Below are positions 1 to 51,508 of a stretch of DNA of 51,508 nucleotides, piece after piece. Position numbers and translations under genes: made by a program. The notes beneath the pieces are model-generated. The model ran no database searches, was not told where the DNA came from, and was given only the letters and a program-made list of their open reading frames with translations. Position 1 is the first letter of the stretch, and each line of letters begins with the position of its first letter. Where the stretch lies: positions 1 to 51,508 of the forward strand of contig JAPULJ010000119.1 in assembly GCA_027295145.1 (NCBI GenBank). Direction: 5' to 3'. This stretch comes from Alphaproteobacteria bacterium. GTDB lineage: Bacteria; Pseudomonadota; Alphaproteobacteria; JAPULJ01.

Positions 1-73
1 TCTTGTCTGCCCGCCGCACTCTAGCACGCTGGCCGCCGCCGAGAGGCCGCGCGGCGACTGCACGGCCTCGCGG

Positions 74-415
74 TTAGGCGACCATCGAGAATAGCCAACG
101 CGCCGGTCGGATCCGGCTGCCGAGCCGATAGCTGCCGCCGGGATGGGTGAACCGGTCGCGCATCACCACGGTCTCGCCTTTCCAGGTCCGGCGGTTGAGG
201 ATGAGGCAGGGCTCAGCCGGTTCGATCTCCAAGAGCGCGCATTCGCGCTCAATCTTCCGATGGTGGGCTGAAGGCCCACGGGTGTGCGGCAGAACACGGA
301 ATCGCGCCCCGGGAGCTGGCCCGCGATGACCGTATTTGATTTCACACGCGGCAAGTTGCCGGTATTCGGTGGCTGGTCGAAACACTCTGGCGAAGCGTGA
401 GGAGGCCTTTAGCAT
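74..415 (-). CDS. hypothetical protein, possibly a MOSC-like (YiiM-type) C-terminal fragment
   Basis: Minus ORF 74..541 shows coding-like third-position GC in its 3' two-thirds. The [14 protein letters not shown] ... [10 protein letters not shown] pattern resembles the MOSC core (a.leV..P..PC..l ... G.Y.rV). The N-terminal 40 aa look non-protein-like and overlap hutH, so I took the internal ATG at 415. Product call is from memory of the family only. Confidence 0.3.
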
Positions 416-1958
416 GACATCTCGGGAGACGATCCTCTTACAGCCGGGCGCGATCGCATTGGCCCAGTTGCGCAAAGTCGTCCGCGACGGCGCCTTCGTC
501 GCACTAGATGGCGAAGCCCGCGCTCTAGTGACCGAGAGCAACCGGGCCGTGGTACGGATCCTTGAGAGCGGGCGGACCGTTTATGGCGTCAACACCGGAT
601 ACGGCAAGCTCGCTCAAGTCAGCATTCCGCGCGAGCAATTGGCAGAGTTGCAACGCAATCTCGTCCTGTCGCATAGCGTCGGGACGGGACCGCTCATCGA
701 CGACGCTACGGTGCGGCTGATCCTGGTGCTCAAGCTGGCCTCGCTGGCGCAGGGCTTCTCCGGGGTGCGCTGGGCGGTCGTCGAGGCGCTCCTGGCGATG
801 CTTGAACGCGATCTCCTGCCGTGCATCCCGAGCAAGGGGTCAGTCGGGGCTTCCGGCGATCTGGCCCCGCTTGCGCACCTGGCGGCGGCGCTGATCGGCG
901 AAGGCGAGGTGCGAATAGGCGGCGAGCGCCTGCCCGCGGGCGAGGGCCTCAAGAGCGCCGGGCTCGAGCCACTGATCCTGGGACCGAAGGAGGGCGTGGC
1001 GCTGCTCAACGGGACTCAGGTCTCAACGGCGCTGGCGCTGGTCGGTCTGTTCGCGGCCGAGGATCTGCTGCGCGCCGGGCTGGTGACGGGCGCACTGTCG
1101 GTCGACGCGGCCATGGGCTCGACCACGCCATTCGATGCGCGCATCCACGCCGTTCGGCGCCAGCCAGGACAGAGCGCTGTCGCGGCGGTCTTCCGCGATT
1201 TGCTGGCGGGCAGCGCCATCCGCGACTCGCACTTGGAATGCGACCGAGTTCAGGACCCCTATTCGCTGCGGTGTCAACCCCAGGTCATGGGCGCGTGCCT
1301 CGACCATATGATCTTTGCCGCCGAGGTCTTCGGGCGCGAGAGCAACGCTGTCTCCGACAACCCGCTCGTATTCGCTGACGACGATGAAGTCCTCTCTGGC
1401 GGCAACTTTCACGGCGAACCGATCGCCATGGCGGCCGACGTGCTGGCACTCGCGATCGCGGAAATCGGCGCGCTCGCCGAGCGCCGTGTGGCGCTGCTGA
1501 TCGACGCCAATTTCTCCGGCCTGCCGCCGTTCCTGGTTGCCGAAAGCGGTATCAATTCCGGTTTCATGATGGCGCACGTGACCGCGGCCGCGCTGGCGTC
1601 GGAGAACAAGAGCCTCGCCCACCCCGCTTCTGTCGACAGCCTGCCGACATCGGCCAACCAGGAGGACCACGTCTCGATGGCGACATTCGCGGCGCGGCGC
1701 CTGGGCGACATGGCGGACAACACTGCCGGCATATTGGGGGTTGAGTTGCTCGCGGCCGCACAGGGGATCGACTTCCATGCACCGACACGCTCGTCCGACA
1801 TCCTCATGGAAGTCCTTTCGGCCGTGCGCGAGCGGGTCCCAGGCATGAAGCGGGATCGCTTTATGGCGCCCGACATAGCGGCGATCAAGGCGTTGGTCGC
1901 ATCGGGCAGGCTCAATCAATTCGTCACCGACGATCTCGTGCCGAGCCGCCTCCGCTGA
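414..1958 (+). CDS. hutH: histidine ammonia-lyase (aromatic amino acid ammonia-lyase family)
   Basis: ORF 336..1958. ATG at 414 is preceded by GAGGAGG (399-405). The [15 protein letters not shown] motif carries the MIO-forming Ala-Ser-Gly triad, [14 protein letters not shown] is present, and the 514-aa length is typical. Confidence 0.88.
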
Positions 1959-1966
1959 CCCTGCAT

Positions 1967-2047
1967 CGAATGTCCGCTATTGGCTATAAGCGGACGTTTA
2001 TGGCGCGATTTTCGATGTCCGCTTTTGGGGCTAAAGCCGACCGACAT
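1967..2047. repeat. two copies of a short hairpin-forming intergenic repeat unit (CGA(A)TGTCCGCT-TTGG...)
   Basis: cgaatgtccgctattgg (1967-1983) and cgatgtccgcttttgg (2013-2028) are direct repeats. Unit 1 contains the perfect inverted repeat gtccgct (1972-1978) / agcggac (1989-1995). The pseudo-translations MSAIGYKRT / MSAFGAKAD resemble a short repeat family I recall from alphaproteobacterial intergenic regions. Confidence 0.4.
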
Positions 2048-2111
2048 TCACCTTTAACCCATATCGACGAACATACATGCGAGATCACTAAATCTTGCCC
2101 CTCGCATCAAA

Positions 2112-2701
2112 TTAGCGAGCGGGTCCCATCGTGGTCGCATCAGCCGATGGAAATGCGGGCCACCCCACCGGGGCGGCAAACTTGTATTGATCGCTAGGCG
2201 CCGCGACCCGCTCCTTCAACTCCTCCAACTGTATGCGAAGCTCCGCGTCGGACATCCTCGACACGTCGAGCACTACGCTGCTCTCGACCTCCAGCTTGTC
2301 GCTGAAGCCACTGAGGCGGCCGAAGATGGCGATCGCCTGCGACCAGCGATCGGTGACTTCCTCGCGAACTCACGCATCGCCTCGGGCGTCGGTTCAGCAT
2401 CGAGGGTGCGCGCCAGGATTTCGCCGAAGGGCTGACGGCTCTTCGCCTCAAGAGCCAAAGCGATCTCGTCGCCGCGCATGGGAACAGGGTGGCCTATTAG
2501 TTGGCCTCCGGTTTGTTGATATGATGACGAAGCAGCGGATCGCGCCCGGCGCTCCAGGGCCCAGCCCTCGCTCATCCCCATGGTGGTGAACCACTTGCCG
2601 TCCGGCAGCCGGGCAGAGGGGAAACCATGTGATCTGATCCACCGCGCGATGGCCCACCGTGATCGGCCGAACAGGTGGCCGATCTGGTTGAGGCCGACCA
2701 C
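2112..2701 (-). pseudogene. phage-type helix-turn-helix protein (excisionase / terminase small-subunit Nu1-like), frameshifted remnant
   Basis: Frame A (GTG 2701 to about 2370) gives LNQIGHLFGRSRWAIARWIRSHGFPSARLPDGKWF, an HTH. High-GC3 coding then continues in another frame from 2369 to TAA 2112-2114 (REEVTDRWSQAIAIFGRLSGFSDKLEVESSVVLDVSRMSDAELRIQLEELKERV...). The 590-nt span is not a multiple of 3. Confidence 0.5.
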
Positions 2702-2911
2702 GACATTGTCATTGGCGTGCTGGATCTGGTTACGCGACCGTTGCCTGACTGGTGTGGTAATTATATCAAAAAATTTGACGATTGGCGAGTTGCTTATGCA
2801 CGGTTTCGATCGTGCATTGGGAACCGCTCTAAAACCGCGGCGGGTGAAATGAGGCGTTCGTCGCCAACGGTTCCGACCATCCGTCCTCCATACTCACCCA
2901 ATGGGTTCGGT

Positions 2912-3670
2912 TCAGGCGAGTAGGGCGGTGGTACCGTCAATCAGCAGCTTGGTGCCGATTAGGAACAGCGCAGCATAGGCAATTCGGAAAAACCATTTCT
3001 CCGGCACCCGGTGATGCAGCCAGACGCCGAGAAAGATGCCGACCACCGCGACCGGCAATAACGAGGCCGTCGCCAGCAGCGACTCCCGCGTGAACAGATC
3101 AAGGAAATAATAGGGCCCGATTTTGGCGTAATTGACCGCCAGAAAGAGCGTTACCGTGGTCGCCTGATAGACCGTCTTATCCAGGCGCTGGGGCAGCAGA
3201 TAGATCGCGACCGGCGGGGCACCGGCATGCGACACGAAGCTAGTGAAGCCGGCGATGGTGCCCCAGAACCCGCCCTTGGCGATGCTCGGCTGGGTCGGCT
3301 CGCGCGTCGCGGCGGAGCTCCGCAGCCAGTGCCGCAACGCGAACACCACAGCGATCACGCCGATCATGATGCGGATCGCCTCTGGGTGCAGGTAGCGGAA
3401 AGTTATCGTTCCAATCGCGATGCCGATTACCCCTGCGACCACCAGGATGCGCATGTTCAACGCGTGCCACTTGCCCCAATACGTCCACAGCGCGATCACG
3501 TCCATCAAGCACAGGATCGGCAACATCAACGCCGTCGCCATGGTCGGCAGCATGATCAAAGACAGGATCGGCACCGCCATCGACCCCATGCCGGCGAACC
3601 CGCCCTTGGAAATACCGGTCAGTATCACCGCCGGGACGGCAACGGCGAAGAATGTGATGTCGAAGGTCAC
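2912..3670 (-). CDS. TauE/SafE (TSUP, DUF81) family sulfite/anion exporter membrane protein
   Basis: 252-aa polytopic membrane ORF with a GTG start. The N-terminus VPAVILTGISKGGFAGMGSMAVPILSL and the internally repeated hydrophobic halves are typical of TSUP/TauE proteins. Confidence 0.8.
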   Translation of the reverse strand: MTFDITFFAVAVPAVILTGISKGGFAGMGSMAVPILSLIMLPTMATALMLPILCLMDVIALWTYWGKWHALNMRILVVAGVIGIAIGTITFRYLHPEAIRIMIGVIAVVFALRHWLRSSAATREPTQPSIAKGGFWGTIAGFTSFVSHAGAPPVAIYLLPQRLDKTVYQATTVTLFLAVNYAKIGPYYFLDLFTRESLLATASLLPVAVVGIFLGVWLHHRVPEKWFFRIAYAALFLIGTKLLIDGTTALLA

Positions 3671-4013
3671 TCGGGTTATTCCATTTTAAAGGCTTACCAT
3701 GTCGGTGTCGGCCCGTGATATGCGTCGGTCCAATAGCCCACATGTGTTCGACATTCGCCGGCCCGCAGCCTTATCTCCGGGGATGCCCGAGCTACCCGCC
3801 TAGGAATATCGCGTTCGATTAGACTGTAGGCCAGCAGTGGATAAGATCCCGAGCGATGACCCACGTCGTTGTAGTTGAGCCCGACGGTAGAGTGGCGCAG
3901 GCGCCCCTCGCCAGGGCCGAGAAGGTAGATCTCTCATAAGGCGTCGCCCACGGTCAGCGCAATCGTCTAGAGTACTTCCAGTTAAATTCGGTCGGCGAGT
4001 CGCAGGACGCATA

Positions 4014-5231
4014 ATGTCAGTCGATCAGATCATCATCGCCGGCGGCGGCATCGGGGGCATTGCCGCTGCGCTCGCGCTGAGCCAAAAGGGCCGGTCGGTA
4101 AAGCTGCTGGAACAGGCGTCCGAGTTTGCCGAAGTCGGCGCCGGCATCCAGATCGGTCCCAACGTGTTCAAGATGTTCGACGTGCTTGGCGTCACCGAAG
4201 CGATCAACGACGTTGCGTTCTTCCCCGACAACCTCGTCATGCGCGACGCCCTGACCGGCGACCGGATTACCAGCGTCCCGGTCGGCTCCGCGGCGTTCCG
4301 CGCGCGCTACAACTACCCCTACGGGGTAATCTATCGGCCCGACCTGCACAAAGTCCTGATTGATGCGTGTGCCGCCTCGCCACTGGTTGAGCTGCAGGTG
4401 AATCAGAATGTCGTAGGCTACGAGGATACAGGCAAGAAAGTGCGCGTTTTCACCGAAACCGGAACGACCCACGAAGGCGCGGCACTGATCGGCGCGGACG
4501 GACTGTGGTCGGCGGTGCGCGGACAGCTTGTGGGCGATGGGAAACCGCTTGTTTCTGGCCACATCGCCTACAGGGCAGTTCTACCCATTGCGGAGGTGCC
4601 GGCGCATATCGACCAGAACAACATCGTGTTGTGGGCCGGTCCGAAGACCCATCTGGTACACTATCCCCTGCACCGTGGCGACATCTTTAACCTGGTCGCG
4701 GTTTTCCACAGCGATCGTTACGAGGAGGGCTGGGACACTTACGGCGATCCGGAGGAGTTGAATGCTCGCTTCCAGGGCGAGCACGAAGACGTTCTCACCA
4801 TGCTCGGCAAGATCGAGAGCTGGCGCATGTGGGTGCTTTGTGATCGCGAGCCGATCCGAGATTGGAGCCGGGGGCGGGTAACGTTGCTGGGAGATGCCGC
4901 TCATCCGATGCTTCAATATTTGGCGCAGGGCGCGTGCATGGCTACAGAGGACGGCGTTTGCTTGGCGACCAGCGTCGCGGCCTCCGGTGATGATTTTGAG
5001 ACTGCCTTCATGGAATATCAGCAGCTGCGGTATCTGCGCACCGCGCGCGTCCAACTTACGGCGCGTCTGTTCGGCGACATCTATCACGCCGCGGGCGCAA
5101 CGGCGGATCTGCGCAGCGCGATGCTTGGCGTCCAGGACCCAACGAAACCGGGCGAAGGCATGGCTTGGTTATATGAGGGCCTCGATGACACCGGCGCGCA
5201 GCAGTTCAAGCCCGGCGGTGGAGGTAGATAG
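4014..5231 (+). CDS. FAD-dependent aromatic-ring monooxygenase (salicylate / 3-hydroxybenzoate 6-hydroxylase family)
   Basis: Has the GGGIGG dinucleotide fold at the N-terminus, the ADGLWSAVR motif and the LLGDAAHPMLQYLAQGACMATEDG FAD-binding motif. Length is 405 aa. Confidence 0.85.
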   Translation: MSVDQIIIAGGGIGGIAAALALSQKGRSVKLLEQASEFAEVGAGIQIGPNVFKMFDVLGVTEAINDVAFFPDNLVMRDALTGDRITSVPVGSAAFRARYNYPYGVIYRPDLHKVLIDACAASPLVELQVNQNVVGYEDTGKKVRVFTETGTTHEGAALIGADGLWSAVRGQLVGDGKPLVSGHIAYRAVLPIAEVPAHIDQNNIVLWAGPKTHLVHYPLHRGDIFNLVAVFHSDRYEEGWDTYGDPEELNARFQGEHEDVLTMLGKIESWRMWVLCDREPIRDWSRGRVTLLGDAAHPMLQYLAQGACMATEDGVCLATSVAASGDDFETAFMEYQQLRYLRTARVQLTARLFGDIYHAAGATADLRSAMLGVQDPTKPGEGMAWLYEGLDDTGAQQFKPGGGGR

Positions 5232-5663
5232 CGAGGAAATAGTTCCAACCGCGACGCACTTGTGGGGTCCATCAAATTGGCGAGAGCGGGTCCCCAGGAC
5301 GGGATCGTGTTCGCTGGTCGGACCCACCCCACCCCCGCCCGGTCGGGCTCAGTCCGGGCGTTTTCGACTTCGTATTGGGTTGGCAATCTGCTCGTTGCAT
5401 CCCAACCGTCAATTGGACAAGATGGGTGGATGGTGGAACGAGTGCCAAATGGGTTTTCTCGGAACAATTGACGTTACCCTGCCGGGCCGAAATCCGCCCG
5501 ATGCGCGTCAGATTACACCCAAGCCTGCGCGCCCACTGACTTTCTATCGCCGGGCGGCCGGGTGAGTGTTACGGGCCGGCGCCGCGCTGGCATGAGTGTG
5601 GAGACCGGGACGACTGCGGGCGGGGTCGAGGTTCTAGCTCGCGACGTGAGGGAGACGGAAGCG

Positions 5664-6551
5664 ATGGCAGCGGACCGCTTTCACGTGAAGATCGCGCCCC
5701 AGGGCATGAGCCTCAACGACTTCGTGGCCATGGAGGAGAGTCTTTTCTCCCAGCAGGGGCTCGACGTCGAGTTCGACATGACGATCTTTCGCGGCACCCA
5801 GTCGAGCTGGAAGAATATGGATTACTTCGAGCGGCCGCAGGACAAGCCTTTCGCCGACGGCGAAGAAGTGATCCAGGGCGCGTGCGAGTGAGGCAGCATC
5901 TGCAATGCGAGCGCCGGCATGGGCTGCTTCGTTCCTAATGCCTACGGCCTCTCGCCATGGGCGATCTACGTGCGCCCCGATTCGAAGATCAATAAACCGG
6001 AGGATCTCAAGGACGTGCCAGTCGCGGTCGGCATGCGGGCGGGCAGCTATTTTAATGTGCCCTATCGCCTCGAGAAGTACCTCTCCCTCGATCACATTAA
6101 GTGCGAGAACGTGGGCGGCTTTAGCGTGCGGCTCGAGGCGCTGATCGATGAGGTGATCGAGGCGGCAAGTCTGCTGCCGCCGCAAATCGACATGGCTGAG
6201 CAGCTCGGCATGCGCGCGGTCATCGCCGATACTTTCCGGACTTTGTGGTGGGTGCCCGAGGGCATGCCGCGGGCAGCGGTCAAAGGCTACCTCGACGCGC
6301 TCCAGGCGGCCGAGGAACTGCTCAAAGCGGACTTGCCGAAGTACCTGCCCCTATGGAAGCACTCGGTCCCGATCAAGTTCTCCGACCGGGATTGGGCCTT
6401 CTCCAAATTCAGCCGTGGCGAGCGCTTCGTCTACGAGAACTTCCCGCGCGATGACATCGACGGCAGCTTTTATCAGGTCAAGCGCTGGAATCTCGACCAG
6501 TACATCAAGGACCAGACCTACCAGAATCTGATCTACCCGATTCGGCCCTAG
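5664..6551 (+). pseudogene. NMT1/THI5-like (SsuA-fold) protein without signal peptide, interrupted by one in-frame TGA
   Basis: ORFs 5562..5891 and 5919..6551 are in the same frame and are separated only by TGA 5889-5891 (..QGACE*GSICNASAGMGCF..). The likely start is ATG 5664 after GGGAGA. Fold assignment is from general resemblance only. Confidence 0.55.
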
Positions 6552-6822
6552 GCGCCGGCGGCGCTTGCGATGACGAGGTTAATGCCGGCGCGGCTATTGC
6601 ACGAGCTTCAACACCGATGACTAATAGTCGCAGTTGCCTATGCTGGCGCCTTCAAATATGCCCGGTTCGGCAATCCACTTAAAGGATTCGTCAAAGGTTT
6701 CCTCAGTGTAGGCTCGAATACGATGCGTTCACCCGGGCCCCAGTGACGGGTGCCCAACAGACGGCATCCAATTTATCGCATCAACCTGGATTACGTTCCA
6801 ATGCTTACCTAGCGCTTACCCG

Positions 6823-6856
6823 ATAAAAAAGGGCCTAGCCGTTTCTGGCTGACCCT
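6823..6856 (-). terminator. rho-independent terminator downstream of tRNA-Val
   Basis: On the minus strand, gggtcagcc-agaaac-ggctaggccc forms an imperfect hairpin (6831-6856). It is followed by TTTTTT (A-run 6825-6830 on plus), directly 3' of the tRNA. Confidence 0.6.
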
Positions 6857-6866
6857 TTGATTTAAA

Positions 6867-6941
6867 TGGTGGGCGCGGCTGGGATTGAACCAGCGACCCC
6901 TACGATGTCAACGTTGTGCTCTCCCGCTGAGCTACGCGCCC
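6867..6941 (-). tRNA. tRNA-Val (anticodon GAC)
   Basis: The reverse complement GGGCGCGTAGCTCAGCGGGAGAGCACAACGTTGACATCGTAGGGGTCGCTGGTTCAATCCCAGCCGCGCCCACCA folds as a 75-nt cloverleaf. It has a 7-bp acceptor stem, a GCTC/GAGC D stem, a GCTGG/CCAGC T stem with TTCAATC loop, the anticodon loop TTGACAT and an encoded CCA. There is one A-A mismatch in the anticodon stem. Confidence 0.88.
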
Positions 6942-7062
6942 TTGCAACGGCCAATCGACATCATCGACCGCGCCGTATCGTTGGAGAATCGGTTATCCTT
7001 CAATCGTGGCGACTTTGCAACCCCGGCCGTCTGCAGGGTTATGGTGCTCGAATATTGCCGCT

Positions 7063-7422
7063 TCAAGCCGCCAGCATGCGATCGATCTCGGCGACGATCT
7101 CGCGTAAGTGGAAGGGTTTTGAAAGCACGCGCGCATCGCGCGGCGCCGTCTCACGCGCCTTCAAAGCGACCGCGGCAAAGCCGGTAATGAACATGACCCG
7201 GATCGCCGGCTGGGCGGTGCCCGCGCGGCGCGCGAGTTCGATCCCATCGATACCCGGCATGACGATGTCGGCGATCAGAAGATCGTATTCCTTGTCGTTG
7301 ACAGCGCTCTCGGCGCTGAGGCCATCGCCGACGGAATCCACAGTGTGCCCGGCGCGTACCAACGCACCGGCGAGAAAACGCCGCATCGCTTCGTCGTCTT
7401 CGGCAAGAAGTATTCTAGCCAC
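7063..7422 (-). CDS. cpdR: single-domain response regulator CpdR-like
   Basis: Receiver domain with RILLAEDDEAMRRFL, LLIADIVMPGIDGIELARRA, MFITGFAAVAL and SKPFHLREIV, closely resembling CpdR as I remember it. GTG at 7422 after AAGGA gives 119 aa; the ORF track's TTG at 7449 is less likely. Confidence 0.75.
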   Translation of the reverse strand: MARILLAEDDEAMRRFLAGALVRAGHTVDSVGDGLSAESAVNDKEYDLLIADIVMPGIDGIELARRAGTAQPAIRVMFITGFAAVALKARETAPRDARVLSKPFHLREIVAEIDRMLAA

Positions 7423-7597
7423 GAACGCTATCCCATCCTTGATCAACAACCTAAGAATTGCATGCTAACTATTCTTGCGTTGCCAAAGTGTAAAGAGAGT
7501 CCCCGCAGACGCAAGCCCCAGAGGACAATTTTTCACGATTGATTTATCATATCATGGGGGCGCGTGACAGCGGCCGCACGATGGTCTATTTGGTCTT

Positions 7598-8503
7598 GTG
7601 ATGGATACGCTCGCGCAGTTCGCCGCCCTCAGCGCATGCCCGTGCGATACCCTCGCCGGCGAGGCGCAGACTGTACCGATAATATTCGCCTCCCCGCACA
7701 GCGGTCGCGACTATCCCGCCTCGTTCGTTGCCGCCTCCCGCCTCGATCCGCTGACCCTGCGGCGCTCGGAGGATTCCTTCGTCGACGAGTTGTTCGTGGC
7801 CGCCCCCAATCTCGGCGCGCCGCTGCTGCGGGCGCTGTTTCCGCGCGCCTATGTCGACCCCAACCGCGAGCCCTATGAGCTCGACCCTTCAATGTTCGAT
7901 GGCGACCTGCCCGATGAGGCCAACACCACCTCGCCACGGGTGGCGGCCGGGCTCGGCACGATTGCCCGGGTCGTTTCCAGCGGCGCGGAGATCTACGATG
8001 GCAAGCTCAGCGTCGACGATGCACTGCGCCGGATCGAGACCTTCTATCGACCCTACCATGCCGAACTCCGCCGTCTGGTTGAGCGAACCAAAGCCAAGTT
8101 CGGGGCGGCCCTTCTGGTCGACTGCCATTCGATGCCCTCGGTCGGCGGGCCGATGGATCAGGATCCAGGCCTCAAGCGGGTCGATTTCGTGCTCGGGGAC
8201 GCTCACGGCGCATCCTGCGCACCAGCCCTGAGCGATGCGGTCGGCACTTTCCTGCACGATGCCGGTTACATCGTCACCCGAAATGCACCTTACGCCGGCG
8301 GATTTACGACACGCCACTACGGCCGACCCAGCGAGGGCGTCCACGCCCTGCAGATCGAGATCAATCGGGCGCTCTACATGAACGAGGCCACGTACGAAAG
8401 AAAACCCTATTTCGCAACCCTCGCCCGGCACATGGGCGAACTCGCTGGTGTCCTCTCCGATCTCGACCCGTGCAGACTGGTGGCCGATGGACCCAGCGCC
8501 TAG
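7598..8503 (+). CDS. N-formylglutamate amidohydrolase family protein
   Basis: The IIFASPHSGRDYP and LLVDCHSMPS motifs and the ~300-aa length are typical of the FGase family. The start could be GTG 7598 or ATG 7601. Confidence 0.8.
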   Translation: MMDTLAQFAALSACPCDTLAGEAQTVPIIFASPHSGRDYPASFVAASRLDPLTLRRSEDSFVDELFVAAPNLGAPLLRALFPRAYVDPNREPYELDPSMFDGDLPDEANTTSPRVAAGLGTIARVVSSGAEIYDGKLSVDDALRRIETFYRPYHAELRRLVERTKAKFGAALLVDCHSMPSVGGPMDQDPGLKRVDFVLGDAHGASCAPALSDAVGTFLHDAGYIVTRNAPYAGGFTTRHYGRPSEGVHALQIEINRALYMNEATYERKPYFATLARHMGELAGVLSDLDPCRLVADGPSA

Positions 8504-8996
8504 CGGGTAGAATCCAACATTGGGTATTCATATGACGGGTTTCCGGTTTCACCCGGCTATGCGCGTGATGCCGGCCGATACAGCGCGGGCTGCGCGCCGC
8601 TGTAAACACGGCAAACTATTGATAGATTACTGCGACCGGCCAATCGGCATTAGGCAAAGGAAGGGGCCGCGCTTATTCCGCGCGGCCCAAGTCTAGGGAG
8701 GAAACGCTTTAGAAGCGTATCTGCGCTATCGAGGCCATCTGCAAACACCCTCGATATCGCACTGCACAATATAAGGGTGCGCGAGATTAATTCAATCACA
8801 AGGACCTTCTTTTTTCCCAATCCAAGCCCATAATTACGCATCACTATAGCCGAAGGAACGGTCACTTCGCAGGCATAATATTGCATCGCAGCGAACACAC
8901 GAGCAGCTGCGGCAGCCAAATGCCGCCGAACCATTGCAACCCCGACACTTTCACTGGCACGCGGATTGCTCTCTTCACCTATTGGAGGGAGTAGCC

Positions 8997-9812
8997 ATGT
9001 CAAACCGATCCGGAATTAGGGCGGCGATCGCGGGGTCCGCGCTGTTCGCCTCAGCCGTCGCACTGGCCCCGGGACCTGCTGCCAGCGCAGCCAAAATATC
9101 TCTGCGTTCCAATGATTTATGCGCCAGCCTAATCCTGCGTACGGAAGGGCAGCGGGGCATTCCCGCGCGTCTTTTGGGCGCAATTTCGCTCGCCGAATCG
9201 GGTCGCTTCGACCCTGGTAGCCAGGCAACAATTGCCTGGCCCTGGACCGTAAACGCCGGCGGTGATTCTCGCTACTATGCGACAAAGTCGCAGGCGATCG
9301 CCGGGGTCCGCCGCCTAAAGGCCCGCGGAGTCCGCAATATCGATGTCGGCTGTATGCAGGTCAACCTGATGCACCACCCCAAAGCCTTTACCAGCCTCGA
9401 AGCCGCCTTCGATCCTAAGACCAACGTCGCCTATGCGGCCAGCTATCTCAAAAAACTGCAAGGCACGTCCGGCTCGTGGGTCAGCGCTGTCGCCTCCTAC
9501 CACTCCGGCGATATGCGGCGAGGGCATCCCTATATGTTGCGCGTCCTGAAGATCTGGATGGGACGGCCGGGCGGTGCCAGGCCAACCCCACTGGCGAGCC
9601 TGGGCCGAATCCGACAGGCGGGATCGGCCCGTTTGGCAATTCGATCGCCGCGAGGCAACTGGCGTTCGGCAAGCCTAGTGCGCCGTGCCACCGCCCTACG
9701 CACTGTCAAGGCGCGGCGCAAATGGGCGGAAGTGGTGGCGCGCCGAAAGCGCTTTGCCGAATTACTTGGCCGCCGCCAGGCCGCACGCTGGGCCAAGCGC
9801 GACCCTTCGTAA
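8997..9812 (+). CDS. secreted lytic transglycosylase (SLT domain) protein
   Basis: ATG 8997 follows GGAGGGA. The signal peptide is SALFASAVALAPGPAASA. The SLT-like core contains AISLAESGRF...WPWTVN...NIDVGCMQVNLMHH...AASYL. Confidence 0.78.
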   Translation: MSNRSGIRAAIAGSALFASAVALAPGPAASAAKISLRSNDLCASLILRTEGQRGIPARLLGAISLAESGRFDPGSQATIAWPWTVNAGGDSRYYATKSQAIAGVRRLKARGVRNIDVGCMQVNLMHHPKAFTSLEAAFDPKTNVAYAASYLKKLQGTSGSWVSAVASYHSGDMRRGHPYMLRVLKIWMGRPGGARPTPLASLGRIRQAGSARLAIRSPRGNWRSASLVRRATALRTVKARRKWAEVVARRKRFAELLGRRQAARWAKRDPS

Positions 9813-10003
9813 TCCCGAATGGGTGATCATGCTGCCTAGTGGGGATTTCTCGGCTTCGCGTTCCCTATCGGTCAATTTCATGGTATTTGCTGATCCGAGT
9901 TGCATTGGTTCCTGCCATCGGCTTGAGGTGAAGCTGACAGCGCGCGGTGTTGCCGAAAGGGGCTGCGAAGCTGGGTGCGGTAGCCGCGAGGAGGGGCGTC
10001 GGG

Positions 10004-11152
10004 ATGACCGCCGAGGCGGGTTGGTTTAAAACCTCCCGGGATGGCGATTGCCTGGTGGTCGAGACCGGCGGGCGCTGGAACGTGCGCACGGTCGAGGCGC
10101 TGGAGGGGAAACTCCGGAAGATCGGTGTTGAAGCGCGCACGGGTTCACCAGCAACACGTGCGCGCATCGACATGACGGCGGTCGATGCCCTCGACACCGC
10201 TGGCGCCTGGCTCATCACCCGCACCCGGCTGGGGCTGTCGGCGGCGGGAATTCAAGCCGAGGTGACGGGCGCCGGGGCCGCCTATGTCGCGCTCTTGGAG
10301 CGTGTCGAGAAGGCGCTGGCACTCGAACGGCCCGAACCCCAAAAGGCCAACCGGTTCTTTAGGCTGCTCGAAGGGCTGGGCAAGGCCCAGTTCGAAATGT
10401 TCGCCGTAGCCCGCAACCTTCTTTCCTTCTTCGGCCTGACTCTCATCGTGTTCTTTCGAGTGTTATTGCGGCCGGGCCGCCTGCGCTTCACCGCGCTGGT
10501 CTTTCGGATGCATTCGACGGGCATGAGCGCCCTGCCAATCGTCGGCTTGCTGTCGTTTCTGATCGGCGTCGTCGTCGCCTTCCAGGGCGCCGACCAGTTG
10601 CGCCAGTTCGGCGCCGAGATCTTCACCGTCAATCTGCTGGGAGTATCGATCCTGCGCGAGCTGGGTCCGCTGATCACGGCGATCCTCATCGCCGGCCGCT
10701 CGGGCAGCGCCTTCACCGCGCAGATCGGCACCATGAAGGTGAACCAGGAGATCGACGCGATGGAAACCATCGGCCTAGACCCGATTGAGATCCTGGTCAT
10801 TCCGCGCGTACTTGCGCTGATGATCACGTTGCCGCTGTTGGTCTTCTACGCCGACATCATGGCCATGCTGGGCGGCATGCTGATGGCGACGACGGCGCTC
10901 GATATATCGGTCTCGACTTTCCTCAAGCAGCTTCAGAGCTCGGTCACGATCACCACTTTCATGGTCGGCATGGTCAAGGCGCCGGTCTTTGCCTTCCTGA
11001 TCTCGCTGGTCGGATGTTTCGAAGGCTTCAACGTTTCTGGCAGCGCCGAAAGCGTCGGCCGCAAAACGACGACCTCAGTAGTCGAGGCGATCTTCCTGGT
11101 CATTGTCGTCGACGCTGCCTTTTCCATCACCTTCTCGTTCCTGGGGATCTGA
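10004..11152 (+). CDS. MlaE-family ABC transporter permease with N-terminal STAS-like extension
   Basis: ATG 10004 follows GAGGAGGGG. The C-terminal 260 aa are a typical MlaE permease (RQFGAEIFTVNLLGVSILRELGPLITAILIAGRSGSAFTAQIGTMKVNQEIDAME). It precedes the ATPase and MCE genes. Confidence 0.85.
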   Translation: MTAEAGWFKTSRDGDCLVVETGGRWNVRTVEALEGKLRKIGVEARTGSPATRARIDMTAVDALDTAGAWLITRTRLGLSAAGIQAEVTGAGAAYVALLERVEKALALERPEPQKANRFFRLLEGLGKAQFEMFAVARNLLSFFGLTLIVFFRVLLRPGRLRFTALVFRMHSTGMSALPIVGLLSFLIGVVVAFQGADQLRQFGAEIFTVNLLGVSILRELGPLITAILIAGRSGSAFTAQIGTMKVNQEIDAMETIGLDPIEILVIPRVLALMITLPLLVFYADIMAMLGGMLMATTALDISVSTFLKQLQSSVTITTFMVGMVKAPVFAFLISLVGCFEGFNVSGSAESVGRKTTTSVVEAIFLVIVVDAAFSITFSFLGI

Positions 11153-11157
11153 AAGGA

Positions 11158-11919
11158 ATGACGGAACAACCGATCATCAGAATCCGGGGTTTGAGAACCC
11201 AGTTCGGGACGAGCGTCATTCATGACGATCTCGATCTCGACGTGCGCCGGGGCGAAGTGCTGGGGGTTGTCGGCGGCTCGGGCACCGGTAAATCGGTGCT
11301 GCTGCGCACGATCATCGGCCTCAACAAGGCGCGCGCCGGCACGATCGAGGTGTTCGGCGAAAATATGACGCAGATGTCTGATACCCAGCAGCGGGTGATG
11401 CAGGAACGCTGGGGGGTCCTGTTCCAGGACGGCGCGCTATTCAGCTCGCTGACCGTGGCCCAGAACATCGAAGTGCCCCTGAAAGAACACACCAAACTCA
11501 AGCGTGACGTCATCCGCGAGCTTTCCGCGGTCAAGGTCGACATGGTCGGTTTGCCGCCCGATGCGGCCTACAAATATCCGTCCGAGCTGTCCGGGGGCAT
11601 GCGCAAACGCGCCGGGTTGGCGCGCTCGCTGGCCCTCGATCCCGAGCTTGTATTTCTCGACGAGCCCACTGCCGGCCTCGATCCGATCGGCGCGGCGGCC
11701 TTCGACAATCTGATCCGCAACCTTCAACAAAGTTTGAACCTCACCGTTTTCATGGTAACCCACGATCTCGATTCTTTGGCCGCTGTCTGTGACCGCATCG
11801 CCGTGTTAATCGACAAAAAGATCGTAGTGGACACCATGGAAAATTTGATGGAATTGGAACATCCATGGATGCAGGATTACTTTCATGGACCGCGTAGCCG
11901 CGCGGCGATGAAAATGTAA
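11158..11919 (+). CDS. MlaF-like ABC transporter ATP-binding protein
   Basis: ATG 11158 lies 6 nt after the permease stop. It has Walker A GGSGTGKS, signature LSGGMRKR and Walker B LVFLDEP. Confidence 0.9.
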   Translation: MTEQPIIRIRGLRTQFGTSVIHDDLDLDVRRGEVLGVVGGSGTGKSVLLRTIIGLNKARAGTIEVFGENMTQMSDTQQRVMQERWGVLFQDGALFSSLTVAQNIEVPLKEHTKLKRDVIRELSAVKVDMVGLPPDAAYKYPSELSGGMRKRAGLARSLALDPELVFLDEPTAGLDPIGAAAFDNLIRNLQQSLNLTVFMVTHDLDSLAAVCDRIAVLIDKKIVVDTMENLMELEHPWMQDYFHGPRSRAAMKM

Positions 11920-11988
11920 GCGCTGCGCTTGGCCGAAACGATGTGGAATTCCCTGCGGTTAAGCGGATAGGAATGAAAGGGGGACGTC

Positions 11989-12999
11989 ATGGAAACACGC
12001 GCCAGCTACGTTCTAGTCGGCGGTTTCGTCCTGATCATCATCGTTGCGATGTTCGGTTTCGTTCTGTGGATCGCAAAAGGCCAGATCGACAAGCAACAAG
12101 CGAGTTACCAGACCTATTTCAAAACCACGGTTACTGGCCTGCAGGTCGGCAGCGTGGTTCGCTACCGGGGTATTCTCGTTGGCGAAGTAACGAAGATCCG
12201 CGTCTCGCTGAAGAATACGAATGAAATCGAGGTCACCTTCGAGGTCAAGCGCGATACCCCAATCGATCGATTCTCGACTGCGGTGCTCGAGACCCAAGGC
12301 ATCACTGGTGTCGCCTTCATCCAAATAAAGCACGACGCCAAAGGCTACGAAGCCTGGCGTGCGGTGGTGACCAACGAGGCTGTTAAACCGGGCGCACCGC
12401 AGGTCGATGTGGCCCGCGGGGCGCAGTACCCCACCCTCGACTCCGACAGCTCCGGCTTCGAGAAAATTCTCTCGGATCTACCTAAGATGCTGGCCAGTAT
12501 CCGCGAGCTGGCGGACGCGGCGAAAAGCCTATTCGACAGGGGTAATCTCGACTCGATCAAGACGACGCTGACCAATCTGGCCCTACTCTCAAAGGGGATT
12601 AGCAAAAGCGGGGAGAAGATCGACCGCCTGATCGGCAATCTCGACAAGGCTGTTAAGCAGCTCCCGCCGGCAATCGCCGATGCCCGAGCCGGCATCCGCA
12701 AATTCGGCACCATGAGCGCCAGCCTCAACAAGGCTGTCCTGGAGCTTCCGCCGGCAATCGCCGATGCTCGAGCCGGTATACGCAATTTCGGTGCAATGAG
12801 CGCCAGCCTCAATAAGCTGATCAAGGAGACCCGCCGTCCGATCCGAGATTTTGCGGCGACCGGGCTTTACGAGCTGTCGTTGTTCATCACCGAGGCGCGC
12901 GAGTTGGTGCGCAACCTCAACCGCGTTTCCAAGCGTATCGAGGACGACCCGTCGCGCTTCCTGTTCGGCAGCGGGCAGAAGGGGTACACGCCTAAATGA
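11989..12999 (+). CDS. MCE/MlaD-family substrate-binding membrane protein
   Basis: N-terminal TM helix followed by an MCE domain (VTGLQVGSVVRYRGILVGEVTKI). RBS is AAAGGGGGA. It contains an internal 28-aa tandem duplication. Confidence 0.85.
   Translation: METRASYVLVGGFVLIIIVAMFGFVLWIAKGQIDKQQASYQTYFKTTVTGLQVGSVVRYRGILVGEVTKIRVSLKNTNEIEVTFEVKRDTPIDRFSTAVLETQGITGVAFIQIKHDAKGYEAWRAVVTNEAVKPGAPQVDVARGAQYPTLDSDSSGFEKILSDLPKMLASIRELADAAKSLFDRGNLDSIKTTLTNLALLSKGISKSGEKIDRLIGNLDKAVKQLPPAIADARAGIRKFGTMSASLNKAVLELPPAIADARAGIRNFGAMSASLNKLIKETRRPIRDFAATGLYELSLFITEARELVRNLNRVSKRIEDDPSRFLFGSGQKGYTPK
12661..12828 (+). repeat. 84-bp tandem duplication inside the MCE gene
   Basis: 12661-12744 and 12745-12828 are near-identical. 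They encode LPPAIADARAGIRKFGTMSASLNKAVLE and LPPAIADARAGIRNFGAMSASLNKLIKE. Confidence 0.85.
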
Positions 13000-13712
13000 A
13001 CGTAACCACCCTCGCCGCGACCTGCCGGCAGGCATCCTTCCGAGCACATTGGGCTGGGGGCCTCGCGGTCGCCCTGGTCGCGGTCTCCGGCTGTTCCTCG
13101 ATCATTCCCGGCGCGGACCGCGACCCGCCTGAGCTCTTCGATCTCTCGCCGAAATCGACCTTCGCCCCCAACTTGCCGAAGGCGAACTGGCAACTCATCG
13201 TCGAGCGCCCGATCGCCGCGGCGGGTCTGTCTTCCTCGCGTATCGCGCTGAAGCGCCATCCGTTACGGCTCGAATACTATGCCAAGACCACTTGGACCGA
13301 TATCGCACCAAAAATGGTTCAGACCTTGATGGTCGAATCGTTTGAAAATTCGGGCCGGATCGTCGCGGTCGGCCGAGAATCGGCGGGCCTGCGCTCGGAC
13401 TTCGTCCTCAAGACCGAAATGCGCGAATTTCAAGCCGAATATACCAGCGGCATAAAAAACAGCGCCAAAACCAACGCGCCCCGGATACGGATAAGGATCA
13501 GTGCCAAGCTGGTCCTCATGCCCCAGCGAATCATCGTCGCCGGCAAGACGATCGAAAAAGTCGTCAAAGCCGAAACGAACTCGATGGCGGCGATCGTAAG
13601 AGCCTTCGACCGCGCGCTCGGCAAGACCCTCAAGAGTCTTGTCGCCTGGACACTGCGAACCGGCGACAAGGCTTGGAAGGCGCGGTCCCGCAGATCGCGC
13701 ATCGGCAGTTAG
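12996..13712 (+). CDS. ABC-type transport auxiliary lipoprotein (DUF330 / PqiC-like)
   Basis: ATGA overlap with the MCE gene. Lipobox VAVSGC. Its size and position as last gene of the MCE operon fit the auxiliary lipoprotein. Confidence 0.7.
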   Translation: MNVTTLAATCRQASFRAHWAGGLAVALVAVSGCSSIIPGADRDPPELFDLSPKSTFAPNLPKANWQLIVERPIAAAGLSSSRIALKRHPLRLEYYAKTTWTDIAPKMVQTLMVESFENSGRIVAVGRESAGLRSDFVLKTEMREFQAEYTSGIKNSAKTNAPRIRIRISAKLVLMPQRIIVAGKTIEKVVKAETNSMAAIVRAFDRALGKTLKSLVAWTLRTGDKAWKARSRRSRIGS

Positions 13713-13842
13713 CGTACGATCTTACCATAAAATAGGGTTTGGCCATTTCCAATTGGCAAGTTCGTGCGTAAGGCCACCTATCCCTCGTCCGCGTCAACCG
13801 CTATGAAGCCCAGCTTGTAAATTCTCGACCCGGGAAATACAG

Positions 13843-15015
13843 ATGACATTCGATATCGCGCGGGCACGCCGCGAAACACCTGGGTGCGAGCGCGTCCTTC
13901 ATTTCAACAACGCCGGCGCCGGGCTCCTCCCGCAACCAGTTCTCGACGCCATCACCGGCCATCTCGAGCGCGAGGCGCTGGACGGCGGATATGAAGCCGC
14001 GGCCGACGCACACGCCGATGTGGAACGCGTCTATGCCGCCGCCTCGTCTATGCTCAATTGCGCCTCTGGTGAGATCGGGATCGTCGAGAACGCCACCCGT
14101 GCTTGGGACATGGCGTTCTACGCCATGCGCTTTTCCGCCGGGACACGCATCCTCACCGCCCAGGCGGAGTATGCCAGCAACTATATCGCCTACCTGCAGG
14201 TCGCCCGCACGACCGGTGTGAAGATCGAAGCAATCGCCAACGACGAGCACGGCCAAGTGTCGATCGAGGCGCTCGAAAACGCCATCGACGATGACGTGAA
14301 GCTGATTTCGATGACCCACGTGCCGACCAATGGTGGCCTCGTCAATCCAGCGGCCGAGATTGGCCGCATCGCCCGCTCGGCAAATATTCCCTTTTTGCTC
14401 GATGCTTGTCAGTCTGTCGGCCAAATGCCGATCGATGTCGAGGAAATCGGCTGCGACGTTCTTACAGCGACCGGCCGCAAATACCTGCGCGGCCCACGCG
14501 GCACCGGGATTCTCTATGTCCGCAGCGAATTGATCGAATCCCTCGACCCACCTTTTCTCGACCTGCACGCGGCGGAATGGACAGCCAACGGTGACTATAG
14601 GATTCGTCCCGATACGCGTCGCTTCGAGAATTGGGAGGGCAACGTCGCCGGCAAGATCGGGCTCGGCGTGGCCATCGACTATGCCGCCGGTTGGGGCCTG
14701 CAGGCAATCTGGGAGCGCACAAGGGGGCTGGCGGAAGCGCTGCGGGCCCAGCTTGGCGATATCGCCGGCGTCGACGTACGCGATCTCGGCGAAACCCGCT
14801 GCGGCATCGTCACCTTCACCAAGGAGGGCTCAACGCCCGAAGATATCCAGACCGCTCTGGCAAAACGATCGATCAACATCGCGGTCAGTCCACGCAAATA
14901 TACGCGCCTCGACATGGATGCGCGCGGGTTGGACGCCCTCGCCCGCGCCTCGGTCCACTATTACAACACCGAAGAGGAAGTGATCCGATTCTGCAAAGCC
15001 GTGGAAGCGGTTTAG
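13843..15015 (+). CDS. aminotransferase class V (cysteine desulfurase / epimerase-like PLP enzyme)
   Basis: 390 aa, with HFNNAGAGLLPQPV, ISMTHVPTNGG and the Lys motif ATGRKYLRGPRGTG. Confidence 0.82.
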   Translation: MTFDIARARRETPGCERVLHFNNAGAGLLPQPVLDAITGHLEREALDGGYEAAADAHADVERVYAAASSMLNCASGEIGIVENATRAWDMAFYAMRFSAGTRILTAQAEYASNYIAYLQVARTTGVKIEAIANDEHGQVSIEALENAIDDDVKLISMTHVPTNGGLVNPAAEIGRIARSANIPFLLDACQSVGQMPIDVEEIGCDVLTATGRKYLRGPRGTGILYVRSELIESLDPPFLDLHAAEWTANGDYRIRPDTRRFENWEGNVAGKIGLGVAIDYAAGWGLQAIWERTRGLAEALRAQLGDIAGVDVRDLGETRCGIVTFTKEGSTPEDIQTALAKRSINIAVSPRKYTRLDMDARGLDALARASVHYYNTEEEVIRFCKAVEAV

Positions 15016-15050
15016 CGCTTCCGTTCGAGCGATAGAACCAAACGCAGGTA

Positions 15051-15074
15051 AGAAAAAGCCCGGCCGGGCCGGGC
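15051..15074 (-). terminator. rho-independent terminator after rpmE (possibly bidirectional)
   Basis: gcccggc-ccg-gccgggc hairpin (15058-15074), followed on the minus strand by TTTTT (15053-15057). It sits between the convergent aminotransferase gene and rpmE. Confidence 0.6.
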
Positions 15075-15104
15075 GTATTCGGATATTTCGCGGAGCACTA
15101 CCGT

Positions 15105-15329
15105 TCAGTTCTTCAGGCCGATACCTTTGAAGCGCCTGTTGAATTTGGCAAGCTGGCCACCGCTATCGATCAGCCGGTGCACCCCGGTCCAAGCCGGGTG
15201 CGACTTCGGGTCGACATCGAGACGCATGGTGTCGCCGGGCTTTCCCCAGGTCGAGCGCGTCTTGAACTCGGTGCCGTCGGTCATGATCACGTTGATCTCG
15301 TGGTATTCCGGATGAATGTCTTTTTTCAT
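15105..15329 (-). CDS. rpmE: 50S ribosomal protein L31
   Basis: [30 protein letters not shown]...HPAWTG is a clear L31 sequence of 74 aa. Confidence 0.95.
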
Positions 15330-15470
15330 TAGTTTGTAAGCCTACTTCGCTGGTGTTCGGCGGATATATAGTCAAGCGCGCCAGGACTGGCAAGCATCCA
15401 GCGGGGTTGCTATATCAGCAATCTCCCCCGCCAACCTCCCGCCAGCTCAGCGTTAGAGCATGAGGTTATC

Positions 15471-17303
15471 GTGAGCGAAGCCCGCGAGCAGTCTCCCGCC
15501 GGCCCGGTACAAGGCACTGCCGATCAGCGCTCGCGTGCGCAACGCTTGCGCCAGCTTCGCCTTCTAGTGCAATTCCTGCGCCCTTACCGGCTGCATATCG
15601 CCGGCGCTCTTGCCGCGCTGATCGTTGCGGCATCGACGGTGCTGGTCTTCGGAGTCGGGCTCAGATGGTTGGTCGACAAGGGGTTCTCCGGCGGCAACAC
15701 CGATCTTCTGGATCAGGCGCTGCTACTGCTTTTTGGGGTCATCGCGGTCATGTCGATGGCGACCTTTGCACGCTCCTTCATGGTCTCCTGGCTGGGCGAG
15801 CGGGTCGCCGCCGACATCCGCGCCGCGGTCTTCGGCAACGTTCTGCGGCTAACCCCCTCATTCTATGAGATCACGCCGATCGGCGAAGTGCTGTCGCGGC
15901 TGACTACCGATACGACGCTGCTGCAGACCATCGTCGGTTCGTCGGCCTCGATGGCTTTGCGCAATGTGCTGATGTTGTTCGGCGGCACCATCATGATGGT
16001 GGTGACCAGCCCAAAGCTGACCGGGCTGGTGGCGCTGGTGGTGCCCTTCGTCATGGTGCCGGTATTGGTCTACGGCCGCCGGGTGCGTCGGCTCAGCCGC
16101 GCCAGCCAGGACCGGATCGGTGATATCGGGGCCTATATCGAAGAAACACTGAATGCCATCCAGACTGTCCAGTCCTTCAGCCATGAGCCCCACGACGTAC
16201 GCCGCTTCAGCGGGCGGGTCGAGGAAGCCTTCCGCACCGCCATCTCCCGCATCCGCGCACGCTCCACCCTGGCGGCCATGGTCATCCTGCTGATATTCGG
16301 GGCCATTGGCGTGATCTTGTGGATCGGCGGCCGCGATTTAATGGCTGGGCGCATCACCGCCGGCGAGCTTTCAGCTTTCGTATTTTACGCCGTGGTCGTC
16401 GCCGGCTCGGTCGGCGCCATCGCCGAATTCATCGGAGATTTACAGCGCGCGTCCGGCGCCAGCGAACGACTGTTCGAGCTGCTGGCGACCGAGCCGAGCG
16501 TCGTGCCGCCGAAAAACCCCCTGCCGCTGCCCGTACCGGCCAAGGGTGAAATTATCCTCGACGACGTCGGATTCGTCTATCCCTCGCGGCCCGGGGACGC
16601 GGCGCTCGATCATTTCTCGCTTAAGATCGCCGGCGGCGAAAAGGTGGCATTGGTTGGGCCTTCGGGCGCCGGCAAATCGACCGTCTTTCAGCTTCTTCTG
16701 CGCTTTCACGATCCAAGGACCGGCGTCATCCGCTTCGACGGCGTGCCCCTCTACCGGGCCGACCAGACGGAGTTGCGCGCGCGTATCGGCCTGGTGCCGC
16801 AGGAGCCGGTGATTTTCGCTGACAATATTGCCGAAAACATCCGCTACGGCCGTCCCGAGGCCAGCGACGCGGAAGTCCGAGAAGCGGCCGAGGCCGCCGC
16901 TGCGCTGGAATTCATCGACCGGCTCCCGGACGGGTTCTCGACCCATCTCGGCGAGCGCGGGGTGCGTCTCTCAGGCGGCCAGCGTCAGCGCATCGCCATC
17001 GCCCGCGCGGTCCTGCGCGACCCGGCGCTGCTGCTGCTTGACGAGGCAACCAGCGCGCTCGACGCCGAAAGCGAGCGCATGGTGCAGCGCGCGCTCCGCG
17101 ACCTCATGGCCGGGCGCACAACGATCGTCATCGCTCACCGACTGGCCACCGTGAAGAATGCCGACCGCATCGTCGTGATCGATCATGGCAAGATCGTCGC
17201 CACCGGCACCCACGACAAGCTCAAACGCCAGGGCGGTCTCTACGCGCGCCTGGCTGCCTTGCAGTTCGATGCCACCGGCGAAGCTGATGGAGACGCGAAA
17301 TGA
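15471..17303 (+). CDS. ABCB-type exporter, fused transmembrane and ATP-binding domains (MsbA/Atm1-like)
   Basis: 610 aa with a six-helix TMD then an NBD carrying GPSGAGKST, LSGGQRQRIAIARA and LLLLDEATSALD. GTG start follows TGAGGT. Confidence 0.9.
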   Translation: MSEAREQSPAGPVQGTADQRSRAQRLRQLRLLVQFLRPYRLHIAGALAALIVAASTVLVFGVGLRWLVDKGFSGGNTDLLDQALLLLFGVIAVMSMATFARSFMVSWLGERVAADIRAAVFGNVLRLTPSFYEITPIGEVLSRLTTDTTLLQTIVGSSASMALRNVLMLFGGTIMMVVTSPKLTGLVALVVPFVMVPVLVYGRRVRRLSRASQDRIGDIGAYIEETLNAIQTVQSFSHEPHDVRRFSGRVEEAFRTAISRIRARSTLAAMVILLIFGAIGVILWIGGRDLMAGRITAGELSAFVFYAVVVAGSVGAIAEFIGDLQRASGASERLFELLATEPSVVPPKNPLPLPVPAKGEIILDDVGFVYPSRPGDAALDHFSLKIAGGEKVALVGPSGAGKSTVFQLLLRFHDPRTGVIRFDGVPLYRADQTELRARIGLVPQEPVIFADNIAENIRYGRPEASDAEVREAAEAAAALEFIDRLPDGFSTHLGERGVRLSGGQRQRIAIARAVLRDPALLLLDEATSALDAESERMVQRALRDLMAGRTTIVIAHRLATVKNADRIVVIDHGKIVATGTHDKLKRQGGLYARLAALQFDATGEADGDAK

Positions 17304-17650
17304 TTACTTGTTACCTGCGCTACATTATCGATCCCCGGTAGCTCGACGATTTCGAGCGCTATGCAAAACTCTGGATCCCGTTGGTGAATAAGTTCGGCGG
17401 TACCCATCACGGCTAATATCCGGCGTCCGAGGGCGCCAATGATATTGCCTTCGCGCTCTTCAGCTTTCCTTCGATGGCGGAATACGAAGCCTACCGCAGG
17501 AAGAGCTTCGAGGATCCCGACTGCAATGCCGCCTTCGACCACGCCGCCAAGACCCGATGCATTATCAGCTACGAGCGCAGCTTCCCGCGGCCAGTGTTCG
17601 AATTGAGTGGCGCGCGACAAATGAGCCTCAGCCAGCCTACCGCTGGGTGA
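17300..17650 (+). pseudogene. NIPSNAP-family protein gene with two in-frame stop codons
   Basis: ATG 17300 overlaps the exporter stop (ATGA). One frame reads MITCYLRYIIDPR*LDDFERYAKLWIPLVNKFGGTHHG*YPASEGANDIAFALFSFPSMAEYEAYRRKSFEDPDCNAAFDHAAKTRCIISYERSFPRPVFE.. with TAG at 17339-17341 and TAA at 17414-17416. Family assignment is from memory of NIPSNAP sequences. Confidence 0.55.
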
Positions 17651-18641
17651 ACTTCAACTCGATGCGGCGGTTCTTGCGCAGGGCTTCGTCGGTGCCGCCG
17701 TTGTCGAGCGGGTGGAATTCCCCGAAACCGGTCGGGGCGACGCGGCCCGGCGGGATGCCCTCGGCGATCAGGTAACGCACCACCGCTAAGGCGCGCGCTT
17801 GGCTAAGCTCCCAGTTCGAGGGGAACTTCTCGTTGTGGATCGGCCGGCGATCGGTGTGGCCATCGACCCGCAATATCCAGTCGATGTCCCGCGGAATTTT
17901 GACTGCGATCTCTTTCAAGGCTTTGGCGAGCTTGGCGAGCTGCGCCTTGCCGCCTTCCTGCAGCTCGGCCTCGCCGGTGGGGAACAGCACCTCGGACTGG
18001 AAGACGAAGCGGTCGCCGACAATGCGGATATCCTTTCGTTCCCCGAGAACCGCGCGCAAGCGCCCGAAAAACTCCGATCGGTAACGATTGAGCTCAAGCA
18101 CCTTGCGGGCGAGCGCCAGATTGAGGCGTTTGCCGAGGTCGGCGATCTTGACTTCCTGACCCGAAGCCTTCTTCTCCGAGGCTTGCAGCGCCTCCTGGAT
18201 CGACGCCAGCTGCCGGCGCAGCTCGGTGATCTGCTGATTGAGGATATCGAGCCGCGAGCGGGCCGTGGCGGAGAGCTTCTTTTCCGCCTCCAACGCCTTC
18301 TTGCTCGAGCCAGCAACACCGGCCAGCGCTTTGGCGCGCGCGCGGGCCTTGTCGCGCGCGGCCAGCGAGGCGCGCAGCTCGGCGGCGATCTCCGCCAGGG
18401 ATCGACTGAGGCCGGTGCTTTTATTTTGCTCGAGGGACAGAAGTTCGGAAAGCTCGGTGATGCGGCGGTTGAGCTGGATCATTGCCTTGTCGCGACCGGT
18501 CAGCGCGTCGGTCAGGTAAAACTGTCCGACCATGAAAATCATCAACACGAAGATGATCAGCATCAGTAGCGAGGCCAGCGCATCGACGAAGCCGGGCCAG
18601 ATATCGAAGGGACGCCGGGTGCCGCGTGCCGAAATCGCCAT
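17637..18641 (-). CDS. MotB/OmpA-family protein with long coiled-coil linker (stator B-subunit-like)
   Basis: N-terminal TM helix with a conserved Asp (FDIWPGFVDALASLLMLIIFVL). About 150 aa of heptad-like Ala/Leu/Glu/Lys/Arg sequence follow. The C-terminal OmpA domain reads RVDGHTDRRP...SNWELSQARALAVVRYL...NRRIELKF. Confidence 0.8.
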   Translation of the reverse strand: MAISARGTRRPFDIWPGFVDALASLLMLIIFVLMIFMVGQFYLTDALTGRDKAMIQLNRRITELSELLSLEQNKSTGLSRSLAEIAAELRASLAARDKARARAKALAGVAGSSKKALEAEKKLSATARSRLDILNQQITELRRQLASIQEALQASEKKASGQEVKIADLGKRLNLALARKVLELNRYRSEFFGRLRAVLGERKDIRIVGDRFVFQSEVLFPTGEAELQEGGKAQLAKLAKALKEIAVKIPRDIDWILRVDGHTDRRPIHNEKFPSNWELSQARALAVVRYLIAEGIPPGRVAPTGFGEFHPLDNGGTDEALRKNRRIELKFTQR

Positions 18642-18655
18642 GCTCTATCGCCCCA

Positions 18656-19594
18656 CTACTTTCCCCTGTCGGCGAGTGCCGCGATGGTCTTGGCAAGCAA
18701 ACGGATGTCGCTACTCATCTGTTCGGAGAGGGTGCCGACGCGGGCGGTCATGGCGGTCATGGTGGCGATCGTGGTGGCGTGGCGGTCGTCCTCGCTCGAC
18801 AACGAGCGCTGCAGCTTGTCGATGCTCTCGGCGGTCTGTTCGAGCAGGGCCTGAATATAGGCCGGAACCGAACCATCGCCCTCGGCGCCACCGATCGACG
18901 TGGCAAGGCGGGTCTCGCCGCTCAGCCATTCTTCAAGGTCGTGGTAGAATCGGTTCTGGGCCTGACCCGCCTGAAGATCGAGAAAGCCCAGGATCAACGA
19001 GCCGCCAAGACCGAAGAGCGAGGAGCTGAAGGCCGTCCCCATGCCGGAAAGCGGCGCCTGCAGGCCGCGTTTCAGATCGCCGAATATGCTGGCGATATCG
19101 CCCGATCCAATGGCCAGCGAGCCGACCACGCCGGCCACCGAACTCACCGTTTCGAGCAGCCCCCAGAAGGTGCCCAACAGGCCGAGGAACACCAGTAACC
19201 CGACCATGTAACGGGCGATCTCGCGCGATTCATCGAGCCGCGAGCCGATGCCGTCGAGGAGCGAGCGCATCGCCGCGGCGGTGAGCCGCAGCGCGCCACC
19301 CTCGCGGTCGCGTAGCAGAGTCGCCATCGATGCCAGAACCCGCGGCGGGTTCTCCGGAGAGGTCCAGCTTTGGTGGCGCCTGAAATTCTCGATCCAGTCG
19401 GCCGCCGGCCTCAAAAGGAACACTTGGCGGAAGATGTAGAGAATTCCGATCAGCAAAACACCGAGGATGACCCCATTGAGGACCGGATTCGCCATGAAGG
19501 CATCGCGCAAGGCGACGTACAACGCTCCTAGCGCGGCCAGAACGGCGATCACGAATACGCCCATGCGGAAAAGGTACGCGGTGGGTCGGGTCAC
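18656..19594 (-). CDS. MotA/TolQ/ExbB proton-channel family protein, 4 TM, with ~100-aa C-terminal tail
   Basis: GTG start follows GGAG. Two N-terminal TM helices, a ~70-aa loop, then LGLLGTFWGLLETV and GMGTAFSSSLFGLGGSLILGF. These parallel TolQ in this window (FIGLFGTVWGIMNSF and IAEALLATALGLVAAIPAVVGF). It ends 14 nt before the MotB-like gene. Confidence 0.72.
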   Translation of the reverse strand: MTRPTAYLFRMGVFVIAVLAALGALYVALRDAFMANPVLNGVILGVLLIGILYIFRQVFLLRPAADWIENFRRHQSWTSPENPPRVLASMATLLRDREGGALRLTAAAMRSLLDGIGSRLDESREIARYMVGLLVFLGLLGTFWGLLETVSSVAGVVGSLAIGSGDIASIFGDLKRGLQAPLSGMGTAFSSSLFGLGGSLILGFLDLQAGQAQNRFYHDLEEWLSGETRLATSIGGAEGDGSVPAYIQALLEQTAESIDKLQRSLSSEDDRHATTIATMTAMTARVGTLSEQMSSDIRLLAKTIAALADRGK

Positions 19595-19643
19595 CGTGCC
19601 GCTCCGATTGCATCCGCGCCGCTATCTCGCGCGATCATCGCCG

Positions 19644-20618
19644 CTACTGCCCCACCAGCACGAGATCAACCCGATCGATCGGTTTCTCGGTGGTGTTGCT
19701 GCCAAGGGCGCGAACCTCGGTGCGGGTCCCCTGGATTCCCGCCTTGATCATGTGCAGTCGCACCGCCAAAGCGCGGGACAATGACAGGCGCCGCGCCTTG
19801 TTGCCGCTGGCATAGGCGTAGATCACCAGCCGGCTCTTGGCGTTCCGGAAAAGGCTCTGGATGACCGGTGTCATGTTTTGCCGGGCCGCTGCGGTAAGCT
19901 GGGTGGAGCCCTTGGCGAAGGCAATACGCATCTTACCGGTAGACGGGGTGCGGTTGGCTGTCTGGCCCGCGGGATTGCTGGTGGTAGGTTTGCTGACGGC
20001 CGGTTTGCTGACGGCCGGTTTGCTGGAAGCGGGTTTACCGGCAGCAGGCGTGCTGGCGGCGGGAGGTGCAACGCGTTCCGATTTGTTGGCGGATTTAACC
20101 GCTACCTTTGGCGCGGCCTTTCGGAGATCTTTGGGCTGGGCTGCAGCCCGGATGCGGGCCTCTTCCTCTTTCCGCGCATTTTTTTCCAACGCCATCTTGC
20201 GTTGTTCGGCCTCCTTGCGGTCAGCCTCGGCACGTTGGCGCGCTTCCTCGGCCTCGCGCGCGGCGGCGGCTTTCCGGCGATCCTGCTCGGCGCGCCGCTT
20301 GGTCGCCGCCTTTCGTGCGATATCCGCCTGCTCGCGCTCTGTCGCGGCGCGTTGGGCGGCGGCGCGTTGGGCAGCTTCCCGGTTGGCAATCTCGGCGCGG
20401 ATGGCGGCCGGCGGCCTGAGCTCGATCGGCACTCCGGCAGACCCGCGCCTGGCCGGCGGCAGGGTATCGATTGCGCCGAGATCAACCTCTACGGCGGAAG
20501 CGGCGAGAGAAGGCGTCGCTGCCGGCAACACTGCAATACTGATCGCCAGCAACGCGCCGAGGCGACATGCGCGAGCTACCAACCAGCGCACGCGTGGTTC
20601 ACCTGTCGAGGAAAGCAT
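19644..20618 (-). CDS. exported TolA-like charged protein with degenerate OmpA-like C-terminal domain
   Basis: Signal or anchor sequence RLGALLAISIAVLPAATPSLAASA. An Ala/Glu/Arg/Lys helical tract (REAAQRAAAQRAATEREQADIARKAATKRRAEQDRRKAAAAREAEEARQRAEADRKEAEQRK) is followed by KPxxS repeats. The C-terminal region IAFAKGSTQL...LSLSRALAVRLHMIKAGI...IDRVDLVLV resembles an OmpA-like fold. The start is ambiguous (ATG 20618 or GTG 20591). Confidence 0.6.
   Translation of the reverse strand: MLSSTGEPRVRWLVARACRLGALLAISIAVLPAATPSLAASAVEVDLGAIDTLPPARRGSAGVPIELRPPAAIRAEIANREAAQRAAAQRAATEREQADIARKAATKRRAEQDRRKAAAAREAEEARQRAEADRKEAEQRKMALEKNARKEEEARIRAAAQPKDLRKAAPKVAVKSANKSERVAPPAASTPAAGKPASSKPAVSKPAVSKPTTSNPAGQTANRTPSTGKMRIAFAKGSTQLTAAARQNMTPVIQSLFRNAKSRLVIYAYASGNKARRLSLSRALAVRLHMIKAGIQGTRTEVRALGSNTTEKPIDRVDLVLVGQ
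19986..20045 (-). repeat. 4 x 15-bp in-frame tandem repeat (KPxxS pentapeptides)
   Basis: On the plus strand, ggtttgctgacggcc occurs twice (19986-20000, 20001-20015). Two degenerate units follow, ggtttgctggaagcg and ggtttaccggcagca. Together they encode KPASSKPAVSKPAVSKPTTS on the minus strand. Confidence 0.8.
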
Positions 20619-20924
20619 CGGCTCCGATCCCAACAATTTAAACTCAAAGGAAGGCGCAACGCCGATTTGCGGCCGCCGCCCGCATCGATTGCACCATAGC
20701 TTAGCGGCCTTGCGTGCGACAACTCGTTTGACACCCCAGTGAAAAAGCGCCCGAACGCTAGGCAGCCATTATGGCGAAATGACGACGTCCGATTTGGTCT
20801 ATATTTGGCCCCGTCGGGATGACGCCGGTGCGAAGTAAAACCTCCAACCGAAAGCCAGTGACCAGCTTCCGCCAAGGGCAACCGCCCCGTGCCTCCAGGA
20901 AACGACAATAGGTACCGCATGGTA

Positions 20925-21731
20925 TCAACCAGCCAGCGCCTTTTTAAGCAATTGCGCCAGATCATTGTGGAGTTTCTCGTTCGAGGCGAGGATGTTACCG
21001 CTCGCCAAAACGTTGGTCCGGCCATCGAAATCGGAGACCATCCCGCCGGCCTCGCGCACCAGCAGCAAGCCGCCGGCGATGTCCCACGGCTCAAGCCCGA
21101 ATTCCCAGAAACCGTCATAGCGGCCGGCGGCAAGGTAGGCGAGATCAAGGGCGGCCGAACCGAAACGCCTGACCCCGGCAACCTCCTGGACCATTGCCTG
21201 TAGGGTCTGGAAGTAGCGCGGCTCGGGGTCGTGGCCCTTGAACGGAAGCCCGGTCGCGATCAAGGACTCGGCGAGCACGGTGCGCCCGGATACGCGGAGC
21301 CGCTGGTCGTTGAGGTAAGCGCCAATACCCCTCTCGGCCCAGAAGAACTCGTCATGGACCGGCTCGTATACTGCGGCAGCAATGATTTCGCCGTCCCGCT
21401 GGTGGGCGATCGAGATGGCAAAATGGGGGATCCCGTGAAGGAAGTTCGTGGTCCCGTCCAGCGGGTCGACAATCCAGCAATTGTGCTCATCCTCGCCCGC
21501 GATCTCGCCCTGTTCCTCAAGCAGGAAACTGAACTTCGGCCGCGCCTTGGTCAATTCCTCGCGCAGGACCTGCTCGGCCTTGAGGTCGGCCGCGGTGACG
21601 AAATCGGCCGGTCCCTTGCGCGAGACCTGAAGCTGTTCGACCTCGCCAAAATCGCGCGCCAGCCCGCGCGCTGCCTTGCGGGCAGCGCGTTCGATGACGT
21701 TGATGATCGCCGATTTCCTCGTCGATTGCAT
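20925..21731 (-). CDS. suhB: inositol monophosphatase family protein
   Basis: 268 aa with the WIVDPLDGTTNFLHG motif and GSAALDLAYLAAGRYDGFWE. Confidence 0.9.
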   Translation of the reverse strand: MQSTRKSAIINVIERAARKAARGLARDFGEVEQLQVSRKGPADFVTAADLKAEQVLREELTKARPKFSFLLEEQGEIAGEDEHNCWIVDPLDGTTNFLHGIPHFAISIAHQRDGEIIAAAVYEPVHDEFFWAERGIGAYLNDQRLRVSGRTVLAESLIATGLPFKGHDPEPRYFQTLQAMVQEVAGVRRFGSAALDLAYLAAGRYDGFWEFGLEPWDIAGGLLLVREAGGMVSDFDGRTNVLASGNILASNEKLHNDLAQLLKKALAG

Positions 21732-21746
21732 GGGAACAGCCTTGCC

Positions 21747-22313
21747 CTAAATTTTGGCGCGCTCGACATAGGTGCCGTCAGCGGTATTAACGACGATGCG
21801 GGTGCCGGCCTCGATATGCGGTGGCACTAATACCCGTTCGCCGTTTTCGAGCATCGCCGGCTTGTAGGACGACGAGGCTGTCTGGCCCTTTACCACCGCA
21901 TCAGCCTCGGTGACCTCCATGACCACACTGTCCGGCAGGGCGACACTGATCGCCGATCCCTCATAGCTTTGCACCGTGACCACCATTCCGTCCAGCAGGT
22001 AGGCGGCGGGCTCGCCGATCATCTCGCGGGTGAAAGTGACTTGCTCGTAGTTCTCCTGGTCCATGAAGGTGAACTCATCGCCGTCGGCAAAGAGATACTG
22101 ATAGGGTTGCTCCTCGAGACGCACACGCTCGACCGTTGCCGACGAACGGAAGCGCTCGTTCAACTTGGTGCCATCACGGATGTCCTTGAGCTCAACCTGG
22201 AGGTAGGCTCCGCCCTTACCGGGCTGTGTATGCTGTATCTTGACCGCGCGCCACAAGCGACCTTGATGCTCGATCACGTTGCCAGGACGGATGGCATTAC
22301 CGTCGATCTTCAT
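21747..22313 (-). CDS. efp: translation elongation factor P
   Basis: From internal ATG 22313 the sequence is MKIDGNAIRPGNVIEHQGRLWRAVKIQHTQPGKGGAYLQVELKDIRDG.., a canonical 188-aa EF-P. Confidence 0.95.
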   Translation of the reverse strand: MKIDGNAIRPGNVIEHQGRLWRAVKIQHTQPGKGGAYLQVELKDIRDGTKLNERFRSSATVERVRLEEQPYQYLFADGDEFTFMDQENYEQVTFTREMIGEPAAYLLDGMVVTVQSYEGSAISVALPDSVVMEVTEADAVVKGQTASSSYKPAMLENGERVLVPPHIEAGTRIVVNTADGTYVERAKI

Positions 22314-22418
22314 GTGCGTAATCGCTTCGATGGGGATAGGGAAAACCGGTGCGGCGCGGAAGCTATCACCAAGCCATACGCAAGGCAACGCGGCACCCCA
22401 TTGACCGGGGAGCAGCGA

Positions 22419-23369
22419 TCAGGCGCGCTGCCAGAATGGTCGCCTCGCGGTCGCCACGTAGATGCCCGTAAGGATCAGCCCGACGCCGGCGAGATGGTAG
22501 AAGTGCAGCGACTCGCCCAACAGGAGCATCGCCAGCCCCGTGGCGAATGCAGGTACCAGATGCAGAAACAGGCTCGCCTTGCCGGCCCCGATGGCGCGCA
22601 CGCCGAAGTTCCAACAAATATAGGCGCCGATCGAGGCGAAGAACGCGAGGTAGGCGATGCCGCCGACGCTGCGGGCGGTCAGGATGATATCCCCGCCCAG
22701 CCAACGCTCGACCACGAAAGCTGGCAGCAGCATCACGATCCCGCCGATCATGATCGTGGCAAGGAAATTGAGCGGCTCAAGCTCGCTCGGCCAATGACGC
22801 AGAAGAACGCTGTAAAGCGACCAGAGAAAGAGGGCGAAGAAAATGAGCAGATCGCCGGTCCCCAAATCGAGCGCCAAGAGCGCCCACACGTCACCGTGCG
22901 AAATGATGGTGACGGCGCCGACCAGCGAGACTGCAACGCCGATTCCCTGGCGCCAACTATTACGCTCGCCCAGCCCGGCCCAGGAAATGACGATGACGAA
23001 GATCGGCGTCGCGGCGTTCATCAACGAGCCATTGATCGCGGTGGTCGTCTTAAGGCCGTAGTAGATGAGGGTATTGAAGACGGTAACGCCGAGGAATGAG
23101 AAAACCACCAACCGCTTCCACTCAACGGCAACGACCGCGCGCTGGGCCCACAGCCCGCGCGCGACAAAAGGCAGGAAAACGACAGCGGCAATACCCCAGC
23201 GCAAGAAGGCCAGCGCCATGGGCGGCACGTCCTCGTAGATCGCCCGCCCGACGATCCAGTTGCCGCTCCACAGGAACGCCGTCACGAGGAGCGCGAGATA
23301 GGGGAGCATTGTTCCCCGAGCGCCACCCACAGGCCGGGGGCTTGTCGTAACTTCACCTAGATCAGCCAT
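22419..23369 (-). CDS. EamA/DMT-family transporter
   Basis: Ten-helix membrane ORF with duplicated EamA halves (LLVTAFLWSGNWIVGR.., ..LFLWSLYSVLLR..). An alternative start is at 23309. Confidence 0.82.
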   Translation of the reverse strand: MADLGEVTTSPRPVGGARGTMLPYLALLVTAFLWSGNWIVGRAIYEDVPPMALAFLRWGIAAVVFLPFVARGLWAQRAVVAVEWKRLVVFSFLGVTVFNTLIYYGLKTTTAINGSLMNAATPIFVIVISWAGLGERNSWRQGIGVAVSLVGAVTIISHGDVWALLALDLGTGDLLIFFALFLWSLYSVLLRHWPSELEPLNFLATIMIGGIVMLLPAFVVERWLGGDIILTARSVGGIAYLAFFASIGAYICWNFGVRAIGAGKASLFLHLVPAFATGLAMLLLGESLHFYHLAGVGLILTGIYVATARRPFWQRA

Positions 23370-23433
23370 GCGAGCTAGTGGATAAAATCCAACAAATGGT
23401 ACCCATACGATTCCGTATCCTGGCTACTATCCA

Positions 23434-24543
23434 CTAAAACGTCACCACGCTGCGGATGCTTTTACCCTCGTGCATCAGATCGAAGGCGTCGTTGATCTTG
23501 TCGAGCTTCATGGTGTGGGTGATCAGATCGTCGATGTTGATCTTGCCGTCCATGTACCAATCGACGATGCGCGGAACTTGGGTTCGGCTCCTGGCGCCAC
23601 CAAAGGCGGTGCCCTTCCACACCCGTCCGGTGACCAGCTGGAAGGGCCGGGTCGAGATTTCCTGCCCTGCCCCGGCGACGCCGATGATGACCGAGACCCC
23701 CCAGCCCCGGTGACAGCATTCGAGGGCCTGGCGCATGGTCTCGACATTGCCGATGCACTCGAAGCTGTAATCGGCGCCACCCTTGGTCAACTCGACCAGA
23801 TGGCCGACGACGTCGCCACCGATTTCCTTGGGGTTGACGAAATCGGTCATCCCGAATTTTTCGGCCAGCGCCCGCTTACCCGGATTGGTGTCGACCCCAA
23901 TGATACGATCGGCGCCGGCCATCCTCGCCCCCTGAACTACGTTGAGCCCGATGCCGCCGAGCCCGAAGACGACGACGTTGGCGCCCGGCTCGACCTTGGC
24001 CGTGTTGATGACCGCGCCGATGCCGGTAGTGACCCCGCAGCCGATGTAACAAATCTTCTCGAACGGCGCGTCGTCGCGCACCTTGGCCAGTGCGATCTCG
24101 GGCAGCACGGTGAAATTTGCGAAGGTCGAGGTTCCCATATAATGATGCAGGCTGTCCTTGCCGATCCGGAACCGGCTGGAGCCGTCGGGCATCACCCCGC
24201 GCCCTTGGGTCTCGCGGATCGCGGTGCACAAATTGGTCTTGCCCGACAGGCACGATTTGCAGGCGCGGCATTCTGGAATGTAGAGCGGGATTACGTGATC
24301 GCCCTTGGCCAAACCGCTCACCCCCTTGCCGATATCGATAACGACCCCCGCCCCCTCGTGGCCGAGGATCGCTGGGAACAGTCCCTCGGGATCGTCCCCC
24401 GACAGGGTGAAGGCATCGGTGTGGCAGATCCCAGTCGCCTTGATCTCGACCAGAACCTCGCCTTCCTTCGGTCCGTCGAGCGTGACCGTTTCTATAGTGA
24501 GCGGCTTGCCGGCGGCGTGGGCGACGGCGGCGCGGATCTCCAT
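23434..24543 (-). CDS. adhC: S-(hydroxymethyl)glutathione dehydrogenase / class III alcohol dehydrogenase
   Basis: 369 aa with [52 protein letters not shown] and VFGLGGIGL. Confidence 0.93.
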
Positions 24544-24648
24544 AACGACCCCCCTCTTTTATTCTTAAAGCCCGTGTCCGGCCCCGATTTGACCAGCGCC
24601 GGGCGGCCACGGCAAGCCCGGGGACCAGCGTTGCGAAATTTTTGATCC

Positions 24649-24664
24649 TGTGACGGCTGTCACA
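24649..24664. promoter_or_regulatory. perfect TGTGA-N6-TCACA palindrome (CRP/FNR-family-type operator candidate) upstream of adhC
   Basis: tgtgacggctgtcaca at 24649-24664, centred about 113 nt upstream of the adhC ATG (24543). Confidence 0.3.
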
Positions 24665-24898
24665 GCATCCAAACTGGATTCGGACTAGTAGTTGGTCAAA
24701 TGTGAAAGATTGGAGTCTTTACGCCATGTCACGGGATGATACATTTTGGGGCAGGCTCGGTCAGCGCGTGCTGTTCGGATCGGCCTACTTGATGGTCGCG
24801 TTGATCGCGACACCCGCACTGCTCCTTTTAGCGCTGCCCTTTTTGTTGTAGAGGGCCTGCTATAGAGGGGAGACGTATATTCCTGTACGAAATTAGTC

Positions 24899-25543
24899 CT
24901 ACCCAGCAGCCACGATGACTTTATTGAAGGCCGAGACCGCCGCCGGCGGTCCGGCTTCGTGCGCCCAGACGCCTGCCACGACGGCAAGGAAATCGGCCCC
25001 CGCCTCAACCAGCGGTCGGCAATTCTCGGGCGTGATCCCGCCAATGGCGACGCTGGGGACGAGCATGACCTCCGACCACCAGCGCAATAGCTCGATATCC
25101 GCTTGTCCCTTCGCCTCCTTGGTCCCGGTCGGGAAGAACGCGCCGAAGGCAACATAATCGGCCCCCCCCTCGGCCGCCTCCATCGCCAAATGGCGCGAAG
25201 AATGACAGGTGACCCCGACAATACGATCGGCCCCCAGCAGCCTGCGCGCGGCATCATAGCCGGCATCATCCTGACCGATATGGACCCCGTCGGCGCCCAT
25301 CTCGGCAGCCAAATCGGGTCGGTCGTTGATCACGAATGCAACGTCGCGGGACTGGCAGACCGGCATTAACAGCTCACTCGCACGCCGAACCGCGTCGTCA
25401 TCAACGCCTTTGAGACGGAGCTGCAGGCTGGCGACGTCGCCGGCATCGAGAACACCGGCGAGGGTATCTACAAATTCGTGCGGCTCGAAGGTTGGTGGGG
25501 TGATCAGGTAGAGCCGGCAGGGATCGTGGCGAACTTGGTCCAT
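24899..25543 (-). CDS. thiE: thiamine-phosphate synthase
   Basis: 214 aa with [31 protein letters not shown] and GGIT, as in ThiE. Confidence 0.88.
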
Positions 25544-25576
25544 GGGCGCGCCGTTGCGACCGACCGGAAAGCTGGC

Positions 25577-26497
25577 CTATTCCTTCCCTTTATAGATTTT
25601 CACCACCGCATCGAGCAGCTTGAGCGCGTCCTCACGCGGGCGCTGGAAGGAATTGCGGCCGATGATCGAGCCGCTGGCGCCGCCATCGCGGATCTGACGG
25701 ATTTCGTCGAGCAGTTCCTTATCGCCCTTGGCGCCGCCGCCGGAAAAAACCACCAATCGGCGCCCATTGAAGGCCGACTGGACGACATGGGCGATGCGCG
25801 TAGACAAACTCGACACATCGATTTTCTGATCCTCGTAAACCTTCTTCGCCTCGGCCTGTTCGATATGCGCTGCCGGCGGCTTGACCTTGATGATATGGGC
25901 GCCGAGAAGCGCCGCCATATGGGCAGCATAGGCGGTGACGTCGATCGCCGTCTCGCCCTCCTTCGAAAGGTTGCCGCCGCGCGGGTAGGACCAGATCACC
26001 ACCGCCAACCCGACCGCCTTGGCTTCTTCCGCCAACTCGCGGATTTCCTCGATCATCTCGAACTGTTCCTCGGAGCCGGGATAGATGGTGAAACCGATCG
26101 CCGAGCAGCCCAGCCGCAGCGCATCGCCGACCGAAGCGGTCACCGCCTGATCCTTGGTCACCGCGTGGCTGTTGGCGCTGTTGAGTTTGAGGATCGTCGG
26201 TACGGCGCCGGCAAAGCTGTCGGCGCCGGCTTCGAGCAGCCCCAGGGGCGCGGCAAAGGCCGACAGCCCGGCATCGATGGCGAGGCGGTAATGGTAATGC
26301 GGATCGTAAGCTGGCGGGTTGGGCGCGAAGCTGCGGGCGGGCCCGTGCTCGAAACCCTGGTCGACCGGCAGGATCACCAGTTTGCCGGTGCCGGCGAGCC
26401 GGCCATGCATCAGGATGCGCGCGAGGTTGGCCTTGGTGCCGGGACAATCGCTCTCGTAGTTGGCCAGAATTCGCCGCACGCGCTGGGTGATTTTCAT
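25577..26497 (-). CDS. fba: class I fructose-bisphosphate aldolase (FbaB/DhnA type)
   Basis: From internal ATG 26497 the sequence is MKITQRVRRILANYESDCPGTKANLARILMHGRLAGTGKLVILPVDQGFEHGP.. (306 aa). It lies in the tkt-gap-fba context. Confidence 0.88.
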   Translation of the reverse strand: MKITQRVRRILANYESDCPGTKANLARILMHGRLAGTGKLVILPVDQGFEHGPARSFAPNPPAYDPHYHYRLAIDAGLSAFAAPLGLLEAGADSFAGAVPTILKLNSANSHAVTKDQAVTASVGDALRLGCSAIGFTIYPGSEEQFEMIEEIRELAEEAKAVGLAVVIWSYPRGGNLSKEGETAIDVTAYAAHMAALLGAHIIKVKPPAAHIEQAEAKKVYEDQKIDVSSLSTRIAHVVQSAFNGRRLVVFSGGGAKGDKELLDEIRQIRDGGASGSIIGRNSFQRPREDALKLLDAVVKIYKGKE

Positions 26498-26625
26498 TTC
26501 TATGGATCCTGCAGATGGTTCGATTCGGTGACAGTGGGAGATTATACCAAGGATCACTTGCCGCAAACGCCCCCTAATCCACTATCGTTTAATCTATTGC
26601 GTGCGCGTTAATTTTTGTCAGTTTC

Positions 26626-27105
26626 TCATTTATTCAACCAGGTCCTGCAGGCGTTCGCGGCATCGTCTACGCCCGCCAGATCGATCGCATCTGGCCGAAC
26701 TTCGATCACCGCCGCCCCGGATTGTGCGGCCATCTCCGCCAATTTCGTCGCCACCGCTGGATCACCCCGAAAGCACACAACCTCGATCCCCTCGCGCAAC
26801 GCGCCCATTGCGTCGCCTGCCCGATCGCCGCAATCGAGCACCGCCACCGCCTCCGCCGCGGGATGCATGCGCCGCCCTGTCTCGATCATCGCCCGGAAAT
26901 ACCCCGCGCCCATATAAGCCGAGGCACCGCGCGGACTCAGCAGCACCAACGCCTGGCCGGCGCGCGCCGCCGCTGCAAGCGCTGTTTCGACATGCGCCAG
27001 TTCGTGGACGACAATGGCGGCGGCTTTGAGTAAGGACTGCGTATCGGACATGGCGTCGTTCATTTTAGTCCAGATCTTCGCATACCTCTCGATCAATCCG
27101 GTCAA
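26626..27105 (-). CDS. hypothetical protein, no family recognised
   Basis: 159-aa ORF in the same orientation as gap and fba with moderately coding-like codon usage. The start is uncertain (TTG 27105, ATG 27063 or 27051). Confidence 0.45.
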   Translation of the reverse strand: MTGLIERYAKIWTKMNDAMSDTQSLLKAAAIVVHELAHVETALAAAARAGQALVLLSPRGASAYMGAGYFRAMIETGRRMHPAAEAVAVLDCGDRAGDAMGALREGIEVVCFRGDPAVATKLAEMAAQSGAAVIEVRPDAIDLAGVDDAANACRTWLNK

Positions 27106-27413
27106 TCACTACGGCATTTGGAATACCGCGGCATTCAATTGCCGCCGGAACCTGTTCTGGTAGCGTTCAATCGACGCGCAAGGTTTCACGACCGCTTTGT
27201 ACTTGCCGACCTCCCGGAATACCTCAAGACGCGCTATTCAGGGGATGCCGCGGGGGCAGCGAACACGATGACGGCGGGTGAGTCGGTGAGAGTCGCGCCG
27301 TGACCGACGACGAGAACCTCGCCTCCTGTAGCCAGCGACAATCCACTTCATCGACGGCCCCATCGAGAAGTACGGGAGTTAATGGGACCACGAATTCGTG
27401 TCCCCAATACACC

Positions 27414-28412
27414 TTACAACTTCCCCATTGCCACGGCGGTATCGGACATGCGGTTGGAGAAGCCCCATTCGTTGTCGTACCACGATAGGACGCGCACGAA
27501 TTTGCCCTCGATGACCTGCGTCTGGGTCAAATCGAAGGTCGAGCTTGCCGGGTTGTGGTTGAAATCGGACGAGACCAGCGGCGCCTCGTTGACTTCGAGG
27601 ATGCCGCTCAGACGCCCACCGGCGGCCTGGTTGATCGCCCCGTTGACCTCCTCGACCGAAGTCTCGCGGCTCGGGGTGAATTTGAAATCGATCAGTGAAA
27701 CGTTAGCCGTTGGCACCCGAATGGACGTGCCGTCGAGCTTGCCGTCAAGCTCGGGCAGCACCAGCCCGACCGCCTTGGCCGCCCCCGTCGAAGTCGGGAT
27801 CATCGACATCGAGGCGGCCCGTGCGCGGCGCAGATCCTTATGCAGCGTATCAACGCTCGGCTGATCGCCGGTGAAGGCGTGGATCGTCGTCATGAAACCC
27901 TGCTCGATGCCGATCGCCTGGTTGAGCACGTGGGCGACGGGCGCCAAACAGTTAGTCGTGCACGAAGCGTTCGAGACGACCCGGTGCCCGCTTTCGAGCT
28001 TGTCTTCGTTGACACCGTAGACGACGGTGAGGTCGGCGCCGCTGGCCGGTGCGGAGATCAGAACCCGTTTGGCGCCCTGTTCGAGATGCACCGAGGCTTT
28101 TTCCTTCGAATTGAAGATGCCGGTGCATTCCATGACCACATCGATTCCAGACCAGTCGAGCTTCATGGGGTCGCGTTCGGCGGTGACGCGTATCCTGCCG
28201 CCGCCGAGATCGATCCAACCGTCGCCGGCTTCGACCTTGCCCGGAAACGTGCCGTGCACGCTATCGTACTTCAGCAGATGTGCGTTGGTCTCGACCGGTC
28301 CCAGATCGTTAATCGCGACGAACTCGATATCATTGCGCTTGGCCTCGTAGGCGGCGCGAAGCACCAGCCGGCCGATTCGCCCAAACCCATTGATTGCCAC
28401 CTTTACTGCCAT
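27414..28412 (-). CDS. gap: type I glyceraldehyde-3-phosphate dehydrogenase
   Basis: [15 protein letters not shown].., active site [12 protein letters not shown], 332 aa. Confidence 0.95.
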
Positions 28413-28439
28413 TGTCTTCCTTCCTTCGTATTCGCGCGA

Positions 28440-30461
28440 TTAGAGCCGCACCTTGACTGCCTTGACCGCGTTTTCCGCCGTGATCGCGAAATGCTCGTAG
28501 AGTGCGGGCGCCGGCGCCGAGGCCCCGAAGCCCATCATGCCGACGACCGCGCCATCGGGGGTGACCCAGCGGGCCCAACCGAAGGGCGAGGCTGCCTCGA
28601 CGGCAACGCGGACCGTGTTCGGACCGAGCACCGCATCCTGATAGTCGTGGTCTTGGATTTCAAACAGCTCCCAGCACGGCATCGAAACAACCGCCGTGCC
28701 GATGCCCTCGCCGTGTAACTGTTCACGCGCGGCCAGCGCGATCTCGACTTCCGAGCCGGTGGCGATCAGCGTCGCCCGGCGTTTGCCTTTCGCTTCGGCA
28801 AGAATGTAGGCGCCGCGCGCGCATTTGTTCTCGGTGCTGTACGTGCCGCGCAAGACCGGCAGGCCTTGGCGCGAGAGCGCCAGCAGCGACGGCCCGTTGC
28901 CGCGCGCCAGCGCCAAAGCCCAGCATTCCGCCGTTTCGACTGCATCGGCCGGGCGGAAGACGTCAAGGTTGGGGATCGCCCGCAGGCTCGCCAGATGCTC
29001 GACCGGTTGGTGGGTCGGGCCGTCTTGGCCGAGACCGATCGAATCGTGGGTCATCACATAAATCACCCGTAATCCCATCAGGGCGGCGAGCCGGATCGCC
29101 GGGCGCATATAGTCGGCGAACACCAGGAAGGTGCCGGCATAGGGCACGACCCCGCCATGCAGCGCGAGGCCGTTCATCATTGCGCCCATGGCGTGCTCGC
29201 GTATCCCATAGTGCAGATATGTACCGCTGTAGTTATCGGCGGACAGCACCTTCTGGCCCTTGGCGCGGGTGTTGTTCGATCCGGTCAGATCGGCCGAGCC
29301 GCCGAGCAACTCGGGCACCTCCCGGGCCAACTCATCGAGCACAGCGCCAGAAGATACACGGCTCGCCTGTTTAGGCGCATCCTTGACGAACGCCTTCTTC
29401 AACTCATCGAGAACAGACCGCCAGCCGTCGGGCAACATGCCCGTTACCGCGCGCTCGAATGCGCCGCGAAGGAAAGCTGGCTCGTTGCTCAATTTCGTAT
29501 CCCAGGCGGCCGACGCTGTTGCGCCCCGTTTGCCGGCTTCGCGCCAGGCGCCAAGGATATCCTCGGGAATTTCAAAGGGCGCATGGGGCCAGTTGAGGGC
29601 TTTGCGGGCGCCGGCGATCTCGTCCGCGCCGAGGGGTGCGCCATGCGCGGCGGAAGTCCCGGCCTTGGTCGGCGCCCCGAATGCGATCTGTGTGCGGCAG
29701 GCGATCAGCGAGGGCGCGTCTGATGCACAGGCCGCAGCGATCGCTACATCAATCGCATGTGCGTCGTGCCCGTCGATGGCTTGCGTGTGCCAGCCGGCGG
29801 CCTCGAAGCGCTTGATCTGGTCCTCGGAGGTGGCCAGCCCGGTCGGCCCATCGATGGATATCTCATTGTCGTCGAACAGCACAGTCAGACGCGAAAGACG
29901 CAAATGCGCGGCAAACGTGATCGCCTCCTGGCTGATCCCCTCCATCAGGCAGCCGTCGCCGACGACGGCGTAGGTCCGATGATCGACGATGTCCGAGCCG
30001 AAACGCGCCGCCAGGTGACGCTCGGCCAGCGCCATGCCGACCGCATTGGCCAATCCCTGACCGAGAGGACCTGTGGTGGTTTCGATGCCGCCGGCGTGGC
30101 CATATTCGGGGTGGCCGGCGGCCAGGCTTGCGAGCTGGCGGAAGTTGCGCAAAGCCTTGATCGTGACATCCGCGTAACCCGTCAGGTGGAGCAGCGCGTA
30201 GAGCAGCATCGAGCCATGACCGGCGGACAGCACGAAGCGGTCACGGTCGGGCCAGTCGGGTCGCCCAGCGTCGAACTTCAGATGCCTGGTGAACAGAACC
30301 GTGGCCACGTCCGCCATGCCCATCGGCATCCCAGGATGACCCGAATTCGCGGCCTCGACGGCATCCATCGCCAGCGCCCTGATAGCGTTCGCCATGGACG
30401 CGTGGGAAACAGCGGCGGCGCCCGCCGCCGGTTTATCCGTTGCGGTTGTGATGGCTTGCAT
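28440..30461 (-). CDS. tkt: transketolase
   Basis: 673 aa with [14 protein letters not shown], the [13 protein letters not shown] motif and [19 protein letters not shown]. Confidence 0.95.
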
Positions 30462-30701
30462 AACCTCGAATTTCCCGCCGGTGATCAGTCATCACCGCGC
30501 CAGCGTCACACATCCCATTTAAAGTGAACCCGAAGATGCCGGGGCCGGCCCGCAAGGTCAACCGGCTCGCACGCATGCTGCCATCACGGCGCCGGTTTCG
30601 GCAAATCGCGCTGGTTTCGCCGGCAACTTCGCGGCAAGATCGCGCATCGGAAGCGCGTGACCTGGTGTATGATCGGGGCGCTCACCGGCCGACGGGGTTT
30701 C

Positions 30702-32741
30702 ATGAACGGGCAATCAAGCCGCATCCTACTCGCCGTCCTCGCCTTCCTTATCGTCGGCGCGGCTTGCACCAACGATCCTTATCCTGGCGCCGATAATGAC
30801 CGTAAAATCCTTTATAGCTCATTCAGCGAGGCGCCTAAGAGTCTCGACCCGGCGGTCGCCTATAACGTCTCGGCCCACCGCATCACCGGCAATGTCTATG
30901 ACACGTTGATCGAGTTCCATTATCTGAAGCGCCCCTATGTCTTGATCCCCGGGCTGGCAACATCGGTGCCGAAAGCCGAGCGTCTGGCGGACGGGCGGAC
31001 GGCCTACACATTCAAGCTTCGCAAGGGCCTGCTCTTCCAGAACGATCCCAGTTTCGCGCTTAATGGCGCCAACAAGCGCACCCGTGAAGTCGTGGCCGGC
31101 GATGTGGCCTTCGAGCTGATGCGCCTGGCGGACCCTCGCATCGCCAGCCCGATCGTCAACAAGTTCGCCTCGGTCGCCGGATTCGTGGCCTTCGGCAAGC
31201 GTCTTTCGACCCTGCGCAAGGCCGACCCGGCTTTCGCCAAGCTGCCCGCCCACCGCCAGTACGCTCGCGCCGGCGGGCCTCGCGGCATACAGACGCCGGA
31301 CAAATACACACTGCGCCTCGTCCTCGAGCGACCCGACCCCCAGATCATCTACTGGTTCGCCCTGCCTTTCACGACGCCGGTGCCGTGGGAAGCGGTGCAG
31401 TTCTACGACGGCCGCGAGGGGCGTCCGCATTTTCGCGACCATCCAGTCGGCACCGGCCCCTACCGCCTGGCAATCTACAAGAAGCAATACAGGATGGTCT
31501 TGGAGCGAAACGCCAACTGGTACGGGCGGCGGCACCCTGAATGGAAAGCGCCCGGCGCCACTTATCCCAGCCAGGGTGAGAAGGGCGACCGAGAGCGGGG
31601 CCTGCTCGATTCGGCTTATGTCGGGCGGCCGCTGGCCTTCATCGAGCGGATCGAATTCCGCCGCGATAAAGAGAGCATTCCCCGCTTCAACAAATTTCTG
31701 CAGGGTTATTACGACGGCGCCGGCGTTATCAAAGAAAGCTTCAGCCAGATGATCCAGAACGACGCTCTGTCGCCCGACATGGTCCGGCGCGGCGTCCGGC
31801 TGGAAAAATCAGTAGAGGCCAGCATCTTCTACGTCGCCTTCAACCTGCTCGACCCGGTGGTCGGCGCGGCCGAGGCCGGCCCGGCCGCGAAATCGCGAGC
31901 ACGCAAGCTGCGCCAGGCGATGAGTCTGGCGATCGACGTGCCCGAATATTTGCGAGTATTTTCCAACGGCCGTGGTGTGCCGGCAAATTCGCCGATCCCG
32001 CCCTCGATCTTCGGTCACGAGAAGTCCTACCGGAACCCCTACCGGAAACTCGATCTCCCTCGCGCCCGCAGGCTGCTTGCCGAGGCGGGATACGCGCGCG
32101 GGATCGATCCGCGCACCAGCCAGCCGCTCAAGCTCGGTTTCGACACCGGCAACACCTCCGCCCAGGCGCGGCTCCGCTACCAGTTCTTCGTCAACGCCTG
32201 GCGCCGCATCGGCCTCGATGTCGAGGTCAGGGCGACGACCTACAACCAGTTCCTGCAGAAGCAAAAGGACGGCGCCTACCAGATGACGTTCTCCGGCTGG
32301 ATTGCCGATTTCCCCGACCCGGAAAATTTCTTCTTCCTGTTCGAAACGTCTAACAGCCGCAAGGTTTCGGGCGGACCCAATTACGCGAATTTTTCCAACC
32401 CGCGGTACGACGCACTTTATCAGCGCATGCGTATACTGCCGAATGGCCCCGAGCGCCTGAAAGTAACCCGCGAGATGATCTCGATCCTCGAACACGAGCG
32501 ACCGTGGATCGAACTCTACCACGACGAATCCTACACTCTGGCCCACGCTTGGGTAAAAAACCTCAAAGCATTCGGCCTCTTCAGCTTCGCGGTCAAATAC
32601 CGCGATATCGAACCGCGCCGCCGGGCGGCGGCACGGGCGGCATGGAACCAGCCGGTCATGTGGCCTTTGTGGGTGTTGTTGGTGCTGGCCGTCGGCTTCG
32701 TGGTGCCGGGGATGATCACATTCTTTCGCGAGCGCAACTGA
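30702..32741 (+). CDS. family-5 (peptide/nickel) ABC substrate-binding lipoprotein with C-terminal hydrophobic anchor
   Basis: ATG 30702. Lipobox LIVGAAC. A long SBP_bac_5-like body is followed by the C-terminal helix VMWPLWVLLVLAVGFVVPGMITFF. Confidence 0.8.
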   Translation: MNGQSSRILLAVLAFLIVGAACTNDPYPGADNDRKILYSSFSEAPKSLDPAVAYNVSAHRITGNVYDTLIEFHYLKRPYVLIPGLATSVPKAERLADGRTAYTFKLRKGLLFQNDPSFALNGANKRTREVVAGDVAFELMRLADPRIASPIVNKFASVAGFVAFGKRLSTLRKADPAFAKLPAHRQYARAGGPRGIQTPDKYTLRLVLERPDPQIIYWFALPFTTPVPWEAVQFYDGREGRPHFRDHPVGTGPYRLAIYKKQYRMVLERNANWYGRRHPEWKAPGATYPSQGEKGDRERGLLDSAYVGRPLAFIERIEFRRDKESIPRFNKFLQGYYDGAGVIKESFSQMIQNDALSPDMVRRGVRLEKSVEASIFYVAFNLLDPVVGAAEAGPAAKSRARKLRQAMSLAIDVPEYLRVFSNGRGVPANSPIPPSIFGHEKSYRNPYRKLDLPRARRLLAEAGYARGIDPRTSQPLKLGFDTGNTSAQARLRYQFFVNAWRRIGLDVEVRATTYNQFLQKQKDGAYQMTFSGWIADFPDPENFFFLFETSNSRKVSGGPNYANFSNPRYDALYQRMRILPNGPERLKVTREMISILEHERPWIELYHDESYTLAHAWVKNLKAFGLFSFAVKYRDIEPRRRAAARAAWNQPVMWPLWVLLVLAVGFVVPGMITFFRERN

Positions 32742-33742
32742 TGCTAGTCTATATTGCACGACGGCTGGTCTACGGGCTCGCCACAGTCCTGGGGGTCCTG
32801 CTCCTGCTTTTCGTTCTTTTCTTCGCCGTGACCAACCCCGACGATATCGCGCGGCGGGCGGTCGGCGAACGCGCCGCGCCGGAAACCTATCAGCGCTGGA
32901 AGCGCAACCACGGCTACGACAAGCCCTTGGTAGTCAATTCAGCGCATCGCTGGTCCTCGTACAAGCGCTACACCGATACGCTGCTGGTCGAGCACTACCG
33001 GCGCATGCTGAGCTTCGATTTCGGACGTAGCGACGCCGACGATGCGCCAATCTGGGCGCGTATCCGTGAGGGCATCGGGCCGAGCCTCAGCCTCACCCTG
33101 CCGCTCTTCTTCCTCGGGCTACTAGTGGGGGTTTCACTGGCCCTGCTGATCGCCTTTTTCCGCGAAACCTACATTGACCGGGTAGGACTTCTGCTGTGCA
33201 TGCTGGGGATGAGCATCGCCAGCCTGGTCTACATCATTGGCGGGCAGCACCTGATCGGCCGTTTGCTCAAATGGTTTCCAATCTCAGGCTTTGATCCCGA
33301 CCCAGCAGTGATCTGGCGCTTCCTTGCTGTGCCGGTGATCATCGGCGTGCTCGCCGAGTTCGGCGGTACGGTGCGGCTCTATCGCACCGTCTTCCTCGAG
33401 GAGATCGGCCGCGATTACGTGCGGACGGCGCGGGCCAAAGGCGCCGGCGAGACGAGAGTGATGATCCGCCACGTGCTGCGCAATGCGCTGCTGCCGATCC
33501 TTACCAATATCGTGCTGGCGATACCGTTTCTTTTCATCGGCTCGATCCTGTTCGAATCCTTCTTTGGAATTCCTGGCCTCGGCGCCCTGACCGTCGAGGC
33601 GATCAACGGTAATGATTTTTCGACCCTGCGCACTATCGTCTTCATTGGCGCGCTGCTGTTCATATTTGGACAGATCCTGACCGATATCAGCTACACCATC
33701 GCCGACCCGCGAGTGCGGCTCGGCGCCCGGGTGAACCAGTAA
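32741..33742 (+). CDS. ABC peptide transporter permease (DppB/OppB-like)
   Basis: ATG 32741 overlaps the SBP stop (TGATG). MLVYIARRLVYGLATVLGV.. and the EAA-type loop YVRTARAKGAGETRVMIRHVLRNA are present. Confidence 0.85.
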   Translation: MLVYIARRLVYGLATVLGVLLLLFVLFFAVTNPDDIARRAVGERAAPETYQRWKRNHGYDKPLVVNSAHRWSSYKRYTDTLLVEHYRRMLSFDFGRSDADDAPIWARIREGIGPSLSLTLPLFFLGLLVGVSLALLIAFFRETYIDRVGLLLCMLGMSIASLVYIIGGQHLIGRLLKWFPISGFDPDPAVIWRFLAVPVIIGVLAEFGGTVRLYRTVFLEEIGRDYVRTARAKGAGETRVMIRHVLRNALLPILTNIVLAIPFLFIGSILFESFFGIPGLGALTVEAINGNDFSTLRTIVFIGALLFIFGQILTDISYTIADPRVRLGARVNQ

Positions 33743-33755
33743 TGAGTGTCGCGCA

Positions 33756-34766
33756 ATGAGTTGGCTCGGCAACATCATTGCCGGAGCGCTCCTCGCCGGC
33801 TTTGCCTTCGCCTGGATACGGCTGCGAGAAAACAGGATGTGGCGTCAGGCCGCGCTCTCGCTTGTCCGCCGGCGACCGATCGCGCTGAGCGTGCTCGCGC
33901 TCTATGCCGCGATCGCACTGCTCGATACGGTGAGTTGGGTGGGCGCCGGATCGAGTGGTGTCGCCGCCTCCAAACCGCGCTCGGTCATCGACCGCCTCTT
34001 CACCCCGGAGCGCTTCCGCGAAAAAAGCTATTCGGCGCCCCTTGCTAATGCGGAGTTCATCGGTGGCGCCAAGCTCTCCTATCCCGGCCGCCACCTTCTC
34101 GGCACCGACATCCTGGGCAACGACGTGCTCTACAAGACCCTCAAAGGGGTCAAGGTGGCGCTTCTGATCGGTGGCCTGACGAGCCTGATCCTGATCCCGT
34201 TGGCGCTGCTGTTCGGCATCTCGGGAGGTTATTTCGGCGGACGCGTGGATGATGTGGTTTTCTTCGTCATGTCGACGCTCGCCTCGATCCCCAACCTGCT
34301 GCTGCTGATTGCCCTGATCGTGGCGCTGGGGACCGGCACGCTGCAAGTGTGCTTTGCCCTCGGCATCACCGGCTGGGTCGGATTGTCACGCCTGACCCGC
34401 GCCGAGACCCTGAAAATCCGCGAGCTCGATTATATCCAGGCGGCCAGGGCGCTGGGGGTTACCAACCGGGCCATCATCACCCGCCACGTTCTTCCCAACC
34501 TGGCCCATCTCATCGTCATCACCTTCGCGCTGCTGTTCACCGGCATGGTCTTGAGCGAGACCATCCTCTCCTATCTCGGCATCGGGCTTGAGGGTAGCTG
34601 GGGGCAGATGATCGACCAGGCCCGCAACGAGATCTCGCGCGATCCGATCATCTGGTGGAACTTCGCCGGCGCCTCGCTGGCCCTGTTCGTTCTGGTGCTC
34701 AGCGTCAACCTGATTGCCGACGCTCTGCGCGATATTCTCGACCCACGTACGTTGAGGGAACGATAG
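33756..34766 (+). CDS. ABC peptide transporter permease (DppC/OppC-like)
   Basis: 336 aa with LDYIQAARALGVTNRAIITRHVLPN. It is the second permease of the operon. Confidence 0.85.
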   Translation: MSWLGNIIAGALLAGFAFAWIRLRENRMWRQAALSLVRRRPIALSVLALYAAIALLDTVSWVGAGSSGVAASKPRSVIDRLFTPERFREKSYSAPLANAEFIGGAKLSYPGRHLLGTDILGNDVLYKTLKGVKVALLIGGLTSLILIPLALLFGISGGYFGGRVDDVVFFVMSTLASIPNLLLLIALIVALGTGTLQVCFALGITGWVGLSRLTRAETLKIRELDYIQAARALGVTNRAIITRHVLPNLAHLIVITFALLFTGMVLSETILSYLGIGLEGSWGQMIDQARNEISRDPIIWWNFAGASLALFVLVLSVNLIADALRDILDPRTLRER

Positions 34767-35755
34767 TGGCGGCGCCGCTCCTCGCCATAGACAATCTCAG
34801 CGTCACTTTTCCCGGCGGAAAAATACACGAACGGATGCCGGCGGTGGATGGGCTGTCCCTGAGTATCGAGCCCGGCCAGACCCTGGCGCTGGTCGGTGAG
34901 TCGGGTTGCGGGAAATCGATGACCGCGCTCGCCATCATGCGGCTCATCGCCAAACCCGGACGCATCGGAGCCGGCAGCCGCATTTCCTTCGAAGGCGAAG
35001 ACCTCCTCGCAGCTTCGGTGCCCCGCATGCGCACGCTGCGCGGGGCCAGCATCGCGATGATCTTCCAGGAGCCGATGGCGAGCCTCAACCCGGTGCAAAA
35101 AGTTGGCGATCAGGTCATCGAGGCGATCCGGCTGCACGAAAGGATCACCTTGCGCGCTGCCCGGGAACGCGCCGGCGGGTTGTTCGAGCGGGTCGGCATC
35201 CCCGGCGCGCGGGATCGGCTTTCGGCCTATCCCCACCAACTTTCCGGCGGGCTCAGGCAGCGGGTGATGATTGCCATGATGATTGCCTTGCGGCCGAAAC
35301 TGCTGATCGCCGACGAACCGACGACCGCCCTTGATGTCACCGTGCAGGCGCAAATCATCGGGCTCTTGCGCGAAATCCAACGAGAACTGGGAACCGCCAT
35401 CCTGCTGATTACCCACGATTTCGGCATCGTCAACGAACTCGCCGACCGGCTTGCGGTGATGTATGCAGGGCGCATCGCCGAGGAAGGCACCCGCCGCGAG
35501 ATCCTCGGCGACGCCCGCCATCCCTATACGCAAGGCCTGATGCGATCTATCCCGAACGTGCATCGGCGCGGTCAACCGTTGGAGGAGATCGCCGGCACGG
35601 TTCCGGCGCCCGGCGCCTGGCCCGCCGGGTGCCGTTTTACCAGCCGTTGCCCGCGCGCCTTTGCGCCGTGCCGGGACGAACCACCGCCGACAGCCGTTAT
35701 TCGCCCCGGCCACGTAGTCCGCTGCCACGCGGTAACAAACGATCCCGGATCGTGA
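34766..35755 (+). CDS. ABC peptide transporter ATP-binding protein (DppD/OppD-like)
   Basis: GTG 34766 overlaps the permease stop. It has GESGCGKS, LSGGLRQRVMIA, LLIADEPTTALD and the C-terminal oligopeptide-type Cys motif. Confidence 0.88.
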   Translation: MAAPLLAIDNLSVTFPGGKIHERMPAVDGLSLSIEPGQTLALVGESGCGKSMTALAIMRLIAKPGRIGAGSRISFEGEDLLAASVPRMRTLRGASIAMIFQEPMASLNPVQKVGDQVIEAIRLHERITLRAARERAGGLFERVGIPGARDRLSAYPHQLSGGLRQRVMIAMMIALRPKLLIADEPTTALDVTVQAQIIGLLREIQRELGTAILLITHDFGIVNELADRLAVMYAGRIAEEGTRREILGDARHPYTQGLMRSIPNVHRRGQPLEEIAGTVPAPGAWPAGCRFTSRCPRAFAPCRDEPPPTAVIRPGHVVRCHAVTNDPGS

Positions 35756-36723
35756 ACCCTAATCCAACTCCGCTGTTGGAGGTTAGCGGGCTCAGGACAT
35801 GGTTCGCGGTGCGCGGCGGAATATTGCAACAGGAGCGGGGCTGGGTCCGTGCGGTCGATGGTGTCGATTTGACGATCGCGCCGGGTGAAACGTTGGCGTT
35901 GGTCGGCGAATCGGGGTGCGGTAAGACCACAGTTGGGCGTTCGATCTTGCGCCTTGTCGAGCCGCGCGCCGGTGCGGTGCGGTTCGAGGGTATCGATATT
36001 CTGGAGTTGGCGGCGGGCGAATTGCGGGCCTACCGCAAGCGAATACAGATCGTTTTTCAGGACTCCACTTCGGCGCTCGACCCGCGGCAGCAAGCGCGCG
36101 ACGCCATTGCCGAGGGGCTAGACGCCTTCGGTATGAGCAAGAGCCGCATTGCGCGGACCGAGCGGGTCGCCGAGTTGATGGAGATGGTGCGCCTCGATCC
36201 CGATCTGATGACACGCTATCCGCACGAATTCTCGGGCGGCCAGAAGCAGCGCATCTGCATCGCCCGGGCGCTGGCGGTCGAGCCGCGCCTGCTGATTTGC
36301 GACGAATCGGTCTCCGCCCTCGACGTATCGATACAGGCGCAGATCCTCAACCTCTTGCGCGATTTGAAATCGCGACTCGGTCTCGCTTATCTCTTCATCA
36401 CCCACGACCTCGGCGTCGTCGGCAACATCGCCGACCGCATCGCCGTGATGTATCTCGGCAAGATCGTCGAGACCGGGACGGTTGGTCAAATCCTCGACGA
36501 TCCGCAACACCCCTATACCAAGGCGCTGCTCGCCTCGGTGCCTTCGCTGGACCCAGCCCAGCGCGGCGCGCAAGCCGGACCGGCCGGCGAAGCGCCCGAC
36601 CCGGCCAACCCGCCATCGGGCTGCCACTTCCATCCCCGCTGCCCTTATGCGTTCGAGCGGTGCGCCAAAGAGGCGCCTACGATGGAAGAGATCGCGGGTC
36701 GTGCGTCACGCTGCTTCCTTTAG
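35752..36723 (+). CDS. ABC peptide transporter ATP-binding protein (DppF/OppF-like)
   Basis: GTG 35752 overlaps the preceding stop (GTGA). It has GESGCGKTT, FSGGQKQRICIARA and LLICDESVSALD. Confidence 0.88.
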   Translation: MNPNPTPLLEVSGLRTWFAVRGGILQQERGWVRAVDGVDLTIAPGETLALVGESGCGKTTVGRSILRLVEPRAGAVRFEGIDILELAAGELRAYRKRIQIVFQDSTSALDPRQQARDAIAEGLDAFGMSKSRIARTERVAELMEMVRLDPDLMTRYPHEFSGGQKQRICIARALAVEPRLLICDESVSALDVSIQAQILNLLRDLKSRLGLAYLFITHDLGVVGNIADRIAVMYLGKIVETGTVGQILDDPQHPYTKALLASVPSLDPAQRGAQAGPAGEAPDPANPPSGCHFHPRCPYAFERCAKEAPTMEEIAGRASRCFL

Positions 36724-36882
36724 AAATTTTTAGCGAGGCATGGATATAGTCTTGGCGGTTTGCGAAAGACATCGTATCCGGCACACACGCGGTCTTTCGG
36801 CTTCACGGCTTAAAGCCCGCATGATAGCGTGTGCCTCTTGCCCAGCAACGTCTGGGAGTTGGGGGAATTTGCTAAGGAGATC

Positions 36883-37392
36883 ATGCCAATGCGTTGGATT
36901 GGAGTGTCAGTTGCTGCTTTGAGTTTCTTGTTCGCGGCCGGGGCCGCAATCGCTGATCACCAGGGCAGCGCGCCGGGAGGCGGGCAAGGAACCGGCGGGA
37001 CCGGAACGATCGCGCCGCGATCAACGATCCCCGGTTATCGCCTCATCGCTACGAACCGATGTTCGCGAACTATCTCGATGGCCTATCGGGTCAAGGACTA
37101 TACCGGACATTGGGTATCGCGCGGTTGGTTCCATATCACCCCGGGGCGAACCCGCGTTCTGTACATGCCGACAAGGAACAGAACATTCTACTACTACGGC
37201 TATATGCAAGCCGGGAGCAACTCCTGGGGCGGCGCGGGCCAGACCGGTTCACGCCAGCGCTGGGTTCGCAACAAGCCCTTCCTGCATTCCAGTGGCAACC
37301 TGTCGGGCGCTGGCGCCCGGAAGGTCAGCTACCGTAAGCGGACCGTTCCCACGACCGGTGTCTACAAGCTCAACATGACGTGCAGAAACTAG
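36883..37392 (+). CDS. secreted protein, DUF1036-like
   Basis: ATG 36883 follows AAGGAGA. Signal peptide VSVAALSFLFAAGAAIA. The NRCSRTISMAYRVKD..HWVSRGWFHITPG...FYYYGY pattern resembles DUF1036. Confidence 0.55.
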   Translation: MPMRWIGVSVAALSFLFAAGAAIADHQGSAPGGGQGTGGTGTIAPRSTIPGYRLIATNRCSRTISMAYRVKDYTGHWVSRGWFHITPGRTRVLYMPTRNRTFYYYGYMQAGSNSWGGAGQTGSRQRWVRNKPFLHSSGNLSGAGARKVSYRKRTVPTTGVYKLNMTCRN

Positions 37393-37570
37393 TTTCGGCG
37401 AGCCCGGCTGCCCGCTGATCGGTAAGCGTAGCCGACACGTTGTGCAGTTGGTGTAATTGCCGACGCGGCATTCCCGCGCCGGCCGTCGCGGTTGACGTTT
37501 CGTGCTGCGCGCGCTTATGGTGGTTTCTCAAGGGAGGCCGGCAAATCGCCGGAACAAAAAAGAAATCGCC

Positions 37571-37795
37571 ATGACGCAATTGGACAGCGCAAAAAAGCGC
37601 CTGGAAGATGCGGTCACTCAGTTGGAGGCCGCGATCGCCGACAATGCCGGTCTATCGGCCGGCGATTCTCGAGCGCTGCAAGCGGAACTCGCGGCGGCGC
37701 ACAAGGAAAACAAGACCCTCGCCCGCACGGCCGGGCAAGTGTCCGCCCGGGTTGACAAGGCGATCAGTAAGATACGCCTGGTCCTGGAGGCCTGA
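37571..37795 (+). CDS. small coiled-coil protein, DUF4164-like
   Basis: 74 aa from ATG 37571, all-helical, located immediately upstream of zapA. I recall DUF4164 genes occupying this position in Alphaproteobacteria. Confidence 0.55.
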   Translation: MTQLDSAKKRLEDAVTQLEAAIADNAGLSAGDSRALQAELAAAHKENKTLARTAGQVSARVDKAISKIRLVLEA

Positions 37796-37800
37796 AGGCG

Positions 37801-38139
37801 ATGGGCCAGGTCGCTGTCACGGTCAATGGCCACAGCTATCAGATCACCTGCGATGACGGCCAGGAAGACCATTTGCGCGCGTTGGCCGGGCAGGTCGATG
37901 CCCGCGTTGGCGAGTTGGTCACCTCGGTCGGACAAGTCGGCGATATGCGCTTGTTGGTGATGACCAGCCTGCTGCTCGCCGACGAAGTCAGCGAAGCCAA
38001 GGACAGCCTCCTCACTCTACAAGAGGAGGATAGTAAGACGGGCGAAAAGGCGCAACTCGAAGAAGCCGTTCTGGCCGCCGGCATCGAGACCCTGGCCGAG
38101 CGGATCGAAGCGATCACCGAGGCCCTCGGCCGACCCTAG
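37801..38139 (+). CDS. zapA: cell division protein ZapA
   Basis: MGQVAVTVNGHSYQITCDDGQEDHLRALAGQVDARV...MRLLVMTSLLLADE, 112 aa. Confidence 0.85.
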   Translation: MGQVAVTVNGHSYQITCDDGQEDHLRALAGQVDARVGELVTSVGQVGDMRLLVMTSLLLADEVSEAKDSLLTLQEEDSKTGEKAQLEEAVLAAGIETLAERIEAITEALGRP

Positions 38140-38287
38140 AGCACGATTTTGTCAAGTGGATACGGTTTGATGGGGCGAAGAGGCTCTTCGGATGCGTCGC
38201 GAGGCTTGCCCGATACCCCGCCTACTCCTGCGCGAAGGGCCGTTTGGCCCCATCAAACCGTGACCAGTTAACATGATCATGCTCCAG
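38136..38287 (+). ncRNA. ssrS: candidate 6S RNA: ~150-nt rod-like hairpin directly after zapA
   Basis: Positions 38136-38176 pair with 38247-38287 with no indels. A perfect 15-bp core (acggtttgatggggc / gccccatcaaaccgt) is flanked by further pairs interrupted only by single mismatches. The 70-nt interior can form a bubble plus a terminal stem (tcgcgagg / cct-g-cgcga) and is flanked by GC-rich pairs. The zapA-ssrS-ygfA synteny is established knowledge. Confidence 0.5.
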
Positions 38288-38462
38288 CCATTCAACGCCG
38301 CCTTGCTTGGTTAAAGCCGATGGTATGTTAGCGTAAACGTTGCTTCGCAGGGCTAAATGTGCATTCGTTAGCAAATCATTTCGCCTTCCGTCGGCGCATC
38401 GCCTTGTGGGACGCGTCGAAGAGAGAGGCACGTTGGATTCTATTTAGGTAATTGAGGGGGCC

Positions 38463-39518
38463 GTGAATCGGGGGAGGCCGGTGCCAAGCGAAGTGCGATC
38501 GACCAGCGCCTATGCTTTGCCGCCAAACGCAGAATGGATGGACCTGCCGCCCGATACGGCGCGCAGGCACCCTTTGTATGGGGTCAGTGGTTGGCTAATA
38601 TTTTTTGTTTTCCTGTTTGAATTCTTCATCATTGTCAATATCGGGAACCTCACGGTTCCTAACCAATTATACCCGATCCCAAACCAGTACCTGATATTGG
38701 CAGACACCGGATTTATGGTCGTCATTGTGGCGATGATATTGATCAAATCCCGCATCGTTGGACTTGGCGTTTGGGGTTGGGTTTGCTTCCACTTTCTTGG
38801 ATTGATTTTCGCCTACTCGGAGTTCGGTGCGGACGGCGTGGTCAGCGCGCAAGAGAAGATGATCATCGGCGCTTACGCCATCGCATTTTTCCTGAGAGAC
38901 ATTCCAATTGCCTGGTATTTTACGTCATCGAGGCGCGTAAACATCACCATGTGCGGCCGCGCGCGGCCAAACGACAACTTCCTTCGCGAAATCGATCGGT
39001 CCCGCTCGAACGGTCTGGACCACGCCGAAAATTCCGAGCGAGACAATCCCGCGCGGGACGATCCCGCGCCGGGTGTGCCGAACGGCCCCCAAACCAAGGC
39101 CCGACCCCAAACCAAAGCGCGATACCAAACCAAGGAATGTCCGGCCTGTGCCGAAATCATAAAAACCCAGGCACTCGCCTGCCGCTACTGCGGCTACCAT
39201 TTCCTCAACGGCGGTTCGCCGGCCGAACCGTCCAATAGCGAAGTCGATCCGGTGATCGATACAAGTAACGCTGTGAAATCCACGGAGAAGATTGATGTTC
39301 CGGTGGTGACGAACTCGGTCGGCCTCGTCGAGTATAGAGGATTCTTCATCGCCGAGATGGAAAGCGGAAAATTTCAAATCCTGAGCGAAAATGGTGAGAA
39401 ACTAAAAAAGTCGGGCGACTACGATAGCAGCGAATACGCCATGGCGACGCTCGACTACTTCATCACCATCGCAGTTGAACTGATGTCCTACCCCGCCACC
39501 CTCCCGAGGAGCGACTGA
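38463..39518 (+). CDS. orphan membrane protein: 4 TM (DUF2569-like) + PQTKAR repeats + zinc ribbon + unknown C-terminal domain
   Basis: Visibly AT-richer than its surroundings. Four hydrophobic helices begin with GVSGWLIFFVFLFEFFIIV. The motif CPACAEIIKTQALACRYCGYHF is a zinc ribbon. The start is GTG 38463 or ATG 38538. Confidence 0.65.
   Translation: MNRGRPVPSEVRSTSAYALPPNAEWMDLPPDTARRHPLYGVSGWLIFFVFLFEFFIIVNIGNLTVPNQLYPIPNQYLILADTGFMVVIVAMILIKSRIVGLGVWGWVCFHFLGLIFAYSEFGADGVVSAQEKMIIGAYAIAFFLRDIPIAWYFTSSRRVNITMCGRARPNDNFLREIDRSRSNGLDHAENSERDNPARDDPAPGVPNGPQTKARPQTKARYQTKECPACAEIIKTQALACRYCGYHFLNGGSPAEPSNSEVDPVIDTSNAVKSTEKIDVPVVTNSVGLVEYRGFFIAEMESGKFQILSENGEKLKKSGDYDSSEYAMATLDYFITIAVELMSYPATLPRSD
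39087..39140 (+). repeat. 3 x 18-bp in-frame tandem repeat
   Basis: The units are ccccaaaccaaggcccga, ccccaaaccaaagcgcga and taccaaaccaaggaatgt, encoding PQTKAR-PQTKAR-YQTKEC. Confidence 0.8.
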
Positions 39519-39714
39519 CGGGACATTTTCATGTTCCCCCAGACGCCGGGCGCCGCCTTTTGGATAGAGCTAAGTTGACCGAGAGTGAGGTATGCTCCGC
39601 TCATCCTAAGGAGCGGTCGTAACCCGCGTCTCGATGAACGCGCCTGTCTCCACTGGGCCGAAAGTGTTATGTCGGCATCCGTTCACGGGCACTAAGCCCA
39701 TGGAGGAGCACGCG

Positions 39715-40341
39715 ATGATGCCTGGCGGACCCACGCGCATCGAAGCTAAATCAGTCCTACGCGCCACCGCTCGGGCACGCCGCGCAACGGCCCACGCCGA
39801 TTTGGCCGACCGCGCAGGGGACAGCGCCCGCGACAATCTCCTCGCCGCGATTGAGGTCGCGACAGGGATGGTCCTTGGTGGCTACTGGCCCTTCCGCGAC
39901 GAGATCGATTCGCGGCCGCTGTTCCATCATTTTCACGCGCGAGGGCACGAGTGTGGGCTGCCGGTCATCATAGGAGCGAGCGCCGGCGTGAAGGTACGCC
40001 CACTGATATTCCGGCCTTGGCGCCCTGAGATGAAGCTCGCCAAGGGTCGCCTTGGCGAACCCGTGCCGGCGCCCGATGCCGACTATGGAACCGGCGAGTT
40101 GATCCCCGACATTCTCCTTGTCCCGCTCCTCGCCTTCGATCTTCACGGCTATCGCATTGGCTATGGCGGCGGCCACTTCGACGCCACAATTGCTAGTCTT
40201 CGCGCGGCCAAGCCCATCCTCGCGGTCGGGCTGGCCTACAGCGCCCAGGAGATCGACATCGTGCCCCGCGAACCTCACGACCAGCGCCTCGACTGGATCG
40301 TGACCGAACACGGCGTGCACCAAATCGAAAAGGACGGCTGA
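39715..40341 (+). CDS. 5-formyltetrahydrofolate cyclo-ligase
   Basis: ATG 39715 follows GGAGGAG. The GYGGGHFD motif and LLVPLLAFDLHGYRIG are present. Length is 208 aa. Confidence 0.82.
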   Translation: MMPGGPTRIEAKSVLRATARARRATAHADLADRAGDSARDNLLAAIEVATGMVLGGYWPFRDEIDSRPLFHHFHARGHECGLPVIIGASAGVKVRPLIFRPWRPEMKLAKGRLGEPVPAPDADYGTGELIPDILLVPLLAFDLHGYRIGYGGGHFDATIASLRAAKPILAVGLAYSAQEIDIVPREPHDQRLDWIVTEHGVHQIEKDG

Positions 40342-41156
40342 TGCGTATCCTCTACTTCGGCGACGTCGTTGGACGCTCGGGGCGGGAGCCGGTCATCGCC
40401 CGGTTGGCTGAACTGCGTAAGACTCTCAAGCTCGACTTTGTCCTTGCTTGTGGCGAGAACGCAGCCGGTGGCTTTGGCATTACCGCGAAAATTTGCCGGC
40501 AGTTCTACGAAGCCGGGGTGGACTGTATCACCCTGGGCAACCACGCCTGGGACCAGCGCGAAATTATCGGCCATATCGACGGCGATCCGCGTCTCATACG
40601 GCCGCTCAACTACCCCAAGGGAACGCCCGGCCGCGGCGCCAAGGTTTACGAGACGGCAGGCGGGCGCAAGGTGCTGGTGGTGCAGGTCATGACCCGGCTA
40701 TTCATGGACCCGCTCGACGATCCCTTTCCTGCCCTCGACCGGGTACTCGGCCAACACCGGCTTGGCGCAGCCGTCGATGCGGTCATCGTCGACATGCACG
40801 GCGAGGCCAGCAGCGAGAAGATGGCGCTCGGTCATTTCTGCGACGGCCGCGCTTCAATGGCGGTCGGCACTCATACACATGTGCCGACGGCCGACGCCCA
40901 GATCCTCCCCGGCGGCACCGCCTACCAAACCGATATCGGCATGTGCGGAGACTACGATTCGGTGATCGGCATGAAGAAGGAGATCGCCTTGCCCCGCTTC
41001 ATCCGCAAAATGCCGGGCGAACGGCTGGCCCCGGCCGACGGCGAAGGAACGCTGTGCGCGATCTTTGTCGAGACCGACGATGCCACCGGGCTGGCCCGTC
41101 GGATCGCACCGGTGCGTTTGGGCGGTCGGCTCGAGGAGGCGATGCCGACGCTCTGA
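40341..41156 (+). CDS. YmdB-family metallophosphoesterase (TIGR00282-like)
   Basis: ATGA overlap with the preceding gene. MRILYFGDVVGRSGRE...ENAAGGFGIT...GNHAWDQRE...DMHGEASSEK. Confidence 0.88.
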   Translation: MRILYFGDVVGRSGREPVIARLAELRKTLKLDFVLACGENAAGGFGITAKICRQFYEAGVDCITLGNHAWDQREIIGHIDGDPRLIRPLNYPKGTPGRGAKVYETAGGRKVLVVQVMTRLFMDPLDDPFPALDRVLGQHRLGAAVDAVIVDMHGEASSEKMALGHFCDGRASMAVGTHTHVPTADAQILPGGTAYQTDIGMCGDYDSVIGMKKEIALPRFIRKMPGERLAPADGEGTLCAIFVETDDATGLARRIAPVRLGGRLEEAMPTL

Positions 41157-41230
41157 TAGGGGTTCAATTTGGCCCCAACAAATAGCGGCAGGACGCCGGG
41201 CACGAACCACATTCACTCCGGGAGGGGAAA

Positions 41231-41458
41231 ATGCAGGACTTCTTGACATTCAAACGAATGATGACGCCGATCATCATTCAGGTTCTGTTCTGGGTCGGCA
41301 GCGTGTTCTATGTCGTCTACGGGCTCTACACCATGACCCAAGGCGGTATGGCGATCATCTTTGGCTTGCTTATGGTGATCCTCGGCCCGATCTTCGTCCG
41401 CGTGGTATGCGAGCTCATCATCATCGTCTTTCGCATCGAGGAGAACACGCGCAAGTGA
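41231..41458 (+). CDS. small two-TM membrane protein, DUF4282-like
   Basis: RBS GGAGGGG. FLTFKRMMTPIIIQVLFWVGSV... is followed by a second helix. Length is 75 aa. Confidence 0.65.
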   Translation: MQDFLTFKRMMTPIIIQVLFWVGSVFYVVYGLYTMTQGGMAIIFGLLMVILGPIFVRVVCELIIIVFRIEENTRK

Positions 41459-41541
41459 GCGAATCCGAGCCGTTTGATGGCTAATAGCAAGTATCGGTGA
41501 TATAGAGCGCAAGCATTTCCCAGCCATACCCCAGCATCAAC

Positions 41542-42291
41542 ATGGCAGGCCATTCACAGTTCAAGAACATCATGTACCGCAAGGGCGCGCAGGACAAAAA
41601 GCGCGCCCGCATATTCGCGCGCATATCGCGCGAGATCATCGTCGCCGCCCGCGAGGGCGGACCCGACGCCGAGGCCAATCCCCGCCTGCGCGGCGCCATC
41701 GCTTCGGCCCGTGCCGCCAACATGCCCAAGGACAATATTGAGCGGGCGATCAAGCGCGCCACCGGTGGCGACGACGGAACGACTTACGACGAAGTGCGTT
41801 ACGAGGGATACGGACCGGGCGGCGTTGCAATTATCGTCGAGGCGCTGACCGACAACCGAAACCGTACGGCCTCGGCCGTACGAACTGCCTTCGCCAAGGC
41901 CGGCGGCGCCATGGGTGAGACCGGCAGCGTCGCTTTTATGTTCGAGCGGGTGGGCAGCATCGCTTATGGCCCAGAAGTGGCGAGTGACGACGCGATGTTC
42001 GAGGCGGCGCTGGAAGCCGGCGCGAGCGATGTTGAATCGGGTGCTGACGGCCACGAGATCACCTGCGCGCCCGGCGACCTGCATACAGTTCGCGAGACGT
42101 TGGATTCCCAATTCGGTGCGCCCGAGCGCGCCGAGCTTGCGTGGAAACCAACAACAACGGCACCGGTGGGCGCAGACGAAGCCGGACCACTATTCCGCCT
42201 GCTCGAAACGCTCGACGACAGCGACGATGTACAACGAGTGTCGGCGAATTTCGAAGTCTCCAACGAGGTGATGCAGGTGCTTGGCGCCTGA
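41542..42291 (+). CDS. yebC: YebC/PmpR-family DNA-binding transcriptional regulator
   Basis: [26 protein letters not shown]..., 249 aa, positioned upstream of ruvCAB. Confidence 0.93.
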
Positions 42292-42335
42292 ACCGTCCCG
42301 GACTTTCTCGGGCCACAAGAAACGGGGAAGCAAAC

Positions 42336-42755
42336 TTGCGCGTTTACAAGGCCAAGATCACGGTCGAGTGGGCTCATTGCGACGCTGCCGGGATCGTTTT
42401 CTATCCGCATTTCTACATCTGGTTCGACCAAGCAACCGAGCGTCTGTTCTCAGCCAACGGCCTGTCCTACGCAGAGCTTGACCGCCAATTCAACTCTTCG
42501 GGAATGCCCCTTCTGGAGACAGGTGCAAAATACACCAACGCTTGCTCTCTCGGCGACGAGCTGAGCCTCGAGAGTTGGGTCGATGAGTGGTCGGGCAAGA
42601 CCTTCGTGGTCAAGCACAAGTTGACCCATTCCGACGGCCGGCCGGCACTCGAAGGTTTCGAGCGCCGGGTCTGGATACAGCGCTCCGACGACACTCCCAA
42701 AGGTATGCGTGCGATCCTGGTGCCCGAAGACGTGAAAGCCCGCTTCAATGATTAA
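42336..42755 (+). CDS. acyl-CoA thioesterase, 4HBT/YbgC-like hotdog fold
   Basis: From TTG 42336 the sequence is LRVYKAKITVEWAHCDAAGIVFYPHFYIWFDQA.. (139 aa). The ORF-track start at 42141 overlaps yebC and is unlikely. Confidence 0.75.
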   Translation: MRVYKAKITVEWAHCDAAGIVFYPHFYIWFDQATERLFSANGLSYAELDRQFNSSGMPLLETGAKYTNACSLGDELSLESWVDEWSGKTFVVKHKLTHSDGRPALEGFERRVWIQRSDDTPKGMRAILVPEDVKARFND

Positions 42756-42904
42756 GCATCGAGAGCGGTTGCCCACCCCACCTCTCGTCACTCCTCTCCC
42801 CCGGACATAATGGCGTGCGGAGGGTGGCGCTTGGGGGACATGAAATAGTCAGCGTCCGCGGCCACTCAGCGGCGGAAGGAACAGACAACAAATACAATCT
42901 ATCT

Positions 42905-45900
42905 TCAGCTTGCCCTCGGCTGGGCTAGCCGGCGTTTGTCTGTGAGAACCCGTTCGGGCGGCAAGGTAAAGCTCACGCTGGTGCCTTTGCCTAATTCGCT
43001 GTCGATGCGCAACTCCCCGCCATGCAGCTCGACCAGAGATTTTACCAGCGGTAGCCCGAGACCGGTCCCCGCATGTTTTCGAGTCATCGAGCTGTCGGCC
43101 TGACCAAAAGGCGCGAGCGCTTTTTCGATACCTCCGGCCTCCATACCCAGGCCGTTGTCGGTCACCGATATCGTCAACCCATCCTTCCCCATCCGTCCTG
43201 CATTGAGTGTTATCAGGCCGCCAGGCTTGGTGAACTTGACAGCGTTGGATAGCAGGTTGAGCAGGATCTGCTTGTGCGCCCGCTCATCGACATAGAGCAT
43301 TGGGAGATTGTCCTCGAGATTGACTTCCAGCGTCAGCTCCGCCGAGAGCATGCGCTCGCGGATGACCCGCACCGACGACTCCACGATGTCGGCAAAATCG
43401 ACCTCTTCCTCATGCAGTTCCATGCCCCCGGCCTCGATTTTCGAGAGATCGAGGATGTCGTTGATCAGGCTCAGGAGGTGCGAGCCACTGTCGTGGATAT
43501 CAGCTGCGTACTGCTTGTACTGTGGCGTGCCGATGGGCCCCAGCAACTCGCTGCTCATGATTTCCGAGAAGCCGATGACGGCATTCAGCGGAGTTCGCAA
43601 CTCATGGCTCATATTGGCCAGGAAATCGGACTTCGCTTTGCTCGCGGCGCTGGATTCGTCACGCGCCTGGACCAGATGCTGGGCAAGCTCGCGAAGCTGT
43701 GAGCCTTGGGTTTCGAGCTGCAGCTGCATTTCCTCAAGCTCGGCAACCCGACGGCTTAGTTCGGACTGGCTTTTCCGCAACGCCGCCTCGCGCTGTTTGT
43801 GCTCGGTTATATCGGCGCGCACGCCAACCGTCCCACCTTCCCGGGTTTGCCGCTCGACAATCCTCAGCCAGCGCCCGTCGCTTAGCTTCTGCTCGATCAC
43901 GTCGCCGGGGTTGCGGTGCAGCGCCAGCCGCTCGCGGAGGAATTCCTTGGCCCGCCCTTCGGCCTCGGCGTACTGGCCGCATTCGATCCCTGACCGGATG
44001 ATGTCCTCGAACCGGGCGCCGATCCTGACCGCTCCGACGGTCATCGCGTAGAATTCGGTATATTTCTCGTTGAAGATAACGAGGCGGTCTTCGGCGTCGA
44101 ACAGCGCGAAGGCTTCGGGCAGGCTCTCGACCGCATCGCGCAGCCGAGTCTCGGCCCGCTTGAGAGCGGTAATGTCGGTATGGATACCGACGATCCCGCC
44201 CTCACGGGTTCGCCGTTCGCTGACCATTATCCAGCGCCCGTCCTTCATCTCGTGCTCGAAAGGCTCCTCGATCGGGTTCCGGTGGCGCTCCAGCCGGCGT
44301 CTCAGCCATTTCTCCGGGTTCTTTTTGGCCAGCTGGTCGAGGACTTGGCCGTCCTTCATAGCGATCCGGGCCAACTCCTCAATTCTACAACCGACGACGC
44401 CCTTGGTTCTGTGCATAAAATTGTATATCTCGAGATATTGCTCGTTGCACATAATGAGGCGTTCGTCGGCGCCGAAGAGAACAAACCCGTCTCTGATGCT
44501 ATCTATCCCGTGACGAAGCTGCTGCTCGGCGCGGTGGACCCGATCCTCGGCTTGCTTGCGCTCGGTCACGTCAATCAAAACGTTCTGGGTCGCCGATATT
44601 CCCTCCCACTCGATGAGCCTGGGCTGGTTGTGCAACCAGAAGGTCGATCCGTCCTTGCGCCGGGCCTCGAACTCGTAGTTCTGGGGCGCCTCTTCGTCGC
44701 CACGCACACGCGCGTCGTGAAAGCGCATCAGGCGCTCGCGATCGTCATTTGCAATCAGGCCCTTACTATGGCCGATGGTCAACATGTCGGCGGGATCGTT
44801 GTAGCCGAACATGTCAGCTACAGCTTGATTGGCGAAGACGGCCACCATATCCTTATCGACGATGAGGATGCCCTGGATCGAGCCTTCGACGAGATAGCGG
44901 AACTTCTGTTCGCTGAGGCGAACCGCTTCTTCGGCCCGTTTACGCTCGGTGATATCCGTATAGGTGACAACCGAGCCGCCGCCGCCGAGTGGCGCGTCGC
45001 GGACTTCGAGAACCGTTCCATCGGCCAATTGGCGCTCAAATTTGTGGGCTTTTTTGCCTTTCGCCAGTTTCTTGTATTTGGCGGCCAGCTGCGACGGCTT
45101 GCCGGGACCATAGTCGCCGCGTTCGGCCGACAATTCGATCACGTCACCAAAGGAGCAGCCGACCGATAGCATCTTGCGGGGAAAGCCGAGAAGCGTTGCC
45201 AAATTGTTGTTTGACGCAAGGATCGTTAGATCCTTATCGAAGGCGACGAGCCCTTGCGCCATATTCTCGAAAGTTACTTGCAGCAGGCGCGATTGCGCGG
45301 CCATATTCACTTCATGCTGCCGCAGATCGGTAATGTCGGTCAGCACGCTGATGGTGCCCCCGTCCTCGGTTCGGCGCTCTAATACGCGCACGAAGCGTCC
45401 GTCCGCGAAAACGATCTCAGCCGAATTTTTGGGATTGCGGTGCTGCTTAAGACCGGCACGCACCCATGATCGGCGGCGCGCCGCGCTGACCGGACCGAGC
45501 ACCACATCTGCGCTCATCTCGATTAATTCGTCGAACTTCATACCTGGAACGATTTCATTCTCGCGTCCTGGACCCATCCACTCCCGGTAAAGGCTGTTGC
45601 AAACTACGAGTCGATCGTCCGCATCGCAGAAAACGATCCCCGCCGGCACGCTCTCGACCGCGTCAACGAGGCGCGTATGCGTGGCCGAGACCCGGTCTAG
45701 CAGCCGCTTGTTCTCAAGCTCGGTCCGAACGCCATCTAGGAATGTCTGGTAGCCAATGCGCGAGATGATGATTAGGGCCGCGATAAAGACGAGAACCATC
45801 ACCCCCAAAATCATCGGGGTTGAATTGCCGACGCGTAGGTAATTGATCGCGAAAGGCGTAGCCGAAGCAAGGATAAATGCGTGGCATGCTGCCGGAAATG

Positions 45901-46429
45901 ATGACATCGAGGCGACCGCGCCGGCACCCATGCCGCAGATCACGAATGCCAGGACGAGTTGCTGGAGCGGCGCATCGGGCGGAAAGAGCAAGATCGCGCC
46001 GAGGCCCCAAAGGGCACCGGCGAAGCTTGTTTGAAACACAGCGCGCCGCATCGTCGCGTTGCGGATCCTGCGCGGAGGTTCCCGGCGGATCTGGCGTCGC
46101 CAGCGCATTATGACCACAGCCCAAACCGCCCACACCAACCCCAGCCAACCGAGGAGCAGCGGTCGTGGCGTCGTCTGCCACAGAGCAATCGCAAGCAATG
46201 CCGAGTTGAGTAGGGTGACCGCAGCCATTAGCGGCGTTTGCCGAATCAAATTTGCGATCTGCCGGACCCGCGCCCGAGCCAATACGTCGGGCTCAATAGG
46301 TTCGAACTTAAGCCATGCTGCGAGCATGCGGGCCAGCGCGACCGAGCGGGCGCGAATCACGCCTCCCTTACTCCGGGTGACGGAACCTTTTCTATCGCTC
46401 GTGCCGCGTCTATTATTTCTGCTTGCCAT
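42905..46429 (-). CDS. membrane-anchored multi-PAS sensor histidine kinase
   Basis: 1174 aa. A multi-TM N-terminal region is followed by five PAS/PAC modules. HisKA is FLANMSHELRTPLNAVIGFSE and the HATPase_c region has NLLSNAVKF and GTGLGLPLV. There is no receiver domain. Confidence 0.9.
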   Translation of the reverse strand: MASRNNRRGTSDRKGSVTRSKGGVIRARSVALARMLAAWLKFEPIEPDVLARARVRQIANLIRQTPLMAAVTLLNSALLAIALWQTTPRPLLLGWLGLVWAVWAVVIMRWRRQIRREPPRRIRNATMRRAVFQTSFAGALWGLGAILLFPPDAPLQQLVLAFVICGMGAGAVASMSSFPAACHAFILASATPFAINYLRVGNSTPMILGVMVLVFIAALIIISRIGYQTFLDGVRTELENKRLLDRVSATHTRLVDAVESVPAGIVFCDADDRLVVCNSLYREWMGPGRENEIVPGMKFDELIEMSADVVLGPVSAARRRSWVRAGLKQHRNPKNSAEIVFADGRFVRVLERRTEDGGTISVLTDITDLRQHEVNMAAQSRLLQVTFENMAQGLVAFDKDLTILASNNNLATLLGFPRKMLSVGCSFGDVIELSAERGDYGPGKPSQLAAKYKKLAKGKKAHKFERQLADGTVLEVRDAPLGGGGSVVTYTDITERKRAEEAVRLSEQKFRYLVEGSIQGILIVDKDMVAVFANQAVADMFGYNDPADMLTIGHSKGLIANDDRERLMRFHDARVRGDEEAPQNYEFEARRKDGSTFWLHNQPRLIEWEGISATQNVLIDVTERKQAEDRVHRAEQQLRHGIDSIRDGFVLFGADERLIMCNEQYLEIYNFMHRTKGVVGCRIEELARIAMKDGQVLDQLAKKNPEKWLRRRLERHRNPIEEPFEHEMKDGRWIMVSERRTREGGIVGIHTDITALKRAETRLRDAVESLPEAFALFDAEDRLVIFNEKYTEFYAMTVGAVRIGARFEDIIRSGIECGQYAEAEGRAKEFLRERLALHRNPGDVIEQKLSDGRWLRIVERQTREGGTVGVRADITEHKQREAALRKSQSELSRRVAELEEMQLQLETQGSQLRELAQHLVQARDESSAASKAKSDFLANMSHELRTPLNAVIGFSEIMSSELLGPIGTPQYKQYAADIHDSGSHLLSLINDILDLSKIEAGGMELHEEEVDFADIVESSVRVIRERMLSAELTLEVNLEDNLPMLYVDERAHKQILLNLLSNAVKFTKPGGLITLNAGRMGKDGLTISVTDNGLGMEAGGIEKALAPFGQADSSMTRKHAGTGLGLPLVKSLVELHGGELRIDSELGKGTSVSFTLPPERVLTDKRRLAQPRAS

Positions 46430-46763
46430 GGGCTTTTTAAGGTCCGAAATATACGTTTATCGGACCGCTCATCACGACGTTCCGATTATTGGGTGATATT
46501 TCCCGGATATAGCAGTAACACTCTATAAATTATCGTTAACGGATCGGTCCCGTCGACGGCCAAGACGCGCCCTAATCTGGCCATATTGGACGATAGACTT
46601 GCGGGCCGCGCGGCGGCTGCGTGCCTGGGCTAGAAATTACCGGGAAGTACGCCGTCGATTGTGCTATTGGACTGGCCCGCAGCCAATAAATCGTTGGGTC
46701 GGCATGGCCGCGTGAAATCGGCCCGCCTTTCGGAGCAATTCAACGAATGACGTCCACCGGCAG

Positions 46764-47276
46764 ATGAGATTGCTCGGACTAGACCCTGGGCTCCGCCGTA
46801 CCGGGTGGGGGGTCATCGAGGTGGATGGAATCCAACTCTCCCACGTCGCCAACGGCATCGTTACCACCGACCACAAGGCGCCCCTCGCCCAGCGGCTTGC
46901 TGCGTTGTATGACGGCGTCGCTTCGGTCATTCAAGCCCACAACCCGGAGGAGGCCGCGATCGAGGAGGGCTTCGTCAACCGCAACCCGGCTTCTTCGCTC
47001 AAGCTCGGGCTCGCCCGCGGAGTTGTGTTGGTGGCGCCGGCGCGAGCTGGACTCGATGTCAACGAATATGCCGCCAATCGCGTCAAAAAAACGGTGGTCG
47101 GCGCCGGCCACGCCGACAAACGACAGATTGGCGCCATGGTCGCGATCCTCCTGCCGGGGTGCGATCCGGCTGGTGAAGACGCCGCCGACGCCCTGGCGGT
47201 CGCCATTTGCCATGCTCACCATCGAAGAGCATCGGCCGCGGTCCGCAAGGCGCTGGCGGTCGGAGCGCCCAATTGA
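46764..47276 (+). CDS. ruvC: crossover junction endodeoxyribonuclease RuvC
   Basis: [19 protein letters not shown]... and EEAFVN-type motifs, 170 aa. Confidence 0.93.
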
Positions 47277-47872
47277 TCGCCGCGCTGAGCGGTGCGGTGC
47301 TGTATTGCGGCGCCGATCAGGCAGTGATCGATGTCGGCGGGGTCGGCTATCTCGTCTTCGCTTCGCGCCGGACGCTGGAGCGCATGCCGGCCAAAGGTGA
47401 GGCAGTGCGCGTGTTGGTCGAGACCCATGTGCGCGAGGACCATATCCATCTCTACGGTTTCATCGAGGAGTCGGAGCGCGCCTGGTTCCGCCTGCTGACC
47501 ACCGTACAGGGGGTGGGGGCGCGGGTCGCCCTGGCAATACTCTCAGTGTTGTCGGCGGACGAAATCGAGCGGGCGATCGCCGCCCAGGACAAGGCAATCA
47601 TCACACGCGCCGATGGGGTCGGCCCGAAGCTCGCTGCCCGCATTACGGCCGAGTTGAAAGACAAAGTCGGCGAGATCTCTTTTGGCGCGCCCACGAGAGG
47701 CGCGGATCAGCCGGGAGGAAACGCTTCCAGCGACGCTGTTTCAGCGTTGGTCAATCTCGGCTACGGGCGCTCCGAGGCCTTCGGCGCGATCGCCCAGGCC
47801 GCCGCAACGCTTGGCCGGACGGCGAGCATCGAGGCGCTGGTCAAGGCTGGCCTGCGGGAGCTCGGCGCATGA
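47273..47872 (+). CDS. ruvA: Holliday junction DNA helicase RuvA
   Basis: TTG 47273 overlaps the ruvC stop and gives (M)[30 protein letters not shown]..., the canonical RuvA N-terminus (199 aa). The ORF-track start at 47207 lies inside ruvC. Confidence 0.88.
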
Positions 47873-48933
47873 GCGAGGGAGCCTCGGAAACCGTGCGCGC
47901 CATCGATCCGGCAGCCGAGGCCGAGGAGAAGCTCGAAGCCGGCCTGCGTCCGCAATCGCTTGACGAATTCATCGGCCAGGAGAAACTGCGCCGCAACTTG
48001 CGCGTCTTCATCGAGGCGGCGCGCGCCCGTGGGGAAGCCCTCGATCATGCGCTCTTCTTTGGCCCCCCCGGGCTGGGCAAGACGACGCTGGCCCAGATCC
48101 TCGCCCGCGAGCTGGGCGTCGGCTTCCGGGCGACTTCCGGGCCGGTGATCGCACGGGCCGGCGACCTCGCCGCGTTGCTGACCAACATCGAGCCGCGCGA
48201 CGTTCTGTTCATCGACGAGATCCATCGCCTTAACCCGGCGGTCGAGGAAATCCTTTACCCGGCGATGGAGGACTTCAAGCTTGATTTGATAATCGGCGAG
48301 GGCCCGGCGGCGCGTTCAGTGCGAATCGATCTTCCGCCCTTCACCCTGGTCGGGGCAACCACCCGCTCGGGGCTGATCACCAATCCCTTGCGCGAGCGCT
48401 TCGGCATCCCCCAACGGCTCGATTTCTACGAGCCCGCCGAGCTGTGTCGGATCGTCCTGCGCAACGCCAGTGTGCTTAAGGTCGAGATCACCGATGACGG
48501 CGCTATCGAAATTGCGCGGCGCTCGCGCGGCACACCGCGGATCGCCGGCCGGCTGTTACGCAGAGTGCGCGACTTCGCCACAGTCGATGGCACCAAGCAG
48601 ATCACTGCCGAGGACGCCGACCGCGCGCTCGGCAATCTCGAGGTCGACCGCGCCGGGCTCGACGCCATGGATCGGCACTACCTCTCCTGCATCGCCGAGA
48701 AGTACGGCGGCGGTCCGGTCGGGGTCGATACCATCGCCGCCGCCCTGTCCGAGGCGCGTGATATGATCGAGGAAGTTATCGAGCCTTACCTGCTACAGCA
48801 GGCGCTGGTCCAGCGGACACCGCGCGGCCGGGTTCTTGGCGAGCAAGGCTACCACGCGCTTGGCCTGACGCCTCCGGCTGACGTGCAGAACCAACTCGAA
48901 ATCTTCAGGCAAGGCGGTGATGATGACCACTAG
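47869..48933 (+). CDS. ruvB: Holliday junction DNA helicase RuvB
   Basis: ATGA overlap with ruvA. It has [12 protein letters not shown], Walker [16 protein letters not shown] and [17 protein letters not shown]. Confidence 0.95.
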
Positions 48934-49393
48934 AGCGTCCCCGACATCGGGCTGGAGCTCGAAATCCGGCGGGGTCCATGTCTTACCGATCCGCGTCTAC
49001 TACGAGGATACCGACGCCCTCGGCATCGTATACTACGTCAACTACTTGAAGTTTGCCGAGCGCGCCCGTACAGAGATGTTGAGACTGCTGGGACACGATC
49101 AGCACGAATTGTTGGCCAGGCGTGGCATTGGTTTCACGGTCAGGCGCTGCGAGGTGGATTACTACATGCCAGCGAAGCTCGACGATGCGCTGGAGGTGCA
49201 TTCCAATCTGATCGAACTCCGCGGCGCCAGCATGGATTTGTTGCAGACGATCAAGCGGGAGCCCGATATTCTCGCCCGCCTGCGGTTCAAGATCGCCTGT
49301 GTCGACCGCACCGGACGCGCGCAACGCGTTCCCAGCGAGATAAGAAAATTGTTCGAGCCGCTCAAGCGGCACGAGAAAGAGGGTTCGAAGTAG
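48917..49393 (+). CDS. ybgC: Tol-Pal-associated acyl-CoA thioesterase YbgC
   Basis: [27 protein letters not shown], located directly upstream of tolQ. The start is GTG 48917, ATG 48920 or ATG 48923. Confidence 0.82.
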
Positions 49394-49395
49394 CG

Positions 49396-50265
49396 ATGGA
49401 AGGTCTTCTAACCGCGGCAATCGATTGGGTCGGCTATCTCGGCGGCTGGCTCGCCAACAGCGGGTACACACTTTTGGCGGAAGCCACGGGCGGCGGCACC
49501 AGCGGCTCAGTGATCGGCGGCGGCACCACCATCGGCGGCGGCAGCACGGTCGAGCGGATCACGCTCGGCGGCTCCAAGGCGCCGCTGGATCTGTCGATCT
49601 GGGGAATGTTCCTGAACGCCGATATCGTCGTCAAGGTGGTGATCGTCGTGTTGATGCTGGCCTCTTTCTGGAGCTGGGCAATCATCTTCGAGAAATCCAT
49701 CCAGGTTCGCGCCGTCAACCGGCGCTCGACCAAATTTGAGGATTCCTTCTGGTCTGGCGGTTCGGTCGACGAGCTCTACGACAGGGTCGGCCAGCGCCCG
49801 AGCGATCCGATGTCCTCGATGTTCGCCTCGGCGATGCGCGAATGGAAACGCGTACCCGGTGAGCGCAAGCGCTCGACGGCTCAGAATGTCACCCTGCAGG
49901 AGCGGGTCGAGAGGGTCATGCATGTCACCCTTTCGCGCGAAATGGAGCGGCTCGAGCGCTGGCTCGGTTTCCTCGCCTCTGTCGGCGCGACGGCACCTTT
50001 CATTGGCCTCTTCGGCACTGTCTGGGGTATCATGAACAGCTTTACCGCCATCGCCGTGCAAAAGAACACCAACCTCTCGGTGGTTGCTCCCGGCATTGCC
50101 GAGGCGCTGCTGGCCACCGCCCTTGGCCTGGTGGCGGCGATCCCCGCGGTCGTCGGCTTTAACAAGTTCTCCAATGATCTCGGCCGCTACGGCAACCGCC
50201 TCGACGGCTTCGCCGGAGAATTCAGCGCCATCATGTCACGCCAGATCGAAGAGAACGAACACTGA
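49396..50265 (+). CDS. tolQ: Tol-Pal system protein TolQ, with ~60-aa Gly-rich N-terminal extension if ATG 49396 is used
   Basis: DLSIWGMFLNADIVVKVVIVVLMLASFWSWAIIFEK, APFIGLFGTVWGIMNSF and VAPGIAEALLATALGLVAAIP are present. ATG 49396 lies 2 nt after the ybgC stop. Confidence 0.85.
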   Translation: MEGLLTAAIDWVGYLGGWLANSGYTLLAEATGGGTSGSVIGGGTTIGGGSTVERITLGGSKAPLDLSIWGMFLNADIVVKVVIVVLMLASFWSWAIIFEKSIQVRAVNRRSTKFEDSFWSGGSVDELYDRVGQRPSDPMSSMFASAMREWKRVPGERKRSTAQNVTLQERVERVMHVTLSREMERLERWLGFLASVGATAPFIGLFGTVWGIMNSFTAIAVQKNTNLSVVAPGIAEALLATALGLVAAIPAVVGFNKFSNDLGRYGNRLDGFAGEFSAIMSRQIEENEH

Positions 50266-50777
50266 TGGCTGTCTCGCTGCATCACGGAAGGGCTCAGGCC
50301 GGGGCGCGGCGGCGTGTCTATCGGCCGATGAGCGAAATCAACGTGACGCCCTTTGTCGACGTCATGCTGGTGCTGTTGATCATCTTTATGGTCACCGCGC
50401 CGCTGCTGACCGTCGGAGTTCCGGTCAACCTACCCAAGACGAACGCCAATACGATTTCCAAACCCGACAAGCCACTCGTCATCTCGATTAATGCCGAGGG
50501 TAAAGTCTTTATTCAGGAAACCGAGATCAAACTCGACGAGTTGGTGCCTAAGCTGCGCGCGATCACTCGCGCCAAGTCGGGGATGCGGATTTATCTGCGC
50601 GGCGACCGCGCGGTTAATTACGGGCGGATCATGCAGGTAATGGGCACGGTCAGCGCTGCCGGATTCAACAAGGTTGCGTTGATCGCCGAAATGGGTGAAG
50701 GCGGCGGGGGGGGCTCCGCCAAAGATGTGAAAAAAGGCTCGGGGAAAGCCGGTAAGGACAAAAAACCAACGCGGTGA
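50265..50777 (+). CDS. tolR: Tol-Pal system protein TolR (ExbD/TolR family)
   Basis: ATG overlaps the tolQ stop (TGATG). [27 protein letters not shown] carries the TM Asp. Length is 170 aa. Confidence 0.9.
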
Positions 50778-50781
50778 CCCG

Positions 50782-51508
50782 ATGCGCAGTGGCGTTGCAC
50801 TTTCTGCCGTAATGCATGTGGCCCTGGCCATCCTGATCGTGGTCGGGCTGCCCTTGGCGAAAAAGAAGCTGGCGCCTTTGCCGCTGCCGGTGGCGATCGA
50901 GATTGTCACGATCGCCGAGAAAACCAACCCGCCCAAAGGCAAGAAACGCGCGGTGAAGGCCAAGAAACCGACACCCAAACCGCCCCAGACCCGGCAGGCG
51001 GCAGCGCCCAAGAAGCCCGAGCCAAAACCCAAACCGCCGGTTAAGAAGGCCGAGAAACCGAAACCGAAGCCGGTAGCGAAGCCCAAGCCGCCCGTGAAAA
51101 AGGCGGAAAAGCCAAAACCCAAGTCCGAACCCAAGAAGGAACCGAAAGTCGCCTCCCTGCCCAAACCCAAGGCCAAAAAAGAACCGCCACCCAAGCCCGA
51201 GCCAAAACCCCAAGCCGCGCAGCCGTCTCCCCAGCCGCGGGTCAAGGCCAAACCGGCACCGAAGCCAAAGGCCAAGCCACGCCCACGCAAGCGCATGTCG
51301 CTGGCCCAGCTATTGGAGTCGGTCAACAAACTCAAGCCCAAGGCCAAAACCGGCAAACGCGAGCGCCAGACGCAAACCGCCCGGCGCGGCTCGCCCCGCC
51401 ACGATGCCAGCCAGAAGCTCTCGATGAGCGAGCTCGACGCGCTCAAGCGGCAGATTGAACGGTGCTGGAACTTCCCCGCCGGTGCCCGCAACGCCCGGGA
51501 TCTGGTCG
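50782..51508 (+). CDS. tolA: TolA (partial, runs off the 3' end of the window)
   Basis: My own translation from ATG 50782 is MRSGVALSAVMHVALAILIVVGLP.. (TM anchor). A long Lys/Pro/Ala/Glu tract follows (KPKPPVKKAEKPKPKP repeated), then SELDALKRQIERCWNFPAG, typical of TolA domain III. There is no stop before 51508. Confidence 0.8.
   Translation, partial: MRSGVALSAVMHVALAILIVVGLPLAKKKLAPLPLPVAIEIVTIAEKTNPPKGKKRAVKAKKPTPKPPQTRQAAAPKKPEPKPKPPVKKAEKPKPKPVAKPKPPVKKAEKPKPKSEPKKEPKVASLPKPKAKKEPPPKPEPKPQAAQPSPQPRVKAKPAPKPKAKPRPRKRMSLAQLLESVNKLKPKAKTGKRERQTQTARRGSPRHDASQKLSMSELDALKRQIERCWNFPAGARNARDLV

What the first reader, a model, noticed from the sequence alone, without database searches (positions are those of the whole stretch)
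17637..20618. Orphan MotA/MotB-type stator module with a TolA-like third partner and no recognisable output machinery
Three co-oriented minus-strand genes are separated by only 49 and 14 nt. Gene A (19644..20618) is an exported or anchored protein with a TolA-like charged helical tract, KPxxS repeats and a degenerate OmpA-like end. Gene B (18656..19594) is a 4-TM MotA/TolQ/ExbB-type protein. Its two channel helices (LGLLGTFWGLLETV, GMGTAFSSSLFGLGGSLILGF) parallel the canonical TolQ in this same window, and it has an extra ~100-aa cytoplasmic tail. Gene C (17637..18641) is MotB-type. It has the invariant TM Asp (GFVDALASLL), an unusually long ~150-aa coiled coil that could span the periplasm, and a canonical OmpA/PG-binding domain. 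The neighbours are suhB/efp on one side and a decayed NIPSNAP-like gene plus an ABC exporter on the other. No flagellar, TonB-dependent receptor, gliding or Zorya (ZorC/D) genes are adjacent, and tolQRA is present separately at 49396 onward. This looks like a second ion-driven 5:2-type envelope motor whose function I cannot name.
Basis: partly seen in the sequence, partly recalled or inferred. Interest (0 to 1): 0.75.

Follow-up and report, generated by a model that had tools for sequence, protein, structure and literature searches.

The report
Housekeeping Zorya-like envelope motor operon
Three adjacent genes encode an ion-driven membrane motor pair, related to flagellar stators and closest to the Zorya anti-phage motor, plus a secreted helper protein with a cell-wall-binding-type domain; the set sits beside housekeeping genes in many Alphaproteobacteria, and I found no published function for it.

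Summary
Three co-oriented minus-strand genes, A (19644-20618), B (18656-19594) and C (17637-18641), lie 49 and 14 nt apart.

- **B** has the MotA/ExbB/TolQ/ZorA fold. It falls below Pfam's cut-off, and its best profile matches are ZorA models, not flagellar MotA.
- **C** is a MotB/ZorB-type subunit with an invariant transmembrane Asp20, a coiled coil of about 155 residues and a canonical OmpA domain. It is a full member of NCBIfam PRK09039.
- **A** is not TolA-like. It has a cleavable signal peptide, a fast-evolving linker and a degenerate OmpA-fold domain.

B-C is an obligate pair: C followed B in all 50 loci with enough downstream sequence. It lies downstream of suhB in 39 of 40 loci, at ordinary GC content and with no Zorya effectors nearby. 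B's cytoplasmic tail (about 75-380 aa) and C's coiled coil (about 110 to over 1000 aa) vary greatly in length, but their ends are conserved.

The most likely reading is a peptidoglycan-anchored, ion-driven 5:2 motor of ZorAB architecture used for a core-genome function, with its output through B's cytoplasmic tail. I found no functional study. Sinorhizobium meliloti carries B-C (inferred SMc03993/SMc03992), so the system can be tested genetically.

Verdict: a new variant of a known kind, of moderately high interest.

The parts
19644..20618 (-). Gene A: secreted periplasmic accessory protein (324 aa from the ATG start)
   Evidence: ORF. Pfam OmpA 31.4 bits, above the 27.2 cut-off. Orthologues lie directly upstream of B in 32 of 45 metagenome loci by tblastn, and several further loci hold more divergent A-like ORFs. 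Only 106 homologues were found, against more than 8000 each for B and C, so A evolves fast.
20493..20618 (-). A: signal peptide (aa 1-42, predicted cleavage after A-S-A)
   Evidence: A 12-residue hydrophobic core is followed by PSLAASA|VEVDL. Homologues end in AxA|Q and then share a V-x-V-D-L motif. The cleavage site is inferred from the sequence pattern only.
20142..20411 (-). A: charged Arg/Glu/Ala/Lys single helix (aa 70-159)
   Evidence: AF2 models one helix over residues 70-159 with pLDDT 90-98. It shows no heptad periodicity (z = -1.3). It is present only in the window and its nearest relatives; other orthologues have Pro/Ala-rich linkers.
19944..20141 (-). A: disordered Pro/Lys/Ser linker containing the (AVSKP)n repeats
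   Evidence: pLDDT is below 50. A perfect 15-nt tandem repeat of 2.6 copies lies at 19987-20025.
19647..19943 (-). A: degenerate OmpA-like domain (aa 226-324)
   Evidence: pLDDT 94-98. The top Foldseek hits in PDB are OmpA-like domains and Pal (E = 1e-7, TM-score normalised to the target up to 0.79). ARRLSLSRALAVR and RVD are invariant, but the GHTD Asp is replaced by AYA(G/S)G in all orthologues.
18656..19594 (-). Gene B: A-subunit of a 5:2-type ion-driven motor (312 aa), ZorA-like
   Evidence: Pfam MotA_ExbB 19.3 bits, below the 22.9 cut-off. PADLOC ZorA1 E = 9e-12. All 38 family members tested hit ZorA1 and ZorA3. In the Foldseek search with the AF2 model, the top 49 hits are all TolQ, ExbB, ZorA or MotA. 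The family spans 2624 clusters at 50% identity.
19415..19567 (-). B: TM1-TM2 hairpin (aa 10-60)
   Evidence: Hydropathy and AF2 helices 5-33 and 37-74. N40, G41 and G50 are invariant.
18977..19219 (-). B: TM3, periplasmic loop and TM4 channel core (aa 126-206), with FLGLLGT142FWG and GMGT187AFS190SS
   Evidence: This is the most conserved block of the family: F136-G145 and G184-G195 are almost wholly invariant. It aligns with the window's TolQ TM3 motif. It is the region matched by the ZorA and MotA_ExbB profiles.
18659..18976 (-). B: cytoplasmic helical tail (aa 207-312) ending in the conserved tip DIRLLAKTIAALAD
   Evidence: AF2 helices 245-267 and 272-310. Heptad periodicity z = 4.8. Tail length in the family is about 75-383 aa and bimodal. 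The tip motif occurs in 124 of 170 proteins. Long tails are built from DExTRxHxRNxD repeats.
17637..18641 (-). Gene C: B-subunit (MotB/ZorB type), PRK09039 'peptidoglycan-binding protein' (334 aa)
   Evidence: NCBIfam NF006543 451 bits, above the 305 cut-off. C lies immediately downstream of B in every locus with enough sequence: 48 of 50 by an N-terminal match, and the other two by a C-terminal match.
18525..18605 (-). C: transmembrane helix with invariant W-P-G-x-V-D20 (Asp codon at 18582-18584)
   Evidence: It aligns with the FVD of the window's TolR.
18042..18509 (-). C: periplasmic coiled coil (aa 45-200), the shortest form of a hypervariable stalk
   Evidence: No Pro, and heptad z = 5.2. 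The two ends are conserved and the middle is an insert of 0 to over 900 residues. Total C length is 313-551 aa in the samples, 661-692 aa in L007/L009 and about 1250 aa in L001.
17640..18029 (-). C: canonical OmpA/MotB peptidoglycan-binding domain (aa 205-334)
   Evidence: Pfam OmpA 68.4 bits. The best PDB sequence hits are MotS, MotB and PomB (E down to 1.6e-18). GHTD, NWELSxAR and NRRIE are invariant.
20925..21731 (-). suhB (inositol-monophosphatase family): a conserved upstream neighbour, possibly co-transcribed in some genomes
   Evidence: suhB lies upstream of (A)-B-C in 39 of 40 metagenome loci with at least 2.5 kb upstream, in all alphaproteobacterial genome loci examined, and overlaps A by 4 nt in L010. 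In this window a weak terminator-like hairpin lies between suhB and A, at 20746-20764.

Best explanation
B and C form a peptidoglycan-anchored, ion-driven rotary complex of the 5:2 class (B5:C2), built like ZorAB.

**Proposed mechanism**

1. Two C subunits sit inside a B pentamer.
2. Each C Asp20 faces a ring of polar residues from B's TM3 and TM4 (Thr142, Thr187, Ser190-192).
3. C's OmpA domain, held on a dimeric coiled-coil stalk, binds peptidoglycan. This fixes C and probably opens the channel.
4. Ion flow then turns the B pentamer around the fixed C dimer.
5. B's C-terminal helices bundle into a cytoplasmic tail, which carries the output into the cell. This contrasts with Tol and Ton, whose output goes into the periplasm through TolA or TonB.
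6. A is a secreted, fast-evolving accessory protein with an OmpA-fold domain. I suggest it helps position or stabilise C at the wall, much as MotY does for PomAB.

Unlike Zorya, the module is a vertically inherited core-genome operon with no nuclease effector. Its job is therefore a housekeeping one, most plausibly coupling the state of the envelope or cell wall to a cytoplasmic process.

**Shown:** domain content, fold class, conserved residues, obligate B-C pairing, synteny, and variable tail and stalk lengths.

**Inferred:** the 5:2 stoichiometry, rotation, gating by peptidoglycan, output through the tail, the role of A, and the physiological function.
For: **Fold and family of B**
- The Foldseek top 49 hits are all TolQ, ExbB, ZorA or MotA chains (prob 1.0, best E = 1.4e-3).
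- All 38 family members tested hit the ZorA1 and ZorA3 profiles over TM3-TM4 (best E = 4.7e-17).
- The TM3 motif is shared with the window's TolQ.

**C**
- W-P-G-x-V-D20 is invariant and the OmpA residues are canonical.
- C is a full member of PRK09039.
- The best PDB relatives are MotS, MotB and PomB.

**Pairing and operon**
- The genes are separated by 14 nt here, and C follows B in every locus with enough sequence.

**ZorA-like tail**
- The tail is helical with heptad periodicity.
- Its length varies from about 75 to 383 aa through internal repeats, with a conserved first helix and tip.
- Published ZorAB structures show a tail bundled from five ZorA C-termini, a Ser/Thr ring around the ZorB Asp, and a requirement for peptidoglycan binding (PMC11890865).

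**Housekeeping status**
- The order thiE-efp-suhB-(A)-B-C recurs in unrelated alphaproteobacterial genomes, including S. meliloti.
- suhB lies upstream in 39 of 40 loci.
- B's identity to orthologues (58-61%) matches that of suhB (56-64%) and thiE (59-66%) in the same loci.
- GC content is ordinary.
- No effector genes are nearby.

**A**
- A has a signal peptide and an OmpA fold.
Against: - B misses Pfam's MotA_ExbB cut-off (19.3 against 22.9 bits).
- Neither B nor a profile of its family finds any 5:2 motor in PDB by sequence.
- The monomer model is only moderate (pLDDT 69), and the Foldseek E-values are modest.
- No multimer model could be made, so the 5:2 assembly and the tail bundle are untested.
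- The window's tail is short (about 105 aa). It could fold back as a compact cap rather than a rod.
- No conserved cytoplasmic partner gene is present other than suhB, whose linkage may simply be inherited gene order.
- C's stalk length (about 110 to over 1000 residues) fits no simple geometric model.
- A lacks the peptidoglycan-binding Asp and is absent from some genomes, so its role is guesswork.
- No phenotype data were retrievable.
Confidence: 0.5

Rival explanations
1. A periplasm-directed, Tol-Pal-like envelope system. The B-C motor uses ion flow to move or tension C's long coiled coil and A, so as to tether or remodel the inner membrane, peptidoglycan and outer membrane, for example during growth or division. 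B's tail serves only as a structural cap.
For: - Two of the three proteins carry wall-binding-type domains.
- C's long periplasmic coiled coil and A's extended linker look like spacers.
- In S. meliloti the locus lies two genes from rgsF (SMc03995), an essential polar-growth factor that co-purifies with TolQ/TolR partners.
- A ChvI-bound DNA fragment lies inside SMc03993, the inferred B orthologue.
- Alphaproteobacteria lack Lpp (my own knowledge).
Against: - No membrane-anchored TolA/TonB-type transducer is present. A has a cleavable signal peptide and no SxxxH helix, unlike this window's own TolA.
- C is an OmpA-type anchor like MotB, which is the static part in known motors.
- A is dispensable in several lineages.
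- The strongly conserved tail tip of B argues that the cytoplasmic end matters.
- A canonical Tol system is already present.
Confidence: 0.25
2. A mostly static tether. C anchors the inner membrane to peptidoglycan, and B acts as its membrane chaperone or gate without sustained rotation or power output.
For: - The stalk length is hypervariable and polymorphic even between strains that share an identical B (692 against 661 aa). This is easier to tolerate in a tether than in a machine.
- No output partner was identified.
Against: The Asp20, the TM3/TM4 polar residues and the whole channel core are invariant across thousands of sequences. Such conservation is expected only if ion translocation is used.
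Confidence: 0.1
3. An anti-phage Zorya variant, with a ZorAB core and unlinked or unrecognised effectors.
For: The best profile matches of B are the PADLOC ZorA1 and ZorA3 models, and C matches ZorB3 (86 bits). The architecture (tail plus peptidoglycan-binding domain) is that of ZorAB.
Against: - No ZorC, D, E, F or G genes are adjacent here or in about 100 loci.
- The chromosomal position next to suhB/efp is fixed, and divergence matches the neighbouring housekeeping genes. Zorya has a patchy distribution.
- NCBIfam ZorA scores are far below cut-off (16.8 against 100 bits).
- GC content is ordinary.
Confidence: 0.07
4. A paralogous flagellar stator (MotAB), as the NCBI names 'flagellar motor protein MotA' and 'chemotaxis protein MotB' suggest.
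For: Source annotations use these names. The OmpA domain of C is most similar to those of MotS, MotB and PomB.
Against: - B has only a 65-residue TM2-TM3 loop instead of MotA's large torque-generating cytoplasmic domain.
- hhalign against E. coli MotA gives a probability of 3.5%.
- NCBIfam MotB, MotD and MotS models score far below their cut-offs.
- No flagellar genes are nearby.
- S. meliloti has a separate motA (SMc03022) in its flagellar cluster.
- A recent survey reports that flagellar stators form one structurally conserved clade with features absent here (PMC12505986).
Confidence: 0.03

Closest known systems
ZorAB core of the Zorya anti-phage systems (types I-III)
   Same: - The MotA/ExbB-type pentamer-forming subunit has a C-terminal helical cytoplasmic extension of variable length.
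- The partner subunit has a short N-terminus, a transmembrane Asp and a C-terminal peptidoglycan-binding OmpA-type domain.
- ZorA profiles are the best sequence matches to B.
   Different: - There are no ZorC/D, ZorE or ZorF/G effectors.
- The module sits at a fixed housekeeping locus with vertical inheritance, not in a patchy defence island.
- The tail here is far shorter than the Shewanella type I ZorA rod (residues 237-696). It is about 105 aa in the window and at most about 380 aa in the family.
- C has a long coiled-coil stalk.
- An extra secreted protein (A) is encoded.
- NCBIfam ZorA cut-offs are not reached.
Flagellar stators MotAB/PomAB, with the periplasmic accessory MotY
   Same: - The B-subunit has a transmembrane Asp and an OmpA-type anchor, and its closest solved relatives are MotS, MotB and PomB.
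- The A-subunit has a four-helix topology.
- A secreted accessory protein with an OmpA-like domain recalls MotY (analogy from my own knowledge).
   Different: - There is no MotA torque-generating cytoplasmic domain, and homology to E. coli MotA is not detectable by hhalign.
- There is no flagellar gene context.
- A coiled-coil stalk replaces the plug and linker.
- A cytoplasmic tail is present.
TolQRA-Pal and ExbBD-TonB
   Same: - The A-subunit fold is shared, and TolQ and ExbB are the top Foldseek hits.
- The TM3 motif GLxGTxWG is shared with the window's TolQ.
- A three-gene layout with a wall-binding-type domain in the system.
   Different: - The B-subunit is OmpA/MotB type, not ExbD/TolR (PF02472).
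- The third protein is secreted. It has no SxxxH membrane anchor and no TolA-III or TonB C-terminal domain.
- A canonical TolQRA is present elsewhere in the same window.
NCBIfam PRK09039 'peptidoglycan-binding protein' and the 'generic ion transporter' (GIT) class of MotAB relatives (Puente-Lelievre et al. 2025)
   Same: C is a full-score member of PRK09039. B-C fits the broad description of non-flagellar A/B operons with extra terminal extensions.
   Different: PRK09039 is a name without a function. The GIT description says that B subunits lack an OmpA-homologous domain and the plug and linker, whereas C has a canonical OmpA domain and a long stalk. The module is therefore not a typical GIT as described there.

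Membership tests
MotA/ExbB/TolQ/ZorA superfamily (A-subunit of 5:2 motors) | Match to Pfam PF01618 at the gathering score | tested here: not met
   19.3 bits against a cut-off of 22.9. Other family members score 16-19.5 bits. The precomputed Pfam field is empty for all 120 homologues.
MotA/ExbB/TolQ/ZorA superfamily (A-subunit of 5:2 motors) | Characteristic helical fold of the subunit | tested here: met
   AF2 model with pLDDT 69. The Foldseek top 49 PDB hits are exclusively TolQ, ExbB, ZorA or MotA (prob about 1.0, TM-score normalised to the target up to 0.57, best E = 1.4e-3).
MotA/ExbB/TolQ/ZorA superfamily (A-subunit of 5:2 motors) | Conserved inner-helix motifs with Ser/Thr facing the partner's Asp | tested here: met
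   FLGLLGT142FWG aligns with the window TolQ's FIGLFGTVWG. T142, T187, S190 and S192 are invariant or nearly so. The spatial arrangement was not tested.
MotA/ExbB/TolQ/ZorA superfamily (A-subunit of 5:2 motors) | Adjacent partner gene encoding a single-pass protein with a transmembrane Asp | tested here: met
   C lies 14 nt downstream. D20 is invariant in 27 sequences. The pairing is found in every locus with enough sequence.
MotA/ExbB/TolQ/ZorA superfamily (A-subunit of 5:2 motors) | 5:2 stoichiometry and ion-driven rotation | not testable with these tools
   Only monomer prediction was available. This needs AlphaFold-Multimer, cryo-EM or biophysics.
Zorya (ZorAB plus effectors) | ZorA profile match | tested here: inconclusive
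   PADLOC ZorA1 E = 9e-12, and all 38 members tested hit ZorA1 and ZorA3. However, NCBIfam antiphage_ZorA_2 scores 16.8 bits against a cut-off of 100.
Zorya (ZorAB plus effectors) | Cytoplasmic helical tail on the A-subunit and a peptidoglycan-binding domain plus Asp on the B-subunit | tested here: met
   The features are as described in PMC11890865. The tail here is much shorter than in the type I ZorA described there.
Zorya (ZorAB plus effectors) | Adjacent effector genes (ZorC/ZorD, ZorE or ZorF/ZorG) | tested here: not met
   The neighbours are suhB, efp, a NIPSNAP pseudogene and an ABC exporter. No such genes occur in about 100 related loci.
Zorya (ZorAB plus effectors) | Patchy, island-like distribution typical of defence systems | tested here: not met
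   The position downstream of suhB is fixed in 39 of 40 loci. Divergence equals that of flanking housekeeping genes. GC content is ordinary.
Flagellar stator MotAB/PomAB | NCBIfam MotA/MotB equivalog at cut-off | tested here: not met
   C scores 105 bits against MotD (cut-off 283), 98 against MotS (264) and 67 against MotB (301). B hits no Mot model.
Flagellar stator MotAB/PomAB | Large MotA cytoplasmic torque-generating domain between TM2 and TM3 | tested here: not met
   The loop is about 65 residues. hhalign of the family against E. coli MotA gives a probability of 3.5%.
Flagellar stator MotAB/PomAB | Flagellar gene neighbourhood or function | tested here: not met
   No flagellar genes lie in the flanks of any locus. 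S. meliloti has a separate motA in its fli/flg cluster. Function was not tested.
Tol-Pal / Ton systems | B-subunit of ExbD/TolR type (PF02472) | tested here: not met
   C has no PF02472 match and carries an OmpA domain. The window's real TolR scores 100 bits.
Tol-Pal / Ton systems | Third partner anchored by an N-terminal transmembrane helix with an SxxxH motif, plus a TolA-III or TonB C-terminal domain | tested here: not met
   A has a cleavable-type signal peptide, no SxxxH motif and an OmpA-fold C-terminus. The window's TolA has SAVMH. The weak TIGR02794 hit (22 bits against a cut-off of 59) covers only the charged tract.
NCBIfam PRK09039 peptidoglycan-binding protein | Full-length match above the curated cut-off | tested here: met
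   NF006543 scores 451.2 bits against a cut-off of 305, covering residues 3-334.
OmpA-like peptidoglycan-binding domain (PF00691) | Domain match plus the conserved Asp/Arg pair that binds diaminopimelate | tested here: met
   For C: 68.4 bits, with GHTD264 and R283 invariant. Binding itself was not tested.
OmpA-like peptidoglycan-binding domain (PF00691) | The same features in gene A | tested here: inconclusive
   The fold and the Pfam cut-off are met (31.4 bits; Foldseek E = 1e-7). The Arg is kept, but the Asp position reads AYA(G/S)G in all orthologues.

The most novel reading that the evidence does not exclude
This is the housekeeping counterpart, and possibly the evolutionary source, of the Zorya motor. 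It would be a constitutive, wall-anchored rotary transducer, conserved across Alphaproteobacteria and some Gammaproteobacteria, that reports or exploits the mechanical state of the peptidoglycan and inner membrane and passes it to a cytoplasmic process through a rotating helical tail. The near-universally linked SuhB is a candidate partner. On this reading, envelope-to-cytoplasm signalling by 5:2 motors would be a general principle of cell physiology, not a specialisation of phage defence.
Probability: 0.2. Interest if true: 0.85.

Novelty: new variant of a known kind. Interest (0 to 1): 0.62.

Why it matters
Known 5:2 motors power flagella, Ton/Tol transport and envelope integrity, gliding with type IX secretion, and Zorya defence. 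This is a further, very widespread family: 2624 clusters at 50% identity, and more than 8000 clusters at 90% identity for each of B and C. It has a distinct architecture, combining a ZorA-like cytoplasmic tail, a MotB-like anchor on a hypervariable coiled-coil stalk and a secreted OmpA-fold accessory. It sits in the core genome, and I found no assigned function.

The model organism Sinorhizobium meliloti carries B-C next to suhB and rgsF, so deletion, D20N and tail-truncation mutants are straightforward to make. A function would add a new physiological role for ion-driven rotary motors. It would also show what the Zorya motor evolved from or alongside. In addition, the case is a practical warning for annotation: these genes are mislabelled 'flagellar motor protein MotA/MotB', and they produce partial Zorya hits in defence-system scans.

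Tried and rejected
1. **Sequence searches of B against PDB.** I tried the single sequence and a 38-sequence profile. Both returned only coiled-coil noise such as AhlC, stathmin and cavin, so they give no sequence-level support.
2. **hhalign of the B family against single sequences.** Against the window's TolQ only the 20-residue TM3 motif aligned (probability 48%). Against E. coli MotA there was nothing (3.5%). I could not obtain a ZorA sequence for a direct profile comparison.
3. **The genome-contig scan with a single protein.** I compensated with the look-up of encoding contigs and a metagenome scan.
4. **Looking up the window's own B protein.** It is not on record, so the source organism remains unidentified. 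The nearest relatives are uncultured Alphaproteobacteria.
5. **Literature.** Ten full-text searches covered PRK09039, 5:2 motor families, stator-like and MotA-like terms, Zorya homologues, the ExbB proton channel in rhizobia, ZorAB-like terms and SMc locus tags. None found a functional study. The only mention is SMc03993 as a ChvI-bound fragment.
6. **S. meliloti Tn-seq supplements** (PMC5929573). The stored tables are truncated and do not contain SMc03992/SMc03993 or Smed_2663/Smed_2664. The Rgs pull-down supplements do not list them either.
7. **Fusion partners.** Longer B homologues carry only more tail repeats or Pro-rich ends. One apparent MFS fusion looks like a gene-calling artefact.
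8. **Neighbours in gammaproteobacterial loci.** Nothing recurs.
9. **Other scans.** Rfam found nothing between 15000 and 23000. The promoter scan found no sigma-70-like site, and terminator-like hits were only about twice the number in shuffled sequence.
10. **Rejected idea: the minus-strand ORF 17240-17620 as a fourth gene.** It has no family hits, does not match the ORF downstream of C in the closest relative (L020), and overlaps the NIPSNAP frame.

Full report
**1. What is in the sequence**

| Gene | Coordinates | Length | Start |
|---|---|---|---|
| A | 19644-20618 | 324 aa | ATG preceded by GGAG; an upstream TTG at 20636 is less likely |
| B | 18656-19594 | 312 aa | GTG preceded by GGAG; the N-terminus matches homologues |
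| C | 17637-18641 | 334 aa | ATG |

- The gaps between the genes are 49 and 14 nt.
- GC content (0.63) is the same as in the rest of the window.
- Upstream lie suhB (20925-21731) and efp.
- Downstream lie a NIPSNAP reading frame on the opposite strand, broken by two in-frame stops (53 bits once the stops are bridged), and a convergent ABC exporter.
- Canonical tolQ and tolR (123 and 100 bits) are at 49396-50777. They are followed by a tolA that runs off the window end.

**2. Gene C**

C is a MotB/ZorB-type subunit.

- It scores 451 bits on NCBIfam NF006543 (PRK09039, 'peptidoglycan-binding protein', cut-off 305) over its full length.
- It scores 68 bits on Pfam OmpA.
- Its closest solved relatives are the peptidoglycan-binding domains of MotS, MotB and PomB.
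- In an alignment of 27 homologues, W-P-G-x-V-D20 in the single transmembrane helix is invariant. So are GHTD, NWELSxAR and NRRIE in the OmpA domain.
- The Asp aligns with the FVD of the window's own TolR.
- Residues 45-200 contain no proline and show strong heptad periodicity (z = 5.2).
- Both ends of this coiled coil are conserved, but the middle is an insert of very variable size. C is 313-551 aa in the samples, 661-692 aa in L007/L009 and about 1250 aa as a single ORF in L001.
- Strains that share an identical B differ in C length.

The window's C is close to the minimal form. The stalk cannot be a fixed ruler for the width of the periplasm.

**3. Gene B**

- B has a hydrophobic hairpin (TM1-TM2), a cytoplasmic loop of about 65 residues, TM3, a 30-residue periplasmic loop, TM4 and a C-terminal region of about 105 residues.
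- Pfam MotA_ExbB matches below its cut-off (19.3 against 22.9 bits). The same holds for other family members.
- PDB sequence searches find nothing relevant.
- Three lines of evidence nevertheless place B in the MotA/ExbB/TolQ/ZorA superfamily.
  - The invariant TM3 motif FLGLLGTFWG aligns with TolQ's FIGLFGTVWG.
  - Every one of 38 family members tested hits the PADLOC ZorA1 and ZorA3 models across TM3-TM4 (best E = 4.7e-17).
  - An AlphaFold2 model (pLDDT 69) retrieves only TolQ, ExbB, ZorA and MotA chains as its top 49 Foldseek hits (prob about 1.0).
- Flagellar MotA is the most distant of these relatives, with an hhalign probability of 3.5%.
- T142, T187 and S190-S192 are invariant or nearly so. 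They are candidates for the polar ring that surrounds the partner's Asp in ZorAB and MotAB (PMC11890865).

**4. The tail of B**

- The region after TM4 is helical with heptad periodicity (z = 4.8).
- Across the family it is about 75-383 residues long, with two modes near 90 and 165 residues.
- Long versions are built from repeats of the type DExTRxHxRNxD…RLxEE.
- The first tail helix (VPAYxQALLEQTAES) is conserved.
- A terminal motif, E-I-R-L-L-A-(R/K)-T-I-A-A-L-A-E, is also conserved. It is DIRLLAKTIAALAD in the window and is found in 124 of 170 proteins.
- A variable-length helical cytoplasmic extension on a MotA-like subunit is the hallmark of ZorA, whose five C-termini bundle into a tail required for function.

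**5. Gene A**

A is not TolA-like.

- It starts with a signal peptide. Homologues end in AxA|Q and are followed by a conserved V-x-V-D-L motif.
- In contrast, the window's real TolA has a membrane anchor with the S-x3-H motif (SAVMH).
- The AlphaFold2 model shows a 90-residue single helix (70-159, no heptad pattern), a disordered Pro/Lys/Ser linker and a confident α/β domain (pLDDT 94-98).
- The best structural matches of that domain are OmpA-like domains and Pal (E = 1e-7).
- The charged helix is confined to the window and its closest relatives. Other orthologues have Pro/Ala-rich linkers.
- The KPxxS repeats come from a perfect 15-nt tandem repeat.
- In the OmpA-like domain, the Arg of LSxxRA is invariant. 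The Asp of GHTD is replaced by AYA(G/S)G in all orthologues, so peptidoglycan binding is uncertain.
- A evolves much faster than B and C: 106 detectable homologues against more than 8000 each.

**6. Distribution and synteny**

- The B family comprises 2624 representative clusters at 50% identity with E ≤ 1e-3, and 544 at E ≤ 1e-30.
- In 80 metagenome loci, C followed B in all 50 loci with enough downstream sequence. In 48 this showed as an N-terminal match and in the other two as a C-terminal match.
- suhB lay upstream in 39 of 40 loci with at least 2.5 kb of upstream sequence.
- A was detected by tblastn in 32 of 45 loci.
- Several of the loci scored as lacking A hold divergent ORFs with a signal peptide, a Pro-rich stretch and an ARRLSL-type motif in the suhB-B gap.
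- A is truly absent where that gap is about 320 nt or less. This includes L006 and S. meliloti.
- The order thiE-efp-suhB-A-B-C recurs in several independent alphaproteobacterial genomes, and suhB-A-B-C occurs in another.
- Three gammaproteobacterial loci (Ectothiorhodospiraceae, Aquisalimonas) have B-C alone with unrelated neighbours.
- B's identity to its orthologues (58-61%) is like that of suhB (56-64%) and thiE (59-66%) in the same loci. This fits vertical descent under strong constraint.
- suhB overlaps A by 4 nt in one genome. In this window, about 300 nt and a weak terminator-like hairpin separate them.

**7. Literature**

- Ten full-text searches found no functional study of this family.
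- A 2025 survey of MotAB relatives describes heterogeneous non-flagellar 'generic ion transporters'. It states that their B subunits lack OmpA homology, which does not fit C.
- S. meliloti carries thiE2, rgsF (SMc03995), suhB (SMc03994), B, C, then a convergent ABC exporter and rpmE. B and C are therefore, by inference from consecutive numbering, SMc03993 and SMc03992.
- RgsF is an essential Sel1-repeat polar-growth factor.
- A ChvI-bound DNA fragment was mapped inside SMc03993 in a binding screen. This is a weak hint of envelope-stress regulation.
- The stored Tn-seq tables were truncated and gave no data for B or C.

**8. Interpretation**

The best-supported reading is a B5:C2 ion-driven rotary complex with ZorAB architecture.

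- C is fixed to peptidoglycan by its OmpA domain on a dimeric stalk.
- B rotates around C as ions pass the Asp20 and Ser/Thr site.
- The conserved cytoplasmic tail of B carries the output.
- A is a lineage-variable periplasmic accessory, comparable in logic to MotY.
- The effector-less core-genome context argues for a housekeeping role rather than defence.

The stoichiometry, rotation, gating, tail output and physiological role are all inferences, because no multimer modelling or phenotype data were available. The rival readings, with the evidence and the refuting result for each, are:

- a periplasm-directed Tol-like tether or force generator;
- a largely static tether;
- a Zorya variant with unlinked effectors;
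- a flagellar stator paralogue.

**9. Verdict**

Three points need correction: the 'TolA-like' reading of A, the idea that C's coiled coil serves as a periplasm-spanning ruler, and the impression that the module is an isolated orphan. The module belongs to a large family that databases name but that has not been studied. Its closest characterised relative is the Zorya motor. I rate it a new variant of a known kind, of moderately high interest, chiefly because it is widespread, conserved, architecturally distinct and present in a tractable model organism.

Noticed in passing
window 17303-17629 (+): A well-conserved NIPSNAP reading frame (PF07978, 53 bits once the stops are bridged) is interrupted by two in-frame stops, a TAG after ...IIDPR and a TAA after ...THHG. 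It is either a recent pseudogene or a sequencing error. The overlapping minus-strand ORF 17240-17620 has no family hits.
   Followed up: partly
window 20925-21731 (suhB) and loci L025-L104: suhB lies upstream of (A)-B-C in 39 of 40 metagenome loci and in all alphaproteobacterial genome loci examined. In L010 suhB overlaps gene A by 4 nt. The three gammaproteobacterial loci lack the linkage. I cannot tell whether this is a functional link or inherited gene order.
   Followed up: partly
L007, L008, L009 (C at about 9226-11304); L001 7197-10976: Strains that encode an identical B protein carry C proteins of 692 and 661 aa, and one has a disrupted copy. Another genome has a C of about 1250 aa. The periplasmic coiled coil therefore expands and contracts quickly, probably through internal repeats.
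   Followed up: partly
window 19987-20025: A perfect 15-nt tandem repeat (2.6 copies) encodes the (AVSKP)n stretch of gene A. This is evidence of recent slippage in a fast-evolving linker.
   Followed up: yes
L019 (S. meliloti Ak57, CP090106.1) 3430-8069: In S. meliloti the B-C pair lies two genes from rgsF (SMc03995), an essential Sel1-repeat polar-growth factor, and gene A is absent. A ChvI-bound fragment was reported inside SMc03993, the inferred B orthologue. The PLSDB record is labelled 'plasmid pSymB' but is 3.7 Mb long and carries rpmE, purE and suhB, so it is evidently the chromosome.
   Followed up: partly
window 49396-50265 (+): The tolQ ORF as listed (289 aa) begins with about 70 Gly/Thr-rich residues ahead of the first transmembrane helix. 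The first ATG is probably not the true start. ruvB and a ybgC-type thioesterase lie directly upstream, and tolR and tolA follow. The tolA has an SAVMH anchor and a Lys/Pro-rich domain and runs off the window end.
   Followed up: partly
window 22419-24543 (-): An EamA-family transporter gene and a class III alcohol dehydrogenase-like gene are inserted between thiE and efp, relative to most related genomes. The same insertion is present in the closest relative, L020.
   Followed up: no
window 42905-46429 (-): A large (1174 aa) multi-PAS histidine kinase, with four PAS_7 repeats plus HisKA and HATPase domains. It is unrelated to the finding.
   Followed up: no
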